Assembly: GCA_023266875.1 (NCBI GenBank) | Contig: JAHFOJ010000004.1 | Coordinates: 1 to 60,484 of the forward strand | Direction of reading: 5' to 3' | Source of the DNA: Candidatus Giovannonibacteria bacterium | GTDB taxonomy: Bacteria; Patescibacteriota; Minisyncoccia; JACPKW01; UBA11713 | DNA length: 60,484 nt | Part shown: piece by piece, positions 1 to 60,484 of the stretch | How the letters are laid out: each line of letters opens with the position of its first letter | How positions within the stretch are numbered: position 1 is the stretch's first letter | Notes under the pieces: model-generated | Seen by the model: only the letters and a program-made list of their open reading frames with translations | The model's database searches: none | What the model was told of the DNA's origin: nothing | Program-made: the position numbers and the translations under genes

Positions 1-1229
1 TTCTCTCATGGGGAGGAGCGAATTTTGAAGACGCCATTATACTTTCAGAGAAGATGGTCAAGAAAGATACATTTTCCACGATCCATATCGAAGATTTTTC
101 GGTGGATGTGCGCGACACTAAGCTTGGTCCGGAAATCACCACGCACGATATCCCGAATGTTTCCGAAGAGAAGCTGAAAGATTTGGATGAGGAGGGTTAC
201 ATTCGAATAGGCGCGGAAGTGCGCTCGGGGGACATCCTTGTTGGGAAGATTACTCCCAAAGGCGAGGTGGAATTGACGCCGGAAGAGCGCCTGCTCCGGT
301 CGATTTTCGGAGAGAAAGCGCGTGACGTGAAAGATACATCGCTTCGCGTGCCGCACGGAAAGGAAGGGCGTGTGGTCGGAGTTAAGATATTTTCGCGCGA
401 GAAAGGTGACAAGCTGGATACGGGAGTGATTAAGAGAATCGAAGTTGAGCTTGCCCAGCTTAGAAAAATTTCCGTGGGCGACAAGCTCGCGGGGCGGCAC
501 GGTAACAAAGGAGTAATTTCAAAAATTCTTCCTGAAGAAGAAATGCCGTTTTTAGCTGACGGAACTCCGGTAGATATAATTTTGAATCCTCTCGGCGTTG
601 CTTCCAGAATGAATATCGGCCAGATTCTTGAGACGCATCTTGGCTGGGCCGCGAAAATCTTGGGATATCAGGCTATCACGCCGGCTTTGAGAGGGGCTAC
701 TGAAGAAGAAATAAGGGAAGAATTGAAAAAAGCCGGAATTCCAGAAAACGGGAAAGTGCCGCTTTTTGACGGGCGAACCGGCGAGAAATTCGGCGAAGAC
801 GTTACCGTCGGTTACATATATATGATGAAACTTGTGCATATGGTGGAAGATAAATTACACATGCGTTCTATCGGCCCCTATTCGCTCATTACACAACAGC
901 CACTTGGAGGAAAAGCGCAAGGCGGAGGACAGCGCTTTGGCGAGATGGAGGTATGGGCGCTTGAAGGCTACGGCGCGGCGTATACTTTGCAGGAGATGAT
1001 GACCATCAAATCTGATGACGTCGTTGGACGTGCCGCCGCGTATGACGCTATCGTGCGCGGTGAGCGATTTAAAAGTCCAAATCTGCCGGCGAGCTTTCAT
1101 GTGCTTGTAAACGAGCTTAAAGCATTGGGGCTCGATGTTGAACTGCGCGGGGTCAAACAGGAATTGGAACAGGATAGATTTTCAAAGGCCGAGAAAAGAA
1201 GCAGGGATGAAGTAGTAATAAGGATTTAG
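1..1229 (+). CDS. rpoB: DNA-directed RNA polymerase subunit beta, C-terminal part (5' end lies outside the window)
   Basis: The frame is open from the window edge, in phase with nt 3. The translation contains GRHGNKGV and [22 protein letters not shown], both typical of the RpoB C-terminus. rpoC follows directly. Confidence 0.95.
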
Positions 1230-1298
1230 GAATTAGCAATTGGCTTATAATAAAATTTCTAATAACCTATTTTCTAACAGACTAATAACCTAAAACAT

Positions 1299-4200
1299 AT
1301 GGAAACAAAAGTTACAGATTTCATATCAATTTTGCTCAAGCTAGCTTCTCCCGAGAAGATTTTATCTTGGTCGCGAGGCGAGGTGACGAAACCCGAGACC
1401 ATAAATTATCGGACACAGCGCGCTGAAAAAGACGGGCTTTTTGACGAGCGAATTTTCGGTCCGGAACACGACTACGAATGCTATTGCGGGAAATACCGCC
1501 GAATCCGCTATAAAGGAATTGTTTGCGATAAGTGCGGAGTCGAGGTAACGCGCTCTATCGTAAGACGTGAGCGCATGGGCCACATAAAATTAGCAACGCC
1601 GGTATCCCATATCTGGTTTTTGCGCGGGGTGCCTTCACGGATAGGCTTGATTTTGGACCTGTCCATCCCGGAGCTTGAGCGCGTAATTTATTTTGCGGGA
1701 TATGTGATAACGAAAGTTAACGAAAAAGCGCGCGACACCGCGCTAAAAGATTTGGAGAAGGAGTATAAGGCGAAAGAGAAAAAAGTTGAGCTCAAAAAAG
1801 ACAAAGCGGCGCTCAAGGAAGCTTTTGACAGCGCAAAAAAAGAACTTGAATCTATTCAGCCGAGAAAAGTGATAACGGAAGTTGAATATCACAAGCTATC
1901 GCTCCGCTACGGCGAGGTTTTTGAGGCCGGAATCGGCGCGGAAGCTCTCTATAAGATTTCCAAAGATGTCAATCTGCATGATCTAGCGCGAGAGCTTTCG
2001 GGCGCTTTGATTGACGCAAATCCGCAAAATAAGAAAAAAATAATCAAGCGCATAGGGGTCGTAAAAGCGATGGAACGCTCTGGAGTAAGACCGGAATGGA
2101 TGTTTTTAACTGTGATCCCAGTAAGCCCTCCGGCTTTACGCCCGATGGTCCAGCTGGAGGGCGGCAGGCATGCGACTTCCGACGTTAATGATCTTTACCG
2201 CCGCGTTATCAACCGAAACAACCGTTTGAAAAAACTTCTTGAGCTCAAGGCGCCCGAAGTTATTGTGCGAAACGAAAAAAGAATGCTTCAGGAAGCTCTT
2301 GATGCCTTGATAGACAATTCGATCAGGCGCGGGCAGTCTGCAGTAACTTCGCAAGCCCAGCGTCGCCCGCTTCGATCGCTTGCAGACATGCTTCGCGGCA
2401 AGCAAGGCAGGTTTAGGCAGAATTTGCTTGGCAAACGCGTCGATTATTCCGGCCGCTCAGTGATCGTTGTCGGTCCTGAACTTAAGCTCCATCAATGCGG
2501 ACTTCCGAAACACATGGCGCTTGAGCTATTTCGCCCTTTCGTTATTAATAAATTAATTGAGCGGGAACTTGCGCACAACATCCGCGGAGCAAACCGATTG
2601 ATTGATGAGGCAACGCCGGAGGTTTGGGCAATTTTGGAAGAAATAATCAAAGGCAAATTCGTCCTTCTCAACCGCGCGCCTACTTTACATCGTCTCGGCA
2701 TTCAGGCATTTCAGCCGGTTTTGATTGAAGGAAACGCGATTCAAATTCATCCGCTTGTATGCGAAGCGTTCAATGCTGATTTTGACGGCGACCAAATGGC
2801 TGTGCACCTACCTTTGACTGAAGAGGCGCAAAAAGAAGCTCGGGAAATTATGGCTTCATCGAAAAATCTACTAAAGCCGGGAACCGGAGATCCAATAGTT
2901 ACACCGCGCCAAGACATGATCCTCGGCTGCTATTGGCTGACAAAAATTCGCCCTGGCGCGATAGGTGAGGGTAAAATTTTTGGAAATCCAAACGAAGCCA
3001 TTTTGGCCTACGAGTTCGATCAGATAGACATAAAAGCAAAAATTAAAGTTCGCTCTACGACAAACAAAAAATATGAGGCGTTCGGCGAAAATATTTTTGA
3101 AACTACAGTAGGGCGGCTCTTGTTTAATTCTGTTTTGCCGAATGACTATCCATACATAAATGAGGACGTAAAGAAAAAAATTCTAGAGAAAATTGTTTCT
3201 CACGTCATTGTGGAATACGGAGTTGATCAAGTTGGCCCGATTGTCGACAAAATCAAGGCGTTTGGTTTTAGATACGCGACTGTGTCCGGAATCTCATGGG
3301 GCATGGATGATGTCGTCGTGCCACCTTTGAAAGACAAAATTATCAAGGCAGCGGAAGTGGAAGCGCGTAAAGTTTTTGAGCAATACAATGAAGGTCTTTT
3401 AACTGAAGATGAAAGATATGACAAAATTATTTCTATTTGGACTGATGTGAAGCGCAGAGTCGATGAACTGGTTCCGAAAACGCTCGACGAACATGGTGCT
3501 GTGCACTCTATGGTTTCTTCAAATGCCCGCGGCACTTGGACGCAGATTTCCCAGATGTCCGGGATGAAGGGGCTTGTGAAAAATCCTTCAGGCAAAACGA
3601 TTGAACTTCCGATCATTTCTTCATACAAAGAAGGATTGAACGTGCTCGAATATTTCATTTCAACTCACGGGGCGCGAAAAGGAACTGCTGATACTGCATT
3701 AAAAACGGCACATGCCGGATACTTGACGCGCCGCTTGGTGGACGTTGCTCAAGATCTTATAGTCCGTGAAGAGGACTGCAAAGACACGGTTGGGTTCCGT
3801 GTTACAAGAAAAGATGCCGAAGATTATGCGAAGGGATTTGCCCAGAGAATTTTCGGGAGGGTGCTTTCGGCGGACATGAAAGGGCCGGACGGTAAAATAA
3901 TTTTTAAGAAGGGGCATTTGGTTACGGTTGAAGACGCCGAGACGGCCGAAAAATCTGGAGCCGTCGAAGCCCAGTTGCGCTCTCCAATAAATTGCAAAAC
4001 TATTCGCGGCATATGCCAAATTTGCTATGGATACGATCTTGGATCAAATAAACTCGTAAATATGGGGGAAGCAGTAGGTATTGTCGCGGCACAGGCGATC
4101 GGAGAGCCAGGAACGCAACTAACTATGCGCACATTCCACATTGGAGGCATCGCGGGTGCTGCTGACATAACCATGGGGCTTCCGAGAATCGAAGAAATTT

Positions 4201-4958
4201 TTGAATTGCGGATGCCAAAAGTAGTTTCGGTTTTGTCTGATGTCGCGGGAGAAGTGATTGAAATTGAAAACAAAGGACAGGAGAAAATAGTCAAAATCTT
4301 GATTGATAAGACAAAAACTAAAGATAAGAGCAAAGAAGATCTTAAAGAATTTACGATTCCCTTCGGGCGCACTTTGGCGGTAAGCGTTGGAAGTAAAGTA
4401 AGCCCCGGGAGCCAGCTTTCGGAAGGCCCGGTTGATATCAAAGATTTATTCACTCTCGCCGGCGCCATTACAGCTCAAAACTATATCATCCGCGAGGCCG
4501 CGAGAATTTATAACTTGCAGGGAGCGGCGATTAACGACAAGCACATAGAAGTTATAGTGCGCCAGATGTTTTCTCGCTTGCGCGTGAACGATTCGGGCTC
4601 GACCCGACTTGCGATAGGGAATGTAATTGAAACCGCGGAGTTCGTAGAAGAAAATGAACGCACGAAAAGAGATGGTGGAGAGTTAGCAACAGCGACTATT
4701 TTGGTTATGGGCATCACGAAGACTGCTCTCACAACTTCGTCATTTTTGTCGGCTGCATCCTTCCAAGAGACCACTCGCGTTTTAATAAACGCGTCACTTG
4801 ACGCGAAAGAAGACCGGCTACACGGACTCAAAGAAAACGTGATAATTGGGCGTCTAATTCCAGCGGGCACCGGGTATCGCAAAGAATATGAAGCATTAAC
4901 AGAATTTCAGCAAAAGGAACTCGAGCGCGAGGAAGAAGAGGCGAGAGCTTACCAGTAA
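1299..4958 (+). CDS. rpoC: DNA-directed RNA polymerase subunit beta'
   Basis: 1219-aa ORF with the N-terminal Zn-finger CxC..CxxC, the catalytic [12 protein letters not shown] motif and the conserved C-terminal region. rpoB-rpoC synteny. Confidence 0.97.
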
Positions 4959-4981
4959 AATTGGAATAGATGCCATAACTC

Positions 4982-5010
4982 AAAAAAGCCTTGTAGAACA
5001 AGGCTTTTTT
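4982..5010 (+). terminator. Rho-independent terminator after rpoC (A-tract / stem / T-tract, could act in both directions)
   Basis: aaaaaAGCCTTGTagaACAAGGCTtttttt: 8-bp stem, 3-nt loop and a T6 run, 24 nt after the rpoC stop. A second hairpin, gtagagat-gcg-atctctac, follows at 5014-5032. Confidence 0.8.
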
Positions 5011-5037
5011 GATGTAGAGATGCGATCTCTACAGAGC

Positions 5038-5066
5038 TTGACAGAAGCTTTTTTCTCATGTATAAT
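5038..5066 (+). promoter_or_regulatory. Consensus sigma70-type promoter (TTGACA-N17-TATAAT)
   Basis: Exact TTGACA at 5038-5043, a 17-nt spacer and exact TATAAT at 5061-5066. It sits upstream of the rpoC-ftsK islet genes. Confidence 0.7.
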
Positions 5067-5140
5067 CAAGCAAGAATTGTGCTAGAACTTTGATTTGTTT
5101 TTAACCCGCCCCGACGGCCAAAATATCGGGATTGGAGGAG

Positions 5141-5500
5141 ATGATGAAGACGAAATACTGGATTTTTTCAGTAATGATCTTGCTTTCCGTGGCAATATAT
5201 TTGACGTTTCGCTCTGGCATTGAAAGAAGTAAGCTTGACTCGTTTGCTTTGGAACTTGAAAAACAGTCCAAGACAGACATCGAGAGCCAATGCAACGGTG
5301 GAATCATCAAAGAATCTTTGGGAGTTTATAGATGCTATAAAATACCAGGATTCATCTTCGAAGACAGTAATGGCTATCGAAAGTACTTGGTCATCGTGTT
5401 CCAGTACTCTTCAATGTCGCGAGCGAGAATGTCACCGCTCAATTATTCACGCGAAAGGTATGTCTACATTATGGATTTTCCAATACATACCAGGCGCTAA
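5141..5500 (+). CDS. Hypothetical small membrane-anchored protein
   Basis: ATG at 5141 is preceded by a strong SD, GGAGGAG (5134-5140). One N-terminal hydrophobic helix (YWIFSVMILLSVAIYLTF). No recognisable family. Confidence 0.55.
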   Translation: MMKTKYWIFSVMILLSVAIYLTFRSGIERSKLDSFALELEKQSKTDIESQCNGGIIKESLGVYRCYKIPGFIFEDSNGYRKYLVIVFQYSSMSRARMSPLNYSRERYVYIMDFPIHTRR

Positions 5501-5567
5501 AAGTGATTGCCACCGGGGTGCGCCCGGACGGCACAATGGGAGAGAAGGATGCTCTAATGCCTTCTCT

Positions 5568-5582
5568 CCCCTCAACTGAGTT
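5568..5582 (+). repeat. 15-nt direct repeat CCCCTCAACTGAGTT (copy A)
   Basis: The identical 15-mer recurs at 6623-6637. Copy A overlaps the 3' arm of an 11-bp hairpin (5538-5548 / 5560-5570). Confidence 0.6.
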
Positions 5583-5700
5583 TTTCAAATGAAAATTTGG
5601 AAGACTCTGAGAGGAAAGTTCTTTGAGTAATAAAAATGGTGATTCACGTCCACGGGTGCCGTAAGGCAAATTCAAACCCACGGACACGAATGGGGGAAGT

Positions 5701-6261
5701 ATGAGAAAAATAGTAGCAAGATTACAGGGAGAAAATCAGGAATTGGCAGACTCTCTTAATCGGTTAGGTTCGGTGAAAGCAAAGCTTGTGAGAGGCGGGA
5801 TTATTGCAGAGTTACCGAGATTTGCAGATACCGCTTCATACAGTTTCAGAATTCCTGATCAATTGCACTATGCTCGTTTCTCAATCGAGACAACAGAGTG
5901 TGGCGGTGGGATGACGAACACTGGACACGCAAGCATTATCTGCAGCACGATCGGCGAGAAAGTTCGTCCTTTCTATATTCCCAGGGGTGGGCATTTAGCT
6001 AACGGAGACCATGCATTTTTCTCGATGCCAATGCTGGTCGAGGTCACTGGTTATCGGAATATAGAAGGTGTAGAAATATTTCATTTCTCGATTTTCAAAA
6101 AATCCCTCGGTTCCGCTGAGATCATTATGAGGGAGATCTGGAGCGGAGATCGGGAATCTCTGCCGAGAAAATATAACTACTTTACCGAGGCAGTCAACGC
6201 TGCGTATGAAAAGGCGAACTGCTATCACTGCCGCCATGTTCATTATGCTGAAGGGCGGTAA
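5701..6261 (+). CDS. Hypothetical protein (186 aa), no recognisable family
   Basis: Long ORF with the SD-like GGGGGAAG just upstream of the ATG. C-terminal CYHCRH motif. No motif I can assign. Confidence 0.6.
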   Translation: MRKIVARLQGENQELADSLNRLGSVKAKLVRGGIIAELPRFADTASYSFRIPDQLHYARFSIETTECGGGMTNTGHASIICSTIGEKVRPFYIPRGGHLANGDHAFFSMPMLVEVTGYRNIEGVEIFHFSIFKKSLGSAEIIMREIWSGDRESLPRKYNYFTEAVNAAYEKANCYHCRHVHYAEGR

Positions 6262-6284
6262 ATCAGATTAGAAAAGGAGCAAAG

Positions 6285-6470
6285 ATGGATGAAAAGAAAG
6301 TTGGGAAGCCGGAAGATGTTCTGACGCCGTCTGAAGTGGCGGCATTACTGAAAATCCACCTTAAGACGGTTTACAAGCTGGCAGAGAGAGGAGTAATCCT
6401 CGGTGAGCGCTCGGGGCGTACCTGGCGATTCAATCGCTCCGATGTGATGAAGCTCATTTCTTCTTGCTAA
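6285..6470 (+). CDS. Excisionase-family / MerR-like helix-turn-helix DNA-binding protein
   Basis: 61 aa. LTPSEVAALLKIHLKTVYKLAERGVI..G..R.WRF matches the short excisionase-type HTH pattern. SD AAGGAG lies upstream. Confidence 0.7.
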   Translation: MDEKKVGKPEDVLTPSEVAALLKIHLKTVYKLAERGVILGERSGRTWRFNRSDVMKLISSC

Positions 6471-6622
6471 ATAAAAGTTGAAAGGAGTTTGGCACAAATG
6501 AATGTCTAATTCCCCGGGAATCGCGGCGGGATAAAAATACCGCGTCTGGCTCCAGGAGTGGGGCCATCGATAACAAGCGGCTTACCACCGCAAAAACTCC
6601 AAAGGGGCTGTCGTGATGACAC

Positions 6623-6637
6623 CCCCTCAACTGAGTT
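6623..6637 (+). repeat. 15-nt direct repeat CCCCTCAACTGAGTT (copy B)
   Basis: Identical to 5568-5582. Its first 10 nt pair with AGTTGAGGGG at 6670-6679 (10-bp stem, 37-nt loop). Confidence 0.6.
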
Positions 6638-6689
6638 CTTGAATTTGCTGGCATTGGGATCGAAAATTGAGTTGAGGGGTAATCTATTA

Positions 6690-6725
6690 GGGGAGTTTTG
6701 AGAAATCGAGCTCCTCTTTTGTTTT
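6690..6725 (+). terminator. Putative Rho-independent terminator of the islet transcript
   Basis: GGGGAG..CTCCTC stem (one G-U pair) followed by TTTTGTTTT. Confidence 0.45.
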
Positions 6726-6727
6726 GC

Positions 6728-6807
6728 CCCCGTTAGAGAATGCCCCGCGGCTGGCTACGGAATTATAATTGCGGGGCGAAGTGTCACGAGTGAGTTCTCT
6801 AACGGGG
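6728..6807. repeat. Inverted-repeat element, copy 1 (CCCCGTTAGAGAA ... TTCTCTAACGGGG)
   Basis: Perfect 13-bp terminal inverted repeats (6728-6740 / 6795-6807). They enclose 54 nt containing an internal 7-bp GCCCCGC/GCGGGGC hairpin. The same core arms occur at 21387-21505 and 49636-49726. Confidence 0.7.
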
Positions 6808-6832
6808 TTCACTAAAAAAATATCTTTATATC

Positions 6833-6841
6833 TGCTATAAT
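6833..6841 (+). promoter_or_regulatory. Extended -10 promoter element TGcTATAAT upstream of ftsK
   Basis: Exact TGCTATAAT. The same 9-mer precedes three other genes in the window. Confidence 0.5.
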
Positions 6842-6872
6842 CTTCTCATAGAGATTTAGACATCAGGCAAAA

Positions 6873-9110
6873 TTGGTAAAAAACGGCAAAAAAAATAGCG
6901 ATAAAAATAGGGGGAAGTGGCATGAAGGGCTGAAGCAAGAGACAAAGCAGTCAATTCTTGGTATTTTCTCGTTCGCGCTTGGGGTCTTATTCATACTTGC
7001 CCCGTTCGGCAAGGCCGGCGTTTTGGGCGACACTTTGCAAAAAGGTCTCAAGTTTCTTTTCGGCGGGGCTTTCTTTTTAGTCCCTTTGATGTTTTTTGTA
7101 GCCGGGCTTTCTTTTTTATTCTCGATTCGCAGACATTTTGTTTTGGCAACATTGATCGGAGCTGCAATGTCGCTTTTCTCCGCGCTCGGCTTGGTTGAAA
7201 TTATTTTAGGAACCCGCGCCGGTGGGTATGTCGGCTTCGCGATTGAGTATCCTTTTGTGAAATTATTGGATGTTTGGGTGTCGGGAATCTTACTTTCCGC
7301 GCTCGCGGCCTCCGGCATTTTGATAATGTTTAATGCGTCTTTGCAGAAGCTTGTTACAAGAAAAGAAAAGAAAGAAAATGAAAACTTGCCGGTGATAAGC
7401 GAGCAGAAGCTGCCAATGGAAGTCGTAGAGCCAAAAATAAATTTGCCGAAACGTCCGGAGCCAGCCGCTAAGGAAGAAAGGAGTATCCCAGCTCCGCCCC
7501 ATCGTGAAGAAGATTTTATTTCCGCTCCGATTAGGCGGCGCGCTGGCGGAAGCGCGCTTATCCCGCCCTTGGACTTGCTTGAAAGCGATAAGGGCGAGCC
7601 GTCATCAGGCGATATAAAGGCAAATTCAAATATTATAAAGCGAACGCTTCTTAATTTTGGAATTGATGTTGAAATGGCCGAAATTAACGTTGGGCCGTCC
7701 GTCACGCAATATACGCTCAAACCCGCGGAAGGCGTTAAGCTCGCAAAAATTACCGCGCTTCAAAACGATCTCGCTTTGGCTCTCGCGGCGCATCCCTTGA
7801 GGATAGAGGCGCCGATACCCGGGCGGTCTCTTGTCGGCATCGAAGTTCCAAACCGTTCGATTAAGCTTGTCGGGCTCAGATCTCTATTTTCTTCAGAAGA
7901 GTTTCAGAAGTCAGGCATGGTTTTGCCGTTTGCCTTAGGGCAGGATGTTTCTGGAAACGCGGTTTACGCGGATCTCGCGCGCCTTCCGCATATTTTAATT
8001 GCCGGCGCGACCGGATCGGGCAAGTCGGTCGCGATTCACTCGCTTCTGATGAGTATTCTTTATAAAAATCCTCCGGATACTCTCGGGTTTATCATGATCG
8101 ATCCGAAACGAGTCGAGCTCACGGGATACGCGAGAATCCCGCATCTTTTGGCGCCCGTCATAACTGATGCCAAAAAAACAATCATTTCGCTCAAGTGGGC
8201 AGCGCGCGAGATGGAAAGGCGATATGAAATTTTGGAGAAGTCTGGGGTCAGAGATATCAGGTCATATCACGCAAACGTGGTCGTGAAAGATCCGGAAGCA
8301 GACCCGATGCCGTATATTATTATTGTGATTGACGAGCTCGCGGACATAATGGCGACCTATCCGCGGGAGCTTGAAGCTTCTATCGTGCGACTTGCGCAAA
8401 TGTCACGAGCGGTCGGGATCCATTTAATTTTATCGACCCAGCGCCCGTCGGTTGAAGTGATCACGGGGCTCATAAAAGCGAATATCACCTCTAGGATGGC
8501 TTTGCAGGTAGTATCGGGGGTCGATTCTCGGACGATATTAGACGCGACGGGCGCGGACAAACTTCTTGGAAACGGCGATATGCTATTTTTGGCGGGCGAT
8601 TCCGCAAAACCCCGGCGCATTCAGGGGGCTTTTGTTTCCGAGCGGGAAGTAAAAAAAGTCGTATCTTGGCTTCGGGAACATTCGGATGACGCTGAATCGA
8701 AAGATATTTTTGCGTCTTCCGATAATGAAAATGAGGGTATGACTATTTCGCTTGAAGATTTTTCAGACGCGGATGAGGCGCTTTATGAAGAGGCAAAGAG
8801 AATAGCAATTGAGGCGGGAAAGATTTCAGCGTCTTTCATGCAGAGGCGTTTGAAAGTTGGATACGCGCGCGCGGCGCGGTTATTGGACATGATGGAGGAA
8901 AGGGGAATTATTGGTCCGGCTGACGGCGCAAAACCGCGGGAAGTTTTGATGCGTCCGGAAAAATTTGTTGTTCGAGACCCATCGGCCGATGAATTGGAGA
9001 AAGCCAATCTTTATGAAGCAAAAAAACGCCAAGATGCCTCGCGCGAGCGTAAGGGGGATTCGTCAGGCGCGTTTCCCGATGATGACGGCGAATTTTTTAA
9101 CAGTTTTTGA
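6873..9110 (+). CDS. ftsK: DNA translocase FtsK/SpoIIIE
   Basis: N-terminal transmembrane helices, Walker A GATGSGKS, a Walker B-like VIDELAD and a C-terminal gamma winged-helix (QRRLKVGYARAARLLDMMEERGIIGP). TTG start. Confidence 0.93.
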   Translation: MVKNGKKNSDKNRGKWHEGLKQETKQSILGIFSFALGVLFILAPFGKAGVLGDTLQKGLKFLFGGAFFLVPLMFFVAGLSFLFSIRRHFVLATLIGAAMSLFSALGLVEIILGTRAGGYVGFAIEYPFVKLLDVWVSGILLSALAASGILIMFNASLQKLVTRKEKKENENLPVISEQKLPMEVVEPKINLPKRPEPAAKEERSIPAPPHREEDFISAPIRRRAGGSALIPPLDLLESDKGEPSSGDIKANSNIIKRTLLNFGIDVEMAEINVGPSVTQYTLKPAEGVKLAKITALQNDLALALAAHPLRIEAPIPGRSLVGIEVPNRSIKLVGLRSLFSSEEFQKSGMVLPFALGQDVSGNAVYADLARLPHILIAGATGSGKSVAIHSLLMSILYKNPPDTLGFIMIDPKRVELTGYARIPHLLAPVITDAKKTIISLKWAAREMERRYEILEKSGVRDIRSYHANVVVKDPEADPMPYIIIVIDELADIMATYPRELEASIVRLAQMSRAVGIHLILSTQRPSVEVITGLIKANITSRMALQVVSGVDSRTILDATGADKLLGNGDMLFLAGDSAKPRRIQGAFVSEREVKKVVSWLREHSDDAESKDIFASSDNENEGMTISLEDFSDADEALYEEAKRIAIEAGKISASFMQRRLKVGYARAARLLDMMEERGIIGPADGAKPREVLMRPEKFVVRDPSADELEKANLYEAKKRQDASRERKGDSSGAFPDDDGEFFNSF

Positions 9111-9472
9111 CTTTAGACGAGATTTCTGTGAGAATTAGGCAGAAAAAATTTATTCTGTTCTTGGTGATTATTGGCGTATTTGCTTATGGAATTTTTCAAG
9201 CGAGAAATTATATATTAGGGCCGCACATAGTTTTGGAAAGCCCCAAAGATGGACAGTCGTTTAAAGAAACGCTTATATCTGTCAATGGTAAAGCGAAAAA
9301 TGTGAGCTATATCGCGCTTAACGGAAGGCCGATTTATATCGATAACGACGGGAATTTTAATGAAGATATTTTGCTTGCCCCCGGACTCAATATCATAGTG
9401 ATAGAAGCCAAGGACAAATTTGGAGCAAAGGTTTTGCTACGCCGGCAGGTTACGCTAATTCCCCAAATGTAG
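9107..9472 (+). CDS. Hypothetical membrane-anchored protein
   Basis: ORF with one TM helix followed by a beta-rich segment. Its start overlaps the ftsK stop. The exact start is uncertain. Confidence 0.5.
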   Translation: MTLDEISVRIRQKKFILFLVIIGVFAYGIFQARNYILGPHIVLESPKDGQSFKETLISVNGKAKNVSYIALNGRPIYIDNDGNFNEDILLAPGLNIIVIEAKDKFGAKVLLRRQVTLIPQM

Positions 9473-9512
9473 TTAAATATTTAAGATTATTTACTAATAA
9501 TTAATTTAAAAA

Positions 9513-10520
9513 ATGGCAAAAAAAACGGAGGAAAAAAATGCGAAGCGAGACGGTGTTGAGAGCGCGCTGAAGGAAATTCAGGCGAAATACGGCGAAGGCG
9601 CGATTATGAAATTAGGGGACGCGCGAAAAGTCGATGTGGATGTGATTCCAACAGGGTCATTGGGTGTTGATTTGGCGTTGGGAGTTGGAGGAGTCCCGCG
9701 AGGACGGATAATAGAAATTTATGGCCCGGAGTCTTCCGGGAAAACTACGCTTGCGCTTCATATTGTTTCTAACGCCCAGAAGAAAGGCGGATTATGCGCT
9801 TATGTTGACGCGGAACACGCGCTTGATCCGGAGTACGCCAAAAAAATCGGCGTTAAGATAAACGATCTTTTAATCTCGCAACCGGATACGGGTGAGCAGG
9901 CGCTTGAAATAGTTGAAAGTTTAGTGCGTTCGGGGTCTGTAGATGTGATTGTGGTAGATTCTGTCGCGGCCTTAACTCCGAGGGCGGAGATTGAAGGAGA
10001 TATGGGGCAGTCGCACATGGGACTGCAAGCGCGGCTTATGTCGCAGGCGCTTCGCAAGCTCACGGCTATTGTTTCAAAATCAAACACAATAGTTATTTTC
10101 ATTAATCAGATTCGCATGCAGATCGGCATTATGTTTGGAAATCCGGAGACGACTACCGGAGGCAAGGCACTTAAATTTTATGCTTCGGTTCGGATCGAAG
10201 TGAGGCGCGCGGCGCAGATAAAAAAAGGCGAGGATGTAATTGGGAACCGCGTAAAGGTTAAGATAGTAAAAAATAAAGTGGCCCCTCCCTTCCGAACCGC
10301 CGAATTCGACATTATGTATAATGAGGGAATTTCTTACGAGGGAGATTTAATTAATTTAGGAATAAAATACGAATTGATCAAGAAGTCTGGCGCGTCCCTT
10401 TCTTTCGGAGATAAGAAGCTTGGCCAAGGTTTTGAGAACGCTAAAGAATATTTGCGATCGAATCTGCCTGTTGCGAAGGAATTGGCGAACGAGATATCTA
10501 GGAAAGCTAAAGGGATTTAG
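9513..10520 (+). CDS. recA: Recombinase RecA
   Basis: GPESSGKTT Walker A, the typical [19 protein letters not shown] segment and full length (335 aa). Confidence 0.97.
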
Positions 10521-10525
10521 CTTTA

Positions 10526-10987
10526 ATGAAGCCACTTATTTTCGCGCTAATTTGTCTCGCAATTGTTTTCCTGCTTTTGTTCTTTTTTAGATATGAAAAG
10601 GGATATGAGGGCGTAAACGAGAACCAAGATAAGCTCCAAATAATTAAAATCGGAAACGCGCAAATAAGGGTTTCTTTGGCCGACACGGAAATGCTTCGCG
10701 AAAAAGGGTTGCAAAATGTAGAAAAAATGGACGGCGAGCAAGGCATGCTTTTCTTATTCGCGAATCCAAGGCCCGCGACTTTTTGGAATAAAAACACGCT
10801 GATTGACCTCGATTTGATTTGGATCAGAGATAAGCATGTTTCAGGAATCAGTTTTCTCCCGAATGAGTCGGGAGGCGGCAAAGTTTACGTTTCGTCTCCG
10901 GGTGCGATTGAATATGTGGTAGAGGCGAATGCGGGGTTCGCTTCTTCGCGCGGGATTAAAATTGGAGACAAGGTCGAAGGGATTTAG
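10526..10987 (+). CDS. DUF192-family protein (secreted / membrane-anchored)
   Basis: N-terminal TM helix. The GLQ..E.M....GMLFLF....ATFWNKNTLIDLDLIWI pattern resembles DUF192. Confidence 0.65.
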   Translation: MKPLIFALICLAIVFLLLFFFRYEKGYEGVNENQDKLQIIKIGNAQIRVSLADTEMLREKGLQNVEKMDGEQGMLFLFANPRPATFWNKNTLIDLDLIWIRDKHVSGISFLPNESGGGKVYVSSPGAIEYVVEANAGFASSRGIKIGDKVEGI

Positions 10988-11000
10988 GCGGGCTGTTTCT

Positions 11001-11009
11001 TGTTATAAT
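11001..11009 (+). promoter_or_regulatory. Extended -10 element TGtTATAAT placed 6 nt before ATG 11016 (leaderless-type spacing)
   Basis: TATAAT at 11004-11009, then AAATCC, then ATG. Confidence 0.5.
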
Positions 11010-11015
11010 AAATCC

Positions 11016-12227
11016 ATGCTTGATTATGATTATCTTATCATAGGCGGAGGGATAGCGGGGACAAGCGCGGCGGAAACCATAAGGCGCGCGGACGCAAGCG
11101 CGAGAATCGCGATTTTGGAAGCGGAGCCAGACTTTCTTTATTCAAAAGTTCTCTTGCCAGATTTTGTTAAGGGAGAGGTGGATCTAAACAAAGTTATGCT
11201 TCGCTCGATAGTTAATTATGAAAAAAATCGGATAGATTTTTATCCGGAAACAGTCGTCTCAAAAATTGATTTTGGGCGACGGGATGTTTTTGCAGACGAA
11301 CGGGTGTTTTCTTATGAAAAATTACTTATTGCTTCCGGAGGAAAAGTTAAGGTATGGAAATTCGAAGCGGGCTTCCCGGACAAGGTTTTTCGCTTGCAGA
11401 CGCTTGTGGACGCGACTCGCTTAAAAGAGTTTTTGGAGCGTAGAAAACCGGCGCGCGCGCTTGTTGTAGGAGGCGGATTTATCGCGATCGAATTTATGAA
11501 TATATTCAAGCATTTTGGCATCCAAACTAAGCTTCTTTCAAGAGACAGATTTTTTTGGGCCAATTTTTTGGACGAGCGCGGGCATTCTTTTCTCGATAAT
11601 ATTTTTGGGGATAGTAAGATTGAAATCGTTACGTCTGATGAAGTGCGTGAAATTTCCGAGCGGGAAGATGATCTCGAAGTTTTAACTCAAGGAGGGGCAG
11701 GAATAGCAACAGACATTGTTGCGGCGGGGATCGGCCTTCTGCGTAATTTTGATTTTGCGGGCGGGGTTTTGAATACGGGGCGCGGAATTTTCGTGGATGA
11801 ATTCATGTTAGCCGAATTTAAAAGCGGGCTTGGAGGAAATGTATGGGCGGCGGGGGACGCAGCTGAATATGTTGATCCTTACTCCGGTCGCAGAAAGGTT
11901 TTTGGAAATTGGACGCACGGCTTTTTGACGGGGCACGCCGCAGGTCTTAGCATGACCGGTTCGAAAAAACCCTTTAGATCCGTCGCAAGTTATTCTGTGA
12001 GCTTCTTAGGCGTTCCTGTCGCAGTTATCGGAACGGTTGATAATCAATTGGCCGAAGAAGCATTCAGCGACGCGGATAACATGGGGAGAAAATATGGCAG
12101 GTTTTTTTTGAAAGGCGGGAAATTAATAGGCGCGCTTTTGCTTGGCGCGCAAAAAGATACACCAAGAGTCATTAAAATGATCGAATCCGGAGAAATAATT
12201 GATCGCAATATTTTTAAATTTACCTAG
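11016..12227 (+). CDS. FAD-dependent pyridine nucleotide-disulfide oxidoreductase
   Basis: DYLIIGGGIAGTSAA dinucleotide-binding motif, a second Rossmann motif VVGGGFIAIEF and AAGDAAE near the C-terminus. Start taken at the ATG after the DUF192 stop rather than at ORF start 10929. Confidence 0.8.
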   Translation: MLDYDYLIIGGGIAGTSAAETIRRADASARIAILEAEPDFLYSKVLLPDFVKGEVDLNKVMLRSIVNYEKNRIDFYPETVVSKIDFGRRDVFADERVFSYEKLLIASGGKVKVWKFEAGFPDKVFRLQTLVDATRLKEFLERRKPARALVVGGGFIAIEFMNIFKHFGIQTKLLSRDRFFWANFLDERGHSFLDNIFGDSKIEIVTSDEVREISEREDDLEVLTQGGAGIATDIVAAGIGLLRNFDFAGGVLNTGRGIFVDEFMLAEFKSGLGGNVWAAGDAAEYVDPYSGRRKVFGNWTHGFLTGHAAGLSMTGSKKPFRSVASYSVSFLGVPVAVIGTVDNQLAEEAFSDADNMGRKYGRFFLKGGKLIGALLLGAQKDTPRVIKMIESGEIIDRNIFKFT

Positions 12228-12277
12228 TTATTGATATACGTTTTTTTGGGGCCGGTTTGCTGATAAGATGAGAGCGC

Positions 12278-13462
12278 ATGGAGTTTTATAAAAAAATCTT
12301 AAAGAATACAGAGGAATATAAAAAATATTTTGCGATCGGAGCGCTTTTACTCGTTTTCATCTTTTCTTTAAATCTTTTTCTCTCGACTAAATTAGGAAAT
12401 CCGATTGAATATGTTTCTTCAAAAGCCGCAAGTTCGACTTCGCAAAATGAAAAACAGGCCGCGAAAGTGAATCATTTAAAAACTCCGAAGCCGGTTCGGG
12501 GGATTTATATGACAAGCTGGGTTGCGGGCACCCCGAAATGGCGCGCGGAGCTGGTCGATTTTGTGAAAAAGACTGAGATTAATTCGATTGTGATCGACGT
12601 TAAAGATTACAGTGGGCGCGTGTCATTTGATACTGAAAACAAAAAAATAAAAGAAGTTGGATCGGAGGAAATACGAGTGCGCGATATGGCCGAGTTTATA
12701 GAAGAATTGCACGGAAACGGCATTTACGCGATCGCGCGGATTTCTGTGTTTCAAGATCCATTTTATTCGAAAGAATATCCCCAAAGCGCCGTAAAACGCA
12801 AAAACGGAGCAATTTGGAAAGACAGAAAAGGACTTTCATATGTTGATCCTTCCGCGCGTGATTTTTGGGATTATATCGCGGAAGTAGGACGCGCGAGCTC
12901 GAGAGCCGGGTTTGACGAACTTAATTTTGACTATATCCGTTTTCCTTCGGATGGCAATATGACAGACGTCGTTTTTCCTCTGTCAAATGAAAAATCAAAA
13001 GCAGATGTCCTTGATGAATTTTTCAACTATCTCGAGCGCGAGCTGAAAAGCGAGAAAGATAGCGTTCCGATTTCCGCTGATGTTTTTGGAATGACGACTA
13101 CAAATGCCGATGATCTTGGGATTGGACAGGTCTTGGAGCGTGTAGCGGAGTACTTTGATTACGTCTCTCCGATGGTTTATCCGTCGCATTATCCGCCGAC
13201 ATTTATCGGATTTAAAAATCCGGCCGACCACCCATACGAAGTTATCAATCACTCAATGTCGGCCGCGGTCTTGAGATTGTCTGCGCCTACATCCACGCCT
13301 GAAAAACTTCGTCCGTGGCTTCAGGATTTTGATTTAGGCGCGACTTACGATGCGACAATGATCCGGGAGGAGAAAAAGGCTGTTTATGATTCTGGACTTG
13401 ATTCATGGCTAATCTGGGATCCTTCGAATAAATATACGAGAGGCGCGTATGATTTGGAGTGA
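12278..13462 (+). CDS. Putative glycoside-hydrolase-like TIM-barrel protein (DUF4015/COG1306-like), membrane-anchored
   Basis: N-terminal TM helix. The RGIYMTSW.....EINSIVIDVKDYSGRVSF pattern resembles that family, recalled from memory. Confidence 0.55.
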   Translation: MEFYKKILKNTEEYKKYFAIGALLLVFIFSLNLFLSTKLGNPIEYVSSKAASSTSQNEKQAAKVNHLKTPKPVRGIYMTSWVAGTPKWRAELVDFVKKTEINSIVIDVKDYSGRVSFDTENKKIKEVGSEEIRVRDMAEFIEELHGNGIYAIARISVFQDPFYSKEYPQSAVKRKNGAIWKDRKGLSYVDPSARDFWDYIAEVGRASSRAGFDELNFDYIRFPSDGNMTDVVFPLSNEKSKADVLDEFFNYLERELKSEKDSVPISADVFGMTTTNADDLGIGQVLERVAEYFDYVSPMVYPSHYPPTFIGFKNPADHPYEVINHSMSAAVLRLSAPTSTPEKLRPWLQDFDLGATYDATMIREEKKAVYDSGLDSWLIWDPSNKYTRGAYDLE

Positions 13463-13477
13463 TTAAGTGGTTTTCCC

Positions 13478-13527
13478 AACAGGATGTACAGGATGTATTC
13501 GTACGAATACATCCTGTACATCCTGTT
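13478..13527. terminator. Perfect 50-nt palindrome (23-bp stem, GTAC loop) between convergent genes; likely bidirectional terminator
   Basis: AACAGGATGTACAGGATGTATTC-GTAC-GAATACATCCTGTACATCCTGTT. Each arm holds a tandem CAGGATGTA repeat. T-runs flank both sides. Confidence 0.7.
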
Positions 13528-13532
13528 TTATT

Positions 13533-14453
13533 TCAAAATGCGCGGCATAGACCGATTATATGACCTTTATGTTTTATTACGAATTTATCCTCAAGCGCGA
13601 TTTTGTTTTCGAGTTCAAGCGATGCAATTCGCGGGGTCAATATTTTAAAATTTCTAATCCTTATTTTTAAGATTTTTGTTTGGTCCCGCCCGCTTTTGAG
13701 AACTAAGCTATTTCCCGCAGGATTTTTTAGCCACAAGCACTCTGCGTTTGCAAATTTCGATTGCGCCTGCAATTTGCCCAGAGAAAATGGCTTATTTTTT
13801 TCCGGGCCACTCGGCTTGAAGAAACTTAGTATTGTCTCGGCTAGAGTTTTCACACCTATTTTTTTGGCAAAGCTTAAAGGTTTTAAGAGATTTGTGCCGT
13901 TATAGGCGCTGACAGGAACAATTGGAAAATTTTTAAATCCGGCCTCTTCTGCGCTTTTCTCCACAGCTGCTTTTACGTCTATGAATTTTGGGAGAGAGTA
14001 TTTGATTTTATCGCATTTGTTTATTACAGCTATAATTTTTTCTACGCCCAAAAATGTTGCGATTTCCAAATGTTTTTTTGTCTGCGGCTTAATGCTCTCA
14101 TCTGCCGCTACAATTAAGATGCCATATTTCGCGGTTGATGCGCCTGAAAGCATATTTTTTATTAATGATTTATGCCCGGGGACGTCAATAAATTCGTAGA
14201 GAAATTTTCCAATTTTGATTTTTGCGCGGGTTGTATCGAGAGTCATCTTGCGCTCGCGCTCGTATTGAAAGCTATCCATAAGATGCGCCCACTCGAAACG
14301 TTTTCCAGATTTTTGGGCGATCGCCCGAAGTTCAGCAATTCGGCTTTCCGGAACTGATTTAGTTTCATACATTATCCGTCCCAAGAGCGTTGATTTGCCG
14401 TGGTCTTTCTCACCGAGAAGAACAATAGGGATTTCGCGCTCTCTAATCATCAC
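13533..14453 (-). CDS. cysN: Sulfate adenylyltransferase subunit 1-like GTPase (short CysN)
   Basis: EF-Tu-type GTPase motifs DHGKST, DVPGH and NKCD. ATGA overlap with the upstream cysD. At 306 aa it is shorter than canonical CysN. Confidence 0.75.
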   Translation of the reverse strand: MMIREREIPIVLLGEKDHGKSTLLGRIMYETKSVPESRIAELRAIAQKSGKRFEWAHLMDSFQYERERKMTLDTTRAKIKIGKFLYEFIDVPGHKSLIKNMLSGASTAKYGILIVAADESIKPQTKKHLEIATFLGVEKIIAVINKCDKIKYSLPKFIDVKAAVEKSAEEAGFKNFPIVPVSAYNGTNLLKPLSFAKKIGVKTLAETILSFFKPSGPEKNKPFSLGKLQAQSKFANAECLWLKNPAGNSLVLKSGRDQTKILKIRIRNFKILTPRIASLELENKIALEDKFVIKHKGHIIGLCRAF

Positions 14454-15226
14454 ATATATCCTAGTGCGCGCAGACGTTCCATAACAGCTTGCGCTTCTTT
14501 GTCCTGCGCGCGGCCCATGCGTTCCGCGAGCTTAGTTTCCCCAAGCTCTTTTAAAATTTCCGGAATTGTTTTTGCTTCCGATTTAAAGCCGACCGTGCAA
14601 TGGGTGCACCCGAGCGAACGGAAGCGTTCGCCGTTTTTCGAAAAATAAAGGGGGCTTATCGGAACATCATTTTCATAAATATATTGCCAAATATCAATTT
14701 CGCGCCAATGCAATATGGGATGGATTCGGTGATGATCGGCGTTTTCGTCTATCGAATTATATCCCCAAGCTTCGAGCGGCTGATTTTTATAATTCCATTT
14801 CCATTTTTTATCGCGCGGTGAAAATACTCGTTCCTTGGCGCGAATACCATGTTCATCACGCCGTATACCCATAATCAGCCCGTCGAATTTTTCTTTCTTC
14901 ATTAAATTTTTCAATGCCTCCGTTTTATTTTGTCCGCAACAGGAAACGCCGGATATTTTGTCTTCCTTTATTATGCTTTTAGCCGCCAAAACTTTCATAT
15001 TCCATTTTTTTGCCAATTCGTTTCGAAGGGCATAGGTTTCTGGAAAATCTATGCCATTGTCAATATGTATAACTGGAAAGGGGATGCGGTTAAAAAATGC
15101 CTCGCGGCAGAGAGCGAGCATGGCAGTTGAATCTTTCCCTCCCGACCATAAAAGCGCCAAATTATTGAATTTGGATTTAGCTTCGCGGAGGATGAAGATT
15201 GATTTTTCTGCTAATAAGTTGTTCAT
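14450..15226 (-). CDS. cysD: Sulfate adenylyltransferase subunit 2 (PAPS-reductase/ATP-PPase fold)
   Basis: SGGKDS PP-loop motif and the conserved RFRSLGC segment typical of CysD. Confidence 0.85.
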   Translation of the reverse strand: MNNLLAEKSIFILREAKSKFNNLALLWSGGKDSTAMLALCREAFFNRIPFPVIHIDNGIDFPETYALRNELAKKWNMKVLAAKSIIKEDKISGVSCCGQNKTEALKNLMKKEKFDGLIMGIRRDEHGIRAKERVFSPRDKKWKWNYKNQPLEAWGYNSIDENADHHRIHPILHWREIDIWQYIYENDVPISPLYFSKNGERFRSLGCTHCTVGFKSEAKTIPEILKELGETKLAERMGRAQDKEAQAVMERLRALGYM

Positions 15227-15299
15227 TTAATTTTGAGGATAACATACGAATCAATCTTTATATAGTTTTACTTTAATTAGTTTTTTGCATAAAGAAAGA

Positions 15300-15326
15300 C
15301 AGGGAGATCGGTAATCAATCTCCCTG
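15300..15326 (-). terminator. Hairpin terminator downstream of the 15353-15994 gene
   Basis: CAGGGAGAT-9 nt-ATCTCCCTG, followed on the minus strand by a T-rich tract. Confidence 0.5.
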
Positions 15327-15352
15327 CTGGTTGTCGAAATAGGTTAGGGAAC

Positions 15353-15994
15353 CTATCTCACGGACGCTATTGGCTCTTGTTTTGGCGCTGGCTTGAGTTC
15401 TTCTTTTAGTGGTGCGCCTATCTTGTACTCCATCAGTTCAAGTTGGTAGGTTGTCCCATTTTTCCACTCAGCAGACATCTTGACTGTACTCCTAGTTTTT
15501 TTAGAAAAAAGGTATTCATATTTTCTCCAACCATCAACTTTTTGCATCGAGGCACCTGCTTTCAGTGTATCCCTACGAGTTATCGCCGTTAATTCTTCGC
15601 TTAGTGGCTTAGCTACAAAATGGGCAGACCACTTCTCTGAGTTATATTGTTTGCCACTCGTTATTGCCACGAAATTGAAATCCCAATCCCATGCACCAAC
15701 TCCTTCGAGAAATTTAAACCATGGCGGTGCCTCTGTAAGCCCGGGGACAGAAGGGATTACTGAAACGAAATAGTCTTTACCATATTCGTTCTCCATAATG
15801 GGTTTTCCGTCGAGACAGTTGATTTTGAAAATTCCAATTGCATCGTAGCTCATTTTAGCTATAGCATGCCCTCCTTTAATGTCAAACACCCAGTAATCAC
15901 CATCTCGACACATAGGTGTATCGGCCGCAAAGGTTTTGTTAAAAAACAACATAAAAACTATTATGCTTAGCATCGTTTTTCCCGCCGTTTTCAT
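15353..15994 (-). CDS. Hypothetical secreted protein
   Basis: Signal-peptide-like N-terminus (MLSIIVFMLFFNKTFA/AD). No family recognised. Confidence 0.6.
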   Translation of the reverse strand: MKTAGKTMLSIIVFMLFFNKTFAADTPMCRDGDYWVFDIKGGHAIAKMSYDAIGIFKINCLDGKPIMENEYGKDYFVSVIPSVPGLTEAPPWFKFLEGVGAWDWDFNFVAITSGKQYNSEKWSAHFVAKPLSEELTAITRRDTLKAGASMQKVDGWRKYEYLFSKKTRSTVKMSAEWKNGTTYQLELMEYKIGAPLKEELKPAPKQEPIASVR

Positions 15995-16027
15995 AAGAAC
16001 TGCCCTCCTTTTATGGATTATAGCACT

Positions 16028-17338
16028 TTAGATATATTTATCATTATTAATGAGATGTGACATCAGATAAATAGTTTTCTTTCTTGGGCGGAGGAATGGA
16101 TACCTATGAAGTTCATTTTCGAAATTCCAGCGCATTTCCTCAACAAGATCTAAGTTTTCAAACGCGATATTATTTTTTTCAGAGGGGTCATTCTCTAAAT
16201 CATAAAGTTCGTCCACGAAAAACTTTCGAGTATGATTTATAAACTTATATTTTTTGTTTTGTATACAAAATCCTTCCCGCTCTGTTTCGGCCAATGCCGA
16301 CAAAATTAGATTATTTTCTAATGTATTTAAAAGAGATGTGCCATGTAGCTGTTCATCAAGTTTTATTCCGATTGCATCCAGTATAGTAGGCATAATATCA
16401 ACGCTCCGCACTATTTGATTAGCGACTTTATGATTGAATCCAGGGATATAAATTATTAATGGCACGTGAAGGAGCTCGTTATATAGTTGTTTGTGGCCAA
16501 ATATCTTGTGCTCTAAAAATTCTTGGCCATGATCAGAGGTGAATATTATTATCGTTTTTTCCAGCAAACCCAACTTAGATAAATAATCTAATAATCTCGC
16601 AAAGAAATCGTCAACATATTTTATTGCGCCATCATATATAGCTTTATAGTACTCGATATCTTCATAATTTTTAGATCTTCGCATTGCGCTGATAAAAGAT
16701 CTATAAGATTCTACACGGATGTTTTGTAACCACTTTATTTTTTGTGGGAACCCATCGGTAATTTTAAAAGGCCCATCATATCCATCGCTGAAGAGGTTTA
16801 TGTAAGGCCAAGGTGAGTCCCATGGGTTATGTACCACGTAAGTATGAAAAAAAACGAAGAAACTTTCATTTTTAGCTTGTTCTAAGAAATATAAAATTTC
16901 TTTTTCTGGTATCGAGCCCAGGCCTCTATAATTTCCTGCATCATATGGATTGGTTGAATAGTAATCAAAGCCCCTCGAAAAACCAAATACTGGTTCTAGT
17001 TGGGCGCCGTCTGTAAAGCCAGCAGTTCGGTAATCATTTTTTTTTAAAATTTCTGCAAAAGTAGTGATGTTCTCGTTAAGCACATAAACCTTACCTCCAT
17101 TTTCAGCGTCGGCTATGCTCAATATTCCATGATATGTGGGATAACGGGCAGTCATTATGGACATAAATGATGGGGCAGTCTTAGGAGCCTGAGAATAGCA
17201 ATTTTTGAATAAAATGCTTTTTTTCGCAAAATCGTCTATTGCCGGAGAGGTTGGACGTTTGTATCCATAACACCCCAAATGATCAGCGCGGAGAGTATCT
17301 ATACCTATTAATATGACATTGTAAGGATTTTTTATCAT
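16028..17338 (-). CDS. Sulfatase-fold (alkaline phosphatase superfamily) enzyme with Thr at the nucleophile position
   Basis: IGIDTLRADHLGCYGY metal-binding N-terminus. The canonical C/S-x-P-x-R position reads T-A-P-S-F. No signal peptide or TM helix. Confidence 0.8.
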   Translation of the reverse strand: MIKNPYNVILIGIDTLRADHLGCYGYKRPTSPAIDDFAKKSILFKNCYSQAPKTAPSFMSIMTARYPTYHGILSIADAENGGKVYVLNENITTFAEILKKNDYRTAGFTDGAQLEPVFGFSRGFDYYSTNPYDAGNYRGLGSIPEKEILYFLEQAKNESFFVFFHTYVVHNPWDSPWPYINLFSDGYDGPFKITDGFPQKIKWLQNIRVESYRSFISAMRRSKNYEDIEYYKAIYDGAIKYVDDFFARLLDYLSKLGLLEKTIIIFTSDHGQEFLEHKIFGHKQLYNELLHVPLIIYIPGFNHKVANQIVRSVDIMPTILDAIGIKLDEQLHGTSLLNTLENNLILSALAETEREGFCIQNKKYKFINHTRKFFVDELYDLENDPSEKNNIAFENLDLVEEMRWNFENELHRYPFLRPRKKTIYLMSHLINNDKYI

Positions 17339-17397
17339 GCTATGCTTATTTTGTGTATAATATCATTTTTAAATTATTTTAGAATAACTAAATCCAA

Positions 17398-18168
17398 ATG
17401 GCAGAAAAATCAAGATATCTATCGAATAGTGAAAGGACGGCGCTAATAACCGGCGGCATCACAGGGATAGGTCGAGCTATTACATCACGTTTGGCAAGGG
17501 ATGGTTTTTCTTTAGCAATAAATTATAAAGGTTCGGAAAAAAATAGTTTTATTAGATCACTTAGAAAAGAATTGGAATTTCATAATGTAAAATATGTATT
17601 GATTAAGGCAGATATCTCAAAAATATTAGAGGTTGAGAGAATGATTAAAATTGTAGAAAAAAACTTTGGCAAGGTAGACGCGTTAATCAACAACGCGGGA
17701 ATAAATCAGAATCAAAATTTTAGTAATTTGGATTTTAGTAATTTTGATAAAATACTAGATGTAAATTTGCGCGGTGCTGTGATGATCACTAAATATACAC
17801 TCCCATTATTTGAAAAAGCTCTCTTGCCAAGGATAATTTTTATTTCTTCAGTAAATGCATTTGTTGGCTCTGCTGCCAGAGTAGCCTACACGGTTTCTAA
17901 AAGCGGGCTTTTGGGCTTGACCAAAGCTTTGGCATTAGAGCTCGCCCCAAAAGTTCTCGTAAATTCGATAGTCCCAGGTTATATCGATACTGACATGTTT
18001 AGAAGATTTAAATCAGAAAATCCATACACGAAAATTAAAAGGATCCCATTAAAAAGGATTGGTCTGCCGGAAGATGTTGCTGGTGCTGCGTCTTTTTTGT
18101 GTTCCCCGGACAGCTCGTATATTACGGGTCAATGTATACACGTTAATGGAGGTTTATTTTTATCGTAA
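17398..18168 (+). CDS. Short-chain dehydrogenase/reductase (FabG-like)
   Basis: TGGITGIGRA cofactor motif, NNAG and the catalytic YTVSK. Confidence 0.85.
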   Translation: MAEKSRYLSNSERTALITGGITGIGRAITSRLARDGFSLAINYKGSEKNSFIRSLRKELEFHNVKYVLIKADISKILEVERMIKIVEKNFGKVDALINNAGINQNQNFSNLDFSNFDKILDVNLRGAVMITKYTLPLFEKALLPRIIFISSVNAFVGSAARVAYTVSKSGLLGLTKALALELAPKVLVNSIVPGYIDTDMFRRFKSENPYTKIKRIPLKRIGLPEDVAGAASFLCSPDSSYITGQCIHVNGGLFLS

Positions 18169-18863
18169 TGACGAATTCTAAATTAGTGGCAGCGGTTATA
18201 TTGGCTGGCGGGCAAAGCGTACGGTTTGGGAAATCTTTTAAACAATTTGCCAAAATAAACGGGAAGCCGCTCATTTCATATTCTTTGGGTGTGTTTATTA
18301 AATGTAAATTTATACAGAATATAATAATTATTGCGCCAAAGAGAAGAATAGCTTATGCGAATAGATTAGTACGGCGTCTCAATGATTCTAGGATCCAAGT
18401 AGTCGAGGGTGGCGAATATCGCAGGCAGTCTGCGTTAAAAGCATTGATTTTTTTAAAAAGAATTTCTCCAGATTATGTAATTTTTCATGATGCTGCGAGG
18501 CCATTTATCAGTCAAGAAATGGTTAGTGGCGTTTTAGCGGAGGCTTCACGAACTGGCGGCGCAGTTATTGCTACGAAGGCTACTGATCTGGTTCTAAAGG
18601 CAGACAATCATAAATTTATAAAAAGTGTTTCTCAAAAAGAAAAAATCTTTTTTGGACACACCCCACAATGTTTTCAGTTCGATTTAATTTTAGCGGCGCA
18701 TTTAAAGTGCGCGAAAATATTACAGGATGCGGATAATATAGAATTAGTATTAAATACAAACAAACGCGCGCGAATAAACGTGGTTGAATATTCGCCTGCT
18801 GGTAGCCCGAAGCTTACCTATAAACAAGACTTGATGGCGATGAGGCTATTTCTAAGGAATTGA
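18168..18863 (+). CDS. IspD/TarI-family sugar-/alditol-phosphate cytidylyltransferase
   Basis: AVILAGGQSVRFG...K N-terminal motif of the IspD/TarI family. Its start overlaps the SDR stop by 1 nt. Confidence 0.8.
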   Translation: MTNSKLVAAVILAGGQSVRFGKSFKQFAKINGKPLISYSLGVFIKCKFIQNIIIIAPKRRIAYANRLVRRLNDSRIQVVEGGEYRRQSALKALIFLKRISPDYVIFHDAARPFISQEMVSGVLAEASRTGGAVIATKATDLVLKADNHKFIKSVSQKEKIFFGHTPQCFQFDLILAAHLKCAKILQDADNIELVLNTNKRARINVVEYSPAGSPKLTYKQDLMAMRLFLRN

Positions 18864-18866
18864 TTT

Positions 18867-20210
18867 ATGAAATCTAGGGTGATAGATAATCCAAACCCAA
18901 ATGCAACCCTCGGTTTTGTATTGTTTTATCCCTTTCATTTCTATGTTTATAAAAATGTTTATAAGAATATAAAATATAAATCAGAATTCATAGTTGATTT
19001 GGGACGTTTTTATCCGTTTGCTGATCAGCAAGTGAATCTGCTCACTAATATTATTAAATTGCTTAACAAGCATGAGGCGAATTACAGGATTATCTACTAT
19101 GAAGACTATACAAAAGAAGATTATTTAAAGATGTTTTTTTCAAAGTATTATGGGCTCGTTTCGCTTATGGAGCGCGGTTGTTTGTTGCTCTCATGTAATA
19201 GAAACAAAAGGAAAATACATATGAATTATGGGGCTGGTAAAGAGTTGACGATGTTAAGACCTAGTATGCGCTTTTATGATTTAGCTTTGGCTTACGGCAA
19301 ACGAGCTCATAAACATCTTTCTTTATACACGTATTGTAAGATCGTGGGTAATCCGAAATTTGATGATTGGTTTGCAAACGAGCTGGATAAAGAATTATCA
19401 GCTGATCTGACTTCAAAAATTGAGAGTAACAAAAAAACACTTCTTTACTTACCTACTCACGGCGACCTTACATCGATGGACGCTTTAGCGCTGCCGTTGC
19501 AGCACCTTTCTAAAATTTATAATGTTGTTGTTAAATTGCATTATTATAATGTTTACGAAGAACGTGAGCGGGTTAGCAAGTTTGAGGGTAATAATATAAT
19601 TTTATATGATGATTCAGCTGATTTGTTGCCTCTTTTAAAAATTGCTGACGTCGTTATTTGTGATAATTCAAGCGCTATATTTGATGCGATATTAGCTGAT
19701 AAGCCAGTTGTCGTGGCAGATTTACTCTCTCAAGACTACATAGATTTTGAACATAAGAAACCCGCGGCACTTCGAGGGCGCATATCTACCGCATTGACTT
19801 ACTCCGGGAGCATAGAACAATTGATCAAAAAGAATAAATTGGTGGTTACCGTTTCATCGCCATCGCAGCTTGCGGATGCAATAAAAATAGCTCTAGATGA
19901 CAAGGCGTTTTTTAAGGATGCGCGGGAAACACTAAGAAAAGAACTTTTTGCATTCAGAGATAAATATTGTGGCAAACGCGCAGCTTCGTCCATTGAGGAA
20001 TTAATGATTATGAAAAAAATGCGTCAAAAAACACCCCTCGCCCAGGCTCTTGACGCCGCCGAACAATTGCAAAAAAACAATTCGCAACACTTTATGCCAA
20101 TGTCGCAATGGCTACGAAGCGAAAACATTAAAATAAATAAAAAGATATATCTATTTGTTTTGAAAGTTCTCGAAGAAATATTTAATCGGAAGTTGTACAT
20201 AAAAAATTGA
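18867..20210 (+). CDS. CDP-glycerol/CDP-ribitol polyol-phosphate transferase (TagB/TagF/TarL family)
   Basis: C-terminal half resembles TagF-type catalytic domains (LLYLPTH...; VICDNSSAIFDAILADKPVV). Lies in an operon with the cytidylyltransferase. Confidence 0.7.
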   Translation: MKSRVIDNPNPNATLGFVLFYPFHFYVYKNVYKNIKYKSEFIVDLGRFYPFADQQVNLLTNIIKLLNKHEANYRIIYYEDYTKEDYLKMFFSKYYGLVSLMERGCLLLSCNRNKRKIHMNYGAGKELTMLRPSMRFYDLALAYGKRAHKHLSLYTYCKIVGNPKFDDWFANELDKELSADLTSKIESNKKTLLYLPTHGDLTSMDALALPLQHLSKIYNVVVKLHYYNVYEERERVSKFEGNNIILYDDSADLLPLLKIADVVICDNSSAIFDAILADKPVVVADLLSQDYIDFEHKKPAALRGRISTALTYSGSIEQLIKKNKLVVTVSSPSQLADAIKIALDDKAFFKDARETLRKELFAFRDKYCGKRAASSIEELMIMKKMRQKTPLAQALDAAEQLQKNNSQHFMPMSQWLRSENIKINKKIYLFVLKVLEEIFNRKLYIKN

Positions 20211-20253
20211 GCATTCGTCAGCTCTTTTTCCGACGCGCTTTCTATTTTGTTTT

Positions 20254-21396
20254 ATGATATATAACGAATCATTGACGAAATTTTTTTGTTTGATAAGCTT
20301 AATAAAAATGACTAATCAATTATTTCAGCCGAAAAGTCTTGTTTTGCAGTGGCATATAACCGAACGATGCAATTGGCGGTGCAAACATTGCTACCAAACT
20401 TCGTATACGACGCCGGAGATGGATTTGAAAATGATGGAAAATATATTGGCGCAATACGTCGGACTATTAAAAAAATGGAATATCCCGCGCCGGCATGCCA
20501 GAATTCAGATTACAGGAGGCGAACCTTTTGTGCGCCGCGACATTTTTCAATTTTTGGAGAAAGTTTATAAGTTATCCGACCATTTCCAATGGACACTTTT
20601 GTCTAACGGCTCTTTTTTGACAGAAGACAAGGTCAAACTGCTTAAATTATTCGGCATCCAATCATATCAGGTGAGCATGGAAGGATTGGAGAAGACTAAT
20701 GATGAGATCAGAGGAGAAGGCAGTTTCAAAAAAATTCTAAAAGCAATAGAACTTCTTGTTTGGGCGAAAATACCATCAAGGGTTTCCTTAACCTTAACCC
20801 GGAAAAACCTTCCGGAGATTAAAGGGTTGGCCGATCTTTTGGCTCCCTTGGGGGTGCGTGGCTTGGGAGTGAGAAGAATAGTTCCGTGGGGATCGGGAGC
20901 GGCTATGAAAGAATATGTTCTTGAGCCGCAGGAGCTGAGGGGGCTTTACCGAGAGATAGAAGAAATCAACCGAACCATGATCGCGAACGGGCACTCTTTA
21001 AAAGTAACCGGAGGGTGCGAAAACGGTATTTTTAATGATGAGATTTCTGGGGAAGGGCTGATGTCGCACGGAGTTTGCGGGGTGACCTACGGCAGAATAT
21101 TGATAGTATTGCCGAACGGAGATACATTGGCTTGTCGGAGACTGCCGATTATTCTTGGCAATCTTCACGAAAAATCGATGGAAGAAATTTATTATTCTCC
21201 GCTTTACGAAAGCTGGCGCCAAAAAGAAGATGTCCCTTCTGTCTGCCAAGCATGCCCAAGTTATCAGCATTGTTTCGGCGGAGCAAAATGCGTAACTTAC
21301 GGGATGACCGGCAAAACCGCTCCCGATGTCCAATGCTGGAAATTATTTAACAGCCTAGAAGAAGCCGCTCACAGAATTAAAAATGAATCCCGTTAG
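20254..21396 (+). CDS. Radical SAM enzyme with C-terminal SPASM domain (peptide-maturase-like)
   Basis: CNWRCKHC (CxxxCxxC) near the N-terminus. C-terminal CX14GX4C ... CQACPSYQHCFGGAKC ... C, a seven-Cys SPASM-type pattern. Alternative start ATG 20308. Confidence 0.85.
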   Translation: MIYNESLTKFFCLISLIKMTNQLFQPKSLVLQWHITERCNWRCKHCYQTSYTTPEMDLKMMENILAQYVGLLKKWNIPRRHARIQITGGEPFVRRDIFQFLEKVYKLSDHFQWTLLSNGSFLTEDKVKLLKLFGIQSYQVSMEGLEKTNDEIRGEGSFKKILKAIELLVWAKIPSRVSLTLTRKNLPEIKGLADLLAPLGVRGLGVRRIVPWGSGAAMKEYVLEPQELRGLYREIEEINRTMIANGHSLKVTGGCENGIFNDEISGEGLMSHGVCGVTYGRILIVLPNGDTLACRRLPIILGNLHEKSMEEIYYSPLYESWRQKEDVPSVCQACPSYQHCFGGAKCVTYGMTGKTAPDVQCWKLFNSLEEAAHRIKNESR

Positions 21397-21505
21397 AGGC
21401 CGCGATCGCCTGTAAACGCATTTATTATTAATAATAAAAAGATGATTAACTTTATAAATAACACATGCAAATTGCGGCTATATCGCGATCTGCCTCTAAC
21501 GGGAT
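21387..21505. repeat. Inverted-repeat element, copy 2 (ATCCCGTTAGAGGC ... GCCTCTAACGGGAT)
   Basis: Perfect 14-bp arms (21387-21400 / 21492-21505) with further imperfect GATCGC pairing and an AT-rich interior. The left arm contains the radical SAM stop codon. The right arm contains ATG 21504. Confidence 0.7.
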
Positions 21506-22718
21506 GAAAGTTTTATTTCTAACTAAATATCCGCCAATAGAAGGCGGCGTTTCCGCGCAGAATTATTGGCTGGCAAGGGCGTTGGGAGAAAAGGATGTTC
21601 AAATTTCCGTCGTGACGAACGCTTTGTTGGTGGAAGATGCTTACCGTGAAAATATAAATTGGCTGGATGGCGAAGTTTCAAGCAAATTTCAGCCCAAAAA
21701 TGTTTTTTTGTATTCTTTAAAAAATCAAACACCAACGCATATACCTTATTCTCCGGCGTATCTTTCTCGCCTGGTGAATTTGGGCCTAAAAGCGATAGCC
21801 GAACGAGGCGCGGATGCCGTATACGCTCATTATTTGGAGCCCTACGCCTCCGCGGGATTTATTTTAAAAAAAATAACCGGCCTTCCTTTGGTTATCAAGC
21901 ACGCAGGGTCTGATATTTGGAGGCTTTTGCGCAGTGAAGATTTTAAATATTTTTTAGGATGGGTTATAAAGTCCGCGGATGCACTGTTAACTTCAGAATC
22001 GCTTTCTCCCATGTTTAAGGAATTGGGGGTGCCGCAAAAAAAAATTAAATATATCCGGCGCGCCGTAAACCCAGCTCAATTTGCTTCAAAGGGCGCTCGT
22101 TTTGATTTTTCAAAAGCGGGCTTTGCGATCCCTCCCAATGTTCCGCTTTTGACTTACATCGGCAAGGCCAATTTAAACAAAGGGCTTTTTGAATTAATCG
22201 AGGCTCTATCCGGGATGAGTTCAGATTTCAGATTTTTATTTGTTTCTAACGGGCCGAAATTTGAAGAACTCAAGGCCAGAATAAATTCACATTCTAACAT
22301 TAAAGATAAGTTTGTTTATTTGGGGTTTGTGCCTCCATGGGAAATTCCCAATATCTTGCGCGCGACTGATTTTTTGTTCCAACTGGAAAACGATTTCCCC
22401 GTTCCAATTCACGGGCCGGTTCAGCCGTCTGAAGCAATCGCTTGCGGCACCCCCGTGATTTTAAGCGAGGAAATATTTTCCAAACTTAGGCCTCATTTTC
22501 CGAGCACGAGCGGCAAATTCATCGTGGTTAAGGACCCAAGAGATCCGCAAGCGCTTCGGGAAGTTTTGAAAAAAAGCTTAAATGCGATCGAGGCGGCGAA
22601 AAGTGATGCGGGCGAGATAAGAGAGGAGTTTTTGTCACGCAATCATTGGGATCAATATGTTTCAGATTATATCGAACTTTTCGATTCTGTTGCCGGACGG
22701 CGGTTCAATATTTTTTGA
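21465..22718 (+). CDS. Glycosyltransferase family 4-like
   Basis: MKVLFLTKYPPIEGGVS N-terminus typical of GT4 (probable true start ATG 21504). GT-B C-terminal domain with an E..AcG.PVI-like segment. Confidence 0.8.
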   Translation: MQIAAISRSASNGMKVLFLTKYPPIEGGVSAQNYWLARALGEKDVQISVVTNALLVEDAYRENINWLDGEVSSKFQPKNVFLYSLKNQTPTHIPYSPAYLSRLVNLGLKAIAERGADAVYAHYLEPYASAGFILKKITGLPLVIKHAGSDIWRLLRSEDFKYFLGWVIKSADALLTSESLSPMFKELGVPQKKIKYIRRAVNPAQFASKGARFDFSKAGFAIPPNVPLLTYIGKANLNKGLFELIEALSGMSSDFRFLFVSNGPKFEELKARINSHSNIKDKFVYLGFVPPWEIPNILRATDFLFQLENDFPVPIHGPVQPSEAIACGTPVILSEEIFSKLRPHFPSTSGKFIVVKDPRDPQALREVLKKSLNAIEAAKSDAGEIREEFLSRNHWDQYVSDYIELFDSVAGRRFNIF

Positions 22719-23545
22719 GCCCTTTCGATATCTGTCATTATCATTTCTTCAAAATTTTCTTTGAAATTATCATCGCGCTCTATAATAACGGTTTTAATAT
22801 CGCATTTTCCGGCAACATACTCAAGCAGCTGCCAAATTCCTTCGTTAATCCCATTTAATTCCTCCGAATGAGTATCATAAAACATATTATTATGCCGGTG
22901 GATTCTGCCTCCGGCGAGATGAATTTGCACGACATTTTCCAGCGGGAACCTTTCAAGCAAACGCAATGGATTTTCTTTGCGATTATGCGAATTAATATGT
23001 ATATTCGCCAAATCAAGTAAAAGGCCGCATCCGGTTCGTCTGCAAACCTCTTTAATAAATTCCGGTTCCTCGAAATCTCCCCCGGGTATTGTAAAAAATG
23101 AAGTGATATTTTCAAGCACCAATGGAAGTCTTAAAAAATTTTGCGCTTTATTTATTTTACTCACTACGATATCAAGAGTTTCTTTGGTAAACCAAAGAGG
23201 CGAGAGATGGCCAATGCTAACGCCGTCAACCTCAGTCAGGGCAAAATGGTCGCTATAATACGGCGCTTTGATGTAATGGCAAAAGCCCTCTATTTTTTTA
23301 AGATAATCAAAATTAATATTTTCGGCGGCGCCAATTGAAAGGTTGAGTCCGTGCGGGATTAGCGGAAGTGAATCGCCGATTTTTTTCAAAAGTTTGTTTT
23401 CGATTAAATTCGTGTTGATATAATGCTCTGAAGTAACTTCAAGCACATCGATTTCGTTTTTACGCTCCACAATTTCATCAACCAACTCCGCTCGCAAGCC
23501 AAGCCCGACCCCGAAGAAGGGAATTTTTTTAAGCTCGTAATTCAT
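22667..23545 (-). CDS. DUF692 / MbnB-TglH-like multinuclear non-heme iron oxidase (MNIO) family protein
   Basis: TIM-barrel DUF692 pattern: GVGLGLR, EVTSEHY, HGLNLSIG, YSDHFA and LVLENITSF. ATG 23545 overlaps the partner stop as ATGA. The ORF track offers a TTG at 23569. Confidence 0.8.
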   Translation of the reverse strand: MNYELKKIPFFGVGLGLRAELVDEIVERKNEIDVLEVTSEHYINTNLIENKLLKKIGDSLPLIPHGLNLSIGAAENINFDYLKKIEGFCHYIKAPYYSDHFALTEVDGVSIGHLSPLWFTKETLDIVVSKINKAQNFLRLPLVLENITSFFTIPGGDFEEPEFIKEVCRRTGCGLLLDLANIHINSHNRKENPLRLLERFPLENVVQIHLAGGRIHRHNNMFYDTHSEELNGINEGIWQLLEYVAGKCDIKTVIIERDDNFKENFEEMIMTDIERAQKILNRRPATESKSSI

Positions 23546-24021
23546 AATATTTTTAAATTCTTTTCCCAAAGTGTTTCTTTATTGATAAGCAAAGAAATGT
23601 TAAGAAAATCTGAAATGCCGGCGTTTTGGGCGGCAAGATAGCTTTTGAATAAATCGCTTAACATAAAGCCTTTGTCCGGAAGAGTTTTTAAGATGTTAAA
23701 AGCTCCGGTGCCGATTTCAACTTTTTTTATTTCGTCCTGATTTTTAAAAAATAACATTGGCCCGTTTATGTAGGCGGATGACGCCGCGACAATGTTTGGA
23801 TTTTTAGCTAATATTTTTTTTATCATCTTGTTTTTCTTATTGATCAGCGATTCCGCGAAAAGTTTCAGCGGCGTTTTAGGAAGGGCTGAAATCGCCTTTT
23901 TTTCGCGATCGTCCAAATTATATTTCTTATAAAAGACCTCTTTGTCGGATAAAAAGTCTGTGCGAGTTGATTTGTCTGTATAAATATCAACTAGCGCTTT
24001 TTGAAAATTTATTAAAGCCAT
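23542..24021 (-). CDS. Hypothetical protein, candidate MNIO partner (position and size analogous to MbnC/TglI/DUF2063-type partners)
   Basis: Translationally coupled to the DUF692 gene (ATGA). Start ATG 24021 lies 6 nt after a TATAAT. The function rests on genomic context only. Confidence 0.55.
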   Translation of the reverse strand: MALINFQKALVDIYTDKSTRTDFLSDKEVFYKKYNLDDREKKAISALPKTPLKLFAESLINKKNKMIKKILAKNPNIVAASSAYINGPMLFFKNQDEIKKVEIGTGAFNILKTLPDKGFMLSDLFKSYLAAQNAGISDFLNISLLINKETLWEKNLKIL

Positions 24022-24027
24022 TAGGAA

Positions 24028-24033
24028 ATTATA
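24028..24033 (-). promoter_or_regulatory. -10 box TATAAT (minus strand) 6 nt upstream of ATG 24021
   Basis: The minus strand reads TGTT-TATAAT-TTCCTA-ATG. Confidence 0.45.
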
Positions 24034-24082
24034 AACATTCAATGTCTTGCAAGCAAGAAGTAGAAACCGTAGTATTAGTAGT

Positions 24083-24376
24083 ATGAGGGGCAAGGCAGAA
24101 AAGCTGAATAGCATAAGAAAGACGCTGTTTAGGGCTGTCTCCGGTTTACTGGTGGTGGCGGCCGTATCAATATTGAGATTTGTTTATTCGGTTGGCGCGG
24201 GCGATTACCAAAACAAAGTTAGCCGGCACAATAATGCCGTAGATAAGGCCTTGAGCATTAATATCGCTAGCGCCGATGTGCCTGCCCCCGAAAGTTGCGG
24301 TGGCGGCTGTATGGCTTCTTGCGCAGGACCTAGTTGCGCTTCTTGTTCGGGCTGTAATAGTTGCGGTGGCTATTGA
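24083..24376 (+). CDS. Putative RiPP precursor: Sec-signal-like N-terminus plus a Cys-rich C-terminal core
   Basis: 98 aa from the only upstream ATG. It has a basic n-region (MRGKAEKLNSIRK), a hydrophobic h-region (LFRAVSGLLVVAAVSIL) and a C-terminus SCGGGCMASCAGPSCASCSGCNSCGGY with 7 Cys. It is divergent from the MNIO operon. Confidence 0.55.
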   Translation: MRGKAEKLNSIRKTLFRAVSGLLVVAAVSILRFVYSVGAGDYQNKVSRHNNAVDKALSINIASADVPAPESCGGGCMASCAGPSCASCSGCNSCGGY

Positions 24377-24415
24377 GCAATAAATTAAAAAAAGAGTTTG
24401 GCAACTTTATCATAA

Positions 24416-25519
24416 ATGGAGCATAATAAAAAAATACTTATTTTAGTGGTTTCCATCTTGCTTCTTGGAGCGGGTTTTTATTTTTGGCAGGCGCGCGCTC
24501 CAAAGCCGCCGGCTTATCTAGAAAATCTAAATACCGCTCGGCAACTTTTTAAAGAAGGCGATACCGATCAGTCACTTGATTACGCTAATAAAGCATTATT
24601 GGAAGCGGGATCAAATAAACAAGCTGAAGCTGTCACAAAGTTGCTAATAGCGCTTATTTACTTAAGAAAAACTGACTTGGCTGGCCAAACCAAAGCTATT
24701 CAATTAATGAAAGAAATTGCCGGGAATGCGGCGTATCCTAATTTTGAACGCGCTTTAGCTCTGCAATATATCGCCGATACCTGGGTATGGCAAAATCGCT
24801 CTCAAGAATTCGTTAATGTAATTTTTAGCGATGAACCATACGCGTCTTTTTTGTCTAAATCTACAGTCACAAGCGGTATTCGCAAGATATATGAGTATTC
24901 GATATCGCTTTATCCTTTGCCTGTCGCGGAATACAGCGTTGCCAAATGGAACAGTAATGTTCTTTGGAATGCCATAAACGCTCCAAAGGGAACTTTCAAG
25001 CTAGCCTTGCCTGAAAAAAATTATATAGACGCCGCCGAAGAACATCTCAAAAAAGGAGACGACGCATTGCCGCGTTTTATGTCGCTCAAAAAAAATAACG
25101 GAGCGGAAGTCAGCCGTTCCTATTTGCTTAAAGGCATAGCGCTAGGGCAATTGGCGGAGCTTGAAAAAAAACCTGAATATAATGCCATGGCAGAGGATGC
25201 ATTTAAAAAATCGCAAGATATTTTAAACCAAAGTTCTAATGAGCACTTTTCTCCCATAATCAGGCCATGGCTTAATTTTTATTACGCTGTTTTTCTGGAG
25301 AGAGCATACGGAAAGCAAAGGATTGCGGATATCAATAATCTTTTGACATATATGATAGCAAAAGTTTCGGAAACGAATAATATTATTGCGAAATTCATAG
25401 CACGCTGGGACGATAGCCAGCAAAGATTAGGTACTTACGAGGGCCAAGGCGCTTCGGCGTTGGCCAAAATCAATCCGGCTTTTAAAGAATTATTAAGAAG
25501 CCTGGGCTGGAAGATCTAA
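24416..25519 (+). CDS. Hypothetical membrane-anchored helical-repeat (TPR-like) protein
   Basis: N-terminal TM helix, followed by alpha-helical repeat-like sequence. Confidence 0.6.
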   Translation: MEHNKKILILVVSILLLGAGFYFWQARAPKPPAYLENLNTARQLFKEGDTDQSLDYANKALLEAGSNKQAEAVTKLLIALIYLRKTDLAGQTKAIQLMKEIAGNAAYPNFERALALQYIADTWVWQNRSQEFVNVIFSDEPYASFLSKSTVTSGIRKIYEYSISLYPLPVAEYSVAKWNSNVLWNAINAPKGTFKLALPEKNYIDAAEEHLKKGDDALPRFMSLKKNNGAEVSRSYLLKGIALGQLAELEKKPEYNAMAEDAFKKSQDILNQSSNEHFSPIIRPWLNFYYAVFLERAYGKQRIADINNLLTYMIAKVSETNNIIAKFIARWDDSQQRLGTYEGQGASALAKINPAFKELLRSLGWKI

Positions 25520-25659
25520 TATGAATAACTGGCACATCTGGGGTTCAGTAATAGAAATAATATTTTTCCCTTTTTTAATTTCCAGAAATATGCCCACAAA
25601 AATCATCTGACAAAAGCATAAAAACGCCTCATATTGTTCTGGCGCTTGCGTAAAAAATA

Positions 25660-25668
25660 TGCTATAAT
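25660..25668 (+). promoter_or_regulatory. Extended -10 TGCTATAAT, 6 nt before ATG 25675
   Basis: TGCTATAAT-TAATTA-ATG. Confidence 0.5.
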
Positions 25669-25674
25669 TAATTA

Positions 25675-25938
25675 ATGAAAACCAATGAAAGAGGCAAAAA
25701 TAACCAAATTAAATTCCGGCAGTCGCTTTTTTGGGATGTGGACCCCAAGACAATTGATCCAAAAAAGAACGCGCCATATGTGATAGAACGAATACTGGAT
25801 TTCGGTAAAGATAATGAAGTAAAGTGGTTATGGAATAAATATCAAAGAAGAACGATTCACAATGTTGTTAAAAAACGACGCGGCTTAAACAAACGAACCC
25901 GTGCTTTATGGATGCTCCTTACCGCTCCAGAGAAATAG
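25675..25938 (+). CDS. Small conserved-looking protein, putative antitoxin partner of the AbiEii-like gene
   Basis: 87 aa. Overlaps the downstream nucleotidyltransferase gene by 31 nt. The function is inferred from the pairing only. Confidence 0.5.
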   Translation: MKTNERGKNNQIKFRQSLFWDVDPKTIDPKKNAPYVIERILDFGKDNEVKWLWNKYQRRTIHNVVKKRRGLNKRTRALWMLLTAPEK

Positions 25939-26585
25939 TCTGGCGCACAGATATTTTGCCGGAAAATGCCCAGAGGGCGCTTAATTACTTGAGCGGTCAG
26001 AAATGGCTTAAGCACAGTTCTTGGTATATGGCCGGCGGTACCGCGCTCGCGCTTCAGATTGGGCACCGAACTTCCCAGGACTTGGATTTTTTTAATCCTA
26101 GGAAGTTTTCTTCTCAAATATTGATTAAGAAGTTTTCCTCCGTGGATTGGAAAACGACGATTTTTCAAGAGGGAACAATTTACGGCGGACTATTAGGTAC
26201 GAAAGTCAGCTTTATATTCTATCCTTTTTTTCTTCCAAAAGAACAGCAGCTTTTTTATGGCTCGGTTCGCGTTTTGCATGAGCGGGATATCGCGGTTATG
26301 AAAATTTTAGCAATAAGTCAGCGCGGAACCAAAAGAGATTTTGTCGATCTTTATTGGTATTGCCAAAACCGCGAACCCCTGCTTCAAATCGCGCAAAGAC
26401 TTGAGGCGCAGTATCCGAACACAAAGCATAACTATCACCATATTATTAAAAGCATGGCTTATTTCGAGGACGCGGAAGCTGATCCAATGCCTCGGATATT
26501 TTTTAAGGCGTCGTGGCCCGACATAAAAAAGTTTTTCGAGCGGGAAGTCCCGCGCGTTACCCGCGAATTTTTAGGATTGCGCTGA
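25908..26585 (+). CDS. AbiEii/AbiGii-family nucleotidyltransferase toxin (type IV TA)
   Basis: YMAGGTALALQIGHRTSQDLDFF motif characteristic of the AbiEii (DUF1814) family. Confidence 0.7.
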   Translation: MDAPYRSREIVWRTDILPENAQRALNYLSGQKWLKHSSWYMAGGTALALQIGHRTSQDLDFFNPRKFSSQILIKKFSSVDWKTTIFQEGTIYGGLLGTKVSFIFYPFFLPKEQQLFYGSVRVLHERDIAVMKILAISQRGTKRDFVDLYWYCQNREPLLQIAQRLEAQYPNTKHNYHHIIKSMAYFEDAEADPMPRIFFKASWPDIKKFFEREVPRVTREFLGLR

Positions 26586-26588
26586 ATC

Positions 26589-27329
26589 ATGAAAAACCGG
26601 CATATTTGGATTTCAGCTACCGCCATTCTTTTTTTTGTTTTTTTTATTTTACAGAGTCAAAGAGAAAAGCCCGAAGCTAAAGACGCGAAAGCGTATTTGG
26701 CATTGGGGAATTCTTATTTTAACGGATCAGCCGGATACAATGTGGCGAAAGCGGAGGAAGCGTTTAAAAAAGCCGTTCTGGCCGATCCTAAAATCACTTA
26801 CGGCCACTATCAATTGGCGCGAGTTTATTTTATAGAGAAAAAAAATTCAGAGGCGCTTTCGGCAATAAATAAGGAGCTTGAAATAAATCCGGAAAATCTG
26901 CGCTCGCTTTATGTCCGTGGCCTGATCAAGGCGGAAATCGGAGATTTGTCGGGAGCAGAAGATGATTTTAGGCGATTTGCCCAATGGATGCCGAAAGAAT
27001 GGTCCGGATGGAACGATCTCTCGTGGATTTTAATGAAAGAGACAAAATATAAAGAAGCGGAAGCTGAAGTTAGAAGCGCGTTTGCAAACGCGATAGGCGC
27101 GGATACAAATCCGTGGCTTTGGAATCATTTGGGGCTGGCTTTGCTGAACCAAAAAAAATACGGCGAAGCCGAAAAAGTATTTCTTCGCGCAAAAGAGCTG
27201 GTTGGGAAATTAACGGTTAAAGAATGGCAAGCGGCGTATCCCGGGAACAACCATAAATCCGCCGCGGATGGGCTCGGCGCTTTCGGAAGGGCTGTGGATT
27301 TTAATCTGGAGCAAAGCAGGTTAAAATAG
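26589..27329 (+). CDS. Tetratricopeptide-repeat protein, membrane-anchored
   Basis: N-terminal TM helix and several TPR-like 34-aa repeats (A..Y..LG..Y...G.Y..A...F..A). Confidence 0.7.
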   Translation: MKNRHIWISATAILFFVFFILQSQREKPEAKDAKAYLALGNSYFNGSAGYNVAKAEEAFKKAVLADPKITYGHYQLARVYFIEKKNSEALSAINKELEINPENLRSLYVRGLIKAEIGDLSGAEDDFRRFAQWMPKEWSGWNDLSWILMKETKYKEAEAEVRSAFANAIGADTNPWLWNHLGLALLNQKKYGEAEKVFLRAKELVGKLTVKEWQAAYPGNNHKSAADGLGAFGRAVDFNLEQSRLK

Positions 27330-27334
27330 ATATA

Positions 27335-30300
27335 ATGCGCGATTCAAAGAACGCGAATTTAATAGTCGTTGCCGCCTTAGCGATAGCCGGCCTTTATCTT
27401 TTTTTTGCTTCGGTCGGGAGCGACTCTGCCTCTAAAAATCAAGTTTTTCTAAAAAGCCCCAAATGGGCGGATGAAACAGGTCGGGGTCTCTCGGTTCCAG
27501 CTTGCGGATCGTCGATGGTGTGCGGAGTTAATGACACTAATGACGCCGATGATCCCGGACCGCTTGTCGCGTGCGCCTCGTGCGCCAACGGCGCGCCGTC
27601 CATAGATTTTAGTTGGATTGATAATGGAAACACCGGCGGTTATACATGTTACAGGGCGCGCCTTGATGCCAAAATCGGGTCTAATCCGGAGTTTTTGGTT
27701 AGGCGCGACTTGCCGTGCGGTACCGCACTCGCGCCAGGCAATTTTACTTGGGACAATTCAATTCTGTCGCTTTCGCCAATCTCTAACACCACTTATAATT
27801 ACTCCATCAAATACGAGAGTGTTGTGCATTCGACATGGGCTCCCCCATTCAATGGCGCAACAGCCATGGTTGCTTTGGATGCCAATCATTTAGTTTTAAT
27901 TTTTTACAGTGGCGCCTCACTTAATACATTAGTATCTAATGATGCCGGCGCGACTTGGACCCAAGGAAGGACCATTGATGGTACTGTTGGGTCAACAGGA
28001 GACTATTTGGTTTCCGCCGACTTGGTAGGCAATAATATCTTTGTAAGTTATTATTCCCGCGACGGCACCAATGATTTGAGATTTGCAAAATCCACCGACG
28101 GCGGCGTCACCTGGACGGCCCCCATTACTCTCGATGGCGATGGCATCGCCCCTCATAGTTCAAATGACAGGGGATCAAATAACTCAATAGACGCCATAGA
28201 CGCGAACAATATTTACATAAGTTATTATGACAAAACCGCCACCGATCTTTATTTTATAAAATCTAATGGCGGAGGATTGGCTGGAACTTGGAGTGCGCCG
28301 AAGCTTGTTGATGTAAGTGGTTCTACAATTTTAGGCATACAAAGTTCAATAAAAGCATTTAATTACGGTGTCAATACCAGTGTTTTTATTGGTTACTACG
28401 ACGCCACCGCCGCTAATCTAAATGCAAAATTTGCGAGATCAATCAATGGTGGCGATACTTGGCTTGTTGGCGATATCGTAAATGTTGAGACGTCCGGCAA
28501 TGTTGGGGCATCTCCTTCTGTTGATACGCTTGACGGTATTACAGTTTATTTTGCTTACGAGAAGGTTGGTTTATTTCCTTCAAGACTTGCAAAGACAACA
28601 AATTGCAACACGAGCTGTAGTTGGGGGGCGCCTGTTAATATTAGTAACCTTTCTGGCTCTGTTTCAATTCGTGAAATAAACGCATCCACTGTTTACGCGG
28701 CTATTAGGCATAGCGACGACCCAGTCGAAATTTATTTTGCAACAACGTCCAATTCTGGAACAAGTTGGGCGTCTCCGGTGCTGGTGCCAGCCGGACTCGA
28801 TACAAAATTACTTGCCGTTGATCCATTAAATCTATATACATTCGGTATAGGTGATCCAGGTGGGGTCAATGGTGCTCACTCAATCAACGGCGGGGCAAGT
28901 TGGACTAATTTTAACTTGGGTACTACCATCTCCGGTTTCCCGAGCAGTTCTTTTTACGACAATTTTGACCAGGCCGGGAACGCGACAACAAACGGCTGGA
29001 CGCTGGACGCCGGGTCGTCCGCCGATCCGCATCGCTGGCTAGGCGCTGACAGCACGGGAATGATTGCTGGCACCGGGGGCACCAAGGGCTATTTATTGCG
29101 CGGCAGCAGCGCGAGTAATCCCGACGACGGAGTTCGGCTTACGATATCTGGAGGAAATTTTAATCCTTTCACGATTCAATACGACAGAACCACTAAACTT
29201 AGTTCGGGCACGGGGCAAACCTTTGTCGCGGAGTATTCTTTAAATGGCGGCACGAGCTGGACGCCTCTCGAGGCGCCACTTGCCGGCACAAACGGATATT
29301 CCACAAAGATTGTTTCCAATTTACAAAATCCGAATAACGCGCCGGTCACTATCCATTTTTATGTTAACGGCGGCTCGACGGTTGATTTCCGCGCGGCCGT
29401 TGATAACGTTTATATTACCGGAAGCGGAACGCCCGGGCACGTTATAAAAAGCGGAACGTTTTCAACTCCGGCTTTCTGCCCGGCTGTAGATTATATTGTG
29501 GACGGACTTGATACTTCCCCCCCAGGTTTAATCGCGGGGCAACAGGTAACATTCGCCGCGACTGTTCAAAATTCCGGAGCGCTTGCGGCTTCAGCTGTTT
29601 CCCAGACCCGCCTTAGGCTCGATATTGGAAATGACGGCACGTATGATGTTACAACCCCGCCTTTTGCAGACCAGACTACTGGGGCGCTCGCCGCAGGCGC
29701 TTCAGAAGTTGAGAATTGGACAAACGCATGGACTGCCATTGTCGGAGACCACAAGTTTGAGGTTTGCGCCGACACCACGCACGCAATTATAGAATCTAAC
29801 GGCGAGAATAATTGTACGACCCGGACGTTTAATGTTGGCGCGGGGACGAATGTGGTGTCGCTTGCGGCAAACCCGACAAGCGGCTCCACCCCTCTCACAT
29901 CGGCGCTGACGGCGAGTGTCAGCGGCACAGCTCTTGGTACGATTAATTATTCTTTCTGGTTTAATTGTTCAAATGTGACCACAAGTATTGCGGCGGCGGA
30001 AACTTCTTGCGGTACTTTGCCCGCGCCAGTTTTGGGAAGCTGTGTTTCAAATTCAGTTGGCGCGAAATGCAATGGAATGAGCGCTTTGACTCAAGTCGTG
30101 AACAATACATATTCTTCCGTAGGCACTTATAAGCCAAAAATTATTGTGGAACGCGGTAGTGCGCCTAATGCCCAGAGTCAGGCGGATGTTACTGTAAATC
30201 CCGCCAATGTTGCGCCTTCAGTTAATGCGGGGCCAGACCAGACTATTACGCTACCTGCGTCTGCCAATCTGGACGGCACTGTATCTGACGATGGATTGCC

Positions 30301-30997
30301 AAATCCGCCGGCGACCGTTTCGACAACATGGTCCAATCCCGGAACAGTTTTTTTTGGAAACACGGCTTCGATCGATACCACCGCGAGTTTTTCTGCTGCG
30401 GGCACATACGTTCTGCGCCTTACTGCTAACGATTCTTTATTACAAAGTTCTGATACAGTCCAAGTTACGGTAAATCCTGCTCTGCCAGCCGCCGATTTTT
30501 CGCTGTCTAGCGGATCGATTTTTGTGACTATCATCCCCCCCGCCGGACAGACGACAGATTCATCGAAAACCACAGTGACTGTCAATCCTTTGCCTTTTGG
30601 TCCTCCTGCATATACTTCCAATGTGACGCTTACGTATTGTCCTCCCTCGAAAGGTGGTCTTTGCGCCCAAAGCAATGTGCCGGCTGGAACTGAATTTCGC
30701 TGGGGACCTGGAGCTGGCGTTGTTGGCACAACCACATTGACTTCAGCAAATTATTCGACCCTGTTTGGGGTGAAAATTCCTTCAAATACTCTACCCTCGC
30801 AAAATTACAGAATCATAATCAAAGGAGAAGGAACCGATGGCACAATCCATTATACAAATCCGGCATTGGAGTTAAACGTAGACAATCGTGATCCAGGCGT
30901 GATCGAGGTTATGCGCCCTATATTTGAAAAAATCGCAAGTAAATTGCGGAGTCTATTCCCAGAAGCCAATGCCTTTGATAAACCTCCGCACCAATAA
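27335..30997 (+). CDS. Large surface protein with BNR/Asp-box repeats and Ig-like/PKD-like modules
   Basis: 1220 aa with an N-terminal anchor. Repeated SxDxGxTW boxes: SNDAGATW, STDGGVTW, SINGGDTW, SNSGTSW, SINGGASW, SLNGGTSW. The C-terminal half is Thr/Ser/Ala-rich with beta-modules. Confidence 0.8.
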   Translation: MRDSKNANLIVVAALAIAGLYLFFASVGSDSASKNQVFLKSPKWADETGRGLSVPACGSSMVCGVNDTNDADDPGPLVACASCANGAPSIDFSWIDNGNTGGYTCYRARLDAKIGSNPEFLVRRDLPCGTALAPGNFTWDNSILSLSPISNTTYNYSIKYESVVHSTWAPPFNGATAMVALDANHLVLIFYSGASLNTLVSNDAGATWTQGRTIDGTVGSTGDYLVSADLVGNNIFVSYYSRDGTNDLRFAKSTDGGVTWTAPITLDGDGIAPHSSNDRGSNNSIDAIDANNIYISYYDKTATDLYFIKSNGGGLAGTWSAPKLVDVSGSTILGIQSSIKAFNYGVNTSVFIGYYDATAANLNAKFARSINGGDTWLVGDIVNVETSGNVGASPSVDTLDGITVYFAYEKVGLFPSRLAKTTNCNTSCSWGAPVNISNLSGSVSIREINASTVYAAIRHSDDPVEIYFATTSNSGTSWASPVLVPAGLDTKLLAVDPLNLYTFGIGDPGGVNGAHSINGGASWTNFNLGTTISGFPSSSFYDNFDQAGNATTNGWTLDAGSSADPHRWLGADSTGMIAGTGGTKGYLLRGSSASNPDDGVRLTISGGNFNPFTIQYDRTTKLSSGTGQTFVAEYSLNGGTSWTPLEAPLAGTNGYSTKIVSNLQNPNNAPVTIHFYVNGGSTVDFRAAVDNVYITGSGTPGHVIKSGTFSTPAFCPAVDYIVDGLDTSPPGLIAGQQVTFAATVQNSGALAASAVSQTRLRLDIGNDGTYDVTTPPFADQTTGALAAGASEVENWTNAWTAIVGDHKFEVCADTTHAIIESNGENNCTTRTFNVGAGTNVVSLAANPTSGSTPLTSALTASVSGTALGTINYSFWFNCSNVTTSIAAAETSCGTLPAPVLGSCVSNSVGAKCNGMSALTQVVNNTYSSVGTYKPKIIVERGSAPNAQSQADVTVNPANVAPSVNAGPDQTITLPASANLDGTVSDDGLPNPPATVSTTWSNPGTVFFGNTASIDTTASFSAAGTYVLRLTANDSLLQSSDTVQVTVNPALPAADFSLSSGSIFVTIIPPAGQTTDSSKTTVTVNPLPFGPPAYTSNVTLTYCPPSKGGLCAQSNVPAGTEFRWGPGAGVVGTTTLTSANYSTLFGVKIPSNTLPSQNYRIIIKGEGTDGTIHYTNPALELNVDNRDPGVIEVMRPIFEKIASKLRSLFPEANAFDKPPHQ

Positions 30998-31045
30998 GGG
31001 CTGGTTATTGCAGCTTTATTCGCGCGGGGGTAAAATCTAGGGCAT

Positions 31046-31771
31046 ATGGAAGACGAACAAAATAATAATAGCGAAGAAAAAAATCAGTTCTTAATTCCGG
31101 CGAGCATAATCGTCGCTGGAGCGATCATCGCTTTCGCTGTTTTTTATTCGCGGGGGCCTGCTCCTGTAGCAGGCGTTAAGGATAATTCGGTCGATCAGGC
31201 AAAAAATTCCGCCGCCGCGGCTGAAGTTTCAAAAATTAGTGCGGAAGATTTTGTCCTCGGGGATAAGAGCGCGAAAGTGGTTTTCATAGAATATGGCGAT
31301 TACCAATGTCCTTTCTGCAAGCAATTTTTTCAGACTGTGGAGCCGCAGATAATTGATCAATATGTAAAAACTGGCAAGGTTGCCTTTGTTTGGCGCGATT
31401 TCGCGTTTTTGGACGGATCTCCGGACGGCGAATCTCATTTGGCCGCGGAGGCGGCGCGTTGTGCAGGCGAACAGAATAAATTTTGGGAATATCATGATGA
31501 GCTCTTTAGAAGACAAGGGCAGGAAAATGGGGGCGCGTTTAAGGCTGATAATTTAAAAAAATTTGCGACCTCGCTCGGACTTAACAGAAATAATTTTGAT
31601 TCATGTCTTGATTCGAGAAAATATAAAAAAGCCGTAGCGGATTCCACTCAAGGGGGAGGAGTTGCGGGAGTCAATGGGACACCGGCATCATTTATATCTG
31701 GAAAGTTTATTTCAGGCGCGGCGGCATATTCAAGCTTTGCAAGCGAAATTGATGCCGCGCTTAAAAAATAG
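31046..31771 (+). CDS. DsbA-family thiol:disulfide oxidoreductase, membrane-anchored
   Basis: TM helix and a thioredoxin fold with the CPFC active site. Confidence 0.85.
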   Translation: MEDEQNNNSEEKNQFLIPASIIVAGAIIAFAVFYSRGPAPVAGVKDNSVDQAKNSAAAAEVSKISAEDFVLGDKSAKVVFIEYGDYQCPFCKQFFQTVEPQIIDQYVKTGKVAFVWRDFAFLDGSPDGESHLAAEAARCAGEQNKFWEYHDELFRRQGQENGGAFKADNLKKFATSLGLNRNNFDSCLDSRKYKKAVADSTQGGGVAGVNGTPASFISGKFISGAAAYSSFASEIDAALKK

Positions 31772-31792
31772 AGATTTTTTCAATAACAAATT

Positions 31793-32761
31793 ATGATCTA
31801 TGACGTTATTATCATTGGCGGAGGACCGGCCGCGGCCGCGGCGGCCGTGTATTCGGCGCGAAAAAAAATAAAAACCCTTTTAATAACTGAATCTTTTGGC
31901 GGGCAATCAATTGTTTCAAATGATATTCAAAATTGGATCGGAGAGAAACATATTTCCGGCTTTGAGCTCGCGCAAAAATTTGAAGATCATGTCCGTTCGT
32001 TTGGCGACGCAATTGAAATAAAAATGCCCGAACGGGTTACGCGAATCCGTCAGGTGAAATGCATTGATGATGAGCGAATTTGCGATTTCGAAGTCACTTC
32101 TGATTCCGGAAGCGTATATGAAGGGAAGGCATTGATTGTTGCCGCTGGCGCGCGGAGGAAGAGGTTGGGTGTTTCTGGAGAAGACGAGCTCGATGGCAAG
32201 GGTGTGGTTTTTTGTTCTACTTGTGATGCGCCTCTATTTGGCGGGAAACGAGTTGCGGTTGTTGGCGGCGGGAACGCGGGACTCGAAGCTGTTGTGGATC
32301 TTTTTCCATATGCTTCTAAAATTTATTTGCTTGTTCGGTCAGACGCGCTAAAAGGAGACCCTGTTACGGTGGAAGAAATAAAAAAACATCCAAATGTTGA
32401 GATAATTTGGGGGGTAACGCCGAAGGAAATTCACGGGAATGGATTTGTCTCGGGGCTTACATATTTAAATTCGAAGACCAATGAAGAAAAGCGTTTAGAC
32501 GTTGAAGGAGTTTTTGTGGAGATTGGATCTGTCCCAAATTCTGAAATTGTCCGCGGGCTTGTGGAATTGGATGAATACGGGCAGGTCAAAGTACACGCAA
32601 AACACTCTTCGACGAGCCGCCCGGGGATTTTTGCGGCTGGAGATATAACTGACGATCCTTATAAACAAAACAACATCTCCGCTGGCGACGGCGTAAAAGC
32701 CGCACTTGCGGCTTACAACTATTTACTCAAGCGCGAAAAACAACCTCCCGCCGCTGGCTAA
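31793..32761 (+). CDS. trxB: Thioredoxin-disulfide reductase
   Basis: DVIIIGGGPAAAAAA FAD motif, redox-active CSTCDA, NADPH motif VVGGGNAGLEA and the C-terminal AAGD motif. Confidence 0.9.
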   Translation: MIYDVIIIGGGPAAAAAAVYSARKKIKTLLITESFGGQSIVSNDIQNWIGEKHISGFELAQKFEDHVRSFGDAIEIKMPERVTRIRQVKCIDDERICDFEVTSDSGSVYEGKALIVAAGARRKRLGVSGEDELDGKGVVFCSTCDAPLFGGKRVAVVGGGNAGLEAVVDLFPYASKIYLLVRSDALKGDPVTVEEIKKHPNVEIIWGVTPKEIHGNGFVSGLTYLNSKTNEEKRLDVEGVFVEIGSVPNSEIVRGLVELDEYGQVKVHAKHSSTSRPGIFAAGDITDDPYKQNNISAGDGVKAALAAYNYLLKREKQPPAAG

Positions 32762-32767
32762 TTTCCC

Positions 32768-32792
32768 CACTTGGTAACCCGGTTACCAAGTG
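32768..32792. repeat. REP-like palindrome, copy 1
   Basis: CACTTGGTAACC C GGTTACCAAGTG: perfect 12-bp arms. It ends 17 nt before the transposase ATG. Confidence 0.85.
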
Positions 32793-32808
32793 CTATGATA
32801 TTAGGAAT

Positions 32809-33447
32809 ATGAGAAAGATCAGATTTGCTGATGGGGAATTTTATCATATTTATAATCGCGGCGTTGATAAGCGGTCTGTATTTTTGGACCAACAAGATTT
32901 TGAGCGTTTTTTACAGAGTATGCGCGAATTTAATAACCAAAAGCCTATAGGCAGTTTGTTCGAAAACTCTTTTCGCGACAAAACCAAACTTGGTAACCGG
33001 GTTACCAAGTTGGTAGATGTTGTGTGTTATTGTCTAAATCCTAATCACTTTCATTTAATACTTAAACAACGAATAGGAAACGGCCTAAGTGAATTTATGC
33101 ATCGGCTTGGCAGCGGCTATACTCGATATTTCAATATTAAAAACAAAAGAAATGGCGCGCTTTTCCAAGGAAAATTTAAAGCCATTCATGTTGATTCCAA
33201 TGAATACCTTTTGCATTTAAGTGCTTATGTAAATTTAAATAATCGCGTTCATCGCTTACAAGGCAAGGCAGCGAGGTCAAGTTGGGAAGAATATGTACAT
33301 GGCAAGAAAGCGATGTGCAGAAAAGAAATAATTATAAAACAATTTGATAAGCCTAGTGAATATAAACATTTCGCCGAAAGCGCACTACAAGATATTTTGG
33401 AGCGCAAGAAGCTGTATAAAGAAACGGAAAATATGCTGCTCGAATAG
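32809..33447 (+). CDS. REP-associated tyrosine transposase (IS200/IS605 TnpA-like, Y1 HUH)
   Basis: YHIYNRGV N-terminus, HUH motif in NPNHFHLIL and the catalytic-Tyr region SAYVNLN, all typical of RAYT / IS200-like TnpA. Confidence 0.8.
   Translation: MRKIRFADGEFYHIYNRGVDKRSVFLDQQDFERFLQSMREFNNQKPIGSLFENSFRDKTKLGNRVTKLVDVVCYCLNPNHFHLILKQRIGNGLSEFMHRLGSGYTRYFNIKNKRNGALFQGKFKAIHVDSNEYLLHLSAYVNLNNRVHRLQGKAARSSWEEYVHGKKAMCRKEIIIKQFDKPSEYKHFAESALQDILERKKLYKETENMLLE
32987..33011. repeat. REP-like palindrome, copy 2, inside the transposase CDS
   Basis: AACTTGGTAACC G GGTTACCAAGTT: perfect 12-bp arms. It encodes KLGNRVTKL. Confidence 0.85.
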
Positions 33448-33474
33448 CCACTTGGTAACCCGGTTATCAAGTGG
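33448..33474. repeat. REP-like palindrome, copy 3
   Basis: CCACTTGGTAACC C GGTTATCAAGTGG: 13-bp arms with one mismatch. It starts 1 nt after the transposase stop. Confidence 0.8.
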
Positions 33475-33562
33475 TAAATAATGCGAGCTTATTTCAAATA
33501 CTATGCTATGCTAATTTATGACTCAAAATTAAAATGGCTTCGCGAATATCGCGCTAATAATT

Positions 33563-33787
33563 TTGGCAGCTATCATTATTTGTACACTTATTTATTATGA
33601 AGCGCCATATCAATATTGGTTTGTAAAAATTTCCAGCATTATTTATCCGGGTGATGAATATGCAAGGACTCTTTACAAAGGATATGTAAAAATAGAGCCT
33701 GTTACTTTCGAAAAAATCATAAATACTATTGAAAAAGGTGATTGCAAAAAATATACTTCAAAAACTGAATTTACTTCGATATGCTAA
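33563..33787 (+). CDS. Hypothetical small protein (weak call)
   Basis: ORF only, with a non-ATG start and no recognisable motif. Confidence 0.25.
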   Translation: MAAIIICTLIYYEAPYQYWFVKISSIIYPGDEYARTLYKGYVKIEPVTFEKIINTIEKGDCKKYTSKTEFTSIC

Positions 33788-33939
33788 TTTATATACTATA
33801 AATATCAGAAACAAGACGAATAATGCGTTATTTGTTGATGTTAAAATATCGGAATCCTCTTGGACTTTAAAATCTGTGCAGTATCCAATTCCGCTAAACC
33901 TGGTTCAATAAATCAGATTATGGCGCAGGTCCTAGATTT

Positions 33940-33948
33940 TGCTATAAT
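33940..33948 (+). promoter_or_regulatory. Extended -10 TGCTATAAT, 6 nt before the gap ATG
   Basis: TGCTATAAT-AATCCC-ATG(33955). Confidence 0.55.
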
Positions 33949-33954
33949 AATCCC

Positions 33955-34926
33955 ATGGCAAAAATAGCAATCAACGGGTTTGGGAGGATTGGCAGGTCGT
34001 TTTTTCGCGAGGCATATGGAAATAAGGACCTGGAAATCGTCGCAATAAACGATTTAACCGATGAAAAAACTTTAAGGTATTTATTGAAGTATGACTCCGT
34101 CTACGGGCGTTTTGACAAAGAACCGAAAGGTGTAAAATTCTTGGCAGAAACGGATCCATCAAGGCTTCCTTGGGGCAAGATGGGAGTGGATGTTGTAATC
34201 GAGTCCACGGGATTTTTTGCGACGGCAGAGAAAGCTAAGGCGCATTTGGATGCTGGCGCAAAGCTGGTTGTCATAACTGCGCCTGCTGGCAAAGATGTCG
34301 AGACTGCGTTAATTGGCGTCAACGACGATCGGTTTAAAACAAAAAATCCGATTACCTCAAATGCATCCTGCACGACAAATTCTGTTTCGCCTGTGATGAA
34401 AATTATTTTGGAAAATTTTGGCGTCAAAAAAGCAGTGATGACGACTGTCCATGGATATACTGCGACCCAAAAATTGGTTGATGGGCCGGACGCCAAAGAT
34501 CCTAGGCGCGGAAGAGCCGCTGCGGCAAACATTGTTCCTTCAACGACAGGCGCTGCGGAGGCGGTGATTCAATCCATCCCTGAACTTAAAGGAAAATTTC
34601 AGGCGGAATCGATCCGTGTCCCTACGCTGACCGGCTCATTAAGTATTATGACGGTTATTACCGAGAAAAAAACTACAGCAGAAGAAATTAACAGAGTTTT
34701 TCGAAAAGCTGCTTCGGAACCGCGCTGGGCAAAAAGTCTAAAAATAGTTGAAGACCCGATAGTTTCAACTGATATCATCGGCGAACCGTACGGCGCGATT
34801 TTTGATACCACACTTACGCGTATGCTTGGTGATGATCTTTTGAAAGTTTTTTCCTGGTACGACAACGAAGCCGGATACTCGGCAACTTTGGTTGAGCATG
34901 TGAGAAGGATAGCGGCCAAAATATGA
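33955..34926 (+). CDS. gap: Glyceraldehyde-3-phosphate dehydrogenase
   Basis: INGFGRIGR NAD motif and the catalytic SNASCTTN. Confidence 0.95.
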   Translation: MAKIAINGFGRIGRSFFREAYGNKDLEIVAINDLTDEKTLRYLLKYDSVYGRFDKEPKGVKFLAETDPSRLPWGKMGVDVVIESTGFFATAEKAKAHLDAGAKLVVITAPAGKDVETALIGVNDDRFKTKNPITSNASCTTNSVSPVMKIILENFGVKKAVMTTVHGYTATQKLVDGPDAKDPRRGRAAAANIVPSTTGAAEAVIQSIPELKGKFQAESIRVPTLTGSLSIMTVITEKKTTAEEINRVFRKAASEPRWAKSLKIVEDPIVSTDIIGEPYGAIFDTTLTRMLGDDLLKVFSWYDNEAGYSATLVEHVRRIAAKI

Positions 34927-35414
34927 AAATTCATATCGGAGCGGATCATGCGGGATATGAATTAAAAGAAAAACTCAAGGTTTTTTTGAGTGGGCTGGGG
35001 CATGAGGTTGAAGATAAAGGCGCGTTTAAATTGGATCCAGAAGACGATTATCCCGATTTTATAAAGTTGGTCGCGGAGGCGGTTGCAGAAGATCCGGAAA
35101 ATAGCTGTGGGATTGTTATTGGCGGCTCTGGTGAAGGGGAGGCGATTTGCGCAAATCGGATCAGAGGAGCGCGAGCAATTGTTTTTTACGGAACGAGATC
35201 GCCAGTTTTGCCAGTCGACATCAAAGGCAAGAAAAGCGAAGATCCTTTTGAAATTATTAGACTTTCTCGGGCTCATGATAATGCTAATATTTTATCGCTC
35301 GGAGCCCGTTTTATAACCAGCGAAGAGGCTAAGCAAGCGGTAGAAATTTTTCTCGAAACAGAATTCGAAGGAGGGCGGCATTCGCGCCGCGTCAAAAAAA
35401 TAGATGGGGAGTAA
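34923..35414 (+). CDS. rpiB: Ribose-5-phosphate isomerase B
   Basis: MKIHIGADHAGYELKE N-terminus and the GSGEGEAICANR segment typical of RpiB/LacAB. Confidence 0.9.
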   Translation: MKIHIGADHAGYELKEKLKVFLSGLGHEVEDKGAFKLDPEDDYPDFIKLVAEAVAEDPENSCGIVIGGSGEGEAICANRIRGARAIVFYGTRSPVLPVDIKGKKSEDPFEIIRLSRAHDNANILSLGARFITSEEAKQAVEIFLETEFEGGRHSRRVKKIDGE

Positions 35415-35904
35415 ATTATCTGAAAATAAAAAATTGGAGAAGGCGACATTCGCCGCTGGGTGTTTTTGGCAAGTCGAGGAGATTTTTCGCCCGCTCAAAG
35501 GTGTTAAAGAAACTATAGTTGGCTATACTGGCGGGGATTTTCCTAATCCGACTTACGAAAATGTATGTTCTGGTAAAACTGGACATGCTGAAGCGGTCGA
35601 AGTAATGTATGATTCGGCTGAAATTTCGTATGAGGAACTCATCCGCGCATTTTGGGAGGGGCACGATCCGACACAACTTAATCGACAAGGCCAGGATGTG
35701 GGGGCGCAGTATCGTTCTGCTATTTTTTATTATACGCCCGAGCAAAAAAAGTTAGCCGAGGAGGCAAAAAACAATTTAGCGAAGTCCCGAAAGTATAAAA
35801 GCCCCATTGTCACGGAAATTGTACCGGCCTGTGAGTTCTGGAAAGCAGAAGACTGCCATCAAAAATATCTCGCGAAGCGCGGACTTTCGACCTGCCCTAT
35901 TTGA
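35404..35904 (+). CDS. msrA: Peptide-methionine (S)-S-oxide reductase
   Basis: ATFAAGCFWQVE active-site motif and the GHAEAV / HDPT segments. Confidence 0.92.
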   Translation: MGSKLSENKKLEKATFAAGCFWQVEEIFRPLKGVKETIVGYTGGDFPNPTYENVCSGKTGHAEAVEVMYDSAEISYEELIRAFWEGHDPTQLNRQGQDVGAQYRSAIFYYTPEQKKLAEEAKNNLAKSRKYKSPIVTEIVPACEFWKAEDCHQKYLAKRGLSTCPI

Positions 35905-35976
35905 TTTCTTTATGCACAGCTGATTTTTTTAATCGCTATGCTATCTTAATAAAGAGCCTTTGGTTTGCTCTCTTAT

Positions 35977-37611
35977 ATGACTAACCCAAGGTTTATTTTT
36001 GTTATTGGTGGCGTGATGTCGGGCATTGGAAAAGGCATTGCTACTTCAAGCATCGCGCGGATATTAAAGTCAAAAGGATACCGCGCCACTTGCGTCAAAA
36101 TTGATCCGTATTTAAATGTTGATGCAGGAACTATGAATCCGATTGAGCATGGGGAGGTTTTTGTGACCGATGACGGGATGGAGACTGATCAGGATATTGG
36201 CAACTACGAAAGATTTTTGGGAGAAAACATTCTCGCTTCAAATTACATGACCTCCGGGTCAGTTTATATGTCGGTTCTTTCCCGCGAACGTTCGCTCGGG
36301 TACGGCGGAAAATGCGTTCAGGTTGTTCCTCACATACCAGAAGAGGTTATTAGGCGGCTTTCGATAGTGTCTAAAAAAACGAAAGCCGATTTTATTTTGG
36401 TTGAAATCGGCGGGACAGCCGGAGAGTATGAAAATATTTTATTTTTGGAAGCTGCTCGCATGATGCATCTTCGGCATCCTAATAATATTCTTTTCATCCT
36501 TTTGAGTTATCTCCCTATTCCGGCAAAAATTGGCGAGATGAAGACCAAGCCGACGCAACATGCTGTCCGCGCCTTGAATTCCGTTGGGATTCAACCAGAT
36601 TTCATTATCGCGCGTGCGGAAGCTTCTCTTGATGAGCCGCGAAAAGAAAAACTTTCCATGTTTTGTAACGTTAGTCCGAAAGATATAATCTCTGCCCCGG
36701 ATGTCGAGAGCATTTATCAAGTACCGCTAAATTTGGAAAAGGAGCGGATTGGAGACAAAATATTGAAGAAGTTCGGGATGAAAACAACAGTCCGCGATCT
36801 AAAAGATTGGTCGCGGATGTCGCACCGCGCGTTTTTCTCGAAGAAAAAAGTTAAGATAGGGATTGTCGGTAAATACTTTCAGACAGGCAATTTTACGCTT
36901 GCCGATTCTTATATATCCGTAATAGAAGCTCTGAAGCACGCGTCGTGGTTTCTAAATTGCCAGCCAGAAATTTTGTGGCTGGATGCAGAAACATACGAAA
37001 AAGATTCAAAGAAAATGAAAATTGAACTTTCAGATGTCGCCGGAATTTTGGTGCCGGGCGGTTTTGGGGCGCGCGGAATCGAGGGCAAGATTAAAGCAAT
37101 TGAATTTGCCAGAAAAACAAAAAAGCCTTATTTCGGGCTCTGTTACGGTATGCAGCTTGCGGTTGTTGAATTCGCGCGTCATATCGCGGGAATGGCTGGA
37201 GCGAATACGACCGAGGTTAATCCAAAAACAAAATATCCGGTTATTGATGTTATGGCTGCGCAGAAAGAAAAAATTTTTGTGGGGAAGATGGGCGGATCTA
37301 TGCGGCTTGGAGCGTTTGATTGCCGTCTTAAAGAAAACACAATCGCCCGCCGCGCGTACGCGGAGCGGACAATATCCGAGAGACATCGGCATCGATATGA
37401 ATTTAATAGTGCGCTTCAGACTGTTCTTGAATCCAAAGGCCTTGTTGTCTCCGGAGTTAACCCCGAATCCAATCTTGTTGAAATTATTGAGCTCCGAGAT
37501 CATCCGTTTTTCATCGGTACGCAGTTTCATCCGGAATTTAAATCGCGCGCGCTCGAGCCTCACCCGCTTTTTATTGAATTCATAAAAGCTTGCCTGAATT
37601 ACCAGAAGTAG
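35977..37611 (+). CDS. pyrG: CTP synthase
   Basis: IFVIGGVMSGIGKG N-terminus and the glutaminase domain GLCYGMQ .. HRHRYE. Start placed at the ATG 12 nt inside the ORF-track TTG. Confidence 0.95.
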   Translation: MTNPRFIFVIGGVMSGIGKGIATSSIARILKSKGYRATCVKIDPYLNVDAGTMNPIEHGEVFVTDDGMETDQDIGNYERFLGENILASNYMTSGSVYMSVLSRERSLGYGGKCVQVVPHIPEEVIRRLSIVSKKTKADFILVEIGGTAGEYENILFLEAARMMHLRHPNNILFILLSYLPIPAKIGEMKTKPTQHAVRALNSVGIQPDFIIARAEASLDEPRKEKLSMFCNVSPKDIISAPDVESIYQVPLNLEKERIGDKILKKFGMKTTVRDLKDWSRMSHRAFFSKKKVKIGIVGKYFQTGNFTLADSYISVIEALKHASWFLNCQPEILWLDAETYEKDSKKMKIELSDVAGILVPGGFGARGIEGKIKAIEFARKTKKPYFGLCYGMQLAVVEFARHIAGMAGANTTEVNPKTKYPVIDVMAAQKEKIFVGKMGGSMRLGAFDCRLKENTIARRAYAERTISERHRHRYEFNSALQTVLESKGLVVSGVNPESNLVEIIELRDHPFFIGTQFHPEFKSRALEPHPLFIEFIKACLNYQK

Positions 37612-38372
37612 AAATTACAAGAAGAGAGCTTAAACCTTTCTTGGTCGGCAAGCGCATTTTGGGTTTAGATGGAAGAAAAATCTTAAGGCTTGAACGGAGA
37701 GGAAAGGCGATTTTGATTTATCTTTCCGGCGGAAAAATTCTCGCTTTTCATCAGAGAATGAGCGGGAAATTACTCGTTGTGGATCGTAAGTTTCAGGATA
37801 AACACATAAGATTTAGATATAAGTTATCATCCGGGAAAGATTTGATAATGCACGATGTCCGAAAATTTGGGATAAAGTGGTATGGCGCCCGGAATGAAGT
37901 ATTGGATGATAAATATTTTCTCAAACTTGGATATGATCCGCTCGAAATTAATTTTAGAAGATTTAAGGATCTTTTGGGAAAACACCAAGGCATGATAAAG
38001 CCAATGCTTTTGCGCCAAAATATCTTAGCGGGAATCGGAAATATAATTGCCGACGAGAGTTTATGGAAAGCGAGAATTAATCCAAAAAAAAGAATGGAAA
38101 ACTTCAGCGAAAAAGATTTTAGGGATTTATTTTTTGCAATTTTATTTATTTTAAGAAAGTCGATTCGCTTGGGAGGTTCGAGCATGCGCGATTGGCTGCG
38201 TCCTGACAGCTCAAAGGGCGGATATTTTAAGCGAAGGCTGGTTTATGGGAGAGCTGGGGAAAAATGCGGGAGATGCGGTAAAATGATTATAAGAACAAAA
38301 GTTGGCGGCAGGGGGACTTTTATCTGTGAATTATGCCAGCCAGACCTGCCTGCCGAAGGCAGGGGCTGGTAA
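37590..38372 (+). CDS. mutM: Formamidopyrimidine-DNA glycosylase
   Basis: (M)PELPEVE N-terminus (TTG start) and the C-terminal zinc finger CGRCG....CELCQ. Confidence 0.9.
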   Translation: MPELPEVEITRRELKPFLVGKRILGLDGRKILRLERRGKAILIYLSGGKILAFHQRMSGKLLVVDRKFQDKHIRFRYKLSSGKDLIMHDVRKFGIKWYGARNEVLDDKYFLKLGYDPLEINFRRFKDLLGKHQGMIKPMLLRQNILAGIGNIIADESLWKARINPKKRMENFSEKDFRDLFFAILFILRKSIRLGGSSMRDWLRPDSSKGGYFKRRLVYGRAGEKCGRCGKMIIRTKVGGRGTFICELCQPDLPAEGRGW

Positions 38373-38378
38373 ACCAAA

Positions 38379-39008
38379 ATGGTTGAAATAATCCCGGCGA
38401 TTAACGCCGAAAGTTTTGAAGAGGTTAAGGAAAAAACTATGCAGATTGAAGCGCATGCGAAGTGGGTCCATATTGATATTGCGGATGGAACTTTCACTAC
38501 CAATACGCTTTGGCATGAACCGCGCGACTTGGCTGGGCTCAAAACCAAACTTAAAATTGAGGTTCATTTAATGCTCGCGGACATGGACTTGCGCTGGCCT
38601 GATTGGATTTTACCGAATGTCTCAAGGGTAATTTTTCATTTGGAGGGCGCGCATGATCCGGCGTTTGTGATAAAAAAAATAAAAGAAGCAGGGAAAAAAG
38701 TTGGACTTGCAATTCGTCCTGAAACACCGTGGCAGCACGCGGAACCGTATCTAAAGCATGTTGATTTGATTCAAACGCTTGCTGTCGTTCCTGGTGAAGC
38801 AGGACAAGAATTTCGTCCCGAGATTTTAGATAAGATTTCTCACTTACGCGCGAGTCATTCAGAGGCTATAATTGAAGTAGATGGGGGGATTAATCCTAAA
38901 ACGGCGATACAGTGTATTTACGCAGGCGCGAACATCTTAGTTTCCGCGAGTTATATTTTTAATTCAGATAATATTAAAAAAGCAATTGAGGAGTTAACAA
39001 ATTTGTGA
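38379..39008 (+). CDS. rpe: Ribulose-phosphate 3-epimerase
   Basis: Rpe-like TIM barrel (HIDIADG.F..N, VDGGIN) within a pentose-phosphate gene context. Confidence 0.85.
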   Translation: MVEIIPAINAESFEEVKEKTMQIEAHAKWVHIDIADGTFTTNTLWHEPRDLAGLKTKLKIEVHLMLADMDLRWPDWILPNVSRVIFHLEGAHDPAFVIKKIKEAGKKVGLAIRPETPWQHAEPYLKHVDLIQTLAVVPGEAGQEFRPEILDKISHLRASHSEAIIEVDGGINPKTAIQCIYAGANILVSASYIFNSDNIKKAIEELTNL

Positions 39009-39865
39009 GCCATTTACACGAAGAAAAAATTAAATTTTTGGAAGAAAAAGCGAATGCGGTTCGGCAGTCGATTATTGAGATGCTGGTTGAGGCGGGGAGC
39101 GGGCATACGGCGGGGCCTTTGGGAATGGCGGATGTTTTTACAGCTTTTTATTTTCATATTTTAAACCATAATCCTAAAAATCCGGACTGGCCCGAGAGAG
39201 ATCGCCTTGTTTTATCAAACGGTCACATTTGCCCCGTGCAATATGCAACTCTTGCGCACGCGGAATATTTTCCAATCGAGGAATTAAAAACTTTGCGAAA
39301 ATTCGGAACGCGTTTGCAGGGGCATCCCCATCGCGGTTCATTGCCGGGGGTAGAAACAACCTCTGGCCCCTTAGGCTCCGGCCTTGGCCAAGCCGCTGGG
39401 ATGGCTTATGGCGCGCGCCTCGACAGCAAAAAATTCAGGACATATTGTTTTATGTCGGACGGCGAGCAGGACGCTGGTAATACATGGGAGGCGGTAATGT
39501 TTGCCGGAAAATATAAATTGAATAATTTGACCGGAATCATCGATCGCAACAATATTCAGATAGATGGGATGACTGAAGATATTATGCCACTTGAAAACCT
39601 CCGAGCAAAATACGAAGCGTTTAATTGGCATGTTTTGGAAATCGACGGGCATAATTTTGAAGAAATTGTAAATGCAGCGGAAGAAGCCAAGGCGATCTAT
39701 GAAAAACCAACTGTGATCATTGCCCATACTATTCCCGGAAAAGGTATTAAAGAGATAGAATTTAATTATCGGTGGCATGGTATGCCGCCAAACAAAGTCG
39801 AGGCTGTGAAGTTCTTGTCCGAGCTTCGCACGCTAGGCGGAAAAATTAAAAGCGAACACCAATAA
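39005..39865 (+). CDS. tkt: Transketolase, N-terminal (TPP-binding) subunit
   Basis: Split-type Tkt N-subunit: GHTAGPLGMAD, SNGH and SDGEQDAGNTWEA. Confidence 0.9.
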   Translation: MSHLHEEKIKFLEEKANAVRQSIIEMLVEAGSGHTAGPLGMADVFTAFYFHILNHNPKNPDWPERDRLVLSNGHICPVQYATLAHAEYFPIEELKTLRKFGTRLQGHPHRGSLPGVETTSGPLGSGLGQAAGMAYGARLDSKKFRTYCFMSDGEQDAGNTWEAVMFAGKYKLNNLTGIIDRNNIQIDGMTEDIMPLENLRAKYEAFNWHVLEIDGHNFEEIVNAAEEAKAIYEKPTVIIAHTIPGKGIKEIEFNYRWHGMPPNKVEAVKFLSELRTLGGKIKSEHQ

Positions 39866-39880
39866 TAGAAATTAGATGAT

Positions 39881-40093
39881 ATGAAAGGGAATGTTTTAAA
39901 TGATTCAATAAGAACGAAGTTATATTTCGTTGTTTTTTTTCTCTTCTCATCATATTTGGCGGTAATAATCTACACTGCATATTACGATGCATATGCTGAC
40001 GACTTTGTAACAATAGGAGGTATGAGAGTTTTCCGCCCTCACGCCGGACGCACGAATTCAAACTTAGCTTCGACAACGGATTTATATCAATAA
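39881..40093 (+). CDS. Hypothetical small membrane protein
   Basis: ORF with one TM helix, in an AT-rich insert between the tkt subunit genes. Confidence 0.35.
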   Translation: MKGNVLNDSIRTKLYFVVFFLFSSYLAVIIYTAYYDAYADDFVTIGGMRVFRPHAGRTNSNLASTTDLYQ

Positions 40094-40095
40094 TT

Positions 40096-40317
40096 ATGGG
40101 GCCAGATTCCCACGAAGGATTTTTAAATAAGAATTTTAGTAAGGCATCGGTCATTATCATTTTTATATCTCTGATAGTTTTTTTGATCACGGAATTCTAT
40201 ATCCTAAAAAAAGTTAATTATTATAGAAGCGTTTTACACACATATGAGACAAAAGATTATCTTGTTAATTTGCGGAATATTTTAAAAGAGGGTCATACCA
40301 AACAAAAGCAACAATGA
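40096..40317 (+). CDS. Hypothetical small membrane protein
   Basis: ORF with one TM helix, tightly packed against its neighbours. Confidence 0.35.
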   Translation: MGPDSHEGFLNKNFSKASVIIIFISLIVFLITEFYILKKVNYYRSVLHTYETKDYLVNLRNILKEGHTKQKQQ

Positions 40318-41072
40318 CGAAAGATGTCAAAAAAATTTTAATAGTATGGATTGCGGTCTTCATAGTTTTTTCGGCAATAGTTTTTCAATATGAAAAGCAA
40401 AATCCCAGCGAGAATAGGATAGTTTGCACCCAAGAAGCCAAACAATGTTCCGACGGTTCATATGTATCTCGCACCGGCCCGAATTGCGAATTTAGAGAGT
40501 GTCCCATTTTACCGAAGTCGGACTTCGGTATTTCGGATGTCTCAACATGGAAAACCTATCGCAACGAAAAATACGGGTTTGAAGTGAAGTATCCGTCTGA
40601 CTTGGTTGAATTGGTTGGCAAAGAAAGAGATAGATACGCTTATATTCCGATTTGTGATCTAAATGACGAGCTTTGTCTTTCGTATCCGTTTAAAAAATTT
40701 TTAGGAACAAATTTTGCCGGAGCCGCGTTCTCGGTAAAATCAGAAAGCATCCCTGAAGATGCTTGTAATAAATTAAGCGCGCAATGGCCTGAGAAAAAAG
40801 AAGGCATAGTTTCTGTAAACGGAATTAATTTTTCGTTTGGACGGTTCAGCGATGGCGCCACACAGCATTCTATTGCAGGCACTGAATACGCTACGTATAG
40901 AAATGGAAAGTGCCTCGAAATTTTTAATGCGGTCGAGAAAGTTTCTTATGATCCTGCAGGAGCAATTAATGAGAATAGTAAACAATTATATAGAGATTTT
41001 ACGCAAACCGAAGAGAATAATATTTTTGATGAGTTAAAAAATATCCTCTCTACTTTTAAATTTATAAAATAA
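40314..41072 (+). CDS. Hypothetical membrane-anchored protein with a Cys-rich linker
   Basis: TM helix, CTQEAKQCSDGSYVSRTGPNCEFRECP module and a beta-rich C-terminal domain. Confidence 0.6.
   Translation: MTKDVKKILIVWIAVFIVFSAIVFQYEKQNPSENRIVCTQEAKQCSDGSYVSRTGPNCEFRECPILPKSDFGISDVSTWKTYRNEKYGFEVKYPSDLVELVGKERDRYAYIPICDLNDELCLSYPFKKFLGTNFAGAAFSVKSESIPEDACNKLSAQWPEKKEGIVSVNGINFSFGRFSDGATQHSIAGTEYATYRNGKCLEIFNAVEKVSYDPAGAINENSKQLYRDFTQTEENNIFDELKNILSTFKFIK
40510..40530. repeat. GAAGTC-G-GACTTC palindrome family, copy 1 (inside a CDS)
   Basis: TACCGAAGTC G GACTTCGGTA: perfect 10-bp arms. It encodes LPKSDFG. Confidence 0.8.
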
Positions 41073-41073
41073 T

Positions 41074-42111
41074 ATGCCAATAAATCCGAAGCAAAAATTA
41101 GCAGAAAATATTCTAGATCTTGCGAAGGTGGAGCAAGCGCCAACGCGCAAGGGTTACGGGGAGGGGTTGCTTGAAGCTGGGGAGAAGAATGACAAAGTTG
41201 TGGCGCTTTGCGCCGATCTTACCGAATCCACCCAGATGCATCTTTTTGCGAAAAAATTTCCGGAGCGGTTTATTGAAATGGGCGTAGCCGAGCAAAATAT
41301 GGCTACGGTAGCTTCAGGGCTTGCGAATTATGGAAAAATTCCCTTTATCTCGAGTTATGCGATGTTTAGTCCTGGAAGAAATTGGGAGCAGATTAGGACG
41401 ACGATTTGTTATAACAATGTTCCCGTAAAAATTGCCGGATCTCATTCCGGAGTTTCCGTTGGACCGGACGGAGCAACGCATCAGGCGATCGAGGATATTG
41501 CTTTAATGCGCCCAATTCCGAATATGACAGTTATTAATCCGTGCGACGCAATTGAAGCAAAAAAAGCGACAATGTCGGCTGCGGGAATTAATGGGCCGGT
41601 TTATTTGAGATTTCACCGCGAAAAAACCCCTGTGTTTACGAGTCCAGATACGCCTTTTGAAATTGGTAGAGCAGAAGTTATGTTTGATTCTAATATCGAA
41701 GTCGGACTTCAATATCGAAGTCGGACTTCAATTAGGCTTGATGTTGCTATAATCGCGTGCGGTCCTTTGGTTCATAATGCAATTCTTGCCGCAGCAGAAT
41801 TGGAAAAAGAAGGAATGGGAATTGTTGTTGTAAACAATCACACAATCAAACCGATGGATGAGGCGACAATTATTCAAGCCGCGAAAGATGCCGGCGCGGT
41901 CGTTACCGTTGAAGAGCACCAAGTTCAGGGAGGAATGGGCTCGGCCGTCGCGGAGATTATCGCAAAAAATTACCCGGTTCCGATTGAGTTTATCGGAGTC
42001 CAAAATTGTTTCGGCGAATCCGGCGCGCCTGGCGAGCTTATTGAGCACTTCGGCATGAGTGTAAAGTGCATAAAGGATGCGGCGATGAAAGCTATATCTA
42101 GAAAGACTTAA
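41074..42111 (+). CDS. tkt: Transketolase, C-terminal (pyrimidine-binding) subunit
   Basis: Split-type Tkt C-subunit: FIEMGVAEQNM, GPDGATHQAIEDIA and TIKPMDE. Confidence 0.9.
   Translation: MPINPKQKLAENILDLAKVEQAPTRKGYGEGLLEAGEKNDKVVALCADLTESTQMHLFAKKFPERFIEMGVAEQNMATVASGLANYGKIPFISSYAMFSPGRNWEQIRTTICYNNVPVKIAGSHSGVSVGPDGATHQAIEDIALMRPIPNMTVINPCDAIEAKKATMSAAGINGPVYLRFHREKTPVFTSPDTPFEIGRAEVMFDSNIEVGLQYRSRTSIRLDVAIIACGPLVHNAILAAAELEKEGMGIVVVNNHTIKPMDEATIIQAAKDAGAVVTVEEHQVQGGMGSAVAEIIAKNYPVPIEFIGVQNCFGESGAPGELIEHFGMSVKCIKDAAMKAISRKT
41692..41729. repeat. GAAGTC-G-GACTTC palindrome family, tandem 19-nt x2 copy inside tkt C-subunit
   Basis: AATATCGAAGTCGGACTTC appears twice in tandem. It is translated as IEVGLQYRSRTS, so the two copies are read in different frames. 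Confidence 0.85.
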
Positions 42112-42180
42112 ATGATGAACAAATTTGTATTGGCCAAACTTTATTTAGTGGTTATGCATTTTCAAATGATGTCAGGGATG

Positions 42181-42186
42181 TATAAT
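42181..42186 (+). promoter_or_regulatory. TATAAT box 6 nt before ATG 42193
   Basis: TATAAT-TAATAC-ATG. Confidence 0.4.
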
Positions 42187-42192
42187 TAATAC

Positions 42193-42264
42193 ATGGATCC
42201 ATTTTCGACGGTATTTTTGCTCTCGCTTGTCGGGGGCGTAATCGCTGTAACTCTCCTAGCGTAG
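42193..42264 (+). CDS. Candidate 23-aa hydrophobic micro-protein
   Basis: MDPFSTVFLLSLVGGVIAVTLLA: a single TM-like segment with leaderless-type promoter spacing. Not in the ORF track because it is too short. Confidence 0.3.
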   Translation: MDPFSTVFLLSLVGGVIAVTLLA

Positions 42265-42273
42265 ATTTAGTTA

Positions 42274-43263
42274 ATGAAGGGTTACGATTTCATAGCTATA
42301 GGCGATACTGTAACCGACGCCTTTATTCGAATTAAAGAGGCGTCGGTTTCTTGCGATATCAATAAAGAAAATTGCCAGATCTGCATGCGGTTTGCGGATA
42401 AAATTCCTTATGAGTCGGTTACTGTTGTCCCGGCGGTCGGCAATAGCGCGAATGCCGCTGTTGCCGCGGCGCGCTTAGGGCTAAAAAGCGCTTTGGGGAG
42501 CGATATTGGCGGCGATTACTTTGGGACGGAGTGCCTTAACGCGCTTAAGAGCGAAAAAGTAGGAACGGATTTTGTCAAAGTCCATAAAGACGCTAAAACC
42601 AATTACCACTATGTTTTATGGTACGAAGATGAAAGGACGATATTGATAAAACACGAAGAGTATGATTATAGCTTGCCGGATTTCGGCGACCTAGAATGGA
42701 TTTATTTTTCTTCAATGGGGGAGAATTCGCTCGATTTCCATTTTGCGCTCGAAAAATATCTGCGAGATCATGCAAAAATAAAATTAGTTTTTCAGCCCGG
42801 GACTTACCAAATTAAATTTGGCCGCGTAATGCTCGCTGGAATTTATGAGCGAACAGAAGTTTTTATTTCCAATAAAGATGAAGCCCAGCGGATTTTAGAC
42901 ACCCGCGAGGAGGACGCAAAAAAATTGATAGCCATGATGCATGAGATCGGCCCTAAGATTGTTGTTGTTACGGATGGTCCGAAAGGAGCTTACGCTTATG
43001 ACGGTGAAACAGCTTGGTTTATGCCGCCATATCCCGATCCAAAACCTCCTTTTGAACGCACCGGGGCAGGAGATGCTTTCTCATCGACGTTTGCGGTGGC
43101 GCTCGCGCTTGGCATGAGCGTTCCTGACGCGCTTCGCTGGGCGCCGATAAATTCCATGTCTGTTGTGCAGTATGTTGGAGCTCGAGAAGGTTTACTTTCT
43201 CGCAGAAAACTTGAAGAATATTTGGCAAATGCCCCGGCAGATTATCAGCCTAAGAAAATATGA
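42274..43263 (+). CDS. PfkB-family carbohydrate/nucleoside kinase
   Basis: N-terminal GD..D pattern and the C-terminal TGAGDAF motif of the ribokinase/PfkB family. Confidence 0.85.
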   Translation: MKGYDFIAIGDTVTDAFIRIKEASVSCDINKENCQICMRFADKIPYESVTVVPAVGNSANAAVAAARLGLKSALGSDIGGDYFGTECLNALKSEKVGTDFVKVHKDAKTNYHYVLWYEDERTILIKHEEYDYSLPDFGDLEWIYFSSMGENSLDFHFALEKYLRDHAKIKLVFQPGTYQIKFGRVMLAGIYERTEVFISNKDEAQRILDTREEDAKKLIAMMHEIGPKIVVVTDGPKGAYAYDGETAWFMPPYPDPKPPFERTGAGDAFSSTFAVALALGMSVPDALRWAPINSMSVVQYVGAREGLLSRRKLEEYLANAPADYQPKKI

Positions 43264-43826
43264 ATAAAATATGGTTATTTTCCGGGATAATTATTTTTGT
43301 CATAATTTTGGCTATTGGGTATAGCGCTTATGGATATTTCAGTTTTTACAACAAAAAAAATCAGTGCATTGATAAAATTCACAATATGCCAATAAAAACC
43401 TCTATTTATATCAGTCAGAATACAAATGAGAACGATATTATAGCTTTAGAAACTAAATTGAAGCAGATAGAAAAAATGAACGTGGTTTTACAGTCGCCGG
43501 AAGAAATTAAAGAAGATTTTATCAGGAACCATAGTCAAAATAAATTAATATTAGATTCCCTTCAAGAGTTAAAGGAAAGTCCATTTTCATATACATTTCA
43601 AATTAGCTTCAATTACAAAGATGCAGATATTGTGGTTCCACAAATAAATAAGTTTATAGAGGAGAACGAATTTAAATTAGATAAGGCATTGGGGGCAGAT
43701 ATTGCTTTTTCAGAAAAAAAACGGCTCTTGGATTCGTTTTCTAAATTAAGTTTTTTTGATAAACCTACAGAATATTTAAAATTGGGTGCAAATGATAAAT
43801 TTTGGAAATCGTATTGTGGAATATAG
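43260..43826 (+). CDS. Hypothetical membrane-anchored protein
   Basis: ORF with an N-terminal TM helix. Its start overlaps the kinase stop (ATGA). Confidence 0.55.
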   Translation: MNKIWLFSGIIIFVIILAIGYSAYGYFSFYNKKNQCIDKIHNMPIKTSIYISQNTNENDIIALETKLKQIEKMNVVLQSPEEIKEDFIRNHSQNKLILDSLQELKESPFSYTFQISFNYKDADIVVPQINKFIEENEFKLDKALGADIAFSEKKRLLDSFSKLSFFDKPTEYLKLGANDKFWKSYCGI

Positions 43827-43832
43827 TTATTT

Positions 43833-44696
43833 ATGATGCTCGGTGAAATTTTTAATCAAGCTTTGGCGGAAGGCTGGTCAACCGGCCATTTTAATTTTTC
43901 GGAATCAGATCAGGCTCGTGCAATTTGCGAAGCCGCGAAAGAGGTTGGCGCCGTCGCGTTCATCGGCACATCTGAAGGCGAAGCAAGACATTTGGGTTAT
44001 GGGGTTGCAGTAGCTCTTCGCGATGCATTTCGCGCCGAGCTTGGAATTCCAATCTTTTTAAATTCAGACCATCACAAAAGCGTGGATTCGGCGAAGCGTG
44101 CGCTTGAAGCCGGATATGATTCGATTCATATCGATCTTTCTGCAAAATCATTTGAGGAAAATTTAGCTGGCACGAAAGAAATTGTGGTTCTAGCTCGAGC
44201 GAATGACAGAGAAATTAATGTCGAAGGCGAGTTGGGCTATCTCCGCGGTGATTCAAAAATCCAAAAAGAAAAAATCGAAGTAAAGCCGGAAGATTATACT
44301 GATCCAGAAAAGGCTGCCGAATTTGTTAAAAAAACCGGCGTAAACCGTTTGGCGATCGCTGTAGGGAATATCCACGGCATTTCATTAGATGAGCCGAATT
44401 TGGATATTGAAAGGATTAAGAAGATCCGCGCTGCGGTTCCGATCGGAGTGGCGCTGGTGCTTCATGCAGGTTCCGGGATTCCGGATAACCAAATCAAAGC
44501 TGCGATTGCCGCGGGCATCGCAAATATCCACATCAATACAGACATTCGGCTTGCATATGCAAAAGCGCTCCGCGATGCGCTTAAAGAAACTGACGAGACC
44601 ACGCCGTATAAATTTGATGTTCCTGCACGCGAAGCATTGAAAACAATGGTAAAAGAAAAATTAAAATTTTTCGGAGCCAGAATTAAAACGGGTTGA
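43833..44696 (+). CDS. fba: Class II fructose-/tagatose-bisphosphate aldolase
   Basis: Class II aldolase pattern: FN..n.e......A.e....a...tSeG, DH and LVLHAGSG. Confidence 0.85.
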   Translation: MMLGEIFNQALAEGWSTGHFNFSESDQARAICEAAKEVGAVAFIGTSEGEARHLGYGVAVALRDAFRAELGIPIFLNSDHHKSVDSAKRALEAGYDSIHIDLSAKSFEENLAGTKEIVVLARANDREINVEGELGYLRGDSKIQKEKIEVKPEDYTDPEKAAEFVKKTGVNRLAIAVGNIHGISLDEPNLDIERIKKIRAAVPIGVALVLHAGSGIPDNQIKAAIAAGIANIHINTDIRLAYAKALRDALKETDETTPYKFDVPAREALKTMVKEKLKFFGARIKTG

Positions 44697-44727
44697 TTCT
44701 TGCAATAATCTGTAGTATATTTCTTAA

Positions 44728-45396
44728 GTGGTTCAAATAATAGCCGAGTTAAGGAAAATAAGCGGAAAACAAGTAAGGAAAATGCGAAATGCGGGGAAGA
44801 TACCGGCAGTAGTTTATGGCATGGGCAAAGATGAAGCAATGCTCGAAATTGACGCAGCTGATTTTAGTAAAGTTTTCAGGGAAGCGGGCGAGTCAACTTT
44901 AATTGAGCTAAAAATTGGCGCCGAGACAAGAAATGTGTTGATCCACGATGTCGCGCTCGACCCGATTAAGGATAAGCCAATTCACATTGATTTTTTGGAA
45001 GTCAGGATGGATAAGAAAATTAAAGCCAAAGTGCCGATCACTTATGTTGGCGAGTCGCTAGCCATTAAAGAAGGAGGAGTGCTTGTTAAAGTTTTACATG
45101 AAATAGAAGTGGAAGCGTTACCGAAAAATTTGCCACACGAAATAAAAATCGATCTTTCGCTTTTGGAAAAACTTGAAGATCGTTTTTCTGTCGGACGCTT
45201 GAAATTGCCGGAAGGAGTAGCGGCGATTTCTGGCCTTGACGAAATCATCGCGTTGGTTGAGACTCCACGCGAGGAAGTTGAGGTTGAGGAAGCTCCATCG
45301 TTAGACACGATAGAGGTTCAAGCGAAGGGCAAAGAAAAAGAGGGCGCTCTAGAGGGCGACGGGGAAGCTGCATCAGAAGAAAAAGCTAAGAAATAA
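44728..45396 (+). CDS. rplY: Ribosomal protein L25 / general stress protein Ctc
   Basis: Ctc-form L25: R..GK..aRk.R..GkiPAVvYG and an acidic C-terminal tail. GTG start. Confidence 0.85.
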   Translation: MVQIIAELRKISGKQVRKMRNAGKIPAVVYGMGKDEAMLEIDAADFSKVFREAGESTLIELKIGAETRNVLIHDVALDPIKDKPIHIDFLEVRMDKKIKAKVPITYVGESLAIKEGGVLVKVLHEIEVEALPKNLPHEIKIDLSLLEKLEDRFSVGRLKLPEGVAAISGLDEIIALVETPREEVEVEEAPSLDTIEVQAKGKEKEGALEGDGEAASEEKAKK

Positions 45397-45399
45397 ACT

Positions 45400-45469
45400 C
45401 CCAAACCAACTTATGCCTTGAAAGATATAAATAATCTTATCTTGGTTCGTAGATATAAGTTGGTGTGGG
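45400..45469. repeat. Long-range inverted repeat (15-bp arms, one mismatch, 40-nt interior) after rplY
   Basis: CCCAAACCAACTTAT ... ATAAGTTGGTGTGGG. Confidence 0.45.
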
Positions 45470-45477
45470 GGTAAATT

Positions 45478-45486
45478 TGCTATAAT
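45478..45486 (+). promoter_or_regulatory. Extended -10 TGCTATAAT, 6 nt before ATG 45493
   Basis: TGCTATAAT-GAACAG-ATG. Confidence 0.55.
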
Positions 45487-45492
45487 GAACAG

Positions 45493-46842
45493 ATGGGCGT
45501 GAAGGTTTGGAAATACCAAATGTTTTTCGTGTTGACATTTTTTGCAGTCACTAATTCTTTAGTTTTTTTCCGCGCGTTCTCCGAGGTAAGAGCGCAGGGC
45601 ATAGATCCGTCAGTTGTAATCCAGCAGAGGGCAAATTTGCAGGCGGAACTGTCTAATTTAGAGAGTCAAATTCGCGGCTTTCAGAAACTAATTGAGACTA
45701 CGGAGAATCAGGCTCAAAGTTTGGGACGCGATATCGCGTTGCTTGATGCGCAAATAAAAAAAGCGAAGCTTGAGATTAAGGCGCGGACAATTGCAATTCA
45801 AAATCTTCAGGGTGCGATAAACGACAGATCGAAACACATCGGAGCGCTCGATGAAAAAATGGATCGCGAGCGGGAATCTATCGCGGAATTAATGAGGCGG
45901 ATTTATGAAATTGACCAGACGCCATTGATTCAAGCGATGCTTGCTTATAACTCGCTTTCGGATTACTTTTTTGAAACAGACTCCGCCGATGCGCTTCAGG
46001 AAGCCGTCCAAGATTCCTTCAACCAATTGCGTCAAGATAGGTCTGAAACTGAACAGGAAAAAAATGATCTCGAGGATCGGAAAGCCGAAGAGGCCCAGCT
46101 GAAAGCGCTTCAAGAAATTGAACAGAAAAGAATTCAGCAGGCAGAGGCGCAAAAGCAGCAAATTCTGACCGTTACAAAGGGGCAAGAAAAGGCATACCAA
46201 AAACTTTTGGCGGACAAGGCAAAAAGCGCGGCAACAATCAGGAGCCAGCTTTTCATATTAAATGGCTCGCCCTCCATTCCTTTCGAAAGAGCTCTCGAAT
46301 ATGCGCAGCTTGCCGAAAAAAATACCGGAATAAGGCCAGCATTTCTCTTGGGTATAATCACAGAGGAATCTAATTTAGGTCAAAATGTTGGTACCGGCAA
46401 TTGGAGTCTTGACCTAGCGGATGCTAGGTGCGCGAAACAGCGAACCGCATTTATGCAAATAACATCTGCTTTAGGACTGAATCCGGATTTGATGCCGGTT
46501 TCAAAAAAGGCATGGTATGGGTATTGCGGAGGAGCGATGGGACCTGCTCAATTTATCCCGACCACATGGCTTCTCTATCAGAATGGTGTTGCCCAAATTA
46601 CCGCGAATAATCCACCAAACCCTTGGGATCCGAAGGATGCACTAATCGCTTCCGCATTATTGCTTCGAGATAATGGTGGCGCCGGCGGGAATGCAGCAGG
46701 CGAAAGAAAAGCGGCTCTTAAATATTTAGCGGGATCAAACTGGGCAAAGCCGGCGTATTCTTTTTACGGTGATGACGTGATGGCGATTGCGCAAAAATAT
46801 CAGGATCAGATAAACCTTTTGAGAGAATACGCTAGCCGTTAG
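45493..46842 (+). CDS. Secreted coiled-coil protein with a C-terminal lytic-transglycosylase-like domain
   Basis: Signal/TM N-terminus, a long heptad-rich region and a C-terminal segment with GIITEES and [10 protein letters not shown] motifs resembling SLT/MltB-type muramidases. Confidence 0.65.
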
Positions 46843-47557
46843 ATGCTTCTTTTTGGAATGCCTTTGTTATAAGCTCGAGATCTCCATCGAGAATGCGCTG
46901 GATATTGTGAAAACTTTTTTTGATGCGGTGATCTGTAATTCTATCTTGGAGGAAGTTATATGTGCGGATTTTTTCCGAACGATCCGCTGTACCGATTTGT
47001 CCTCGGCGTTCCTGCGAAAGCGCCTCTGATTCCTTTCGGCGCTTTTCGTCGTAAAGCTTGGCGCGCAAAATTTGCATCGCCCGCTCTCTATTTTTAAGTT
47101 GGCTTCTCTCTTCTCTCGAAGATACAATTACCCCGGAGGGTTTATGGAGAATTCTAACCGCGGTTTCAACTTTATTCACATTTTGTCCTCCGGGCCCGCC
47201 CGCTCTTGAGAAAGTTATTTCGAGGTCGGATTCTTTTATGCCGATTTCCTTCTGTGTAACTTCCGGCAGTATGGCGACCGAAGCGGTCGATGTATGGATG
47301 CGTCCGGTTTTTTCTGTTTTAGGCACCCGCTGGATCCGATGTACACCCGATTCTTGTTTTAATTTTTCCCAAACCCCGGCGCCTTTGATTTCTGCGACAA
47401 GTTCATCGAGCGTGCTGAAATTCCAACTCTGTTTGTAGGAAAAATTTTGATACATGCGGAAAAGTTCGCGCGCAAATATGGAGGCTTCGTTTCCCCCTGC
47501 GCCAGCGCGTATTTCCATAATTACGCTGTTAGAATGCAGGCCGACGGCTCCACTCAT
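46832..47557 (-). CDS. prfA: Peptide chain release factor 1-like protein lacking the N-terminal domain
   Basis: GGQ motif (GPGGQNVNK). RF1-type tripeptide region [14 protein letters not shown] (P-x-T). The protein begins at the segment equivalent to EVRAGTGG of E. coli RF1. Confidence 0.8.
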
Positions 47558-47787
47558 TATTTTTTCTTAGAAGTTTTAGGGCTGTCTGCTTTAGCCTTGC
47601 GCGCTTTGAAGCGTTCAACGCGTCCGGCGGTATCAATCAATTTTTCGTTACCGGTAAAAAAGGGATGGCAATTCGAGCAAATTTCGATTTCTATTTTTTC
47701 TTTGACCGAACCGATTTTTATTATATTTCCGCAGGCGCACTTAATTTGCGCATTTTGAAAATATTTTGGGTGTGTATCTGTTTTCAT
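47557..47787 (-). CDS. rpmE: Ribosomal protein L31
   Basis: [10 protein letters not shown]-terminus and the zinc motifs C.C ... [10 protein letters not shown]. Confidence 0.93.
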
Positions 47788-47888
47788 GATTTATCATAAA
47801 TATTATCACGGCTAGATGCTTTAATCAATAGGAGATTTGCTTGTCTTGTAAATTGTCGTGTTCTCTTGCGCAATACGATCTTTAGAGA

Positions 47889-47894
47889 TATAAT
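47889..47894 (+). promoter_or_regulatory. TATAAT box 8 nt before ATG 47903 (rpsB)
   Basis: TATAAT-TGTCGGAT-ATG. Confidence 0.45.
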
Positions 47895-47902
47895 TGTCGG
47901 AT

Positions 47903-48658
47903 ATGGCAAATACGGAATTGAATGTATCTGCTCTCAATGAGGGCGAAGAGATTTCTATTAACGACGGGCAAATTGAAGAAATGTTTAAAGCTGGAGTTCA
48001 CTTCGGATATTCGCGTTCACGCAGGCACCCGAAAATGTCGTCTTATATATATGGAATAAAAAATAACGTAGAATTTTTTGATTTGGAAAAAGTGAAAATG
48101 GCGCTTCTCGCCGCGAGTGACTTCATTAAAAAAATAGGCGAGTCGAGGCGCAATGTTCTTTGGGTGGGCACGAAACCCTCCATTAGAAACATCGTTTCCC
48201 AAGTGGCGAAAGATGTCAGCTCTCCTTATGTGGCTGAACGCTGGCTCGGAGGAACTCTCACAAATGCAAAAGTTATTCGCGAACGGCTAAAATATTTCGA
48301 AGATTTAAAAAAAAAGCAGTCCTCTGGAGAACTTGAAAAATACACAAAAAAGGAACAGCTCGAAATCTCAAGGGAAATATCCGCGCTCGATCGCCGTCTC
48401 GGCGGGATTGAAAGCTTAAAAAATGAGATTGCGGCCATGGTAATAGTCGATCCTAAAGAAGAATCGACTGCTTTAAATGAAGCTTTGAAAATGAAATTGC
48501 CAGTGATTGCAATAATGTCTTCTGACAGCGATCCTTCTAAGATTACGTATCCCATTCCGGCCAACGATTCTTCGCCTTCAAGCGTCGCGTTAATTTTGAA
48601 ATCTTTGGCTGGATCATACAGAAAGGGCGTAGCAAGTTCGATATCAAGCGTGGAATAA
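47903..48658 (+). CDS. rpsB: Ribosomal protein S2
   Basis: MFKAGVHFGY......P.M..YI N-terminal S2 signature. The ORF track starts at TTG 47894; the ATG at 47903 is preferred. Confidence 0.92.
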   Translation: MANTELNVSALNEGEEISINDGQIEEMFKAGVHFGYSRSRRHPKMSSYIYGIKNNVEFFDLEKVKMALLAASDFIKKIGESRRNVLWVGTKPSIRNIVSQVAKDVSSPYVAERWLGGTLTNAKVIRERLKYFEDLKKKQSSGELEKYTKKEQLEISREISALDRRLGGIESLKNEIAAMVIVDPKEESTALNEALKMKLPVIAIMSSDSDPSKITYPIPANDSSPSSVALILKSLAGSYRKGVASSISSVE

Positions 48659-48673
48659 GAATTATTCTTTGTT

Positions 48674-49123
48674 ATGGAGATCTCCAAAGATCTGATACAG
48701 AAACTTCGCGATGCATCTTCTGTTTCGGTGATGGTTTGCAAGCGCGCGCTTGAAAAAGCTGGAGGAAATTATGAAAAGGCGCTCGAAATTCTAAAGGAAG
48801 AGAATGCCTTTTTAGCGTCGAAAAAGTCCGATCGAGAAACCAAATCGGGGATTATTCAAAGTTATGTTCATGGCGGGCGAATTGGTGTTATAGTCGAGCT
48901 AAAATGTGAAACTGATTTTGTCGCGCGTTCGCCTGATTTTGTTGAATTTTCCAAGGATATAGCCATGCATATCGCGGCTTCAAATCCGTTCGACGCCGAA
49001 GAGTTAAAGTTACAACCTTACATAAAAAATTCAGCCGCGACTGTTGGGGACTATATTAAAGAGGCTATCGGGAAATTTGGCGAAAATATTGAAGTAACTA
49101 AATTTTGCCGTTTTGAGCTATAA
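48674..49123 (+). CDS. tsf: Elongation factor Ts (short form)
   Basis: UBA-like N-domain LRDASSVSVMVCKRALEKAGGNYEKALEIL and the core segment GRIGVIVELKCETDFVA. rpsB-tsf synteny. Confidence 0.88.
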   Translation: MEISKDLIQKLRDASSVSVMVCKRALEKAGGNYEKALEILKEENAFLASKKSDRETKSGIIQSYVHGGRIGVIVELKCETDFVARSPDFVEFSKDIAMHIAASNPFDAEELKLQPYIKNSAATVGDYIKEAIGKFGENIEVTKFCRFEL

Positions 49124-49132
49124 AATAAAGAG

Positions 49133-49558
49133 ATGGCTTATTTCACCGTATTCATAATTTCAATTCTAGCTATAGCAATTATTTTTTCTAGACGCTATGC
49201 GTCTGTGCGGTTATTAACGGCTGACGAATTGATGGGCAGATTGATAACTTCCTCGTCAGTCCGTAGTGATTTAAGCAATAGATACGTGATTCCAGCCATT
49301 GAGAAAATAAAATCTTTTTGGTTAGGTATGTTTTGGATGTCTGCGGAGAAGATTCTCCGCGCGCTTCGTTCTATTGTGCAAAAAATTGAAGCCCGATTGA
49401 AATATCTTTCCGAAAATATGCGCGGGAGGCATGTAAATCTGGTTGTCGGAGAAAAAACGGAATATTGGCAGACATTAAACGGCGCGAGACCGGGTCGAGA
49501 GGGGGAAAAAGAAAATGTGGCAGAGGATACAAAAAATACTCCAGAAAACGGCGAATAG
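49133..49558 (+). CDS. Hypothetical membrane protein
   Basis: ORF with an N-terminal TM helix. No family recognised. Confidence 0.5.
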   Translation: MAYFTVFIISILAIAIIFSRRYASVRLLTADELMGRLITSSSVRSDLSNRYVIPAIEKIKSFWLGMFWMSAEKILRALRSIVQKIEARLKYLSENMRGRHVNLVVGEKTEYWQTLNGARPGREGEKENVAEDTKNTPENGE

Positions 49559-49597
49559 AATTCTATTTTTGGGATTCGTAGTAAAATAATAATTAAC

Positions 49598-49632
49598 GCC
49601 ACCTTAGCTCAGTAGCAGAGCAACGGTTTTGT
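49598..49632 (+). pseudogene. Orphan tRNA 5' half (acceptor 5' strand, D-arm, anticodon stem 5' strand and UUUGU)
   Basis: GCCACCT-TA-GCTCAGTAGCAGAGC-A-ACGGT-TTTGT matches the downstream tRNA-Thr from the D-stem to the anticodon. The acceptor strand differs, and no T-arm or 3' half follows. Confidence 0.6.
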
Positions 49633-49635
49633 TCG

Positions 49636-49726
49636 CCCCGTTAGAGCCGGAGTAGCTCAGCGGCAGAGCAACGGTTTTGTAAACCGTAGGTCGCGAGTTC
49701 GAATCTCGCCTCCGGCTCTAACGGGG
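49636..49726. repeat. Inverted-repeat pair, copy 3 (CCCCGTTAGA ... TCTAACGGGG) bracketing tRNA-Thr
   Basis: The arms abut the tRNA, so the acceptor stem extends into a perfect 17-bp helix (49636-49652 / 49710-49726). Confidence 0.8.
49646..49717 (+). tRNA. tRNA-Thr (anticodon TGT)
   Basis: Manual cloverleaf: GCCGGAG/CTCCGGC acceptor, GCTC/GAGC D-stem, ACGGT/ACCGT anticodon stem, loop TTTGTAA, variable AGGTC, GCGAG-TTCGAAT-CTCGC T-arm and discriminator T. No CCA is encoded. Confidence 0.9.
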
Positions 49727-49745
49727 TAAATAGACCATCGCAGAG

Positions 49746-51059
49746 GTGGCTCAAAAATATATGCCAAAAGAAAGGGTACTGAAAATAAAAAAAGTGGATC
49801 AAGTAACTGCTGGCCAGAAGAGGAAGGTTGTTATAGCTGGCGGGGGTTTTGCCGGTGTTGCATGCGCGCTTGATCTTTTAAAAAAACATCTTGATATTCA
49901 AGTTACTCTTCTTGATAAAAATAATTTTCATTCGTATAGTCCGGATTTTTATGAAGTTGCCGTGGGAATGGCGCACAAAAATCCGTCGCTCGAATTAAAA
50001 GATTTCTTAGAGTTAAAGACAACTGTTGCAATACCCTTTGAGGATATATTCAGGAGTTATAAAAACTTCGAATTTATCGCGAGCGAGGTAAAAAATATTA
50101 ATTTCAAAAAGCGTCTTGTGGAGACTGACGGTCCGGAGATTGGATACGATTACTTAATTTTAGCTATGGGGTCAGAAACTAATTTCTTCGGTATCGCGCA
50201 CATGGCCGAGCATGCGTTTGAACTGAAGCGATTAGGAGACGCGCTTAATATCCGCGCGGGCTTAAATGAATTATTCGAATCTCGCGCGAAACATGACGTG
50301 ATTTCCATAGTTATCGGCGGTGGCGGATTTACGGGGACGGAGCTCGCCGGGGAATTGGCTATAAATTTAAAACGTTTGAGCGATTTTTATGGGCACCCAT
50401 TGGAAAATGTCTCGCTTTCCATTGTTGAGGCGAGCGGCCGACTTTTGCCCTCTCTGGATAACTGGATTTCAACAAAAGCAAAGAGGCGGCTTGAGAAATT
50501 GGGAGTCGGCGTGGTTTTATGCGGGTACATTACGGAAGTAAGAAAAAACGAAATAATTTTAGAAAATCAAAAGTCTATTCCTTTTCATTTGCTTGTTTGG
50601 ACAGCTGGCGTCAAAGCGGCTTCTTGTTTGGAAAATTTTGATGGGATTGAGCTTGAAAAAAATAAGTGCGTAGCCGTGAATGAAAATTTAGAATTGTCCG
50701 GCAGAGAAAACGTTTTTGCTATAGGCGATTTGGCTCACATTGCATATGCTGAGAACAAAAAGCCAGAGCGAATGACAGCTTGGGCGGCGATTGAAGCGGG
50801 ACATTTTGTCGCAAAGCGAATCAGTTGTTTAATTTCAGGTAAAAATAAAACTGATTTTCGCCCGAAGTCCCGTGGTTTTGTGATCCCATTAGGCGGGAAA
50901 TATGCACTCGCCGATTTTGGATGGTTAAAAATTTCAGGATGGCTGGCTTGGCTTGCCAAACGGCTAATTACCTTAAAATACTTTATGTCAATTCTGCCGG
51001 CAGGCAAAGCGTTTAGGCTGTGGTTGCGGGGGATAAAAATTTTCACTAAAAACGATTAG
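49746..51059 (+). CDS. ndh: Type II NADH dehydrogenase-like FAD-dependent oxidoreductase
   Basis: VVIAGGGFAGV and VIGGGGFTGTELAGE dinucleotide motifs, plus GD near the C-terminus. GTG 49746 from the ORF track; alternative ATG at 49761. Confidence 0.85.
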   Translation: MAQKYMPKERVLKIKKVDQVTAGQKRKVVIAGGGFAGVACALDLLKKHLDIQVTLLDKNNFHSYSPDFYEVAVGMAHKNPSLELKDFLELKTTVAIPFEDIFRSYKNFEFIASEVKNINFKKRLVETDGPEIGYDYLILAMGSETNFFGIAHMAEHAFELKRLGDALNIRAGLNELFESRAKHDVISIVIGGGGFTGTELAGELAINLKRLSDFYGHPLENVSLSIVEASGRLLPSLDNWISTKAKRRLEKLGVGVVLCGYITEVRKNEIILENQKSIPFHLLVWTAGVKAASCLENFDGIELEKNKCVAVNENLELSGRENVFAIGDLAHIAYAENKKPERMTAWAAIEAGHFVAKRISCLISGKNKTDFRPKSRGFVIPLGGKYALADFGWLKISGWLAWLAKRLITLKYFMSILPAGKAFRLWLRGIKIFTKND

Positions 51060-51060
51060 C

Positions 51061-52842
51061 TTATTTTAATCCTATCTGATATTCATAGAGACGGCGGTAG
51101 ATGCCGTCTGGAATTTTTACGAGTTCGTCATGTCTGCCTGTTTCCTGTATTTCGCCGTCTTTAAGGACAAGAATATTATTCGCCTTTCGCACGGTTGAGA
51201 GACGGTGTGCGATAATGAATGTTGTGCGCCCTGTCATTAATTTTTCCAGCGCTTCCGTGACAAGCTTTTCGGAAATTGCGTCCAAAGCCGAGGTAGGTTC
51301 GTCTAAAATTAGAATTCTTGGGTTCTTCAAAATCGCGCGCGCTATGGCGAGCCTCTGTTTTTGCCCCACTGAAAGCTTAATGCCGCGCTCGCCCACGACC
51401 TGATCATATTTTTTCTCAAATTTTTCGATGAATTCATTGGCGTAAGCTTCGCTTGCCGCTTTTTTGACGGCTCCATTTGTGGCGCTGAAGTTCCCGTAGC
51501 GGATATTATTTTTGATCGTGTCATGGAATAATATTACTTCCTGCGGCACTACTGCGATTTGACGACGCAGCGTTTTTAGGTCAATGTTTTTCAATTCAAC
51601 GCCGTCAATTTTTATTTTACCTTTTGTCGGTGAAAAATAGCGCGAAATTAAATCGACTAAAGTTGATTTTCCTACACCAGATTCTCCGACAAGCGCAATT
51701 ATTTCTCCTGTATTCACATCAAAATTTATATCTTTCAATATCGAATGATGGGTTTTTTTGTATGCGAAGGAAACGTTTCTGAAGGAAATTTCGCCTTTAA
51801 TATCCAATCGTATTTTTCCAGTAACCGAGTAATCTTCCGGAGGTATTCGCAATATTTTCTCGGCGCGTTCGATTGTAATCAAACCATTTTGGATTGTGCG
51901 CCAGTTTTGAGCGAGGATGACAAAGGGGCCGAAAAGTAGCGCGGCATATCCGTTAAAGGCAACAAGTTCGCCTATAGTCATTTGCCCGCTTCGTATCAAG
52001 AAAATTGAAACTATAAATATCGTAAGCTGGGTTAAGCTCACAATTACCTTCTGAGAAAAATTGATTGATTGAGATAGGGTGATGTATTTCGTCCAGAAAC
52101 GCGCCGCTTTTTCATAATAATTTTTGTAAAGCTTTTTCTTTTCGTGTTCTTCGGCGGTTGCTTGTTTGACAGCTTGGACGTTTAGTATCGCATCATGGGC
52201 GTCGCCCCAAGCTTTTGTATAGGCTTTATTCATTGAGGAGCTTAAATCAGCAAGACGCGGCGCAATTCGTGTGAGTGCTATCGCGTAAAGTATAACTGCG
52301 CCGAGCAATATAAAAGCGAGGAGAGGCCGGATTAGAAACGTAAAAAAGAGCGCGGCTAAAATACTTAAAAATTGCGGGGCGAGACGAATTATTACTTCTG
52401 ACACAATGCTTGATATCATTCCTGACGCGCGAGCAATGCGGTTTGTTATTTCGCCCGATTTTTGGGATTTATGAACAGATATCGGAAATTCCATAATCTT
52501 TGAAAACCCGCTTATTATATACTCCGCTTCGAGTTCTCCGTTCAAAGTTTCGTTTATGGCATTTCCGCGCCAAGCGACAATGTCGGTGATAATCTTTATT
52601 AAGAACCAAAAAACCGGAATAACTAAAAATAAAGGGATTTTGTAGCTAAAAAATGAGAGCGAAATTTCTTGGTGGATGCTATCGATGATTTTTCCAGAGA
52701 GATAGGGAACCGACGCGTTCCCGAGCGCTTCAATTATGCTTAATGAAATCAAAATTAGCACCTCTTTTTTATGAGGTCTTAAAAAATCAAATATTACCCG
52801 AAGTCCGGCTTCGAATCTTTTTCGTGTAATGCGCCTTGCCAT
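51061..52842 (-). CDS. ABC exporter, fused permease/ATPase (MsbA-like)
   Basis: Six-TM N-terminal domain, Walker A GESGVGKST, signature LSVGQKQR and Walker B ILILDEPTSALD. Confidence 0.92.
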   Translation of the reverse strand: MARRITRKRFEAGLRVIFDFLRPHKKEVLILISLSIIEALGNASVPYLSGKIIDSIHQEISLSFFSYKIPLFLVIPVFWFLIKIITDIVAWRGNAINETLNGELEAEYIISGFSKIMEFPISVHKSQKSGEITNRIARASGMISSIVSEVIIRLAPQFLSILAALFFTFLIRPLLAFILLGAVILYAIALTRIAPRLADLSSSMNKAYTKAWGDAHDAILNVQAVKQATAEEHEKKKLYKNYYEKAARFWTKYITLSQSINFSQKVIVSLTQLTIFIVSIFLIRSGQMTIGELVAFNGYAALLFGPFVILAQNWRTIQNGLITIERAEKILRIPPEDYSVTGKIRLDIKGEISFRNVSFAYKKTHHSILKDINFDVNTGEIIALVGESGVGKSTLVDLISRYFSPTKGKIKIDGVELKNIDLKTLRRQIAVVPQEVILFHDTIKNNIRYGNFSATNGAVKKAASEAYANEFIEKFEKKYDQVVGERGIKLSVGQKQRLAIARAILKNPRILILDEPTSALDAISEKLVTEALEKLMTGRTTFIIAHRLSTVRKANNILVLKDGEIQETGRHDELVKIPDGIYRRLYEYQIGLK

Positions 52843-52874
52843 AGGTTATTTAATATATCATAAATTCTGCTTAT

Positions 52875-52902
52875 TTGACAGGGCATATGTTAGATTTATA
52901 AT
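52875..52902 (+). promoter_or_regulatory. Consensus promoter TTGACA-N16-TATAAT, 8 nt before ATG 52911
   Basis: Exact hexamers at 52875-52880 and 52897-52902. Confidence 0.6.
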
Positions 52903-52910
52903 CGGAGTAT

Positions 52911-53225
52911 ATGTGTCCGATTATTGAAGTCGGACTTCAATATATGCATAAACGTTTTGATTACGGATTAGTCTTGGTAGAGCGCTTAAAAAAATCTCCT
53001 GGCGAGTTTTTAGATGTGCGAGGAATTGCGAGAGAATATAAAATTCCGAGGGCTTATCTGGAAAAAATCGCGCAGGAATTTAAGCGCGCGGGGTGGATAG
53101 AATCTCGCAGAGGTGCTGGAGGTGGCTACAGAATTTTGCGAGATGTGCAAATGTCGGAACTGATTAAGTTTTTTGAGCGCCCTTATGAAATTTGTCCGAT
53201 TACCAGGATTTTAAAAGTGAATTGA
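52911..53225 (+). CDS. Rrf2-family transcriptional regulator (short, no Cys cluster seen)
   Basis: wHTH region IAREYKIPRAYLEKIAQEFKRAGWIESRRGAGGGYRI typical of Rrf2/IscR. The first 11 codons (MCPIIEVGLQY) are contributed by a palindromic repeat. The canonical-looking start is ATG 52944. Confidence 0.8.
   Translation: MCPIIEVGLQYMHKRFDYGLVLVERLKKSPGEFLDVRGIAREYKIPRAYLEKIAQEFKRAGWIESRRGAGGGYRILRDVQMSELIKFFERPYEICPITRILKVN
52923..52941. repeat. GAAGTC-G-GACTTC palindrome family, copy in the 5' end of the Rrf2 ORF
   Basis: ATTGAAGTC G GACTTCAAT: perfect 9-bp arms. TATATG occurs on both sides (52906-52911 and 52941-52946). Confidence 0.8.
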
Positions 53226-53297
53226 TGAAAAGAATTTGCCCGCCCACCAACTTTTGTCTGCATCTGTTTGTGGCGGATTTATAAAAATAAAATATTT

Positions 53298-54602
53298 ATG
53301 TTAGAAGTTGAAAATAAAAATAATAAAGTTAGTGAGCGGGTTTACCTAGATCATGCGGCGACCACGCCTGTCGATCCGCGTGTCATGAAAACAATGGAGC
53401 CTTTTTTGTCAGAGAATTTTGGCAATGCAGGAGGGCTTTATGAGGAAGGGAGGCGCGCAAAAGAATCGTTGCAAAATTCGCGAGAAATAATTGCGAAATT
53501 GATTGGCGCAAAGCCAGATGAGATAATTTTTACCTCTGGAGGAACGGAAGCCGATAATCTTGCGATTTTCGGCGTCGCTCGCGCCGCGGGTCTTAAAGGT
53601 CACATCATTACAACTGCGTTTGAACATCATGCTGTGCTTTTGCCAGCTCAAGAACTTTCACGCGATGGATTTGACGTTTCATATTTGCCGGTCGGCGAGG
53701 AAGGAATTATTAATCCGGAAGATGTTGGCCGTGCGTTACGGTCGGATACGGTTCTGGTTTCAATTATGCATGCGAATAATGAAATTGGGACAATTCAGCC
53801 GATTGCCCAGATTTCAAAAATTATCAAAAAACATCGCGAGGAAAATAAAACCAGTTATCCTTATTTCCATGCTGACGCCTGCCAGTCGGCTGGTTATCTG
53901 AATTTAAACGTTAATTCTATGTCTGGCGGATTAGGTGTTGATTTGATGAGTGTAAACGGCGGCAAAATTTACGGCCCAAAGGGCGTCGGATTTTTATACA
54001 AGCGTTCGGGCACAAGGATGCGCCCGATTATCTTCGGCGGGGGGCAGGAAGGTCGAATGCGCTCCGGCACCGAAGCCACGCCTTTAATTGCCGGCCTTGC
54101 GCGCGCTTTTGAAATTGCGCAATCCGAGCGCGAAGCTGAATCAAAACGGCTCATTGAGATTCGCGATTATTTTATATCGCGCTTGCTTAAAGAAATTCCA
54201 AAAACAGTTTTGAATGGCCACCAGACAAATCGCCTGCCGAATAATGTAAATGTTTCTATCTTAGATATAGAAGGAGAAGCGCTTGTACTCTATCTTGATG
54301 CCGAAGGAATTTCTTTTTCTACGGGCTCTGCTTGTACTTCAGAGTCGCTTGATCCTTCGCACGTTATTTTGGCCTTGGGAAAGCCCTATGAATTTGCGCA
54401 TTCATCCATGCGTTTTACATTAGGGCGATCAACTACGAAAGCGGATATTGATTATGTAATGGAGAAATTGCCGAAAACAGTCGAGTGGCTCCGCAAAGTA
54501 TCGCCGATCAGTGTAGATATGGATGCAAAATCAATGTCGCATCCCGAAGCTTTTGCTGGGGAGGGACTACGAGTTAAAGCTAAATCTAAAAGCTATAAAT
54601 GA
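53298..54602 (+). CDS. nifS: Cysteine desulfurase (NifS/IscS type)
   Basis: YLDHAATTP N-terminus, class V aminotransferase fold and the active-site loop STGSACTS. Confidence 0.92.
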   Translation: MLEVENKNNKVSERVYLDHAATTPVDPRVMKTMEPFLSENFGNAGGLYEEGRRAKESLQNSREIIAKLIGAKPDEIIFTSGGTEADNLAIFGVARAAGLKGHIITTAFEHHAVLLPAQELSRDGFDVSYLPVGEEGIINPEDVGRALRSDTVLVSIMHANNEIGTIQPIAQISKIIKKHREENKTSYPYFHADACQSAGYLNLNVNSMSGGLGVDLMSVNGGKIYGPKGVGFLYKRSGTRMRPIIFGGGQEGRMRSGTEATPLIAGLARAFEIAQSEREAESKRLIEIRDYFISRLLKEIPKTVLNGHQTNRLPNNVNVSILDIEGEALVLYLDAEGISFSTGSACTSESLDPSHVILALGKPYEFAHSSMRFTLGRSTTKADIDYVMEKLPKTVEWLRKVSPISVDMDAKSMSHPEAFAGEGLRVKAKSKSYK

Positions 54603-54790
54603 AAACATTAAATTTTATTTTTAATCAATTGTCGCTTGTGGTCGTGATTGCGGCAATTTTTATTATTCATTTTCGTTTTTACGAATTCGATTATCGTTTC
54701 ATTTTAATTTTAGTTGTGTCGCTTGCATTGATTAAAATCATGTCAGAATTTATTAATAAAAAAGCATATGGAAGAAACAAAAGCGCCTGA
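54599..54790 (+). CDS. Hypothetical small membrane protein
   Basis: 63-aa ORF with two hydrophobic segments, wedged between nifS and nifU. Confidence 0.35.
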   Translation: MKTLNFIFNQLSLVVVIAAIFIIHFRFYEFDYRFILILVVSLALIKIMSEFINKKAYGRNKSA

Positions 54791-55427
54791 GGTTATTAAT
54801 CAGTTCACGGGTGAAAAGTGGTATTACACAGATATAGTGAAAGATCATTTTTTTCATCCGCGAAATTTATTGTGGGAAAAGCCGGCACGAGATGATGAAT
54901 TTGACGCGCATGGGATGGTGGGGAGTCCGGCTTGCGGGGATATGATGGAGATGTGGATGAAAATTAATCCGGAAAATGAGAGAATAAAAGAGTTGAAGTG
55001 GAAAACATTCGGGTGCGCCTCCGCGATTGCGGCAACCTCGATGTATTCTGAGATGTTGACGGAAAATGAAGGGATGACGATGGCAGATGCGCTTAAAGTG
55101 AAGCCGCAGGATGTGATGCGCCGCCTTGGTGGGCTTCCAAACCGCAAAATCCATTGTTCTGTCTTGGCGGATAAAGCATTTCAAAAAACAGCGAATGATT
55201 ATTTTAGGAAAACCGGGCAAAATCAGAGGATTGTGATTGAAGGCGCGCGCGTGGTCGATCCGCGTCTCAATATTACCGATAAAGATATTGAGGAGGCGGT
55301 GCTTGAAGGCGCACAAACGCTTGAAGAAGTTCAGAAAAAATTAAAAGTTGGCGTCGGAGCTTCTGAAGAAGTGAAGACGGATGTCGAATCTTTGATAAGA
55401 TTCTATGCAGAAAAATATTATGGATAA
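54768..55427 (+). CDS. nifU: NifU/IscU-type Fe-S cluster scaffold protein
   Basis: IscU domain with the three conserved Cys (PACGD, FGCASAIA, HCSVLA) plus a C-terminal extension. Confidence 0.88.
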   Translation: MEETKAPEVINQFTGEKWYYTDIVKDHFFHPRNLLWEKPARDDEFDAHGMVGSPACGDMMEMWMKINPENERIKELKWKTFGCASAIAATSMYSEMLTENEGMTMADALKVKPQDVMRRLGGLPNRKIHCSVLADKAFQKTANDYFRKTGQNQRIVIEGARVVDPRLNITDKDIEEAVLEGAQTLEEVQKKLKVGVGASEEVKTDVESLIRFYAEKYYG

Positions 55428-55439
55428 ACTGGAGAAAGT

Positions 55440-55682
55440 ATGGCGGATTTGACCTCGACAAAAATTGCGAAAATTATGGTAGATCGGGAATTATGCATCG
55501 GCGCGGCTTCTTGTGTGGCAATCGCCCCGGGAGTTTTCGCTTTAGATGACGAAAACAAAGCGTATGTGCTTGACGCCGCAGGAGCGGATGACGAAACCAT
55601 TTTACTTGCTGCAGAATCTTGCCCCACTCGCGCGATTTTTTTATACGACAAAGACGGGAACCAGATTTACCCGCCCACCTAA
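55440..55682 (+). CDS. Small ferredoxin (single 4Fe-4S type)
   Basis: CIGAASC ... CP pattern of single-cluster ferredoxins. Confidence 0.75.
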   Translation: MADLTSTKIAKIMVDRELCIGAASCVAIAPGVFALDDENKAYVLDAAGADDETILLAAESCPTRAIFLYDKDGNQIYPPT

Positions 55683-55708
55683 TTTTGAAATTAGGTGGGC
55701 GGGTTTAT
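55670..55708 (+). terminator. Rho-independent terminator
   Basis: Perfect 15-bp stem CCCGCCCACCTAATT / AATTAGGTGGGCGGG with a TTGA loop, followed by TTTAT. It overlaps the ferredoxin stop. Confidence 0.8.
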
Positions 55709-55748
55709 CCTTAATTCGTATTAATTATTAATTAATTATTTAAAATTT

Positions 55749-56351
55749 ATGCCATACGAACCAAAAAATTTTGACCATCTTCTCGGCACTCCGGGATTTT
55801 CTGATCAGTTATTAAAAAATCATTTCGCGCTTTATCTGGGTTATGTGACGAATTTCAATAAACTAAACGATACTTTGGTGATGCTTGAACGAGAGGGCAA
55901 GTTTGGCGCGCCGGAATATGCCGAGCTTAACCGGCGTTTTGGCTGGGAGTTTAACGGGATGAGATTGCATGAGCTATATTTTGGCAATATGTCGAAAAGC
56001 GGCTCCGCGCCCGATCCAAAATCAGGATTTGGAGAAGCGATAACAAAAGAATGGGGCTCGCCTGAGCTCTGGAAAAAGGATTTCTTGGCAATGGGAATGA
56101 TGCGCGGAATCGGCTGGGTGGTTCTATATCACGACGAAACTACCGGGCATTTATTTAATGTATGGATAAATGAGCATGACATTGGGCACTTTGCCGGCTG
56201 CCGCCCGATTTTAGTGATGGATGTTTTTGAGCATGCATACATGCTTGATTACGGCATTAAGCGCGCAGATTATCTGGAAGCATTTTGGAAGTCAATTGAT
56301 TGGAATGAAACTGATAAACGTTTTCAACTTGGAAGTCCGGCTTCCAAGTGA
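55749..56351 (+). CDS. sod: Fe/Mn superoxide dismutase family protein
   Basis: Metal ligands are in the expected context (NH.., RLHELYF, DVFEHAYMLDY). The N-terminal helix deviates from the canonical HHxKHH. Confidence 0.78.
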   Translation: MPYEPKNFDHLLGTPGFSDQLLKNHFALYLGYVTNFNKLNDTLVMLEREGKFGAPEYAELNRRFGWEFNGMRLHELYFGNMSKSGSAPDPKSGFGEAITKEWGSPELWKKDFLAMGMMRGIGWVVLYHDETTGHLFNVWINEHDIGHFAGCRPILVMDVFEHAYMLDYGIKRADYLEAFWKSIDWNETDKRFQLGSPASK

Positions 56352-56361
56352 ATATATTCTT

Positions 56362-56589
56362 ATGATCGAAGAAAAAATAAAAAATATATTAGAGAAAGAA
56401 GTTAAACCAATGCTTGCCATGCACTTGGGTTCGCTTGATTTTGTGAGTTTTAGTGATGGCGTGCTGAGTGTGCGTCTTTTGGGCACTTGTAAGGGATGCC
56501 CTCTTTCTAATTTGACGCTGAAAGCTGGAATAGAAGAACTGTTGAGGTCTAAATTGTCGGAAGTAAAAAGCGTTCGCGCTCTAGAATAA
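56362..56589 (+). CDS. NifU C-terminal-domain (Nfu-like) protein
   Basis: 75 aa with the CKGCPLS (CxxC) motif and V.P.L..HgG...fv.f.dgvl.v.l.G.C.gC pattern. Confidence 0.8.
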   Translation: MIEEKIKNILEKEVKPMLAMHLGSLDFVSFSDGVLSVRLLGTCKGCPLSNLTLKAGIEELLRSKLSEVKSVRALE

Positions 56590-56591
56590 AT

Positions 56592-57659
56592 TTGTCAAAA
56601 AAAGAAATAGCAATTTATTTTTTGATAGCAATTATTTTTACTGCGACACTTTCTGCTCTAAGGTTTGCTGTGAGTAAAAACTATTATTTCGCGCCGATTA
56701 ATATTAATTCCGGTTTATTTAACAAGGTCCAAGAAAGTCCGAGAGTCGAAAATGATAAAAATAATAAAGCCACAGTAAGTGTTGGCACAACAAACCCTAA
56801 AGATAAGACAAAACCCACGGCGGATGAAAGTGCGGCTCTAAAGACACTTTCAAGCGAAATCGACTCGCTTAAAAGCGGCGTGGAAATTATAAAAAATAAT
56901 TTATTCTCTGCGAATAAACCTTCCATTCGCGGGGACGATCTTTATAATAAGGCGGTTTCCGGCGCGCTTATTAATATACTTTGCGAAGACCCTAAAGCTG
57001 GCAATTACATTTCGGGTTCTGGCGCCGTAGTGAGTAATGCCGGATATATTCTCACAAACGGCCACTTGGGCGTCTATTTTGGAAATACCGGGGTGACTTG
57101 CGAATTGCGCCGCGGCTCTCCCGCGCGCCCTTTTGCGAAAGCGCGTCTTGTTTTTCTTCCTGACCAGGCGAAAAAAATAGAAGGTACTTCCGTTCCGGCG
57201 AGCGATATCGCCATATTAAAAATCGAAAGGATGCTTCTCGGAGGCGCATCTTCCAGTTGGCCATATTTTGAGTTGGATCCAAACTATTCCGCAAAAGTTA
57301 ATGAATCTTTCTATTCGCTTGGCTATCCGACGGAATTTTTAGGCGCCCAAACCGCGCTTGTCGAGACCGACATATTACTAAGCGTCGGCGTGATCCGTGA
57401 ATTTGTCAGTGTTGATGGGGACTTTAAGAAGGCGGAGGGCGCGTATCTTGATGGTCAAGTTTCGGCTCAGCATGGCTCGTCCGGAGGAATTTTTCTTGAA
57501 ACAGGGAGTGGAAAGATAGCTGGATTATTCGTGGGGCTAACGGAAGGTAAAACTACTTCGGATCGGAAACAATTTATATTTTTGTCGTCTTATATAGATA
57601 GTATGGTTAGAGCCGAAAAAGGGCTCGGATTTAACGAATTTATCCAAACAAATCCTTGA
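56592..57659 (+). CDS. Trypsin-like serine protease, membrane-anchored
   Basis: TNGH, DIAILK and HGSSGG triad contexts. TTG start. Confidence 0.7.
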   Translation: MSKKEIAIYFLIAIIFTATLSALRFAVSKNYYFAPININSGLFNKVQESPRVENDKNNKATVSVGTTNPKDKTKPTADESAALKTLSSEIDSLKSGVEIIKNNLFSANKPSIRGDDLYNKAVSGALINILCEDPKAGNYISGSGAVVSNAGYILTNGHLGVYFGNTGVTCELRRGSPARPFAKARLVFLPDQAKKIEGTSVPASDIAILKIERMLLGGASSSWPYFELDPNYSAKVNESFYSLGYPTEFLGAQTALVETDILLSVGVIREFVSVDGDFKKAEGAYLDGQVSAQHGSSGGIFLETGSGKIAGLFVGLTEGKTTSDRKQFIFLSSYIDSMVRAEKGLGFNEFIQTNP

Positions 57660-57776
57660 CCATGCTAGAAGTTTCAAGTTTTGAAAAAATAAATGACAAT
57701 GCGACGATTGCATATGGCAACATATTTCTAACGTGGTTGATTTTTTAAATTTTTACAATTAAAATATCAATATAAA

Positions 57777-58997
57777 ATGGAAAATCTTACAAAAACTCAA
57801 TTTATTTTCCTAATTTTTTTAGTCTGTTTTATGACATCGATAGTGACCGGAATTGTCATCTATTCGCTCGTCTCGCAGAGTCCGCAAAGCGTTCCGCAGC
57901 TTGTCAGTGAAGTCATAAAAAGCGCGACGGGCCGTGAGCCTAAAGTTGTGTCTTTGCCATTGCCAAGCCAGGAAGAGCGGGTGGTAACGCTTGTCAAAAA
58001 CGTCACGCCTGCCGTGGTAAGTGTCATAGCTTCCAAAGATGTGCCCGTTATTGAACAATATTTTATAAATCCTTTCGGAAGCGATTTTTTTGGGTCTGAC
58101 TTTCTTGTTCCTCAATACAAGCAAAATGGAACAAAAAATCAGCAGGTTGGCGCCGGCACCGGATTTTTCGTTTCAAGCGACGGCTTGATTGTGACCAACC
58201 GTCATGTGGTTGAAGATTCATCCGCGGAATACACGGCGATTATGAACGATGGGAAAAAACTGCCCGCGAAAGTGGTGGCGAGGGATCCAATTCAGGATGT
58301 CGCTTTGCTCAAAGTCTCGGGAAATAATTTTTCTTATCTCCCGTTTGGCAATTCCGATAATCTTAATGTTGGCCAAAGCGTTGTGGCGATTGGAAATGCT
58401 TTAGGAGAATTTCAAAATACGGTATCGGTTGGCGTAATCTCGGGGCTGAGAAGGACGGTTACCGCATCGGGGGGGCAAACCGGCGCGGAAACGCTCCAGC
58501 AAGTTATCCAGACGGATGCCGCAATTAATCCCGGTAACTCTGGCGGTCCGCTTCTCGATCTTTCCGGGAAAGTTATTGGGATAAATATTGCGATAGCCCA
58601 AGGCGCTCAAAATGTCGGGTTCGCGCTGCCGGTAAATTTTATAAGGAAAGCCGTAAATGATGTTAAGAAATTCGGGAAAATTATATATCCTTTTATCGGA
58701 GTTCGGTATGTGATCGTCACTTCTGAATTGAAGCAGGAAAAAAATCTTTCAGTTGATTACGGCGCATTAATTATGGCGTCAGGCGCTAACGCCGCGATTA
58801 TGCCTGGATCTCCTGCGGAGAAGGCAGGTCTTAAATCTGGAGACATAATTCTCCAAATTAATGGAATTAAAGTTGATGAAAATAACACACTCGGGGATAT
58901 AACTTCCAAACAGAATGTCGGTGACAAAATAAATCTGAATGTCCTTCGCGACGGGAAAGAGATGGAAGTTGTTGTGACGCTGGAAGAAAGAAAATAG
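57777..58997 (+). CDS. htrA: HtrA/DegP-family serine protease with PDZ domain
   Basis: TNRHVV, DVALLKV and GNSGGPLL motifs, plus a C-terminal PDZ (GSPAEKAGLKSGDIILQING). Confidence 0.92.
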   Translation: MENLTKTQFIFLIFLVCFMTSIVTGIVIYSLVSQSPQSVPQLVSEVIKSATGREPKVVSLPLPSQEERVVTLVKNVTPAVVSVIASKDVPVIEQYFINPFGSDFFGSDFLVPQYKQNGTKNQQVGAGTGFFVSSDGLIVTNRHVVEDSSAEYTAIMNDGKKLPAKVVARDPIQDVALLKVSGNNFSYLPFGNSDNLNVGQSVVAIGNALGEFQNTVSVGVISGLRRTVTASGGQTGAETLQQVIQTDAAINPGNSGGPLLDLSGKVIGINIAIAQGAQNVGFALPVNFIRKAVNDVKKFGKIIYPFIGVRYVIVTSELKQEKNLSVDYGALIMASGANAAIMPGSPAEKAGLKSGDIILQINGIKVDENNTLGDITSKQNVGDKINLNVLRDGKEMEVVVTLEERK

Positions 58998-59058
58998 ATC
59001 TGGATTTTACTACAATTTATGCTAATATTGAACTAGTTACTAATTACATACTATTTCC

Positions 59059-60484
59059 ATGCCTCCTCCATTTCACAATTTTACAGTCAAGGCGCAAGAA
59101 GCAATAAGGCGCGCCCATGAGCTTGCAATCGAGCGCGGTCAAAATCAAATTGAACCGATGCATCTTCTTGCCGCTTTATTGCTTCAGGATGAGGGCGTGG
59201 TTACCGCAATTTTGGATAAGCTTGAAATAGATGTCGCGCTCGCGATCGATTCAGTGCTTGACCAGCTCGACGCCGGTTCGCGGTCGAATGTCATGATGCC
59301 TTCCCCGCAGATATATCTAACTCCAGAGCTTGGCAAGGCCTTGGAGGAAGCGCATAAGGCCGCCGTGTTTTTGAAGGATGAAAATATCTCACCGGAACAT
59401 TTATTTTTGGGGCTGATCGAAGCGCAAAGCCGAGCGAAAGATCTTCTCTCGCGTTTCAGAATCGACAAAGAAGCCGTGTTAAGAGTGCTCGCCGACGTGC
59501 GCGGTTCTTCTCGTGTCGCTGAAGTCGAATCCGAAGTTAAATTTCCGGTTCTCGAACGCTACGCCAAAAATTTAACGCGACTCGCGCGTCAGGATAAATT
59601 GGATCCGGTCATTGGCCGCGAAGACGAAATGCGCAGAGTAATGCAAGTTTTGCTCCGTCGCACGAAAAATAATCCTGTTTTGATCGGGGAGGCGGGTGTT
59701 GGAAAAACCGCTATAGCTGAAGGTCTTGCCAGAAAAATAGCAAAGGGCGATATCCCGGAGCTTTTGAAAGACAAGGAATTAATAGCGCTTGATCTGGGCT
59801 CGCTTGTCGCTGGGACCAAATATAGAGGAGAATTTGAGGAGCGCTTGAAGGGAGTCATGCGCGAAGTCGAAAGGGCTGCGGGCAAAATAATTCTTTTCAT
59901 TGATGAGCTTCATACCATTGTAGGAGCAGGGGCGGCCGAAGGAGCAATCGATGCTTCGAATATGCTAAAGCCCGCGCTCGCGCGAGGAGAGCTTCACGCC
60001 ATCGGAGCTACAACACTTAAAGAATATCAAAAGTATATAGAACGAGATCCGGCGCTCGCGCGCCGCTTCCAACCGGTTTATGTTGAAGAGCCATCCTTGG
60101 ACGACGCAACCAATATACTTCGAGGGCTTAAGGAAAAATATGAACTGCACCATGGCGTTAGAATCACCGATGAAGCGATTCAGGCCGCGGTTCATCTTTC
60201 AACACGCTACTTAACAGAGCGATTTTTGCCGGACAAAGCGGTTGATTTGATGGATGAAGCCGCGTCAGCGAGACGTCTTGAGCTAGACAGCATGCCAGAA
60301 GAACTTGAACGCGCTTCTGAAGAAATTATGAAGCTTGAAGTTGAGCGCGAAGCGTTGAAACAAGAGACCAAGCCGGCAGGCAAAACAAAGATCAAGCAAA
60401 TTCAGAAAGATATTGATGAATTGAAAGAAAAAACTCGGGGCGTCGAGCTAAAATGGAAAAATGAAAAAGACACGATCACAGCCA
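59059..60484 (+). CDS. clpB: ATP-dependent chaperone ClpB, N-terminal part (3' end outside the window)
   Basis: My own translation from ATG 59059 is open to the window end. It shows a Clp_N repeat, Walker [18 protein letters not shown] and the start of the middle coiled-coil. It is absent from the ORF track because no stop lies in the window. Confidence 0.9.

Follow-up and report, generated by a model that had tools for sequence, protein, structure and literature searches.

The inverted-repeat arms found at three loci of the window, the complete 60,484-nt stretch of DNA analysed here, are probably the terminal inverted repeats (TIRs) of a family of very small mobile elements, widespread among ultra-small bacteria from groundwater, which comprises a complete form coding for a nuclease, non-autonomous short forms and tRNA cassettes. 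The members of this family have the same ends and are flanked by target duplications, one kind is nested within a resident tRNA gene, the cassette is present in some relatives and absent from others, and the arms also bound a nuclease gene. The nuclease has a GIY-YIG domain with an Slx1/UPF0213-like fold, and we infer that it is the mobilising enzyme, or transposase, of the family. A literature search returned no description of this element family or its arms.

The arm pair and its three copies

The 10-nt arm CCCGTTAGAG has six exact matches in the window, both strands counted, and exactly three left and right pairs of CCCGTTAGAG and CTCTAACGGG face each other (Table 1). When one mismatch is permitted there are seven matches to CCCGTTAGAG where 1.67 are expected, and seven or more were obtained in 0 of 100 shuffles; the gapped paired pattern has an expectation of 0.00 in shuffled window sequence. 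The TIRs of each window copy, like those of every related locus inspected, are made up of exact arms of 10 nt and one complementary Y/R pair at the termini. An initial sequence-only reading of this DNA had described the same core arms at three loci, and all three are present as described. That reading also took the arms, rather than the interiors, to be the conserved part of a family that is not due to chance, which agrees with the shuffle expectation and with the occurrence of copies across phyla. That a short inverted repeat occurs three times by chance would be conceivable for arms of only 10-11 nt, but this explanation is so improbable that it can be set aside, given the shuffle result and the hundreds of copies elsewhere that have flanks and subfamilies in common. 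The lack of further copies in genomes and relatives, which the earlier reading had named as pointing to chance, is the opposite of what was found, as copies are abundant across phyla.

Table 1. Features of the three arm-bounded elements in the window
Feature	Coordinates	Strand	Sequence or evidence
Copy 1, 80-bp non-coding element	6728..6807	.	11-nt TIRs C-CCCGTTAGAG 6728-6738, CTCTAACGGG-G 6797-6807
Arm pair, copy 1 (10-mers)	6729-6738/6797-6806		
TGAA, left 4-bp target-site duplication of copy 2	21384..21387	.	read directly in sequence
Copy 2, 117-bp MITE-like element	21388..21504	+	ends T-CCCGTTAGAG 21388-21398, CTCTAACGGG-A 21494-21504
Arm pair, copy 2 (10-mers)	21389-21398/21494-21503		
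TGAA, right target-site duplication of copy 2	21505..21508	.	read directly in sequence
5' remnant of displaced resident tRNA-Thr(TGT)	49598..49631	+	GCCACCTTAGCTCAGTAGCAGAGCAACGGTTTTG, acceptor stem through anticodon position 35
Copy 3, tRNA cassette	49636..49726	+	C-CCCGTTAGA, tRNA-Thr(TGT), CTAACGGG-G
Arm pair, copy 3 (10-mers)	49637-49646/49716-49725		
Inner tRNA-Thr(TGT), predicted functional, cassette cargo	49646..49717	+	ARAGORN; Rfam RF00005 74.3 bits
3' remnant of displaced tRNA	49727..49751	+	TAAATAGACCATCGCAGAGGTGGCT

The perfect arms measure 13 bp in copy 1 (6728-6740/6795-6807) and 14 bp in copy 2 (21387-21400/21492-21505), as first described, and 17 bp instead of the 10 bp first given in copy 3 (49636-49652/49710-49726), where the arm helix reaches this length because it continues into the acceptor stem. 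The interiors of the three copies exhibit no mutual similarity within the window. This dissimilarity was correctly noted at the outset, but the conclusion drawn from it, that the copies do not behave as miniature inverted-repeat transposable elements (MITEs), does not follow, since the subfamily of each copy shares subterminal or interior sequence elsewhere. Judged by sequence comparison, the window copies represent three separate subfamilies, each with relatives in other lineages, which would be why their interiors differ. All three are located at gene boundaries, as had been observed: ftsK lies 66 nt downstream of copy 1, copy 2 adjoins a radical-SAM ORF and a glycosyltransferase gene, and copy 3 has a 141-aa ORF on one side and an NDH-2-like gene on the other. 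Empty-site alleles were not seen in the source metagenome, for which Logan contigs, which drop rare variants, were used.

The interior of copy 1 is composed of AATGC, a GC hairpin and a terminal ...GAGTT. The layout AATGC(C/T)CCGCGG...GAGTT is common to subfamily members from Kaiserbacteria (L066) and Uhrbacteria (L060, L006). The 4-mers flanking copy 1, TTGC and TTCA, match at only two of four positions, and its target duplication is therefore read as decayed. Copy 1 matched no Rfam family.

The subterminal repeats of copy 2 are extended (GCCGCGATCGC...GCGATCTGC) around an AT-rich middle, and the element can be aligned with copies from Azam-, Zambryskii-, Kaiser-, Nomura- and Wolfebacteria (alignment A2). 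Its left arm contains the TAG stop of the radical-SAM ORF, while its right arm adjoins the glycosyltransferase ATG (21504), which is re-created by A21504 together with the right TGAA (21504-21506). The 20-bp terminal helix of the copy 2 group is 97.5% paired with four compensated pairs; such compensatory changes indicate that the ends pair, a signal that is the same for DNA and RNA pairing. In the source metagenome the ends of copy 2 occur at a depth of 112-326, compared to approximately 8 locally. The TGAA duplication around copy 2, like the position of copy 3 between the halves of an older broken tRNA-Thr, had gone unnoticed in the earlier reading. A start for the glycosyltransferase gene is also offered at 21465, within copy 2. 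The presence of GCGATCGC in copy 2 prompted a comparison with the cyanobacterial HIP1/SDR repeats, which was rejected as the genes are patescibacterial; the best matches of EF-Ts are to Giovannoni-, Terry- and Niyogibacteria, with identities of at most 68%.

Distribution and insertion footprint

The arm pair is found in at least 120 genome contigs, mostly of Patescibacteria and Omnitrophota. Among the 80 matches listed, 49 belong to Patescibacteria (approximately 20 candidate classes), 10 to Omnitrophota and 6 to Planctomycetota. The pair is additionally present in 45 metagenome contigs, which were chosen for a tRNA-like interior. The scans of these collections demanded exact arms, and the invariance of the arms among the matches is thus partly a matter of ascertainment. 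A scan of 2.9 M viral contigs found the pair in none, and no carriage by phages was detected there. Copies from different lineages have subterminal or interior sequence in common and can be grouped into subfamilies on this basis.

A perfect 4-bp direct repeat of the form TNNA flanks 83 of 138 arm pairs, compared to 9.8 (maximum 20) with shuffled partners, and TGAA is the commonest target duplication family-wide. The flank logo reads xTNNAY before the arm pair and RTNNAx after it, with positions -1 and +1 complementary in 95%. Nested insertions are found at L006 and L003. In the fashion of copy 2, 55 of the 138 family members adjoin the start codon of an ORF that spans 80 or more codons, and short elements are oriented 35:6 with respect to the downstream gene. 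The notion that the arm is designed to supply an upstream stop codon was discarded, as such stops are not enriched (13, versus 21 and 11 in control frames). CRISPR-like or tandem arrays were also considered and rejected; neighbouring units can have identical interiors, and interior lengths range from 43 to 103 nt.

Housekeeping genes are the enriched neighbours of the arms at approximately 190 loci covering roughly 1.5 Mb, where neighbours were judged by the recurrence of families. Across these loci, neither a recurrent transposase family next to the arms nor a long ORF enclosed by an arm pair was seen. The same survey bears on a reading of the arms as site-specific recombination sites of the attC, dif or lox type, at which a tyrosine or serine recombinase would exchange short cassettes. 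The arm sequence GTTAGAG/CTCTAAC is close to the integron core GTTRRRY/RYYYAAC, the variable interiors fall in the attC size range and L136 contains an R-arm-TAAA-L-arm palindrome. However, the arms read GTT...AAC on either strand where attC reads AAC...GTT, the elements are scattered and not in arrays, and no recombinase- or integrase-like family recurs beside them. The flanking direct repeats also differ from copy to copy and are therefore target duplications, not a fixed crossover core. Recombination sites in this strict sense are very unlikely. The suggestion of such sites in the sequence-only reading survives only loosely, in that the arms would be ends recognised by a mobility enzyme, and there is no attC or dif architecture.

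The complete form and its nuclease

The complete form of the element is 274-281 bp in length and consists of the same arms around one ORF, which encodes an 86-aa GIY-YIG nuclease. The left arm is followed by 7-17 nt and the nuclease ORF, and the right arm is itself read as the last codons of this ORF (tCT CTA ACG GGg, giving SLTG), with the stop codon usually located within the first flanking bases. Five loci that were found through the protein and not the arms (L177, L181, L188, L189 and L193) all have an ATG preceded by an exact left arm and an ORF whose final codons form an exact right arm. Synonymous variation is observed directly upstream of the right arm and none is observed inside it.

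The nuclease matches the Pfam GIY-YIG family PF01541 with 56.6-68.1 bits (cut-off 22.6; E 3e-15 to 9e-19) and has at least 2979 homologues. Among the best 120 of these, the C-terminus RF.(S/T/I)LTG is present in 115, with 87 stopping right there, and the motif Y.Y...Y.G..L..R...H...YYE, containing the catalytic Tyr, Tyr, Arg, His and Glu, is kept in 107. An AF2 model of the protein (pLDDT 92.7) resembles UPF0213, Slx1 and I-TevI in fold. No GIY-YIG protein is encoded in the 60-kb window according to tblastn. The same metagenome contains related nuclease genes, as seen from reads mapped to L049, and these genes may come from another organism.

Short copies of approximately 115-120 bp that have a hairpin next to the right arm match the full element collinearly at three places, namely the left end, the DLRK-coding GATTTACGGAAAC at an unchanged offset, and the last 18-22 nt. 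From this collinearity, the members of this widespread group would be as expected of internal-deletion derivatives of the full element.

The nuclease could be cargo and not the mobility enzyme. In that case the same mobile family might be moved by a conventional transposase, for instance an IS1380/piggyBac-like DDE enzyme, with the GIY-YIG gene as a frequent passenger or as a homing-type nuclease that exploits the element. Elements of the IS1380/piggyBac type have CC ends and 4-5 bp duplications, which the CCC termini and the 4-bp TNNA duplication of this family resemble. We know of no GIY-YIG enzyme that acts as a transposase, which also speaks for this alternative, and most autonomous copies have no clean duplication; L189 alone does, the others having a stop-codon-like right flank. 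Against it, neither a recurrent transposase family nor an arm pair around a long ORF was seen at the approximately 190 loci, the nuclease ORF fits the element exactly and runs into the right arm, unlike cargo, and the short forms appear to arise from the nuclease element by internal deletion. A conventional transposase is on this evidence unlikely, though it is the strongest of the alternatives, and mobilisation by the nuclease is the preferred reading.

The tRNA-Thr cassette

The complete tRNA-Thr that had been recognised within copy 3 is confirmed by both ARAGORN and Rfam (Table 1). The 5' remnant of the displaced tRNA is joined to copy 3 by a 4-nt junction, TTCG (49632-49635), and matches both an un-invaded Giovannonibacteria tRNA (L168) and the outer half of the invaded gene in L167. 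In the 3' remnant, the 3' strand of the anticodon stem and the greater part of the T arm have been deleted; the acceptor 3' strand of this remnant, AGGTGGC (49744-49750), is complementary to GCCACCT in the 5' remnant. The tRNA-Thr locus is syntenic (rpsB-tsf-x-tRNA-Thr-NDH2), and the gene of L168 is intact at the site where L167 is invaded. The orthologous tRNA-Thr(TGT) genes of L168, L171 and L172 have no arms, and those of L169 and L170 have decayed ones.

Arms around tRNA-Thr in one fixed register, in which G1 of the tRNA is the last G of the left arm, occur in 38 of the 45 metagenome contigs and also in L028. None of approximately 80 other tRNAs at the same loci has the arms, and further tRNA-Thr genes on the cassette contigs are likewise without them. 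The outer and inner tRNAs have identical anticodons, and cassettes with 97-99% identity are found in hosts whose release factors are 45-49% identical. When the cassette is excised in silico, the outer tRNA is restored intact at 14 of the 47 related loci and is not restored in the window; in L160, excising the cassette plus 6 nt gives back a perfect tRNA-Thr. The cassette is thus recurrent, and it is nested in, and takes the place of, a resident tRNA-Thr gene with the same anticodon.

Most of the tRNA cassettes, copy 3 among them, have no target duplication. Their flanks resemble an imperfect extension of the helix (CTTGY...RTRAA) with G.U-compatible changes, and for this reason an RNA-level role, or spread by homologous replacement, would fit them as well. 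An RNA-level element would have the arms as a processing helix, such as a site for a double-strand-specific RNase, that frees the enclosed RNA; in this case small RNAs would be encoded by copies 1 and 2, and the tRNA cassette would be a precursor structure or an intron-like insert of the outer tRNA. The continuity of the arm helix with the acceptor stem, the prolonged helix of the cassette flanks and the compensatory changes in the terminal helix are in keeping with this, as are the orientation bias of the short elements, strong folding z-scores (-3.4 to -7.8) and compensated stem differences in a few outer tRNAs (L143 versus L149). However, the missing or decaying arms at orthologous tRNA-Thr genes, the other tRNA-Thr genes on the same contigs that do without them and the small share of intact outer tRNAs argue against an RNA-level element. 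The same arms also bound a protein-coding gene in which the right arm is read as codons, and the elements are flanked by direct repeats of target DNA. Against Rfam, the tRNA alone reached the gathering threshold, and an E-value search gave otherwise only sub-threshold, hairpin-like matches. Coverage in the metatranscriptome of the source sample is zero at all three loci and favours neither side. An RNA-processing helix as the primary role, the first option of the sequence-only reading, is accordingly not upheld, and we consider it a decidedly poor candidate. Among the three options of that reading mobile DNA is the best supported, in the form of a mobile family and not of the decayed MITEs that it had envisaged.

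Proposed mechanism and implications

As mobile DNA, the elements would have the 11-nt sequence Y-CCCGTTAGAG as their terminal inverted repeats, and where these ends pair into a hairpin or cruciform, the nuclease perhaps cuts at its base. The arms are retained in non-coding derivatives of 60-120 bp, which would be moved in trans. These short forms probably insert at T-N-N-A, preceded by R and followed by Y, with a 4-bp duplication. The target would very often be ATGAA, and insertion there restores the start codon of the gene that follows. Copies 1 and 2 would accordingly be classed as non-autonomous elements of two different subfamilies, with copy 3 as a third kind that has a whole tRNA-Thr gene as its interior. 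Copy 3 appears to have inserted into the resident tRNA-Thr(UGU) gene at its anticodon loop, and the old halves of that gene would now be decaying; disruption of the resident gene may have been tolerated because the cassette supplies the same tRNA.

Taken to its full extent, this points to an undescribed class of prokaryotic transposable element, a tentative proposal for which our confidence falls a little short of our doubt. The sole protein of this class would be the 86-residue Slx1/UPF0213-like GIY-YIG nuclease, acting on the hairpin or cruciform of its own 11-nt ends, and at approximately 280 bp it would be the smallest autonomous transposon known. It would also be the parent of cross-phylum MITE families that land on start codons, and of tRNA replacement cassettes that, in bacteria with reduced genomes, invade single-copy genes for tRNA-Thr, -Val and -Pro and put a foreign copy of the same tRNA in their place.

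If the nuclease does mobilise the element, GIY-YIG would be a new enzymatic class in bacterial transposons, and the minimum size of an autonomous element would have to be revised downwards. It would also account for thousands of near-identical 86-aa proteins in Omnitrophota and candidate-phyla genomes that are annotated as GIY-YIG nuclease family proteins with no role assigned. The short forms sit exactly at start codons and rebuild them, which leads gene callers to misplace starts. The tRNA cassettes would provide a route for the horizontal replacement of essential single-copy tRNA genes in minimal genomes, and the tRNA-in-tRNA relics are liable to be misread by tRNA finders and in phylogenies. 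The invariant 11-nt ends may serve as a marker for tracking this mobile family in metagenomes.

Comparison with known systems

The tRNA cassettes resemble archaeal tRNA introns and split tRNAs in having D-loop and anticodon-loop insertions and a helix made from the ends of the insert. They differ in their bacterial hosts and in lacking bulge-helix-bulge geometry; most loci have a broken outer tRNA, which means that it is not being rescued by splicing of the insert. Integrative elements directed at tRNA genes also enter the anticodon or D/T-loop region and preserve function through tRNA sequence supplied by the element. Those elements are kilobases in length, encode an integrase and supply only the 3' part of the tRNA, whereas the cassette is approximately 90 bp, carries a whole tRNA and leaves the old gene abandoned.

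The short forms are similar to the MITEs of bacterial insertion sequences (Correia/NEMIS, RPE, ERIC), which are short and non-coding, with TIRs, a short target duplication, positions at gene boundaries and long hairpins, and which originate by internal deletion from a coding parent element. In the present family, however, the parent would be approximately 280 bp and encode a GIY-YIG nuclease instead of a DDE, HUH, tyrosine or serine transposase. Several phyla share identical 10-11 nt ends around interiors of many unrelated subfamilies, and some copies carry a complete tRNA gene. REPINs are likewise non-autonomous and hairpin-forming, with two inverted conserved arms around a variable spacer, and presumably depend for their movement on a single-copy RAYT, an IS200-like Y1 protein acting in trans (PMC3116915). 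Each REP arm is palindromic and REPINs make no target duplication, whereas CCCGTTAGAG is not self-complementary and 4-bp duplications are common here. A RAYT-like protein is encoded in the window (32809-33447), flanked by a different palindrome, CTTGGTAACCNGGTTACCAAG, with no arm nearby.

GIY-YIG homing endonuclease genes (I-TevI, T4 seg) are comparable as selfish nuclease genes that invade conserved genes without loss of host function; here the invaded conserved genes are tRNA genes, entered at fixed positions. The nuclease of this family has 86 aa and no separate DNA-binding domain, compared to the 245 aa of I-TevI, and the element has inverted-repeat ends and target duplications at many unrelated sites. 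There is also no intron or intein, and function is rescued by a spare gene and not by splicing. The closest relatives of the nuclease in sequence and fold are the UPF0213/COG2827 proteins (BH0048, PDB 1ZG2) and the nuclease domain of Slx1. Slx1 cuts branched and stem-loop DNA, an activity that would suit an element whose ends pair. To our knowledge, no protein of the UPF0213/Slx1 type has been reported to be encoded by a mobile element bounded by repeats. The repeat-encoded C-terminal tail, ...NRLKRFLSLTG, is specific to this nuclease group and distinguishes it from UPF0213 and Slx1.

Arm pairs in the window and their distribution

The window contains three facing pairs of the inverted repeats CCCGTTAGAG (left arm) and CTCTAACGGG (right arm), termed copies 1 to 3. 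Direct reading and a 10-mer search recovered all three loci named in the sequence-only reading. The six exact arm matches rise to seven when one mismatch is allowed, against 1.67 expected; seven were attained by no shuffle of the window, and the expectation for the gapped pair pattern is 0.00. The perfect helices of copies 1 and 2 span the 13 and 14 bp given earlier, whereas that of copy 3 spans 17 bp rather than 10. The complete tRNA-Thr described inside copy 3 is present and has the anticodon TGT. The final G of the left arm serves as its G1, and the right arm opens with its C72 and discriminator T, making the arm helix continuous with the acceptor stem. The neighbouring genes are housekeeping genes of Patescibacteria type: rpoB/C, ftsK, recA, rpsB, a short EF-Ts (149 aa) and the genes for a radical-SAM/SPASM protein, a GT4 glycosyltransferase and an NDH-2-like protein. 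The closest relatives of the EF-Ts, no more than 68% identical, come from Giovannoni-, Terry- and Niyogibacteria.

A wider search had been proposed in the same reading. One genome per species (596 Gb) was scanned with the pattern CCCGTTAGAG-N(41-101)-CTCTAACGGG, exact arms being required, and arm pairs were found on at least 120 contigs across phyla. A rough chance estimate (20 fixed bases, 61 gap lengths, 596 Gb) gives ~30 single scattered matches. By the taxon labels of the MAG depositors, 49 of the 80 matches listed are from Patescibacteria (~20 candidate classes), the rest being Omnitrophota (10), Planctomycetota (6), other phyla (6) and unclassified (9). The pattern scan found no arm pair in viral contigs.

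Coordinates of features in the window and in loci from other genomes and metagenomes (L-numbers)
Feature	Location	Strand	Remarks
Arm pair, copy 1	window 6729-6806		
Arm pair, copy 2	window 21389-21503		
Arm pair, copy 3	window 49637-49725		
tRNA-Thr(TGT)	window 49646-49717		enclosed by copy 3
Outer tRNA, 5' part	window 49598-49631		good
Outer tRNA, 3' part	window 49727-49751		acceptor strand AGGTGGC kept; anticodon-stem strand and most of T arm lost
Radical-SAM/SPASM protein	window 20254-21396		possible RiPP-type cluster
GT4 glycosyltransferase	window 21504-22718		possible RiPP-type cluster
MbnB/TglH/ChrH-family enzyme	window 22667-23569	-	PF05114, E 9e-74; convergent with the two preceding genes
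212-aa ORF, IS200-like Y1 transposase domain	window 32809-33447	+	PF01797, 32.6 bits, above cut-off
Perfect palindrome CTTGGTAACCNGGTTACCAAG	window 32770-32790; 33451-33471		just 5' of Y1 ORF; just past its stop
Third CTTGGTAACCNGGTTACCAAG copy	window 32989-33009		within Y1 reading frame
AbiEii nucleotidyltransferase toxin domain ORF	window 25908-26585		type IV toxin-antitoxin; PF08843, E 3e-17
Perfect 50-nt palindrome (25+25, no loop)	window 13478-13527		between convergent genes 12278-13462 (+) and 13533-14453 (-)
Tandem GIY-YIG units	L177 1481-1900		between pgk and tpiA
Other mini GIY-YIG	L073 2722-3030		bordered by ACCCCCACACCTAATTTG
Other mini GIY-YIG	L101 about 4060-4350	-	bordered by CTCTTCACCCC/GGGGTGAAGAG
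Other mini GIY-YIG	L190/L191 849-1103		second gene
Second hairpin family	L170 4433-4489		also L161, L122 (right and left cassette flanks)
Head-to-head arms	L136 6104-6129		3' of nested tRNA

Insertion footprint

The flanks of 138 arm pairs follow the pattern xTNNAY / arm...arm / RTNNAx. Base -1 can pair with base +1 in 95% of them, and the inner four flank bases form a direct repeat with a per-position identity of 70-82%, against 20-40% in shifted registers. The same 4-mer lies on both sides in 83/138 pairs (shuffled partners: mean 9.8, maximum 20), the most frequent flanking 4-mers being TGAA, TTTA, TTCA and TAAA. The element ends are therefore 11 nt long, Y-CCCGTTAGAG, and 4 bp are duplicated on insertion. 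Of the 138 elements, 55 directly adjoin the start codon of an ORF (80 codons or longer), with the '...CCTRY' end beside the gene in 35 and the opposite end in 6. Elements also lie within elements: L006 carries a minimal one (arms plus 7 nt) inside another, and L003 has a second nested insertion. In L136, a right-arm-like and a left-arm-like sequence stand head to head (TTTCTAACGGGG-TAAA-CCCCGTTAGAAA), the layout expected of two abutting elements or a circle-junction-like site.

Copy 2 is flanked by TGAA on both sides. In the pre-insertion sequence, the start of the glycosyltransferase gene would have lain inside the radical-SAM ORF; the stop of this ORF is now a TAG within the left arm, and the glycosyltransferase ATG at 21504 is rebuilt by A+TGAA at the right end. 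In the source metagenome, the copy 2 ends occur at a contig depth of 112-326, against ~8 for the surrounding genome, and similarity is bounded exactly at ATGAAT...ATGAA. In a mechanical list of ORFs, the glycosyltransferase is given a start within copy 2, an ATG at 21465. The start that fits the family pattern is that directly 3' of the right arm, and 13 spurious residues (21465-21503) are likely added by automatic annotation. A possible RiPP-type cluster (20254-23569) surrounds copy 2.

Subfamilies and the GIY-YIG parent element

The unlike interiors of the three copies had been held to argue against MITEs. This argument falls, because the interiors sort into subfamilies, each with relatives in other lineages, and the window appears to hold one member from each of three. 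The copy 1 type (AATGC-hairpin...GAGTT) has relatives in Kaiserbacteria and Uhrbacteria, and relatives of the copy 2 type (RCCGCGRTCGC...GCGAYCTGY around an AT-rich centre) come from at least five other candidate classes. Covariation, suggested earlier as a check, is seen in the aligned copy 2 relatives: 97.5% of their 20-bp terminal helix is paired and both sides are changed at four pairs, which none of 500 shuffles equalled for cells and score. Neither copy 1 nor copy 2 matched an Rfam family.

L003 contains a 386-bp arm-bounded unit with a minus-strand ORF that begins 7 nt past one arm and runs into the other. Without the nested short element, this ORF encodes an 86-aa GIY-YIG protein with at least 2979 homologues at E < 1e-5 in a protein search. 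The best 120 of these share 69-92% identity, are mostly 86 aa and are named only 'GIY-YIG nuclease family protein'. The motif RF[LIVM][STI]LTG is present in 115 of these 120; the stop directly follows it in 87, and the remainder extend 1-24 residues into the flank. Protein homologues, not arm matches, led to five independent loci; pgk and tpiA flank one, a second adjoins an ORF6N gene, and three are in other settings. In each of the five, an exact CCCGTTAGAG stands 10-17 nt 5' of the ATG and there is an exact CTCTAACGGG, read tCT CTA ACG GGg; full elements measure 274-281 bp. Codons just 5' of the right arm vary synonymously and those in the arm do not, so the arm is under constraint at the DNA level too, not only as protein. 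The AlphaFold model of the protein is confident (pLDDT 92.7), and its closest structures are UPF0213 BH0048, the Slx1 nuclease domain (TM 0.61-0.65) and the I-TevI catalytic domain.

Short copies of ~115-120 bp whose right arm adjoins a hairpin are collinear with the full element at the left end, at GATTTACGGAAAC (DLRK codons; same offset, ~90) and over the last 18-22 nt, and are thus internal-deletion derivatives. No GIY-YIG gene was found in the window; related genes were detected in the source metagenome. L177 carries a tandem pair of arm-bounded GIY-YIG units with GGTAAAC as spacer, the second degenerate-looking, and this insertion was found in many samples (homologue P0137 on 24 contigs). 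Other small GIY-YIG genes (84-87 aa, unlike C-termini) are bordered by different inverted repeats of their own, and the layout may represent a superfamily with many end types.

tRNA cassettes

A metagenome scan for exact arms around a T-loop gave at least 45 loci. The cassette (arms plus a complete tRNA gene) carries tRNA-Thr (CGT, TGT or GGT) in 38 of the 45 listed, always in the copy 3 register, tRNA-Pro in three and tRNA-Val in two, the latter two with short linkers. None of ~80 other tRNAs of the examined loci has arms, and some tRNA-Thr genes likewise have none. Nearly all cassettes lie within an older tRNA of the same anticodon, in the D-loop or after anticodon position 35. Their sites are conserved chromosomal places: tRNA-Thr(CGT) adjoins prfB-ftsE-ftsX, and tRNA-Thr(TGT) cassettes follow rpsB-tsf, as in the window, where the outer gene is broken. 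In-silico excision leaves an intact outer tRNA at 14/47 loci; spliced tRNA introns were rejected, as the outer genes are mostly dead. The outer tRNA of L160 is regained only by removing the cassette and exactly 6 nt (one GTAAAC), which identifies a fresh insertion with duplication.

The rpsB-tsf locus was also sampled through EF-Ts homologues, irrespective of arms. The tRNA-Thr(TGT) of L167 (Giovannonibacteria) is nested in an almost intact outer gene, and that of L168 (Giovannonibacteria; EF-Ts 69% identical) is plain, its last 30 nt being identical to the outer 3' half of L167. L170 is nested with decaying arms, the inner tRNA and a decayed left arm are all that is left in L169 (EF-Ts 86% identical to L170), and L171 and L172 are plain. 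Relatives thus differ in whether they have the cassette, and its arms decay after fixation. Cassettes of 97-99% identity are shared by hosts that have different outer tRNAs and release factors only 45-49% identical, which indicates horizontal spread.

In several lineages, outer tRNA-Thr genes carry a second hairpin insertion family, TCCCGAT...ATCGAGGATCC.CGAT...ATCGGGA/ATCGAGA, in the region of the D stem. Further hairpins, their stems reading CCCCGT...ACGGGG, lie in T or anticodon loops (L165, L155, L140). The tRNA genes of these bacteria are hotspots for small palindromic insertions.

Proposed mechanism

The family has 11-nt inverted ends, a 4-bp TNNA duplication and deletion derivatives; its parent consists of a single small nuclease gene between these ends, and tRNA-bearing derivatives replace resident tRNA genes. 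The 86-aa nuclease would recognise the paired ends; its fold, similar to that of Slx1, and the compensated changes in the terminal helix fit a hairpin or cruciform substrate. The nuclease would make the breaks and host repair the remainder, with short forms moved in trans. Where an essential tRNA gene is present in a single copy, a cassette within it would survive only if it carried the same tRNA, which would explain the match of inner and outer anticodons. The favoured target GTAAAC is part of the tRNA-Thr anticodon loop, NGT-AAAC. A direct repeat is missing from most tRNA cassettes and from most autonomous copies; their flanks extend the helix imperfectly, CTTGY...RTRAA, the right flank resembling a stop codon, and one and the same junction is found in different lineages. 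Homologous replacement that spreads an already-nested allele, or an RNA-level helix constraint, may contribute.

Other window features and comparison with known systems

The window also contains an AbiEii toxin domain ORF, and a 50-nt palindrome that is probably a bidirectional terminator, though unusually long and perfect. The Y1 transposase ORF scores 31 bits against the NCBIfam REP-associated tyrosine transposase, far under the cut-off of 80. With its CTTGGTAACCNGGTTACCAAG palindromes (32768-33473), it resembles a RAYT/REP pair separate from the CCCGTTAGAG family. REPINs were rejected for the arms because this RAYT-like gene has its own, different palindromes, and attC sites because the core order is reversed. 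Full-text literature searches on the arm sequence and on combinations of topics found no description of the arms or family. The elements are MITE-like mobile DNA, resembling MITEs in having non-autonomous copies and a parent element. To our knowledge, the GIY-YIG parent enzyme, the parent size, the cross-phylum end identity and the tRNA cargo are features of no known family, and there is a substantial chance that the parent represents a new class of transposon.

Follow-up and report, generated by a model that had tools for sequence, protein, structure and literature searches.

The window, that is, the whole stretch of 60,484 nucleotides analyzed here, encodes an RpoC that is 55 to 61% identical to those of CPR MAGs, which places it in the Patescibacteria, in line with the CPR-like genome proposed in a preliminary description. 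All five adjacent genes listed there were found where they had been placed (Table 1). Profile-HMM searches also upheld the Radical_SAM plus SPASM, GT4, and DUF692 assignments, with Pfam scores above gathering.

Table 1. Genes of the locus and their positions in the window
Feature	Position	Strand	Basis
Radical SAM/SPASM enzyme (rSAM)	20254..21396	+	Pfam Radical_SAM and SPASM above gathering; CxxxCxxC
GT4 glycosyltransferase (hub gene)	21465..22718	+	Pfam GT4 domains; N-terminal KYPPIEGGVS
MNIO (DUF692), 292 aa	22667..23545	-	PF05114
MNIO partner, 159 aa	23542..24021	-	ATGA overlap with MNIO; homologues before MNIO in CPR loci
Candidate precursor, 97 aa from ATG	24083..24376	+	Translation; alignment with CPR precursors
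Protein X, 367 aa	24416..25519	+	N-terminal TM helix and all-alpha TPR-like domain; ends ...LGWKI
Membrane-anchored TPR protein	26589..27329	+	TPR Pfam matches; homologues within the cluster of relatives
BNR/CARDB/PKD surface protein, 1220 aa	27335..30997	+	Pfam matches
Gene order and strands			rSAM/SPASM (+), GT4 (+), MNIO (-), partner (-), precursor (+), X (+), TPR (+)

The rSAM scored 67.9 bits for Radical_SAM and 36.2 bits for SPASM, and its cluster-binding motif reads CNWRCKHC (residues 39 to 46). Eight cysteines lie in its C-terminal part (255, 275, 294, 331, 334, 340, 346, and 361) and therefore make up a full SPASM set plus one; the tail is complete, as had been described, with one cysteine more than the seven counted before. 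From alignment with relatives, the true start is probably the ATG at 20308 (362 aa). No RRE domain was found at the N terminus and no PqqD-like gene within the window. The best NCBIfam matches were SbtM (148 bits; cut-off, 350) and the ACGX rSAM (148 bits; cut-off, 400), which are the two top families across the whole rSAM lineage.

Glycos_transf_1, Glyco_transf_4, and Glyco_trans_4_4 each scored above gathering on the GT4, whose start, judging from alignment, is likely to be at 21504 (MKVLFLTKYPPIEGG). The 3' ends of the GT4 and MNIO genes overlap convergently by 52 bp, a feature absent from the preliminary description. The MNIO matched PF05114 with 248.7 bits (gathering, 25), and alignment to VcMbnB showed the full MbnB-type set of iron ligands (H65, H100, E145, D178, N181, H209, D224, H226, and E256) together with the catalytic D258; all nine ligands and the catalytic Asp are invariant in 39 members of the clade. 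Among NCBIfam models it scored 213 bits for BufB (cut-off, 310) and 184 bits for HvfB (cut-off, 360), so that, with SbtM and ACGX, all four curated equivalog cut-offs were missed.

The plus strand reads TCAT at 23542 to 23545, which is ATGA on the minus strand; the start/stop overlap reported between MNIO and partner is therefore real, and the two are translationally coupled. The DUF2063/MbnC-like family suggested for the partner is not supported by its sequence: neither Pfam nor further profile searches gave a DUF2063 or MbnC HMM match, and profile-profile comparison (hhalign) with real DUF2063 proteins yielded a probability of 6%. What the partner does match is the "PME-type 2" concept alone, which is defined by structure; its own structure model was too poor for use (pLDDT, about 50). 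Its N-terminal helical domain of ca. 70 aa is common to partners of 250 to 300 aa in non-CPR MNIO-GT4 loci, whose C termini match PqqD, NGO1945_C, and wHTH models. Non-CPR GT4 homologues are also long, with a PqqD/RRE-like domain fused C-terminally, and these C termini in both proteins would count for a peptide-directed function.

The candidate precursor ORF opens at a TTG at 24047. Both the divergent Cys-rich ORF and the tail quoted for it, SCGGGCMASCAGPSCASCSGCNSCGGY, are real, with a length of 97 rather than 98 aa from the ATG. It comprises a basic N terminus, a hydrophobic segment (residues 18 to 34), an ASAD junction (residues 62 to 65), and the core VPAPESCGGGCMASCAGPSCASCSGCNSCGGY; the tail holds seven cysteines, all of them in the core. 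The expectation that such an ORF would be kept beside these enzymes was borne out by the loci of relatives, where CPR precursors are alike in their hydrophobic N terminus, their Gly/Cys-rich core, and an AxAD junction that does not vary; X and the TPR protein usually come next. The window core also resembles cores of both MNIO-type and rSAM-type loci elsewhere.

With X and the TPR protein, the system extends beyond the five genes; this continuation of the locus is missing from the preliminary description. Homologues of X lie directly 3' of the precursor in L004, L006, L007, L008 (twice), and L009; the matches in L010 and L328 are weaker. In CPR loci, these proteins are membrane anchored, helical, and 350 to 390 aa long, and the ...LGWKI end is conserved. 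An exhaustive phmmer search with X retrieved 584 representative clusters, almost all full length, while X had no Pfam or PDB match; its AF2 model was all-helical but too poor for use (pLDDT, 50). TPR homologues (30 to 58% identity) lie within the cluster in L001/2, L004, L006, L007, L009, L010, and L090, in shuffled order, and the TPR protein is probably an accessory component. Cys-rich secreted proteins come after the TPR gene in L001, L007, L009, and L090; the 1220-aa surface protein is only tentatively assigned to the cluster.

Across lineages, precursor, X, partner-MNIO, GT4, and rSAM are linked. GT4 homologues (44 to 55% identity) adjoin MNIO in 10 of 10 CPR MNIO loci, in all of which partner and MNIO converge on GT4, and MNIO/GT4 3' overlaps of 12 to 81 bp are kept in six lineages. 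The rSAM homologues (50 to 69% identity) adjoin GT4 and/or AxAD precursors in CPR loci; for instance, the rSAM of L336, 69% identical to that of the window, is paired with a ...SASADVP... precursor. L328 contains all components, L090 has rSAM-GT4-...-precursor (IASADIP...) without MNIO, and L095 combines a precursor, two PqqD-like proteins, rSAM, and GT4. In L006, a YcaO and a nitroreductase gene stand ahead of an operon-like series on one strand that comprises precursor, X, rSAM, and GT4; a TagF-like gene lies at the edge of this cluster. Gene order differs from one relative to the next, so the partner-first, precursor-divergent order pointed out in the preliminary description does not define the family. 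The constant of the family is GT4 plus MNIO and/or rSAM.

We then took a census of 45 GTDB reference-genome GT4 loci with full flanks, counting neighbors within 7 kb. MNIO or this rSAM lineage was found in 42/45 loci, with MNIO in 27, rSAM in 15, both in none, and neither in 3. Small ORFs with C(S/G)GC-repeat cores adjoin GT4 in both types of loci. The KYPPIEGGVS-motif GT4 forms the hub of a wide family that is apparently undescribed. As for the co-occurrence of DUF692, SPASM, and Cys-rich ORFs in Patescibacteria, the linkage does recur, in about 10 loci, but both enzymes were found together in only four lineages, the window among them. The preliminary description knew of no described family with this combination, and in the literature searched, which included the 2025 landscape paper on MNIOs with its supplements, we likewise found no Cys-repeat RiPP family of the MNIO+GT4 or rSAM+GT4 kind.

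Together, these data make it probable that the locus is a RiPP-type maturation system whose substrate is the peptide with a Sec signal or signal anchor and a C-terminal Gly/Ser/Cys-rich core. Comparative genomics both backs and widens this reading, first proposed from the window: the same gene set and peptide design are repeated in about 10 divergent lineages, and chance juxtaposition is unlikely. The most likely role of the CPR cluster is to modify, with two unrelated Cys-modifying enzymes, and to glycosylate a small Cys-rich peptide that is exported. The MNIO would work in the cytoplasm, where its partner would keep it on the peptide, and oxidize C-x(1-3)-C cysteines to 5-thiooxazole-type heterocycles (BufB/HvfB chemistry), the rSAM/SPASM would act on cysteines in the same core without oxygen, giving an SbtM-like heterocycle or thioether cross-links, and GT4 would add a sugar to a Ser, Cys, or Tyr residue or to one already modified; all of this chemistry we infer from the enzyme families. 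The hydrophobic N terminus may bring the product into the membrane or through it. On the outer side, the product would be handled by the TM-anchored helical X together with the TPR protein and may be cleaved at the AxAD junction, although this motif sits 25 to 45 residues past the hydrophobic segment, which is atypical of a signal-peptidase I site. By analogy with bufferins, the product may be a surface or secreted thiol/heterocycle-rich binder of metal (copper).

MNIOs of the BufB/HvfB type form 5-thiooxazoles, and a thiooxazole is reported for the product of SbtM as well (PMC13097082, PMC12538549). Since these nearest characterized relatives both make Cys-derived thiooxazoles, oxygen-dependent and oxygen-independent routes to one modification are suggested, and two enzymes in one genome would fit life under fluctuating oxygen. 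We infer that MNIO and rSAM are modules that can stand in for each other at a single GT4 hub; interchangeable roles are favored by the 27 versus 15 split of the census, with no overlap and on the same kind of core. It is possible, if rather less probable, that the two are complementary, the rSAM/SPASM forming sacti- or ranthipeptide-type (SCIFF-like) thioethers and the MNIO heterocycles on other cysteines. The solved structures nearest to the rSAM are the thioether-forming SkfB and CteB, plus PqqE, its NCBIfam matches include PapB, StsB, and AlbA, and four lineages retain both enzymes. Apart from the census split, however, the ACGX rSAM and SbtM models score consistently higher than those of the thioether families (148 versus 81 bits for PapB in the window).

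Possible to a similar degree is that the same genes release no product, the "precursor" being a membrane-anchored protein modified in place on its extracytoplasmic Cys-rich tail, like oxazolin/HvfA or TIGR04222 membrane proteins, with X and the TPR protein as membrane partners. Eight of eight CPR precursors carry a hydrophobic segment at the N terminus, against none of 11 leader-type precursors, X and the TPR protein likewise possess TM segments in that position, and neither the ORF list nor Pfam gave a protease or dedicated exporter gene in the cluster. Antoine et al. (2025) described membrane proteins that are associated with MNIOs, end in a Ser/Gly/Cys tail, and have short partners outside DUF2063. 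However, the precursor has no TIGR04222 match even at an E value of ≤10, the AxAD junction resembles a processing or recognition site, and homologous cores elsewhere have classical cleavable double-Gly or Nif11 leaders (the Nif11-family leader of L020 scores above the NCBIfam cut-off, and a second leader type gives a weak Amm_Lyn-like match).

An improbable alternative is that two systems are juxtaposed, with rSAM and GT4 belonging to an upstream envelope glycopolymer operon and only MNIO and partner modifying the peptide. Both genes do end a run of five plus-strand genes with short gaps (17398 to 22718), in which Pfam finds an SDR, an IspD-like cytidylyltransferase, and a TagF-like glycerophosphotransferase; L006 has its TagF-like gene too, and the closest solved relatives of GT4 are BshA-type small-molecule GlcNAc transferases, at only 32 bits. 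Yet SDR, IspD, and TagF homologues are missing from the other GT4/MNIO/rSAM loci, rSAM-GT4 recurs in Patescibacteria, Woesearchaeota, and Omnitrophota beside Cys-repeat precursors and PqqD-like proteins, with teichoic-acid genes absent there, GT4 adjoins MNIO in every CPR MNIO locus, and in L006, precursor and X stand directly upstream of rSAM-GT4. Finally, a chance ORF in a GC-rich repeat, with the true MNIO substrate elsewhere, is hardly credible: the core is of low complexity, no Pfam or NCBIfam family matches the ORF, and the automatic gene caller picked a different frame in L004, but the three-part architecture and Cys-encoding frame persist in nine loci at 25 to 32% identity with an invariant A-D, usually next to X and variously placed relative to the enzymes.

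Among known systems, glycocins (SunS/ThuS-type S/O-glycosylated RiPPs) likewise have a glycosyltransferase dedicated to a ribosomal peptide, and their acceptor regions are rich in Cys/Ser. Glycocin glycosyltransferases, however, are GT2 enzymes, whereas that of the window is a GT4, and glycocins have disulfide-stapled helical cores and no MNIO or rSAM. Heterocycloanthracin/TOMM (YcaO) peptides share repetitive Cys/Gly/Ser cores, with weak TIGR03601 matches, and L006 and L008 add YcaO and a SagB-like nitroreductase to the cluster; the window has neither YcaO nor dehydrogenase, and its leader is unrelated.

The ACGX system (NCBIfam TIGR04340 rSAM/SPASM and TIGR04341 ACGX-repeat peptide) is defined solely by bioinformatics, and we found no literature on it. 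It is the top family for the rSAM of the window and of all rSAM-type GT4 loci (148 to 302 bits), and its substrates are also short peptides with a Cys every 3 to 4 residues between small residues. Every score was nevertheless below the cut-off, none of the precursors searched matched TIGR04341, and the GT4 association is not part of the family description, as far as we could determine. SbtM/SbtMa, a radical SAM thio(seleno)oxazole maturase and the second- or equal-best family for the window rSAM, reportedly forms the same heterocycle as BufB-type MNIOs; the match spans only SbtM residues 189 to 503, the N-terminal region of ca. 190 aa therefore being missing, and no Sec codon context was seen.

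TIGR04222 proteins and their "PME-type 2" partners (Antoine et al. 2025, PMC12452194) resemble the locus in a membrane-anchored substrate with an unstructured Ser/Gly/Cys-rich C-terminal tail, a short, alpha-helical, non-DUF2063 partner, and an MNIO close to bufferin enzymes. The window peptide differs in having one hydrophobic segment and no TIGR04222 match, actinobacterial MNIO-GT4 relatives use small leader peptides rather than TIGR04222 proteins, and neither a glycosyltransferase nor a radical SAM partner is mentioned in that paper or its supplements. Bufferins (BufA/BufB/BufC) and oxazolin/fontiphorin (HvfABC, FonABC) are MNIO-made 5-thiooxazole copper-binding RiPPs, and most MNIO precursors have an N-terminal export-type hydrophobic segment (PMC12452194), as does the Cys-rich precursor of the window. 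Of the curated families, BufB and HvfB come closest to the MNIO, which has a full ligand set and an adjacent partner gene, although it scores below both cut-offs. In contrast to those systems, the 159-aa partner is encoded upstream of the MNIO and does not belong to DUF2063, neither a DUF2282 nor an EGKCG signature occurs in the precursor, a DoxX gene is absent, and the window adds GT4, rSAM/SPASM, X, and the TPR protein.

Five adjacent genes of the window had been put forward in the preliminary description as a candidate RiPP locus, and all of its ORFs exist (see the table, in which handles such as L001 denote related loci in other genomes and metagenomes). The genes are linked, and family membership was as proposed for the radical SAM/SPASM protein (rSAM), with 67.9 bits for PF04055 (Radical_SAM) and 36.2 bits for PF13186 (SPASM), and for the glycosyltransferase (GT4), with 48.3, 34.7, 30.9 and 36.6 bits for PF00534, PF13439, PF13579 and PF13692, all above the Pfam gathering thresholds. 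The GT4 profiles cover both halves of the GT-B fold, Glyco_transf_4 at the N-domain and Glycos_transf_1 at the C-domain. The DUF692 enzyme (MNIO) reached 248.7 bits for PF05114 (MbnB_TglH_ChrH) against a cut-off of 25. The CxxxCxxC motif and seven-Cys SPASM tail of the rSAM are likewise present, as CNWRCKHC (residues 39 to 46) and eight C-terminal Cys, namely 275, 294, 331, 334, 340, 346 and 361 plus an extra one at 255. The plus strand reads TCAT at 23542-23545, so that the stop of the partner gene and the start of the MNIO gene do overlap as ATGA. The divergent Cys-rich ORF is real and ends as described, except that it counts 97 aa from its ATG, not 98. Alignment with relatives suggests 20308 and 21504 as the true starts of rSAM and GT4. 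The window is chromosomal, with RpoB/C, FtsK and CTP synthase genes aboard, and the genome is indeed CPR-like, since its RpoC is 55 to 61% identical to those of Patescibacteria MAGs; there is no close reference genome. A scan for promoters and terminators gave counts close to those of shuffled sequence.

Coordinates of the genes and features discussed, in the window and in related loci
Feature	Locus	Coordinates	Strand or orientation	Basis or remark
Teichoic-acid-like run	window	16028-20210		just upstream of rSAM
Sulfatase/phosphodiesterase-superfamily gene	window	16028-17338	opposite to rSAM	
SDR	window	17398-18168	as rSAM	
IspD-like cytidylyltransferase	window	18168-18863	as rSAM	
TagF-like CDP-glycerol glycerophosphotransferase	window	18867-20210	as rSAM	
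rSAM/SPASM	window	20254-21396	+	Pfam
GT4	window	21465-22718	+	four GT4 models above gathering
MNIO	window	22667-23545	-	PF05114
Partner, 159 aa	window	23542-24021	-	ORF upstream of MNIO
Partner N-terminal domain	window	23812-24021		alignment A3
Precursor ORF, 97 aa	window	ATG 24083	divergent from partner-MNIO pair	ends ...SCGGGCMASCAGPSCASCSGCNSCGGY
X, 367 aa	window	24416-25519		follows precursor
DUF6922 ORF overlapping AbiEii-family gene	window	25675-26585	+	87 aa (60.5 bits) and 225 aa
TPR protein	window	26589-27329		membrane-anchored
Large Cys-rich protein	window	27335-30997	+	1220-aa BNR/CARDB/PKD
Large Cys-rich protein	L001	1091-2863		behind TPR gene
Large Cys-rich protein	L009	5941-7260		behind TPR gene
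Large Cys-rich protein	L007	4847-6091		behind TPR gene
Large Cys-rich protein	L090	13002-14153		behind TPR gene
MNIO/GT4 overlap	window	22667-22718	convergent	52 bp
MNIO/GT4 overlap	L001	4522-4533	convergent	
MNIO/GT4 overlap	L004	6887-6900	convergent	
MNIO/GT4 overlap	L006	2950-3030	convergent	
MNIO/GT4 overlap	L007	8842-8864	convergent	
MNIO/GT4 overlap	L008	8836-8882	convergent	
YcaO and SagB-like nitroreductase	L006	6825-8662		
YcaO and SagB-like nitroreductase	L008	359-4244		
PF00733 gene	L004	1634-3298		
PF00733 gene	L012	11860-13659		
PF00733 genes	L013	7399-9144 and 12898-16173		
PF00733 gene	L017	2898-4649		
(S/T/N)CHS-repeat ORF	L333	3148-3501		
(S/T/N)CHS-repeat ORF	L334	8307-8684		
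rSAM homologue within run of ORFs	L091	6640-13668		Saccharibacteria

Residues 12 to 280 of the MNIO matched positions 1 to 262 of the 263 in the PF05114 profile. The iron ligands of VcMbnB are H55, H91, E135, D165, N168, H194, D209, H211 and E238, with Asp240 as the catalytic residue (PMC8888699); all nine ligands and the catalytic Asp aligned to identical residues in the window (H65, H100, E145, D178, N181, H209, D224, H226, E256 and D258), and these were invariant in 39 clade members. Among the curated NCBIfam families, BufB ranked first, followed by HvfB and then ApyH, ChrH and MbnB. Given that the scores were below the cut-offs of both the BufB equivalog (NF050167, 213.4 bits against 310) and the HvfB family (NF003818, 184.2 against 360), the enzyme lies outside the named subfamilies.

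The partner gene adjoins that of the MNIO, and homologues occupy the same position in CPR relatives. In the comparison with DUF2063/MbnC-like families that the preliminary description had suggested, PF09836 was matched neither by the window partner nor by any CPR partner. The protein belonged to no Pfam or NCBIfam family, and its hhalign comparison with an 11-member alignment, 8 members of which match DUF2063, gave a probability of 6.4%. A profile search of the PDB returned noise only (LigA/SonA-like matches at E of ca. 0.3), a word-indexed homology search returned the query alone, and the single-sequence AlphaFold2 model had a pLDDT of 49. Its N-terminal helical domain of ca. 70 aa is common to the 250- to 300-aa partners of non-CPR MNIO-GT4 loci, the C termini of which are PqqD, NGO1945_C or wHTH-like. 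The alignment of this domain gave weak, repeated matches to LigA-domain and "Frankia_peptide" (PF14407) RiPP-leader models, and also to SonA in the PDB (E of 0.02 to 0.4; best PF14407 match 1.2e-5, in non-CPR members), so that MNIO partners and LigA-type leader domains could share a fold.

The window precursor has a basic N terminus, a 17-residue hydrophobic segment (Kyte-Doolittle value of 2.27) and seven Cys beyond the junction motif. Such a segment was present in 8/8 CPR precursors (Kyte-Doolittle values of 1.9 to 3.0), within a three-part design in which the basic N terminus and hydrophobic segment are followed by a linker of ca. 25 to 45 residues and then, after an AxAD junction, by a Gly/Ser/Cys-rich core. 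Nine precursors had the N-terminal segment and AxAD in common (as ASAD, AYAD, ANAD, AHAD or VHAD, with A-D invariant), and their cores varied, with 2 to 12 Cys. The co-occurrence of a Cys-rich small ORF with these enzymes extended to the CPR relatives, precursor-like ORFs being found in L004, L006, L007, L008 (two), L009, L010/L171, L170, L328, L090 and L336. RiPP clusters are generally marked by a small precursor gene next to those of the modifying enzymes, its leader conserved and its core hypervariable, and this is what the loci contain. The precursor matched no Pfam or NCBIfam family, including the DUF2282, BUF_6/12Cys and EGKCG-repeat signatures, and none of the precursors matched TIGR04341 (ACGX-repeat peptide).

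About 50 relatives of the MNIO were found at 45 to 66% identity, after which identity fell to 40% or less. The gene contexts of seven of these relatives came from public assemblies, and GTDB supplied two genomes of "Candidatus Kaiserbacteria". In 10/10 loci, the partner-MNIO pair converged on a GT4 gene whose product was 44 to 55% identical to that of the window. An rSAM/SPASM (52 to 53% identical) was confined to two of the lineages, L001-3 and L006; a metagenome scan added L328, with every component, and L329. The 3' ends of MNIO and GT4 overlapped in six divergent lineages by 12 to 81 bp, an unusually persistent antisense arrangement that may couple the expression of both. In L006, YcaO, nitroreductase, precursor, X, rSAM and GT4 genes lie on one strand, convergent with partner-MNIO, which ties rSAM and GT4 to the peptide. 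The teichoic-acid-like genes of the window were not conserved with the cluster elsewhere, save that the L006 cluster is bordered by a TagF-like gene. The YcaO and SagB-like nitroreductase genes added in L006 and L008 would be a third Cys-heterocyclizing module. L008 also has two precursor-X pairs, and the core in L006 has only two Cys (...DCGCGHEGY).

A homologue of X followed the precursor directly in most loci. This protein has a transmembrane helix at its N terminus, is all-alpha in its body and ends in a conserved ...LGWKI; it had no Pfam or PDB relative (the PDB profile search gave noise, with a designed helical repeat at E of 0.05), and its single-sequence AlphaFold2 model had a pLDDT of 50. 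An exhaustive phmmer search placed 584 representative clusters in the family, while a word-indexed search returned the query alone and a scan of GTDB with the X alignment found nothing. The membrane-anchored TPR protein was present in eight CPR loci, in shuffled gene order. Between the X and TPR genes of the window, the DUF6922 ORF and the overlapping nucleotidyltransferase toxin gene look like a type IV toxin-antitoxin pair; in relatives showing both X and TPR, the two genes are closer together and no such pair lies between them. Cys-rich secreted or surface proteins are encoded right behind the TPR gene in several loci, and those of the window and L001 have in common a "...PACGSS..." motif ca. 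25 to 55 residues from the N terminus. They may be clients of the system or simply neighbors by synteny.

The window rSAM scored level, at 148 bits, on two curated families, ACGX rSAM (TIGR04340, 147.7 bits against a cut-off of 400) and SbtM (TIGR04082, 148.4 against 350, with only model positions 189 to 503 of 516 matched). Ranthipeptide and sactipeptide maturases scored lower still against their cut-offs (PapB, 81 against 340; StsB, 64.7 against 625; AlbA, 57.4 against 850 bits). The nearest solved structures were SkfB, PqqE and CteB for the rSAM and, at only 32 bits, BshA enzymes for GT4. A role as anaerobic sulfatase maturase for the neighboring sulfatase-family gene was rejected because TIGR03942 scored 59.1 bits against 349 and because relatives of the rSAM adjoin Cys-repeat peptides, not sulfatases. 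In the saccharibacterial locus L091, a homologue 48% identical to the window rSAM has no GT4 nearby and sits in a run of ORFs resembling radical SAM/SPASM by their Cys motifs alone; here the rSAM lineage is put to another use.

Outside the CPR, MNIOs 36 to 42% identical to that of the window were found in Acidobacteriota, Actinomycetota, Ktedonobacteria, Anaerolineae and one gammaproteobacterial MAG, each with an adjoining GT4 homologue (E-values mostly 1e-44 to 1e-61). These GT4 proteins are 600 to 770 aa long, and their C-terminal extension matched PqqD, an RRE-type peptide-binding domain, in 3/3 tested. The precursors there have plain leader peptides, of double-Gly, Nif11 or "LEFELEELE...IAP" type, and cores strikingly like that of the window, for example ...SCSGCNSCSGCSGTGCAGCG...GSY in L012. 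Relatives of the rSAM paired with the same GT4 subfamily, MNIO being absent, in L090 (Patescibacteria; rSAM-GT4-...-precursor, ...VKIASADIPSSGGSCSSCNSCGG...), L092 (Woesearchaeota; rSAM-GT4 pair) and L095 (Omnitrophota; a 50-aa precursor, ...SCSSCSTCSSCACGS, two PqqD-like proteins, rSAM and GT4). ACGX rSAM was the best family for the rSAMs of such loci, at 154 to 302 bits, and SbtM the runner-up throughout, all below cut-off.

We therefore anchored a census on GT4 by sequence patterns (KYPPIEGG and others), covering up to 80 loci in each of two collections (GTDB and metagenome) and counting neighbors within 7 kb. Neighbors were called by BLASTP from queries taken from the window or the loci, at an E of ≤1e-5, for which reason a few weak rSAM calls (e.g., L191 and L243) may be other SPASM families. 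Among the 80 GTDB matches listed, 40 had MNIO, 26 rSAM, none both and 14 neither; for the 45 among the matches listed with at least 5 kb of flank on both sides, the numbers were 27, 15, 0 and 3. The first metagenome tally, among 80 matches listed, gave 2, 38, 2 and 38, the loci with neither being mostly short contigs. Recounts of 78 GTDB and 76 metagenome loci among the matches listed gave 40/25/0/13 and 2/37/2/35, respectively, the small differences arising because some GT4 genes touch a contig end. MNIO-type loci were mainly from aerobic bacterial phyla, and rSAM-type loci mainly from archaea (Methanoperedens, Bathyarchaeia, Thermoplasmatota and Woesearchaeota), Omnitrophota, Chlorobium and Planctomycetota. 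Small ORFs ending in C(S/G)GC-type repeats neighbored GT4 in both locus types, and the rSAM-type leaders had a K-Y-x-(Y/F)-W motif in common. Both enzymes occurred in only four lineages among the matches listed, all of CPR type (window, L001-3/L329, L006 and L328).

Some of these loci had further genes. In the rSAM-type loci L333 and L334, where the rSAM is 47% identical to that of the window, an ORF of ca. 120 aa consists of (S/T/N)CHS repeats (...HTSCHTSCHSSCHSSCHSSCHSNCHSS...) and looks like a His/Cys-repeat variant of the core, apparently made for metal binding. Asparagine-synthase-like (PF00733) genes accompanied GT4 in 23 of 80 GTDB loci among the matches listed, with the strongest matches in MNIO-type loci (31 to 44% identity); L012 and L199 have a TauD-family dioxygenase in addition. 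No asparagine-synthase-like gene lies near the window cluster.

Our main argument that MNIO and rSAM would be equivalent in role is their either/or distribution, with GT4 and core type the same. In the mechanism that we consider likeliest, the MNIO and its partner would, in the cytoplasm, turn core Cys into thiooxazole-type heterocycles, for which O2 is needed, the rSAM/SPASM would act on core Cys without O2 to give the same heterocycle or thioethers, and GT4 would glycosylate the core. The AxAD motif may be the junction for recognition or cleavage, the N-terminal hydrophobic segment would direct export or membrane anchoring, X and TPR would work outside the cell, and, by analogy with bufferins, the product might bind metal. 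Having both enzymes, as in the window, would suit variable oxygen. A more far-reaching reading would be that of a widespread, undescribed RiPP superfamily defined by one GT4 (KYPPIEGGVS type) and C(S/G)GC-repeat cores, in which O2-dependent MNIO (in aerobic bacteria) and O2-sensitive rSAM/SPASM (in anaerobes, including archaea and Omnitrophota) can stand in for one another in making the same Cys-derived heterocycle, before glycosylation of the product by GT4. CPR bacteria such as this one, carrying both, would have turned the leader into a membrane anchor of Sec type, with X and TPR as dedicated extracytoplasmic partners, and would display on the episymbiont cell surface a glycosylated peptide, rich in thiooxazoles, that binds metal. 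We offer this wider reading tentatively, as possible rather than probable.

It is quite possible that the product is a membrane-tethered modified protein and not a released peptide, which would be a variant of the same reading. That the rSAM chemistry is complementary to that of the MNIO (a thioether) and not redundant is likewise a fair possibility; thioethers are among the products that the rSAM might form, and the either/or distribution speaks for equivalence. The census, together with L006, L090 and L095, contradicts the idea that rSAM and GT4 are part of the SDR/IspD/TagF envelope operon that lies upstream on the same strand. A spurious precursor ORF is excluded by its conservation.

To our knowledge, the RiPP pathways of Patescibacteria are essentially uncharacterized. 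The conservation of a compact cluster in such reduced genomes argues for an important function, for instance in the handling of copper or redox on the cell surface. The census points to a large GT4-centered family in CPR, DPANN and other archaea, Omnitrophota, Acidobacteriota, Actinomycetota and Myxococcota, apparently undescribed, also in the dedicated 2025 MNIO survey. If MNIO and rSAM do make one and the same modification on one type of substrate, the former aerobically and the latter anaerobically, the family would be a natural experiment in convergent enzymology and would give the orphan "ACGX" rSAM family its first function. Glycosylation of a ribosomal peptide by a GT4, perhaps at a modified Cys, would be novel chemistry. 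The idea lends itself to direct testing, since cultivable carriers exist, among them Nocardioides aequoreus, Actinoplanes sandaracinus, Corallococcus exercitus, Nocardia brasiliensis and Ktedonosporobacter rubrisoli.

The preliminary description knew of no family with this combination, and we found none in the open literature, where searches for CPR RiPPs, MNIO with glycosyltransferase and thiooxazole with glycosylation did not retrieve this system; nor was there a paper on MNIO/rSAM-GT4 Cys-repeat peptides or the ACGX system, subscription literature being outside the scope. From sequence, we class the cluster as a RiPP type with putative MNIO and rSAM/SPASM maturases, of which a prior description in the subscription literature is possible. 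Among known systems, BufB/HvfB-type MNIOs convert Cys into 5-thiooxazoles, and the SbtM product is listed alongside as thiooxazole containing (PMC13097082, PMC12538549). The 2025 survey of MNIO clusters (PMC12452194) reported precursors bearing signal peptides, "PME-type 2" partners that are short and not DUF2063, and TIGR04222 membrane proteins whose tails consist of Cys/Gly/Ser. PME-type 2 is defined structurally, by an alpha-helical N-domain like that of DUF2063, to which a truncated RRE may be added, with similarity to 3DEE or TglI in HHpred or AlphaFold as the criterion. The text and supplements of the survey mention no glycosyltransferase, radical SAM or Asn-synthase neighbor. While bufferin/oxazolin systems have a DUF2063 (PME-type 1) partner of ca. 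250 aa with a full RRE, the window partner has no DUF2063 match. Their precursors bear an N-terminal Sec signal peptide and a DUF2282, BUF_6/12Cys or EGKCG-repeat signature; the window precursor, with its basic N terminus and hydrophobic segment, matches none of these signatures. The TIGR04222 putative MNIO substrates have several transmembrane segments, whereas the window precursor has a single hydrophobic segment and did not match TIGR04222 even at an E of ≤10. Equivalence with the published TIGR04222 clusters was rejected, as the actinobacterial MNIO-GT4 loci carry small leader peptides instead. The signal-peptide precursors, PME-type 2 partners and TIGR04222 proteins of that survey (PMC12452194) are the closest published analogues.

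Follow-up and report, generated by a model that had tools for sequence, protein, structure and literature searches.

A candidate RiPP precursor family encoded beside MNIO-partner gene pairs in Patescibacteria-like bacteria

Relation of the locus to described MNIO systems

Export and Cys modification are common to most MNIO substrates; in the bufferins, it is thiooxazoles that chelate copper (PMC12452194). Partner proteins of PME-type 2 have been reported to pair with substrates that carry no signal peptide, and this group includes the TIGR04222 systems (Antoine et al. 2025, PMC12452194). We analyzed a 60,484-nt stretch of DNA (the window) that displays the general features of an MNIO-RiPP system: a PF05114 enzyme, a co-translated partner, and a small Cys-containing ORF whose leader is conserved and whose core varies. 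The ORF at 24083-24376 probably encodes a RiPP precursor of an uncatalogued MNIO-dependent family from Patescibacteria-like bacteria, whose product would be exported, cleaved, and likely metal-binding.

The 292-aa MNIO enzyme (DUF692/PF05114) is encoded at 22667..23545 on the minus strand and matched PF05114 with 248.5 bits (cutoff 25). The best-scoring characterized enzyme models were BufB (NF050167; 213.2 bits, cutoff 310) and HvfB (184 bits). Neither score reaches the equivalog cutoff, and the window enzyme may therefore catalyze a different reaction. Across 53 members of the subfamily, H65, H100, E145, D178, N181, H209, D224, H226, and E256 were invariant; we take these residues to be the iron ligands, judging by the MbnB and TglH structures. 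The nearest solved structure was 3bww. The MNIO start codon overlaps the TGA of the partner gene as ATGA (23545-23542), and the same 4-nt overlap occurs in three related loci (L003, L010, and L160), suggesting that the pair is translationally coupled.

The partner gene (23542..24021, minus strand) encodes 159 aa in its short form, which is also the database gene call (P0002). An AF2 model (pLDDT 94.6) predicted an N-terminal domain of five helices, NHLP/LigA-like, followed by a beta-beta-beta-alpha-alpha-alpha domain with an RRE/winged-helix-like pattern. A profile search recovered 62 relatives, and 37 homologues were aligned (A3). Pfam returned weak matches to LigA and Frankia_peptide, and one family member matched NGO1945_C at E 0.061; DUF2063 was found neither in the window partner nor in any of the 37 family members, even at E ≤ 1. 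A profile search of PDB sequences with the partner returned nothing. Foldseek of the model against the PDB gave no significant match (best E 0.74), the weak matches including the TglHI chains 8hci_A and 8hi7_A (E 2-3.3, TM 0.29-0.31) and the TbiB1 RRE. An hhalign comparison of A3 with the partner of a TIGR04222 system (L030) gave 97.7% with E 1.9e-12 over 76 N-terminal columns. In a related locus, L158, an AsnB-like enzyme carries the partner domain as a fusion, as would be expected if it were a portable recognition module.

As judged from sequence, the nearest described kind of system is the TIGR04222/PME-type 2 branch (Antoine et al. 2025, PMC12452194). The MNIO enzymes of that branch, which come from the large BufB-like group, are 36-40% identical to the window enzyme; the partners likewise have no DUF2063 signature and carry an N-terminal helical domain homologous to that of the window partner; and the substrates combine a membrane-spanning N-terminal part with an unstructured Gly/Ser/Cys tail that is predicted to face outward. 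The differences are nevertheless considerable. Where TIGR04222 proteins have a multi-TM domain, the window precursor has a single hydrophobic helix: the TIGR04222 model matched none of the precursors from the window, L091, and L007, while the L030 positive control scored 73 bits (cutoff 43). Neither the conserved linker motif nor the A|D junction of the window precursor is present in the L030 tail. The C-terminal domain of the partner differs, and the related loci add a GT4 glycosyltransferase, a single-TM helical protein, and often a radical SAM/SPASM enzyme (rSAM). In the window the partner gene precedes the MNIO gene and the precursor is divergent, whereas TIGR04222 systems have the order precursor, MNIO, partner. 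Finally, TIGR04222 systems occur mostly in Actinomycetota, while the window is Patescibacteria-like.

The first-pass annotation had linked the locus to the bufferins (bufABCD; Buf1/Buf2). With these and the oxazolins it shares a Cys-containing precursor with an N-terminal export-type signal and, as predicted here, its modification in the cytoplasm by an MNIO and a partner, and by analogy the likely chemistry of the window system would be 5-thiooxazole formation with metal binding. The link to the bufferin type did not hold, however. The window precursor has no DUF2282 domain (Buf1), Buf2, or EGKCG signature, its cleavage-type motif is remote from the hydrophobic segment, and in place of a folded conserved domain it has a hypervariable core. 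The partner is not of the DUF2063 type (PME-type 1), and its N-terminal domain is homologous to the TIGR04222 type. The enzyme's 213 bits fall short of the BufB cutoff of 310, and a scan of window ORFs from 54 to 42111, covering most of those with at least 120 aa, gave no DoxX domain.

The precursor ORF and the divergent start region

Direct reading of the plus strand showed a frame that begins at TTG 24047 or ATG 24083 and ends at 24376. From the ATG, the gene (24083..24376) encodes 97 aa plus a stop codon, in agreement with the database gene call (P0001, 97 aa). The product reads MRGKAEKLNSIRKTLFR-AVSGLLVVAAVSIL-RFVYSVGAGD... and ends in ...ESCGGGCMASCAGPSCASCSGCNSCGGY. The ATG at 24083, previously described as the only one, is the sole in-frame ATG at the 5' end; a second lies at 24311 (Met77, within the core). 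The earlier count of seven Cys was right, but the product has 97 rather than 98 aa (98 codons include the stop) and the Cys, C72 to C94, all fall inside the last 26 residues, not the last 27.

By eye, the n-region (residues 1-17) contains six K/R and a single E, for a net charge of +5, and leads into the hydrophobic segment AVSGLLVVAAVSIL (residues 18-31), 14 residues set between two Arg. Together these make up a putative export-type N-terminus (24083..24175, plus strand). Further along the plus strand come a V-D-K-A-L-S motif (residues 53-58; 24239..24256), which is a candidate recognition helix for the partner, and the conserved junction A62-S63-A64|D65 (24266..24277), the predicted cleavage site between leader and core, where residues 62-67 read A-S-A|D-V-P. 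The core that would be released, DVPAPESCGGGCMASCAGPSCASCSGCNSCGGY (24275..24373), has 33 aa and holds all seven Cys. No match to the precursor was found in Pfam or NCBIfam at E ≤ 0.01, and at E ≤ 10 there were spurious weak matches only. Among profile models, the sole database match of the core was a weak, compositional one to heterocycloanthracin (TIGR03601; 16.3 bits, cutoff 35). A scan for repeats gave nothing beyond codon-level repeats in the core, and no Rfam families were found across 20000-27500.

In a six-frame scan of the window, eight ORFs had five or more Cys within 30 aa, and most of these run antisense to real genes; Cys-richness by itself is thus not unusual here. The precursor was the sole one of the eight with seven Cys, and it alone was conserved in position, architecture, and junction motif, in 15 distinct related loci.

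Between the precursor and the partner lies a divergent intergenic region of 61 nt (24022..24082). On the minus strand, TATAAT (24033-24028) stands 6 nt before the ATG at 24021, as the first-pass annotation had reported; in the direction of the precursor there is a less strong candidate, TTGCAA-N17-TAGTAT-N7-ATG. L002 and L004 have an identical TATAATTTCCT string, likewise ahead of an ATG or GTG. A consensus promoter scan listed neither of the two promoters read by hand because their -35 boxes are weak. From the conserved TATAAT-N6-start arrangement alone, we infer leaderless starts for the divergent genes.

The minus-strand frame is also readable further upstream, from 23542 to 24114 (190 aa), which adds exactly 31 hydrophobic residues before ATG 24021 and produces an overlap with the plus-strand ORF at 24047/24083-24114. 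An open frame and a hydrophobic extension, both noted in the first-pass annotation and seen again here, might suggest that the real gene is the long form starting at 24114, with the plus-strand ORF a chance frame. We consider this hardly credible. The 31-codon extension (24022..24114, minus strand) had a counterpart in 0 of 37 aligned homologues and appears spurious, no part of the gene; the relatives of the partner are about 160 aa long and begin M-[S/A]-L..FQ, matching ATG 24021, and nearly all of about 60 found by profile search and alignment start at the residue corresponding to Met1/Ala2 of the window protein. The database gene call is likewise the short form, and the plus-strand ORF is kept in 15 distinct loci. 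The overlap therefore appears to be an artefact and, since the starts of the relatives match ATG 24021, the precursor and partner are best read as divergent genes 61 nt apart. The earlier proposals that one of the overlapping readings is real, that the short partner start is correct, and that the region belongs to a precursor-type ORF beside the partner gene are all borne out by this conservation, the ORF being genuine and kept next to the MNIO and partner genes. Translation of the partner could conceivably begin a little further upstream, at TTG 24042 (MNVYNFL-MAL...), because L002 and L004 share VYNFL; a start there would not overlap the precursor.

Conserved leaders and variable cores in the precursor family

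Because a word-index protein search of 5.8 billion sequences with the precursor found no homologue and retrieved only the query itself, we sought homologues among the neighbors of the enzyme, by six-frame reading of loci with the closest MNIO enzymes (45-66% identity). This yielded 15 distinct precursors, each near an MNIO-partner pair and mostly divergent from the partner gene; most were unannotated or called in the wrong frame. ORFs at the equivalent position were present in L004, L007, L010, L091-L094, L136, L160, L162, and L163. In some subfamily loci (L005, L006, and L090), by contrast, the partner is truncated and no precursor could be detected in its neighborhood, which counts against the proposed pairing. 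L001/L002, the loci of the closest partner homologue, were uninformative for the precursor, with about 1 kb of sequence and an AbiEi-like gene at the precursor position. The precursor family thus appears conserved, and largely unannotated, in Patescibacteria-like bacteria.

Twelve precursors were aligned (A4), and three more were compared separately for the junction motif. All 15 have a K/R-rich N-terminus, a hydrophobic helix of 14-22 aa, a linker of 21-43 aa, and an [A/V/T]-x-A|D junction before the core. A64 and D65 were invariant in the alignment, besides only Met1, and the junction recurred in the three precursors outside it. A (D/R)(K/D)(A/S)L-like element precedes the junction, reading DKSL in L004, DKAL in L091/L092, RDAL/RDAF in L010/L163, and RDNL in L007. 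The cores are hypervariable and made of Gly/Ser/Cys, with 2 to 19 Cys across the family. Alignment of the small ORFs did not bear out conserved Cys positions, which vary between homologues while core composition alone is kept. Even close relatives (L003 vs. L004, L091 vs. L092) retain the leader while the core is hypervariable, and a conserved leader with a varying core between near-identical loci would be typical of RiPP precursors.

The first-pass annotation had compared the N-terminus to an n-h-c signal peptide with a cleavage site at SVGA/GD. The n- and h-regions are present in all homologues, but the c-region site is not: V-G-A|G after the hydrophobic segment occurs in the window precursor only, and no small-x-small site 3-7 residues after the h-region, the canonical position for Sec type I cleavage, was conserved in the family. 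The conserved A|D junction stands instead 21-43 residues past the hydrophobic segment, directly before the Cys core. With respect to positions -3 and -1, A64|D65 satisfies the rule for type I signal peptidase, yet it is unusually far from the membrane segment; the peptidase normally cuts nearer to the hydrophobic segment than this.

This distance, together with the TIGR04222 comparison, raises the question of whether the peptide is cleaved. It could instead stay uncleaved, as a single-pass membrane protein whose modified Cys/Gly/Ser tail is exposed at the cell surface. Such a protein would be a pared-down counterpart of the TIGR04222 membrane proteins, and A-D would serve as a recognition feature for the enzymes. 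TIGR04222 proteins bear a similar Gly/Cys tail directly on their membrane domain (PMC12452194), and they pair with an MNIO and a partner whose N-terminal domain is homologous to that of the window partner. In some homologues the hydrophobic stretch reaches 19-22 residues, which is enough for a TM anchor, and no dedicated protease gene was identified in the cluster. We nevertheless regard an anchored product as unlikely. The leader/core boundary coincides exactly with small residues at -3 and -1, the Ala at -1 being invariant, a pattern typical of cleavage sites, and the L030 TIGR04222 tail has no A|D motif. The hydrophobic run of the window precursor is only 14 residues long and lies between two Arg. 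In L158, moreover, the same leader heads a soluble-looking protein of 490 aa; this fusion counts in favor of a leader that acts as a portable export/pro module.

Neighboring genes and predicted maturation

The conserved gene set appears to comprise the precursor, a single-TM helical protein of about 345-390 aa, the partner, the MNIO enzyme, and a GT4 glycosyltransferase, often with an rSAM/SPASM enzyme. In the window, the single-TM protein (24416..25519, plus strand; 367 aa) lies immediately downstream of the precursor and has one TM helix at its N-terminus, while the body is entirely helical and TPR-like. It matched nothing in Pfam, NCBIfam, or the PDB, and its single-sequence AF2 model had a pLDDT of 50; homologues follow the precursor in L007, L010, L092, L094, L159, L160, L161, and L163. 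The GT4 gene (21465..22718, plus strand; Pfam) is convergent with the MNIO gene and overlaps its 3' end. A convergent GT4 gene is likewise found in L005-L008, L010, L094, and L158-L163, while in L092 it is displaced by genes for rhodanese, DsbA, and CcdA. Genes for these three proteins recur in or beside the clusters, and their recurrence counts in favor of an exported Cys-rich product.

Upstream of the GT4 gene, 20254..21396 on the plus strand encodes an enzyme resembling radical SAM/SPASM peptide maturases (Pfam Radical_SAM plus SPASM). Its top two NCBIfam matches were SbtM (148.4 bits, cutoff 350) and the rSAM of the ACGX system (147.7 bits, cutoff 400). SbtM is reported to be an rSAM that converts Cys to thiooxazole (Lewis et al. 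2021). SbtM, the nearest named relative of the window rSAM, also makes thio(seleno)oxazoles. The window resembles SbtM and ACGX-repeat systems in having an rSAM/SPASM gene next to a peptide with repeated units of a small residue, Cys, and a small residue, but its precursor matches neither peptide model and about half of the related loci do without the rSAM; with about 148 bits against cutoffs of 350 and 400, we rejected membership in either system. Heterocycloanthracin/TOMM membership was also rejected, since TIGR03601 was under its cutoff and the scan of window ORFs (54 to 42111, most of those with at least 120 aa) did not turn up a YcaO. The likeness there consists of a repetitive Cys/Gly/Ser-rich core and, in L159 only, YcaO with a nitroreductase-type dehydrogenase; the leader is unrelated.

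Such neighbors could mean that the core is mainly a substrate of the rSAM/SPASM enzyme, or in some genomes of a YcaO and dehydrogenase, yielding a thioether- or azole-type antimicrobial while the MNIO acts elsewhere. The identity of the best rSAM matches and the weak heterocycloanthracin-like match of the core would fit this, as would the L159 precursor, which lies between YcaO/nitroreductase genes and genes for the TM protein, rSAM, and GT4, and the second precursor of L163, which adjoins a nitroreductase gene. We think it quite improbable, however. The precursor accompanies the partner and MNIO genes in every complete locus, whereas the rSAM, found beside GT4 in L005, L006, L158, and L159, is absent from L007, L010, L092, L160, L162, and L163 and was not found among the larger ORFs of L094. 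YcaO occurs in one locus, and the rSAM scores are far under the family cutoffs.

The reading we consider probable is a precursor that is matured by the MNIO and its partner, exported, and cleaved. In the cytoplasm, the partner would bind the leader through its N-terminal helical and RRE-like C-terminal domains, probably at the DKAL-type motif, and present the core to the MNIO. The enzyme would then use O2 to oxidize core Cys to heterocycles of the 5-thiooxazole type, as do its nearest characterized relatives, BufB and HvfB, and the rSAM/SPASM and GT4 enzymes may add further modifications. The hydrophobic segment would next bring the peptide to the Sec/YidC machinery in an N-in/C-out topology, and cleavage at A64|D65 would release the modified 33-residue core outside the cell. 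The reported pairing of PME-type 2 partners with signal-less substrates counts against this export step. The product would most likely be an extracytoplasmic, thiol/thiooxazole-rich binder of metal, perhaps copper, a role extrapolated from distant relatives.

A bolder version holds that two independent routes, the O2-dependent MNIO and the O2-sensitive rSAM/SPASM enzyme, lead to the same Cys heterocycle on one precursor, and that the system embodies a new RiPP export logic in which a signal-anchor and a long pro-region are followed by a distal, signal-peptidase-type A-x-A|D cut. We regard this as rather improbable. If true, an organism living where oxic and anoxic conditions meet could use the dual routes to mature one and the same metal-binding peptide in both settings.

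MNIO-dependent RiPP systems are already known; the precursor family, as far as its sequences indicate, is previously uncatalogued. It would break the published correlation in which signal-bearing substrates go with DUF2063 partners. Current pipelines hardly see its precursors: the GC-repeat cores cause them to be missed in gene calling or to be placed on the wrong strand or in the wrong frame. The leader with its A|D signature offers a handle for finding them. The cores provide a compact, hypervariable Cys-repeat scaffold for the study of iterative MNIO chemistry. Patescibacteria (CPR) have very small genomes in which few biosynthetic clusters have been recognized, and a conserved RiPP cluster of five to six genes is notable for that reason. 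The presence of an O2-requiring enzyme in such a cluster bears on how Patescibacteria cope with oxygen and metals.

Precursor and partner gene starts

Direct reading of the sequence placed an open reading frame at 24047-24376 on the plus strand, with a TTG at 24047 and the first ATG at 24083, from which translation gives a 97-residue precursor, MRGKAEKLNSIRKTLFRAVSGLLVVAAVSILRFVYSVGAGDYQNKVSRHNNAVDKALSINIASADVPAPESCGGGCMASCAGPSCASCSGCNSCGGY. Residues 1-17 carry a net charge of +5, residues 18-31 are hydrophobic and uncharged, with R17 and R32 on either side, and all 7 Cys fall within the C-terminal 26 residues. The ORF and 7-Cys tail described in the first-pass annotation are both present, with a length of 97 rather than 98 aa, and 24083 is not the sole ATG, another in-frame ATG lying at 24311 (Met77).

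The overlapping frame noted earlier on the minus strand is also open: the ORF at 23542-24114 (190 aa) places 31 hydrophobic codons 5' of ATG 24021, the short start of the partner, the protein encoded beside the MNIO enzyme (PF05114/DUF692). The question was whether this long minus-strand form, starting at 24114, could be the true gene. The protein database holds the partner in its short form of 159 aa (P0002), and among 1.84 billion representatives a profile search retrieved 62 relatives. Almost all of these are ~160 aa long, with the match opening at the relatives' residue 2, corresponding to Ala2 of the window protein. Almost all members of a 37-sequence alignment start M-[S/A]-L-x-x-F-Q, and a counterpart of the 31-residue extension is absent in every one of them. 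Because the database form, the relatives and the alignment all start at the short-form position, we exclude the long form as an ORF-extension artefact and retain the start at 24021, as the first-pass annotation had favoured. Precursor and partner are thus divergent genes 61 nt apart (24022-24082).

The TATAAT-N6-ATG arrangement reported on the minus strand was confirmed (TATAAT 24033-24028, ATG 24021). Just upstream of the partner's Met1, the three closest relatives have 'VYNFL' in common, owing to an identical DNA string in each, TATAATTTCCT. This string could be a conserved -10 box 6 nt before the ATG or GTG, implying a leaderless mRNA, or it could be a 7-codon coding extension of the partner from TTG 24042; under both readings the precursor stays free of overlap. 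In the related locus L004, TTGATC-N16 precedes the string. Since a consensus promoter scan did not report these sites, the leaderless transcript is a putative one.

A precursor family with a conserved leader and a variable core

A direct protein search with the precursor returned the query alone. Relatives were sought through an MNIO search, with loci fetched and read in six frames. The MNIO belongs to a distinct subfamily of ~50 clusters at 45-66% identity (generic relatives, ~40% or less), and nine His/Glu/Asp/Asn positions are invariant in the family. Every complete contig of the subfamily carries a small ORF of the window precursor's architecture near the MNIO-partner pair, mostly in divergent orientation to the partner; the L159 copy lies on the far side of the GT4 and rSAM genes. 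We count fifteen distinct precursors, in the window, L004 (variant L003), L007, L010, L091, L092, L093/L161, L094/L009, L136, L159, L160, L162, L163 (two) and L158, which sets aside the possibility that the plus-strand ORF is not conserved. The L158 counterpart is the N-terminus of a 490-aa protein (7212-8684), headed by the leader module (...NRADA|DVAGG...) and with an internal GCTCGCGG stretch. The second, paralogous precursor of L163 (141-509; ...SVHA|DAPAGTGG...) has 2 Cys, is very Gly-rich and adjoins a nitroreductase-family gene ~4 kb from the main one.

Public gene calls often miss the precursors or take the opposite strand or wrong frame across the GC-repeat core, yielding Ala/Val-rich pseudo-proteins (L004 69-182, L007 5044-5172 and L161 5038-5322), and the protein search was therefore empty. 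Such miscalling hides precursors from protein-level searches.

Leaders run from a K/R-rich N-terminus through a hydrophobic stretch of 14-22 residues to a linker of 21-43 residues, often with a (D/R)(K/D)(A/S)L element that precedes the junction with the core by 8-12 residues. Only Met1, A64 and D65 (window numbering) are invariant in an alignment of 12 precursors, and the A|D junction is likewise present in three further precursors outside it. Position -3 is mostly Ala, otherwise Val or Thr, while -1 is always Ala and +1 always Asp (ASA|DVP, ANA|DVP, AYA|DGI, THA|DAP, ASA|DIS, AHA|DAP, AHA|DVV, VSA|DVT, AYA|DSP, ANA|DLP, ADA|DVA and VHA|DAP). The VGA|GD site proposed earlier for signal peptide cleavage has no counterpart in the homologues. 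The A64|D65 junction fits the -3/-1 rule of signal peptidase I, though it lies far from the membrane segment; left uncleaved, the precursor would instead be a surface-anchored peptide.

The cores are Gly/Ser/Cys-rich, with 2 to 19 Cys and often GC or SC repeats. Their Cys positions, which the first-pass annotation had suggested checking for conservation, are not alignable, and near-identical loci (L003 vs. L004; L091 vs. L092) keep the leader and change the core. This pairing of a conserved leader with a hypervariable core is the classic RiPP pattern.

The conserved gene set and its surroundings

Neighbors were identified by Pfam and NCBIfam scans. The MNIO gene (22667-23545, minus strand) matched PF05114 at 248.5 bits, scoring 213 for BufB (cutoff 310) and 184 for HvfB (cutoff 360). 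It is coupled to the partner gene (23542-24021, minus strand; no domain match), as in the conserved gene set, through an ATGA in which the partner's TGA overlaps the MNIO's ATG. A GT4 glycosyltransferase gene (21465-22718, plus strand) is convergent with the MNIO gene here and in almost every locus; in L092 it has been displaced by genes for rhodanese, DsbA and CcdA. On the precursor's strand and after it comes a protein of ~345-390 aa that has a single TM helix at its N-terminus and an otherwise all-helical fold, found in the window (367 aa, 24416-25519, plus strand; no domain match), L007, L010, L092, L094, L159, L160, L161 and L163. Six aligned TM proteins show 19-31% identity to the window protein, and with just four invariant positions other than Met1 this alignment reveals no catalytic motif.

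A radical SAM/SPASM gene (20254-21396, plus strand; SbtM 148 bits, cutoff 350; ACGX-system rSAM 148, cutoff 400) comes after GT4 in the window, L005, L006, L158 and L159 and not in other loci. Its nearest named family, SbtM, is thiooxazole-forming, and the cluster combines this O2-sensitive enzyme with the O2-dependent MNIO. In L159, YcaO, nitroreductase, precursor, TM protein, rSAM and GT4 genes follow one another on a single strand, the precursor having relocated next to YcaO and nitroreductase; this rearrangement points to a functional link and not to synteny alone. The precursor might alternatively be mainly a substrate of rSAM or YcaO; neither YcaO nor DoxX nor DUF2063 was detected among the scanned ORFs between 54 and 42111 (most ORFs of at least 120 aa).

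The partner itself varies. It is shortened to ~102 aa (N-domain and short tail, without the beta-sheet domain) in L159 (1880-2188), L006 (~770-1078) and L090 (41-490), with no precursor beside it. In L158 (300-2477) an AsnB-like glutamine amidotransferase (725 aa) carries the partner domain as a C-terminal fusion, as would be expected of a portable leader-recognition module.

Thiol-redox genes (DsbA-like, thioredoxin-reductase-like, CcdA-like and rhodanese) recur near clusters (window 31046-32761, L092 4799-6912, L007 8240-8716); DsbA-like genes are found close to the cluster in the window (31046-31771) and in L005 too. Directly upstream of rSAM, 16028-20210 holds teichoic-acid-type genes (SDR, IspD-like cytidylyltransferase, CDP-glycerol glycerophosphotransferase) and a sulfatase; the clusters of L159 and L158 are likewise flanked, the former by a glycerophosphotransferase (8680-9030) and the latter by a sulfatase (8953-9379). 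A TPR gene (26589-27329) precedes a gene (27335-30997) whose 1220-aa product, a secreted or surface protein, has BNR, CARDB and PKD-like domains. The TPR gene and a gene for a large Cys-containing protein keep synteny with the cluster in L005, L159 and L160. The TPR gene neighbors the TM-protein gene in related genomes; here, the two are separated by a toxin-antitoxin-like pair made up of a DUF6922 gene (25675-25938) and, at 25908-26585, a gene for an AbiEii nucleotidyltransferase toxin. Beside the partner in L001/L002, the precursor's position is taken by an AbiEi-like gene. An IS200-like Y1 transposase gene lies at 32809-33447, and elsewhere the window carries ordinary chromosomal genes (rpoB/C, ftsK, recA, pentose-phosphate genes and one tRNA-Thr).

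Place among MNIO systems and proposed pathway

A confident AF2 model of the partner, built from the 37-sequence alignment (pLDDT 94.6), comprises five helices (residues 2-73), three strands, three helices and a final strand; the C-terminal order, as modeled, is that of RRE/winged-helix domains. Foldseek against the PDB returned nothing significant (best E-value 0.74), with weak matches to winged-helix domains, TglHI chains (8hci_A, 8hi7_A) and the TbiB1 RRE. By sequence, the N-domain weakly matched LigA, Frankia_peptide and Os1348-NHLP and is clearly homologous to that of a 183-aa protein encoded after an MNIO gene in Candidatus Uabimicrobium (L030; hhalign 97.7%, E 1.9e-12), where a genuine TIGR04222 membrane protein, its tail made of GCGG repeats, serves as substrate.

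Antoine et al. (PMC12452194) named partners without DUF2063 PME-type 2 and reported that these pair with signal-peptide-less substrates, and DUF2063 partners with Sec-signal precursors. The N-domain homology to L030 places the window system with the TIGR04222/PME-type 2 branch of MNIO systems, from which it differs in a pared-down substrate that has just a single hydrophobic helix, together with a leader and a cleavage-type junction. Among species-representative genomes, only two Candidatus Kaiserbacteria MAGs (L009, L010) carry subfamily members; the other matches are from metagenomes. At 90% identity, the proteins encoded in the window form singleton clusters. No publication connecting MNIOs with Patescibacteria or CPR emerged from literature searches, and these lineages are mentioned neither in the MNIO landscape paper (PMC12452194) nor in the supplements searched. 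Compared with known MNIO RiPP systems, the precursor family, leader logic, gene order and extra conserved genes appear to be new.

The gene set, translational coupling, leader/core architecture and MNIO enzyme family are observed; for chemistry, export and function, we predict the following pathway. The partner would bind the leader and present the core to the MNIO, whose predicted reaction, like that of BufB and HvfB, is the oxidation of cysteines to thiooxazole-type rings, with rSAM and GT4 performing tailoring steps. The N-terminal segment would direct N-in/C-out insertion or export, and predicted cleavage at A64|D65 would leave a modified 33-residue core outside the cell, a location for which the surrounding genes also supply thiol-redox proteins. 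The analogy with bufferins suggests that the product may bind metal.
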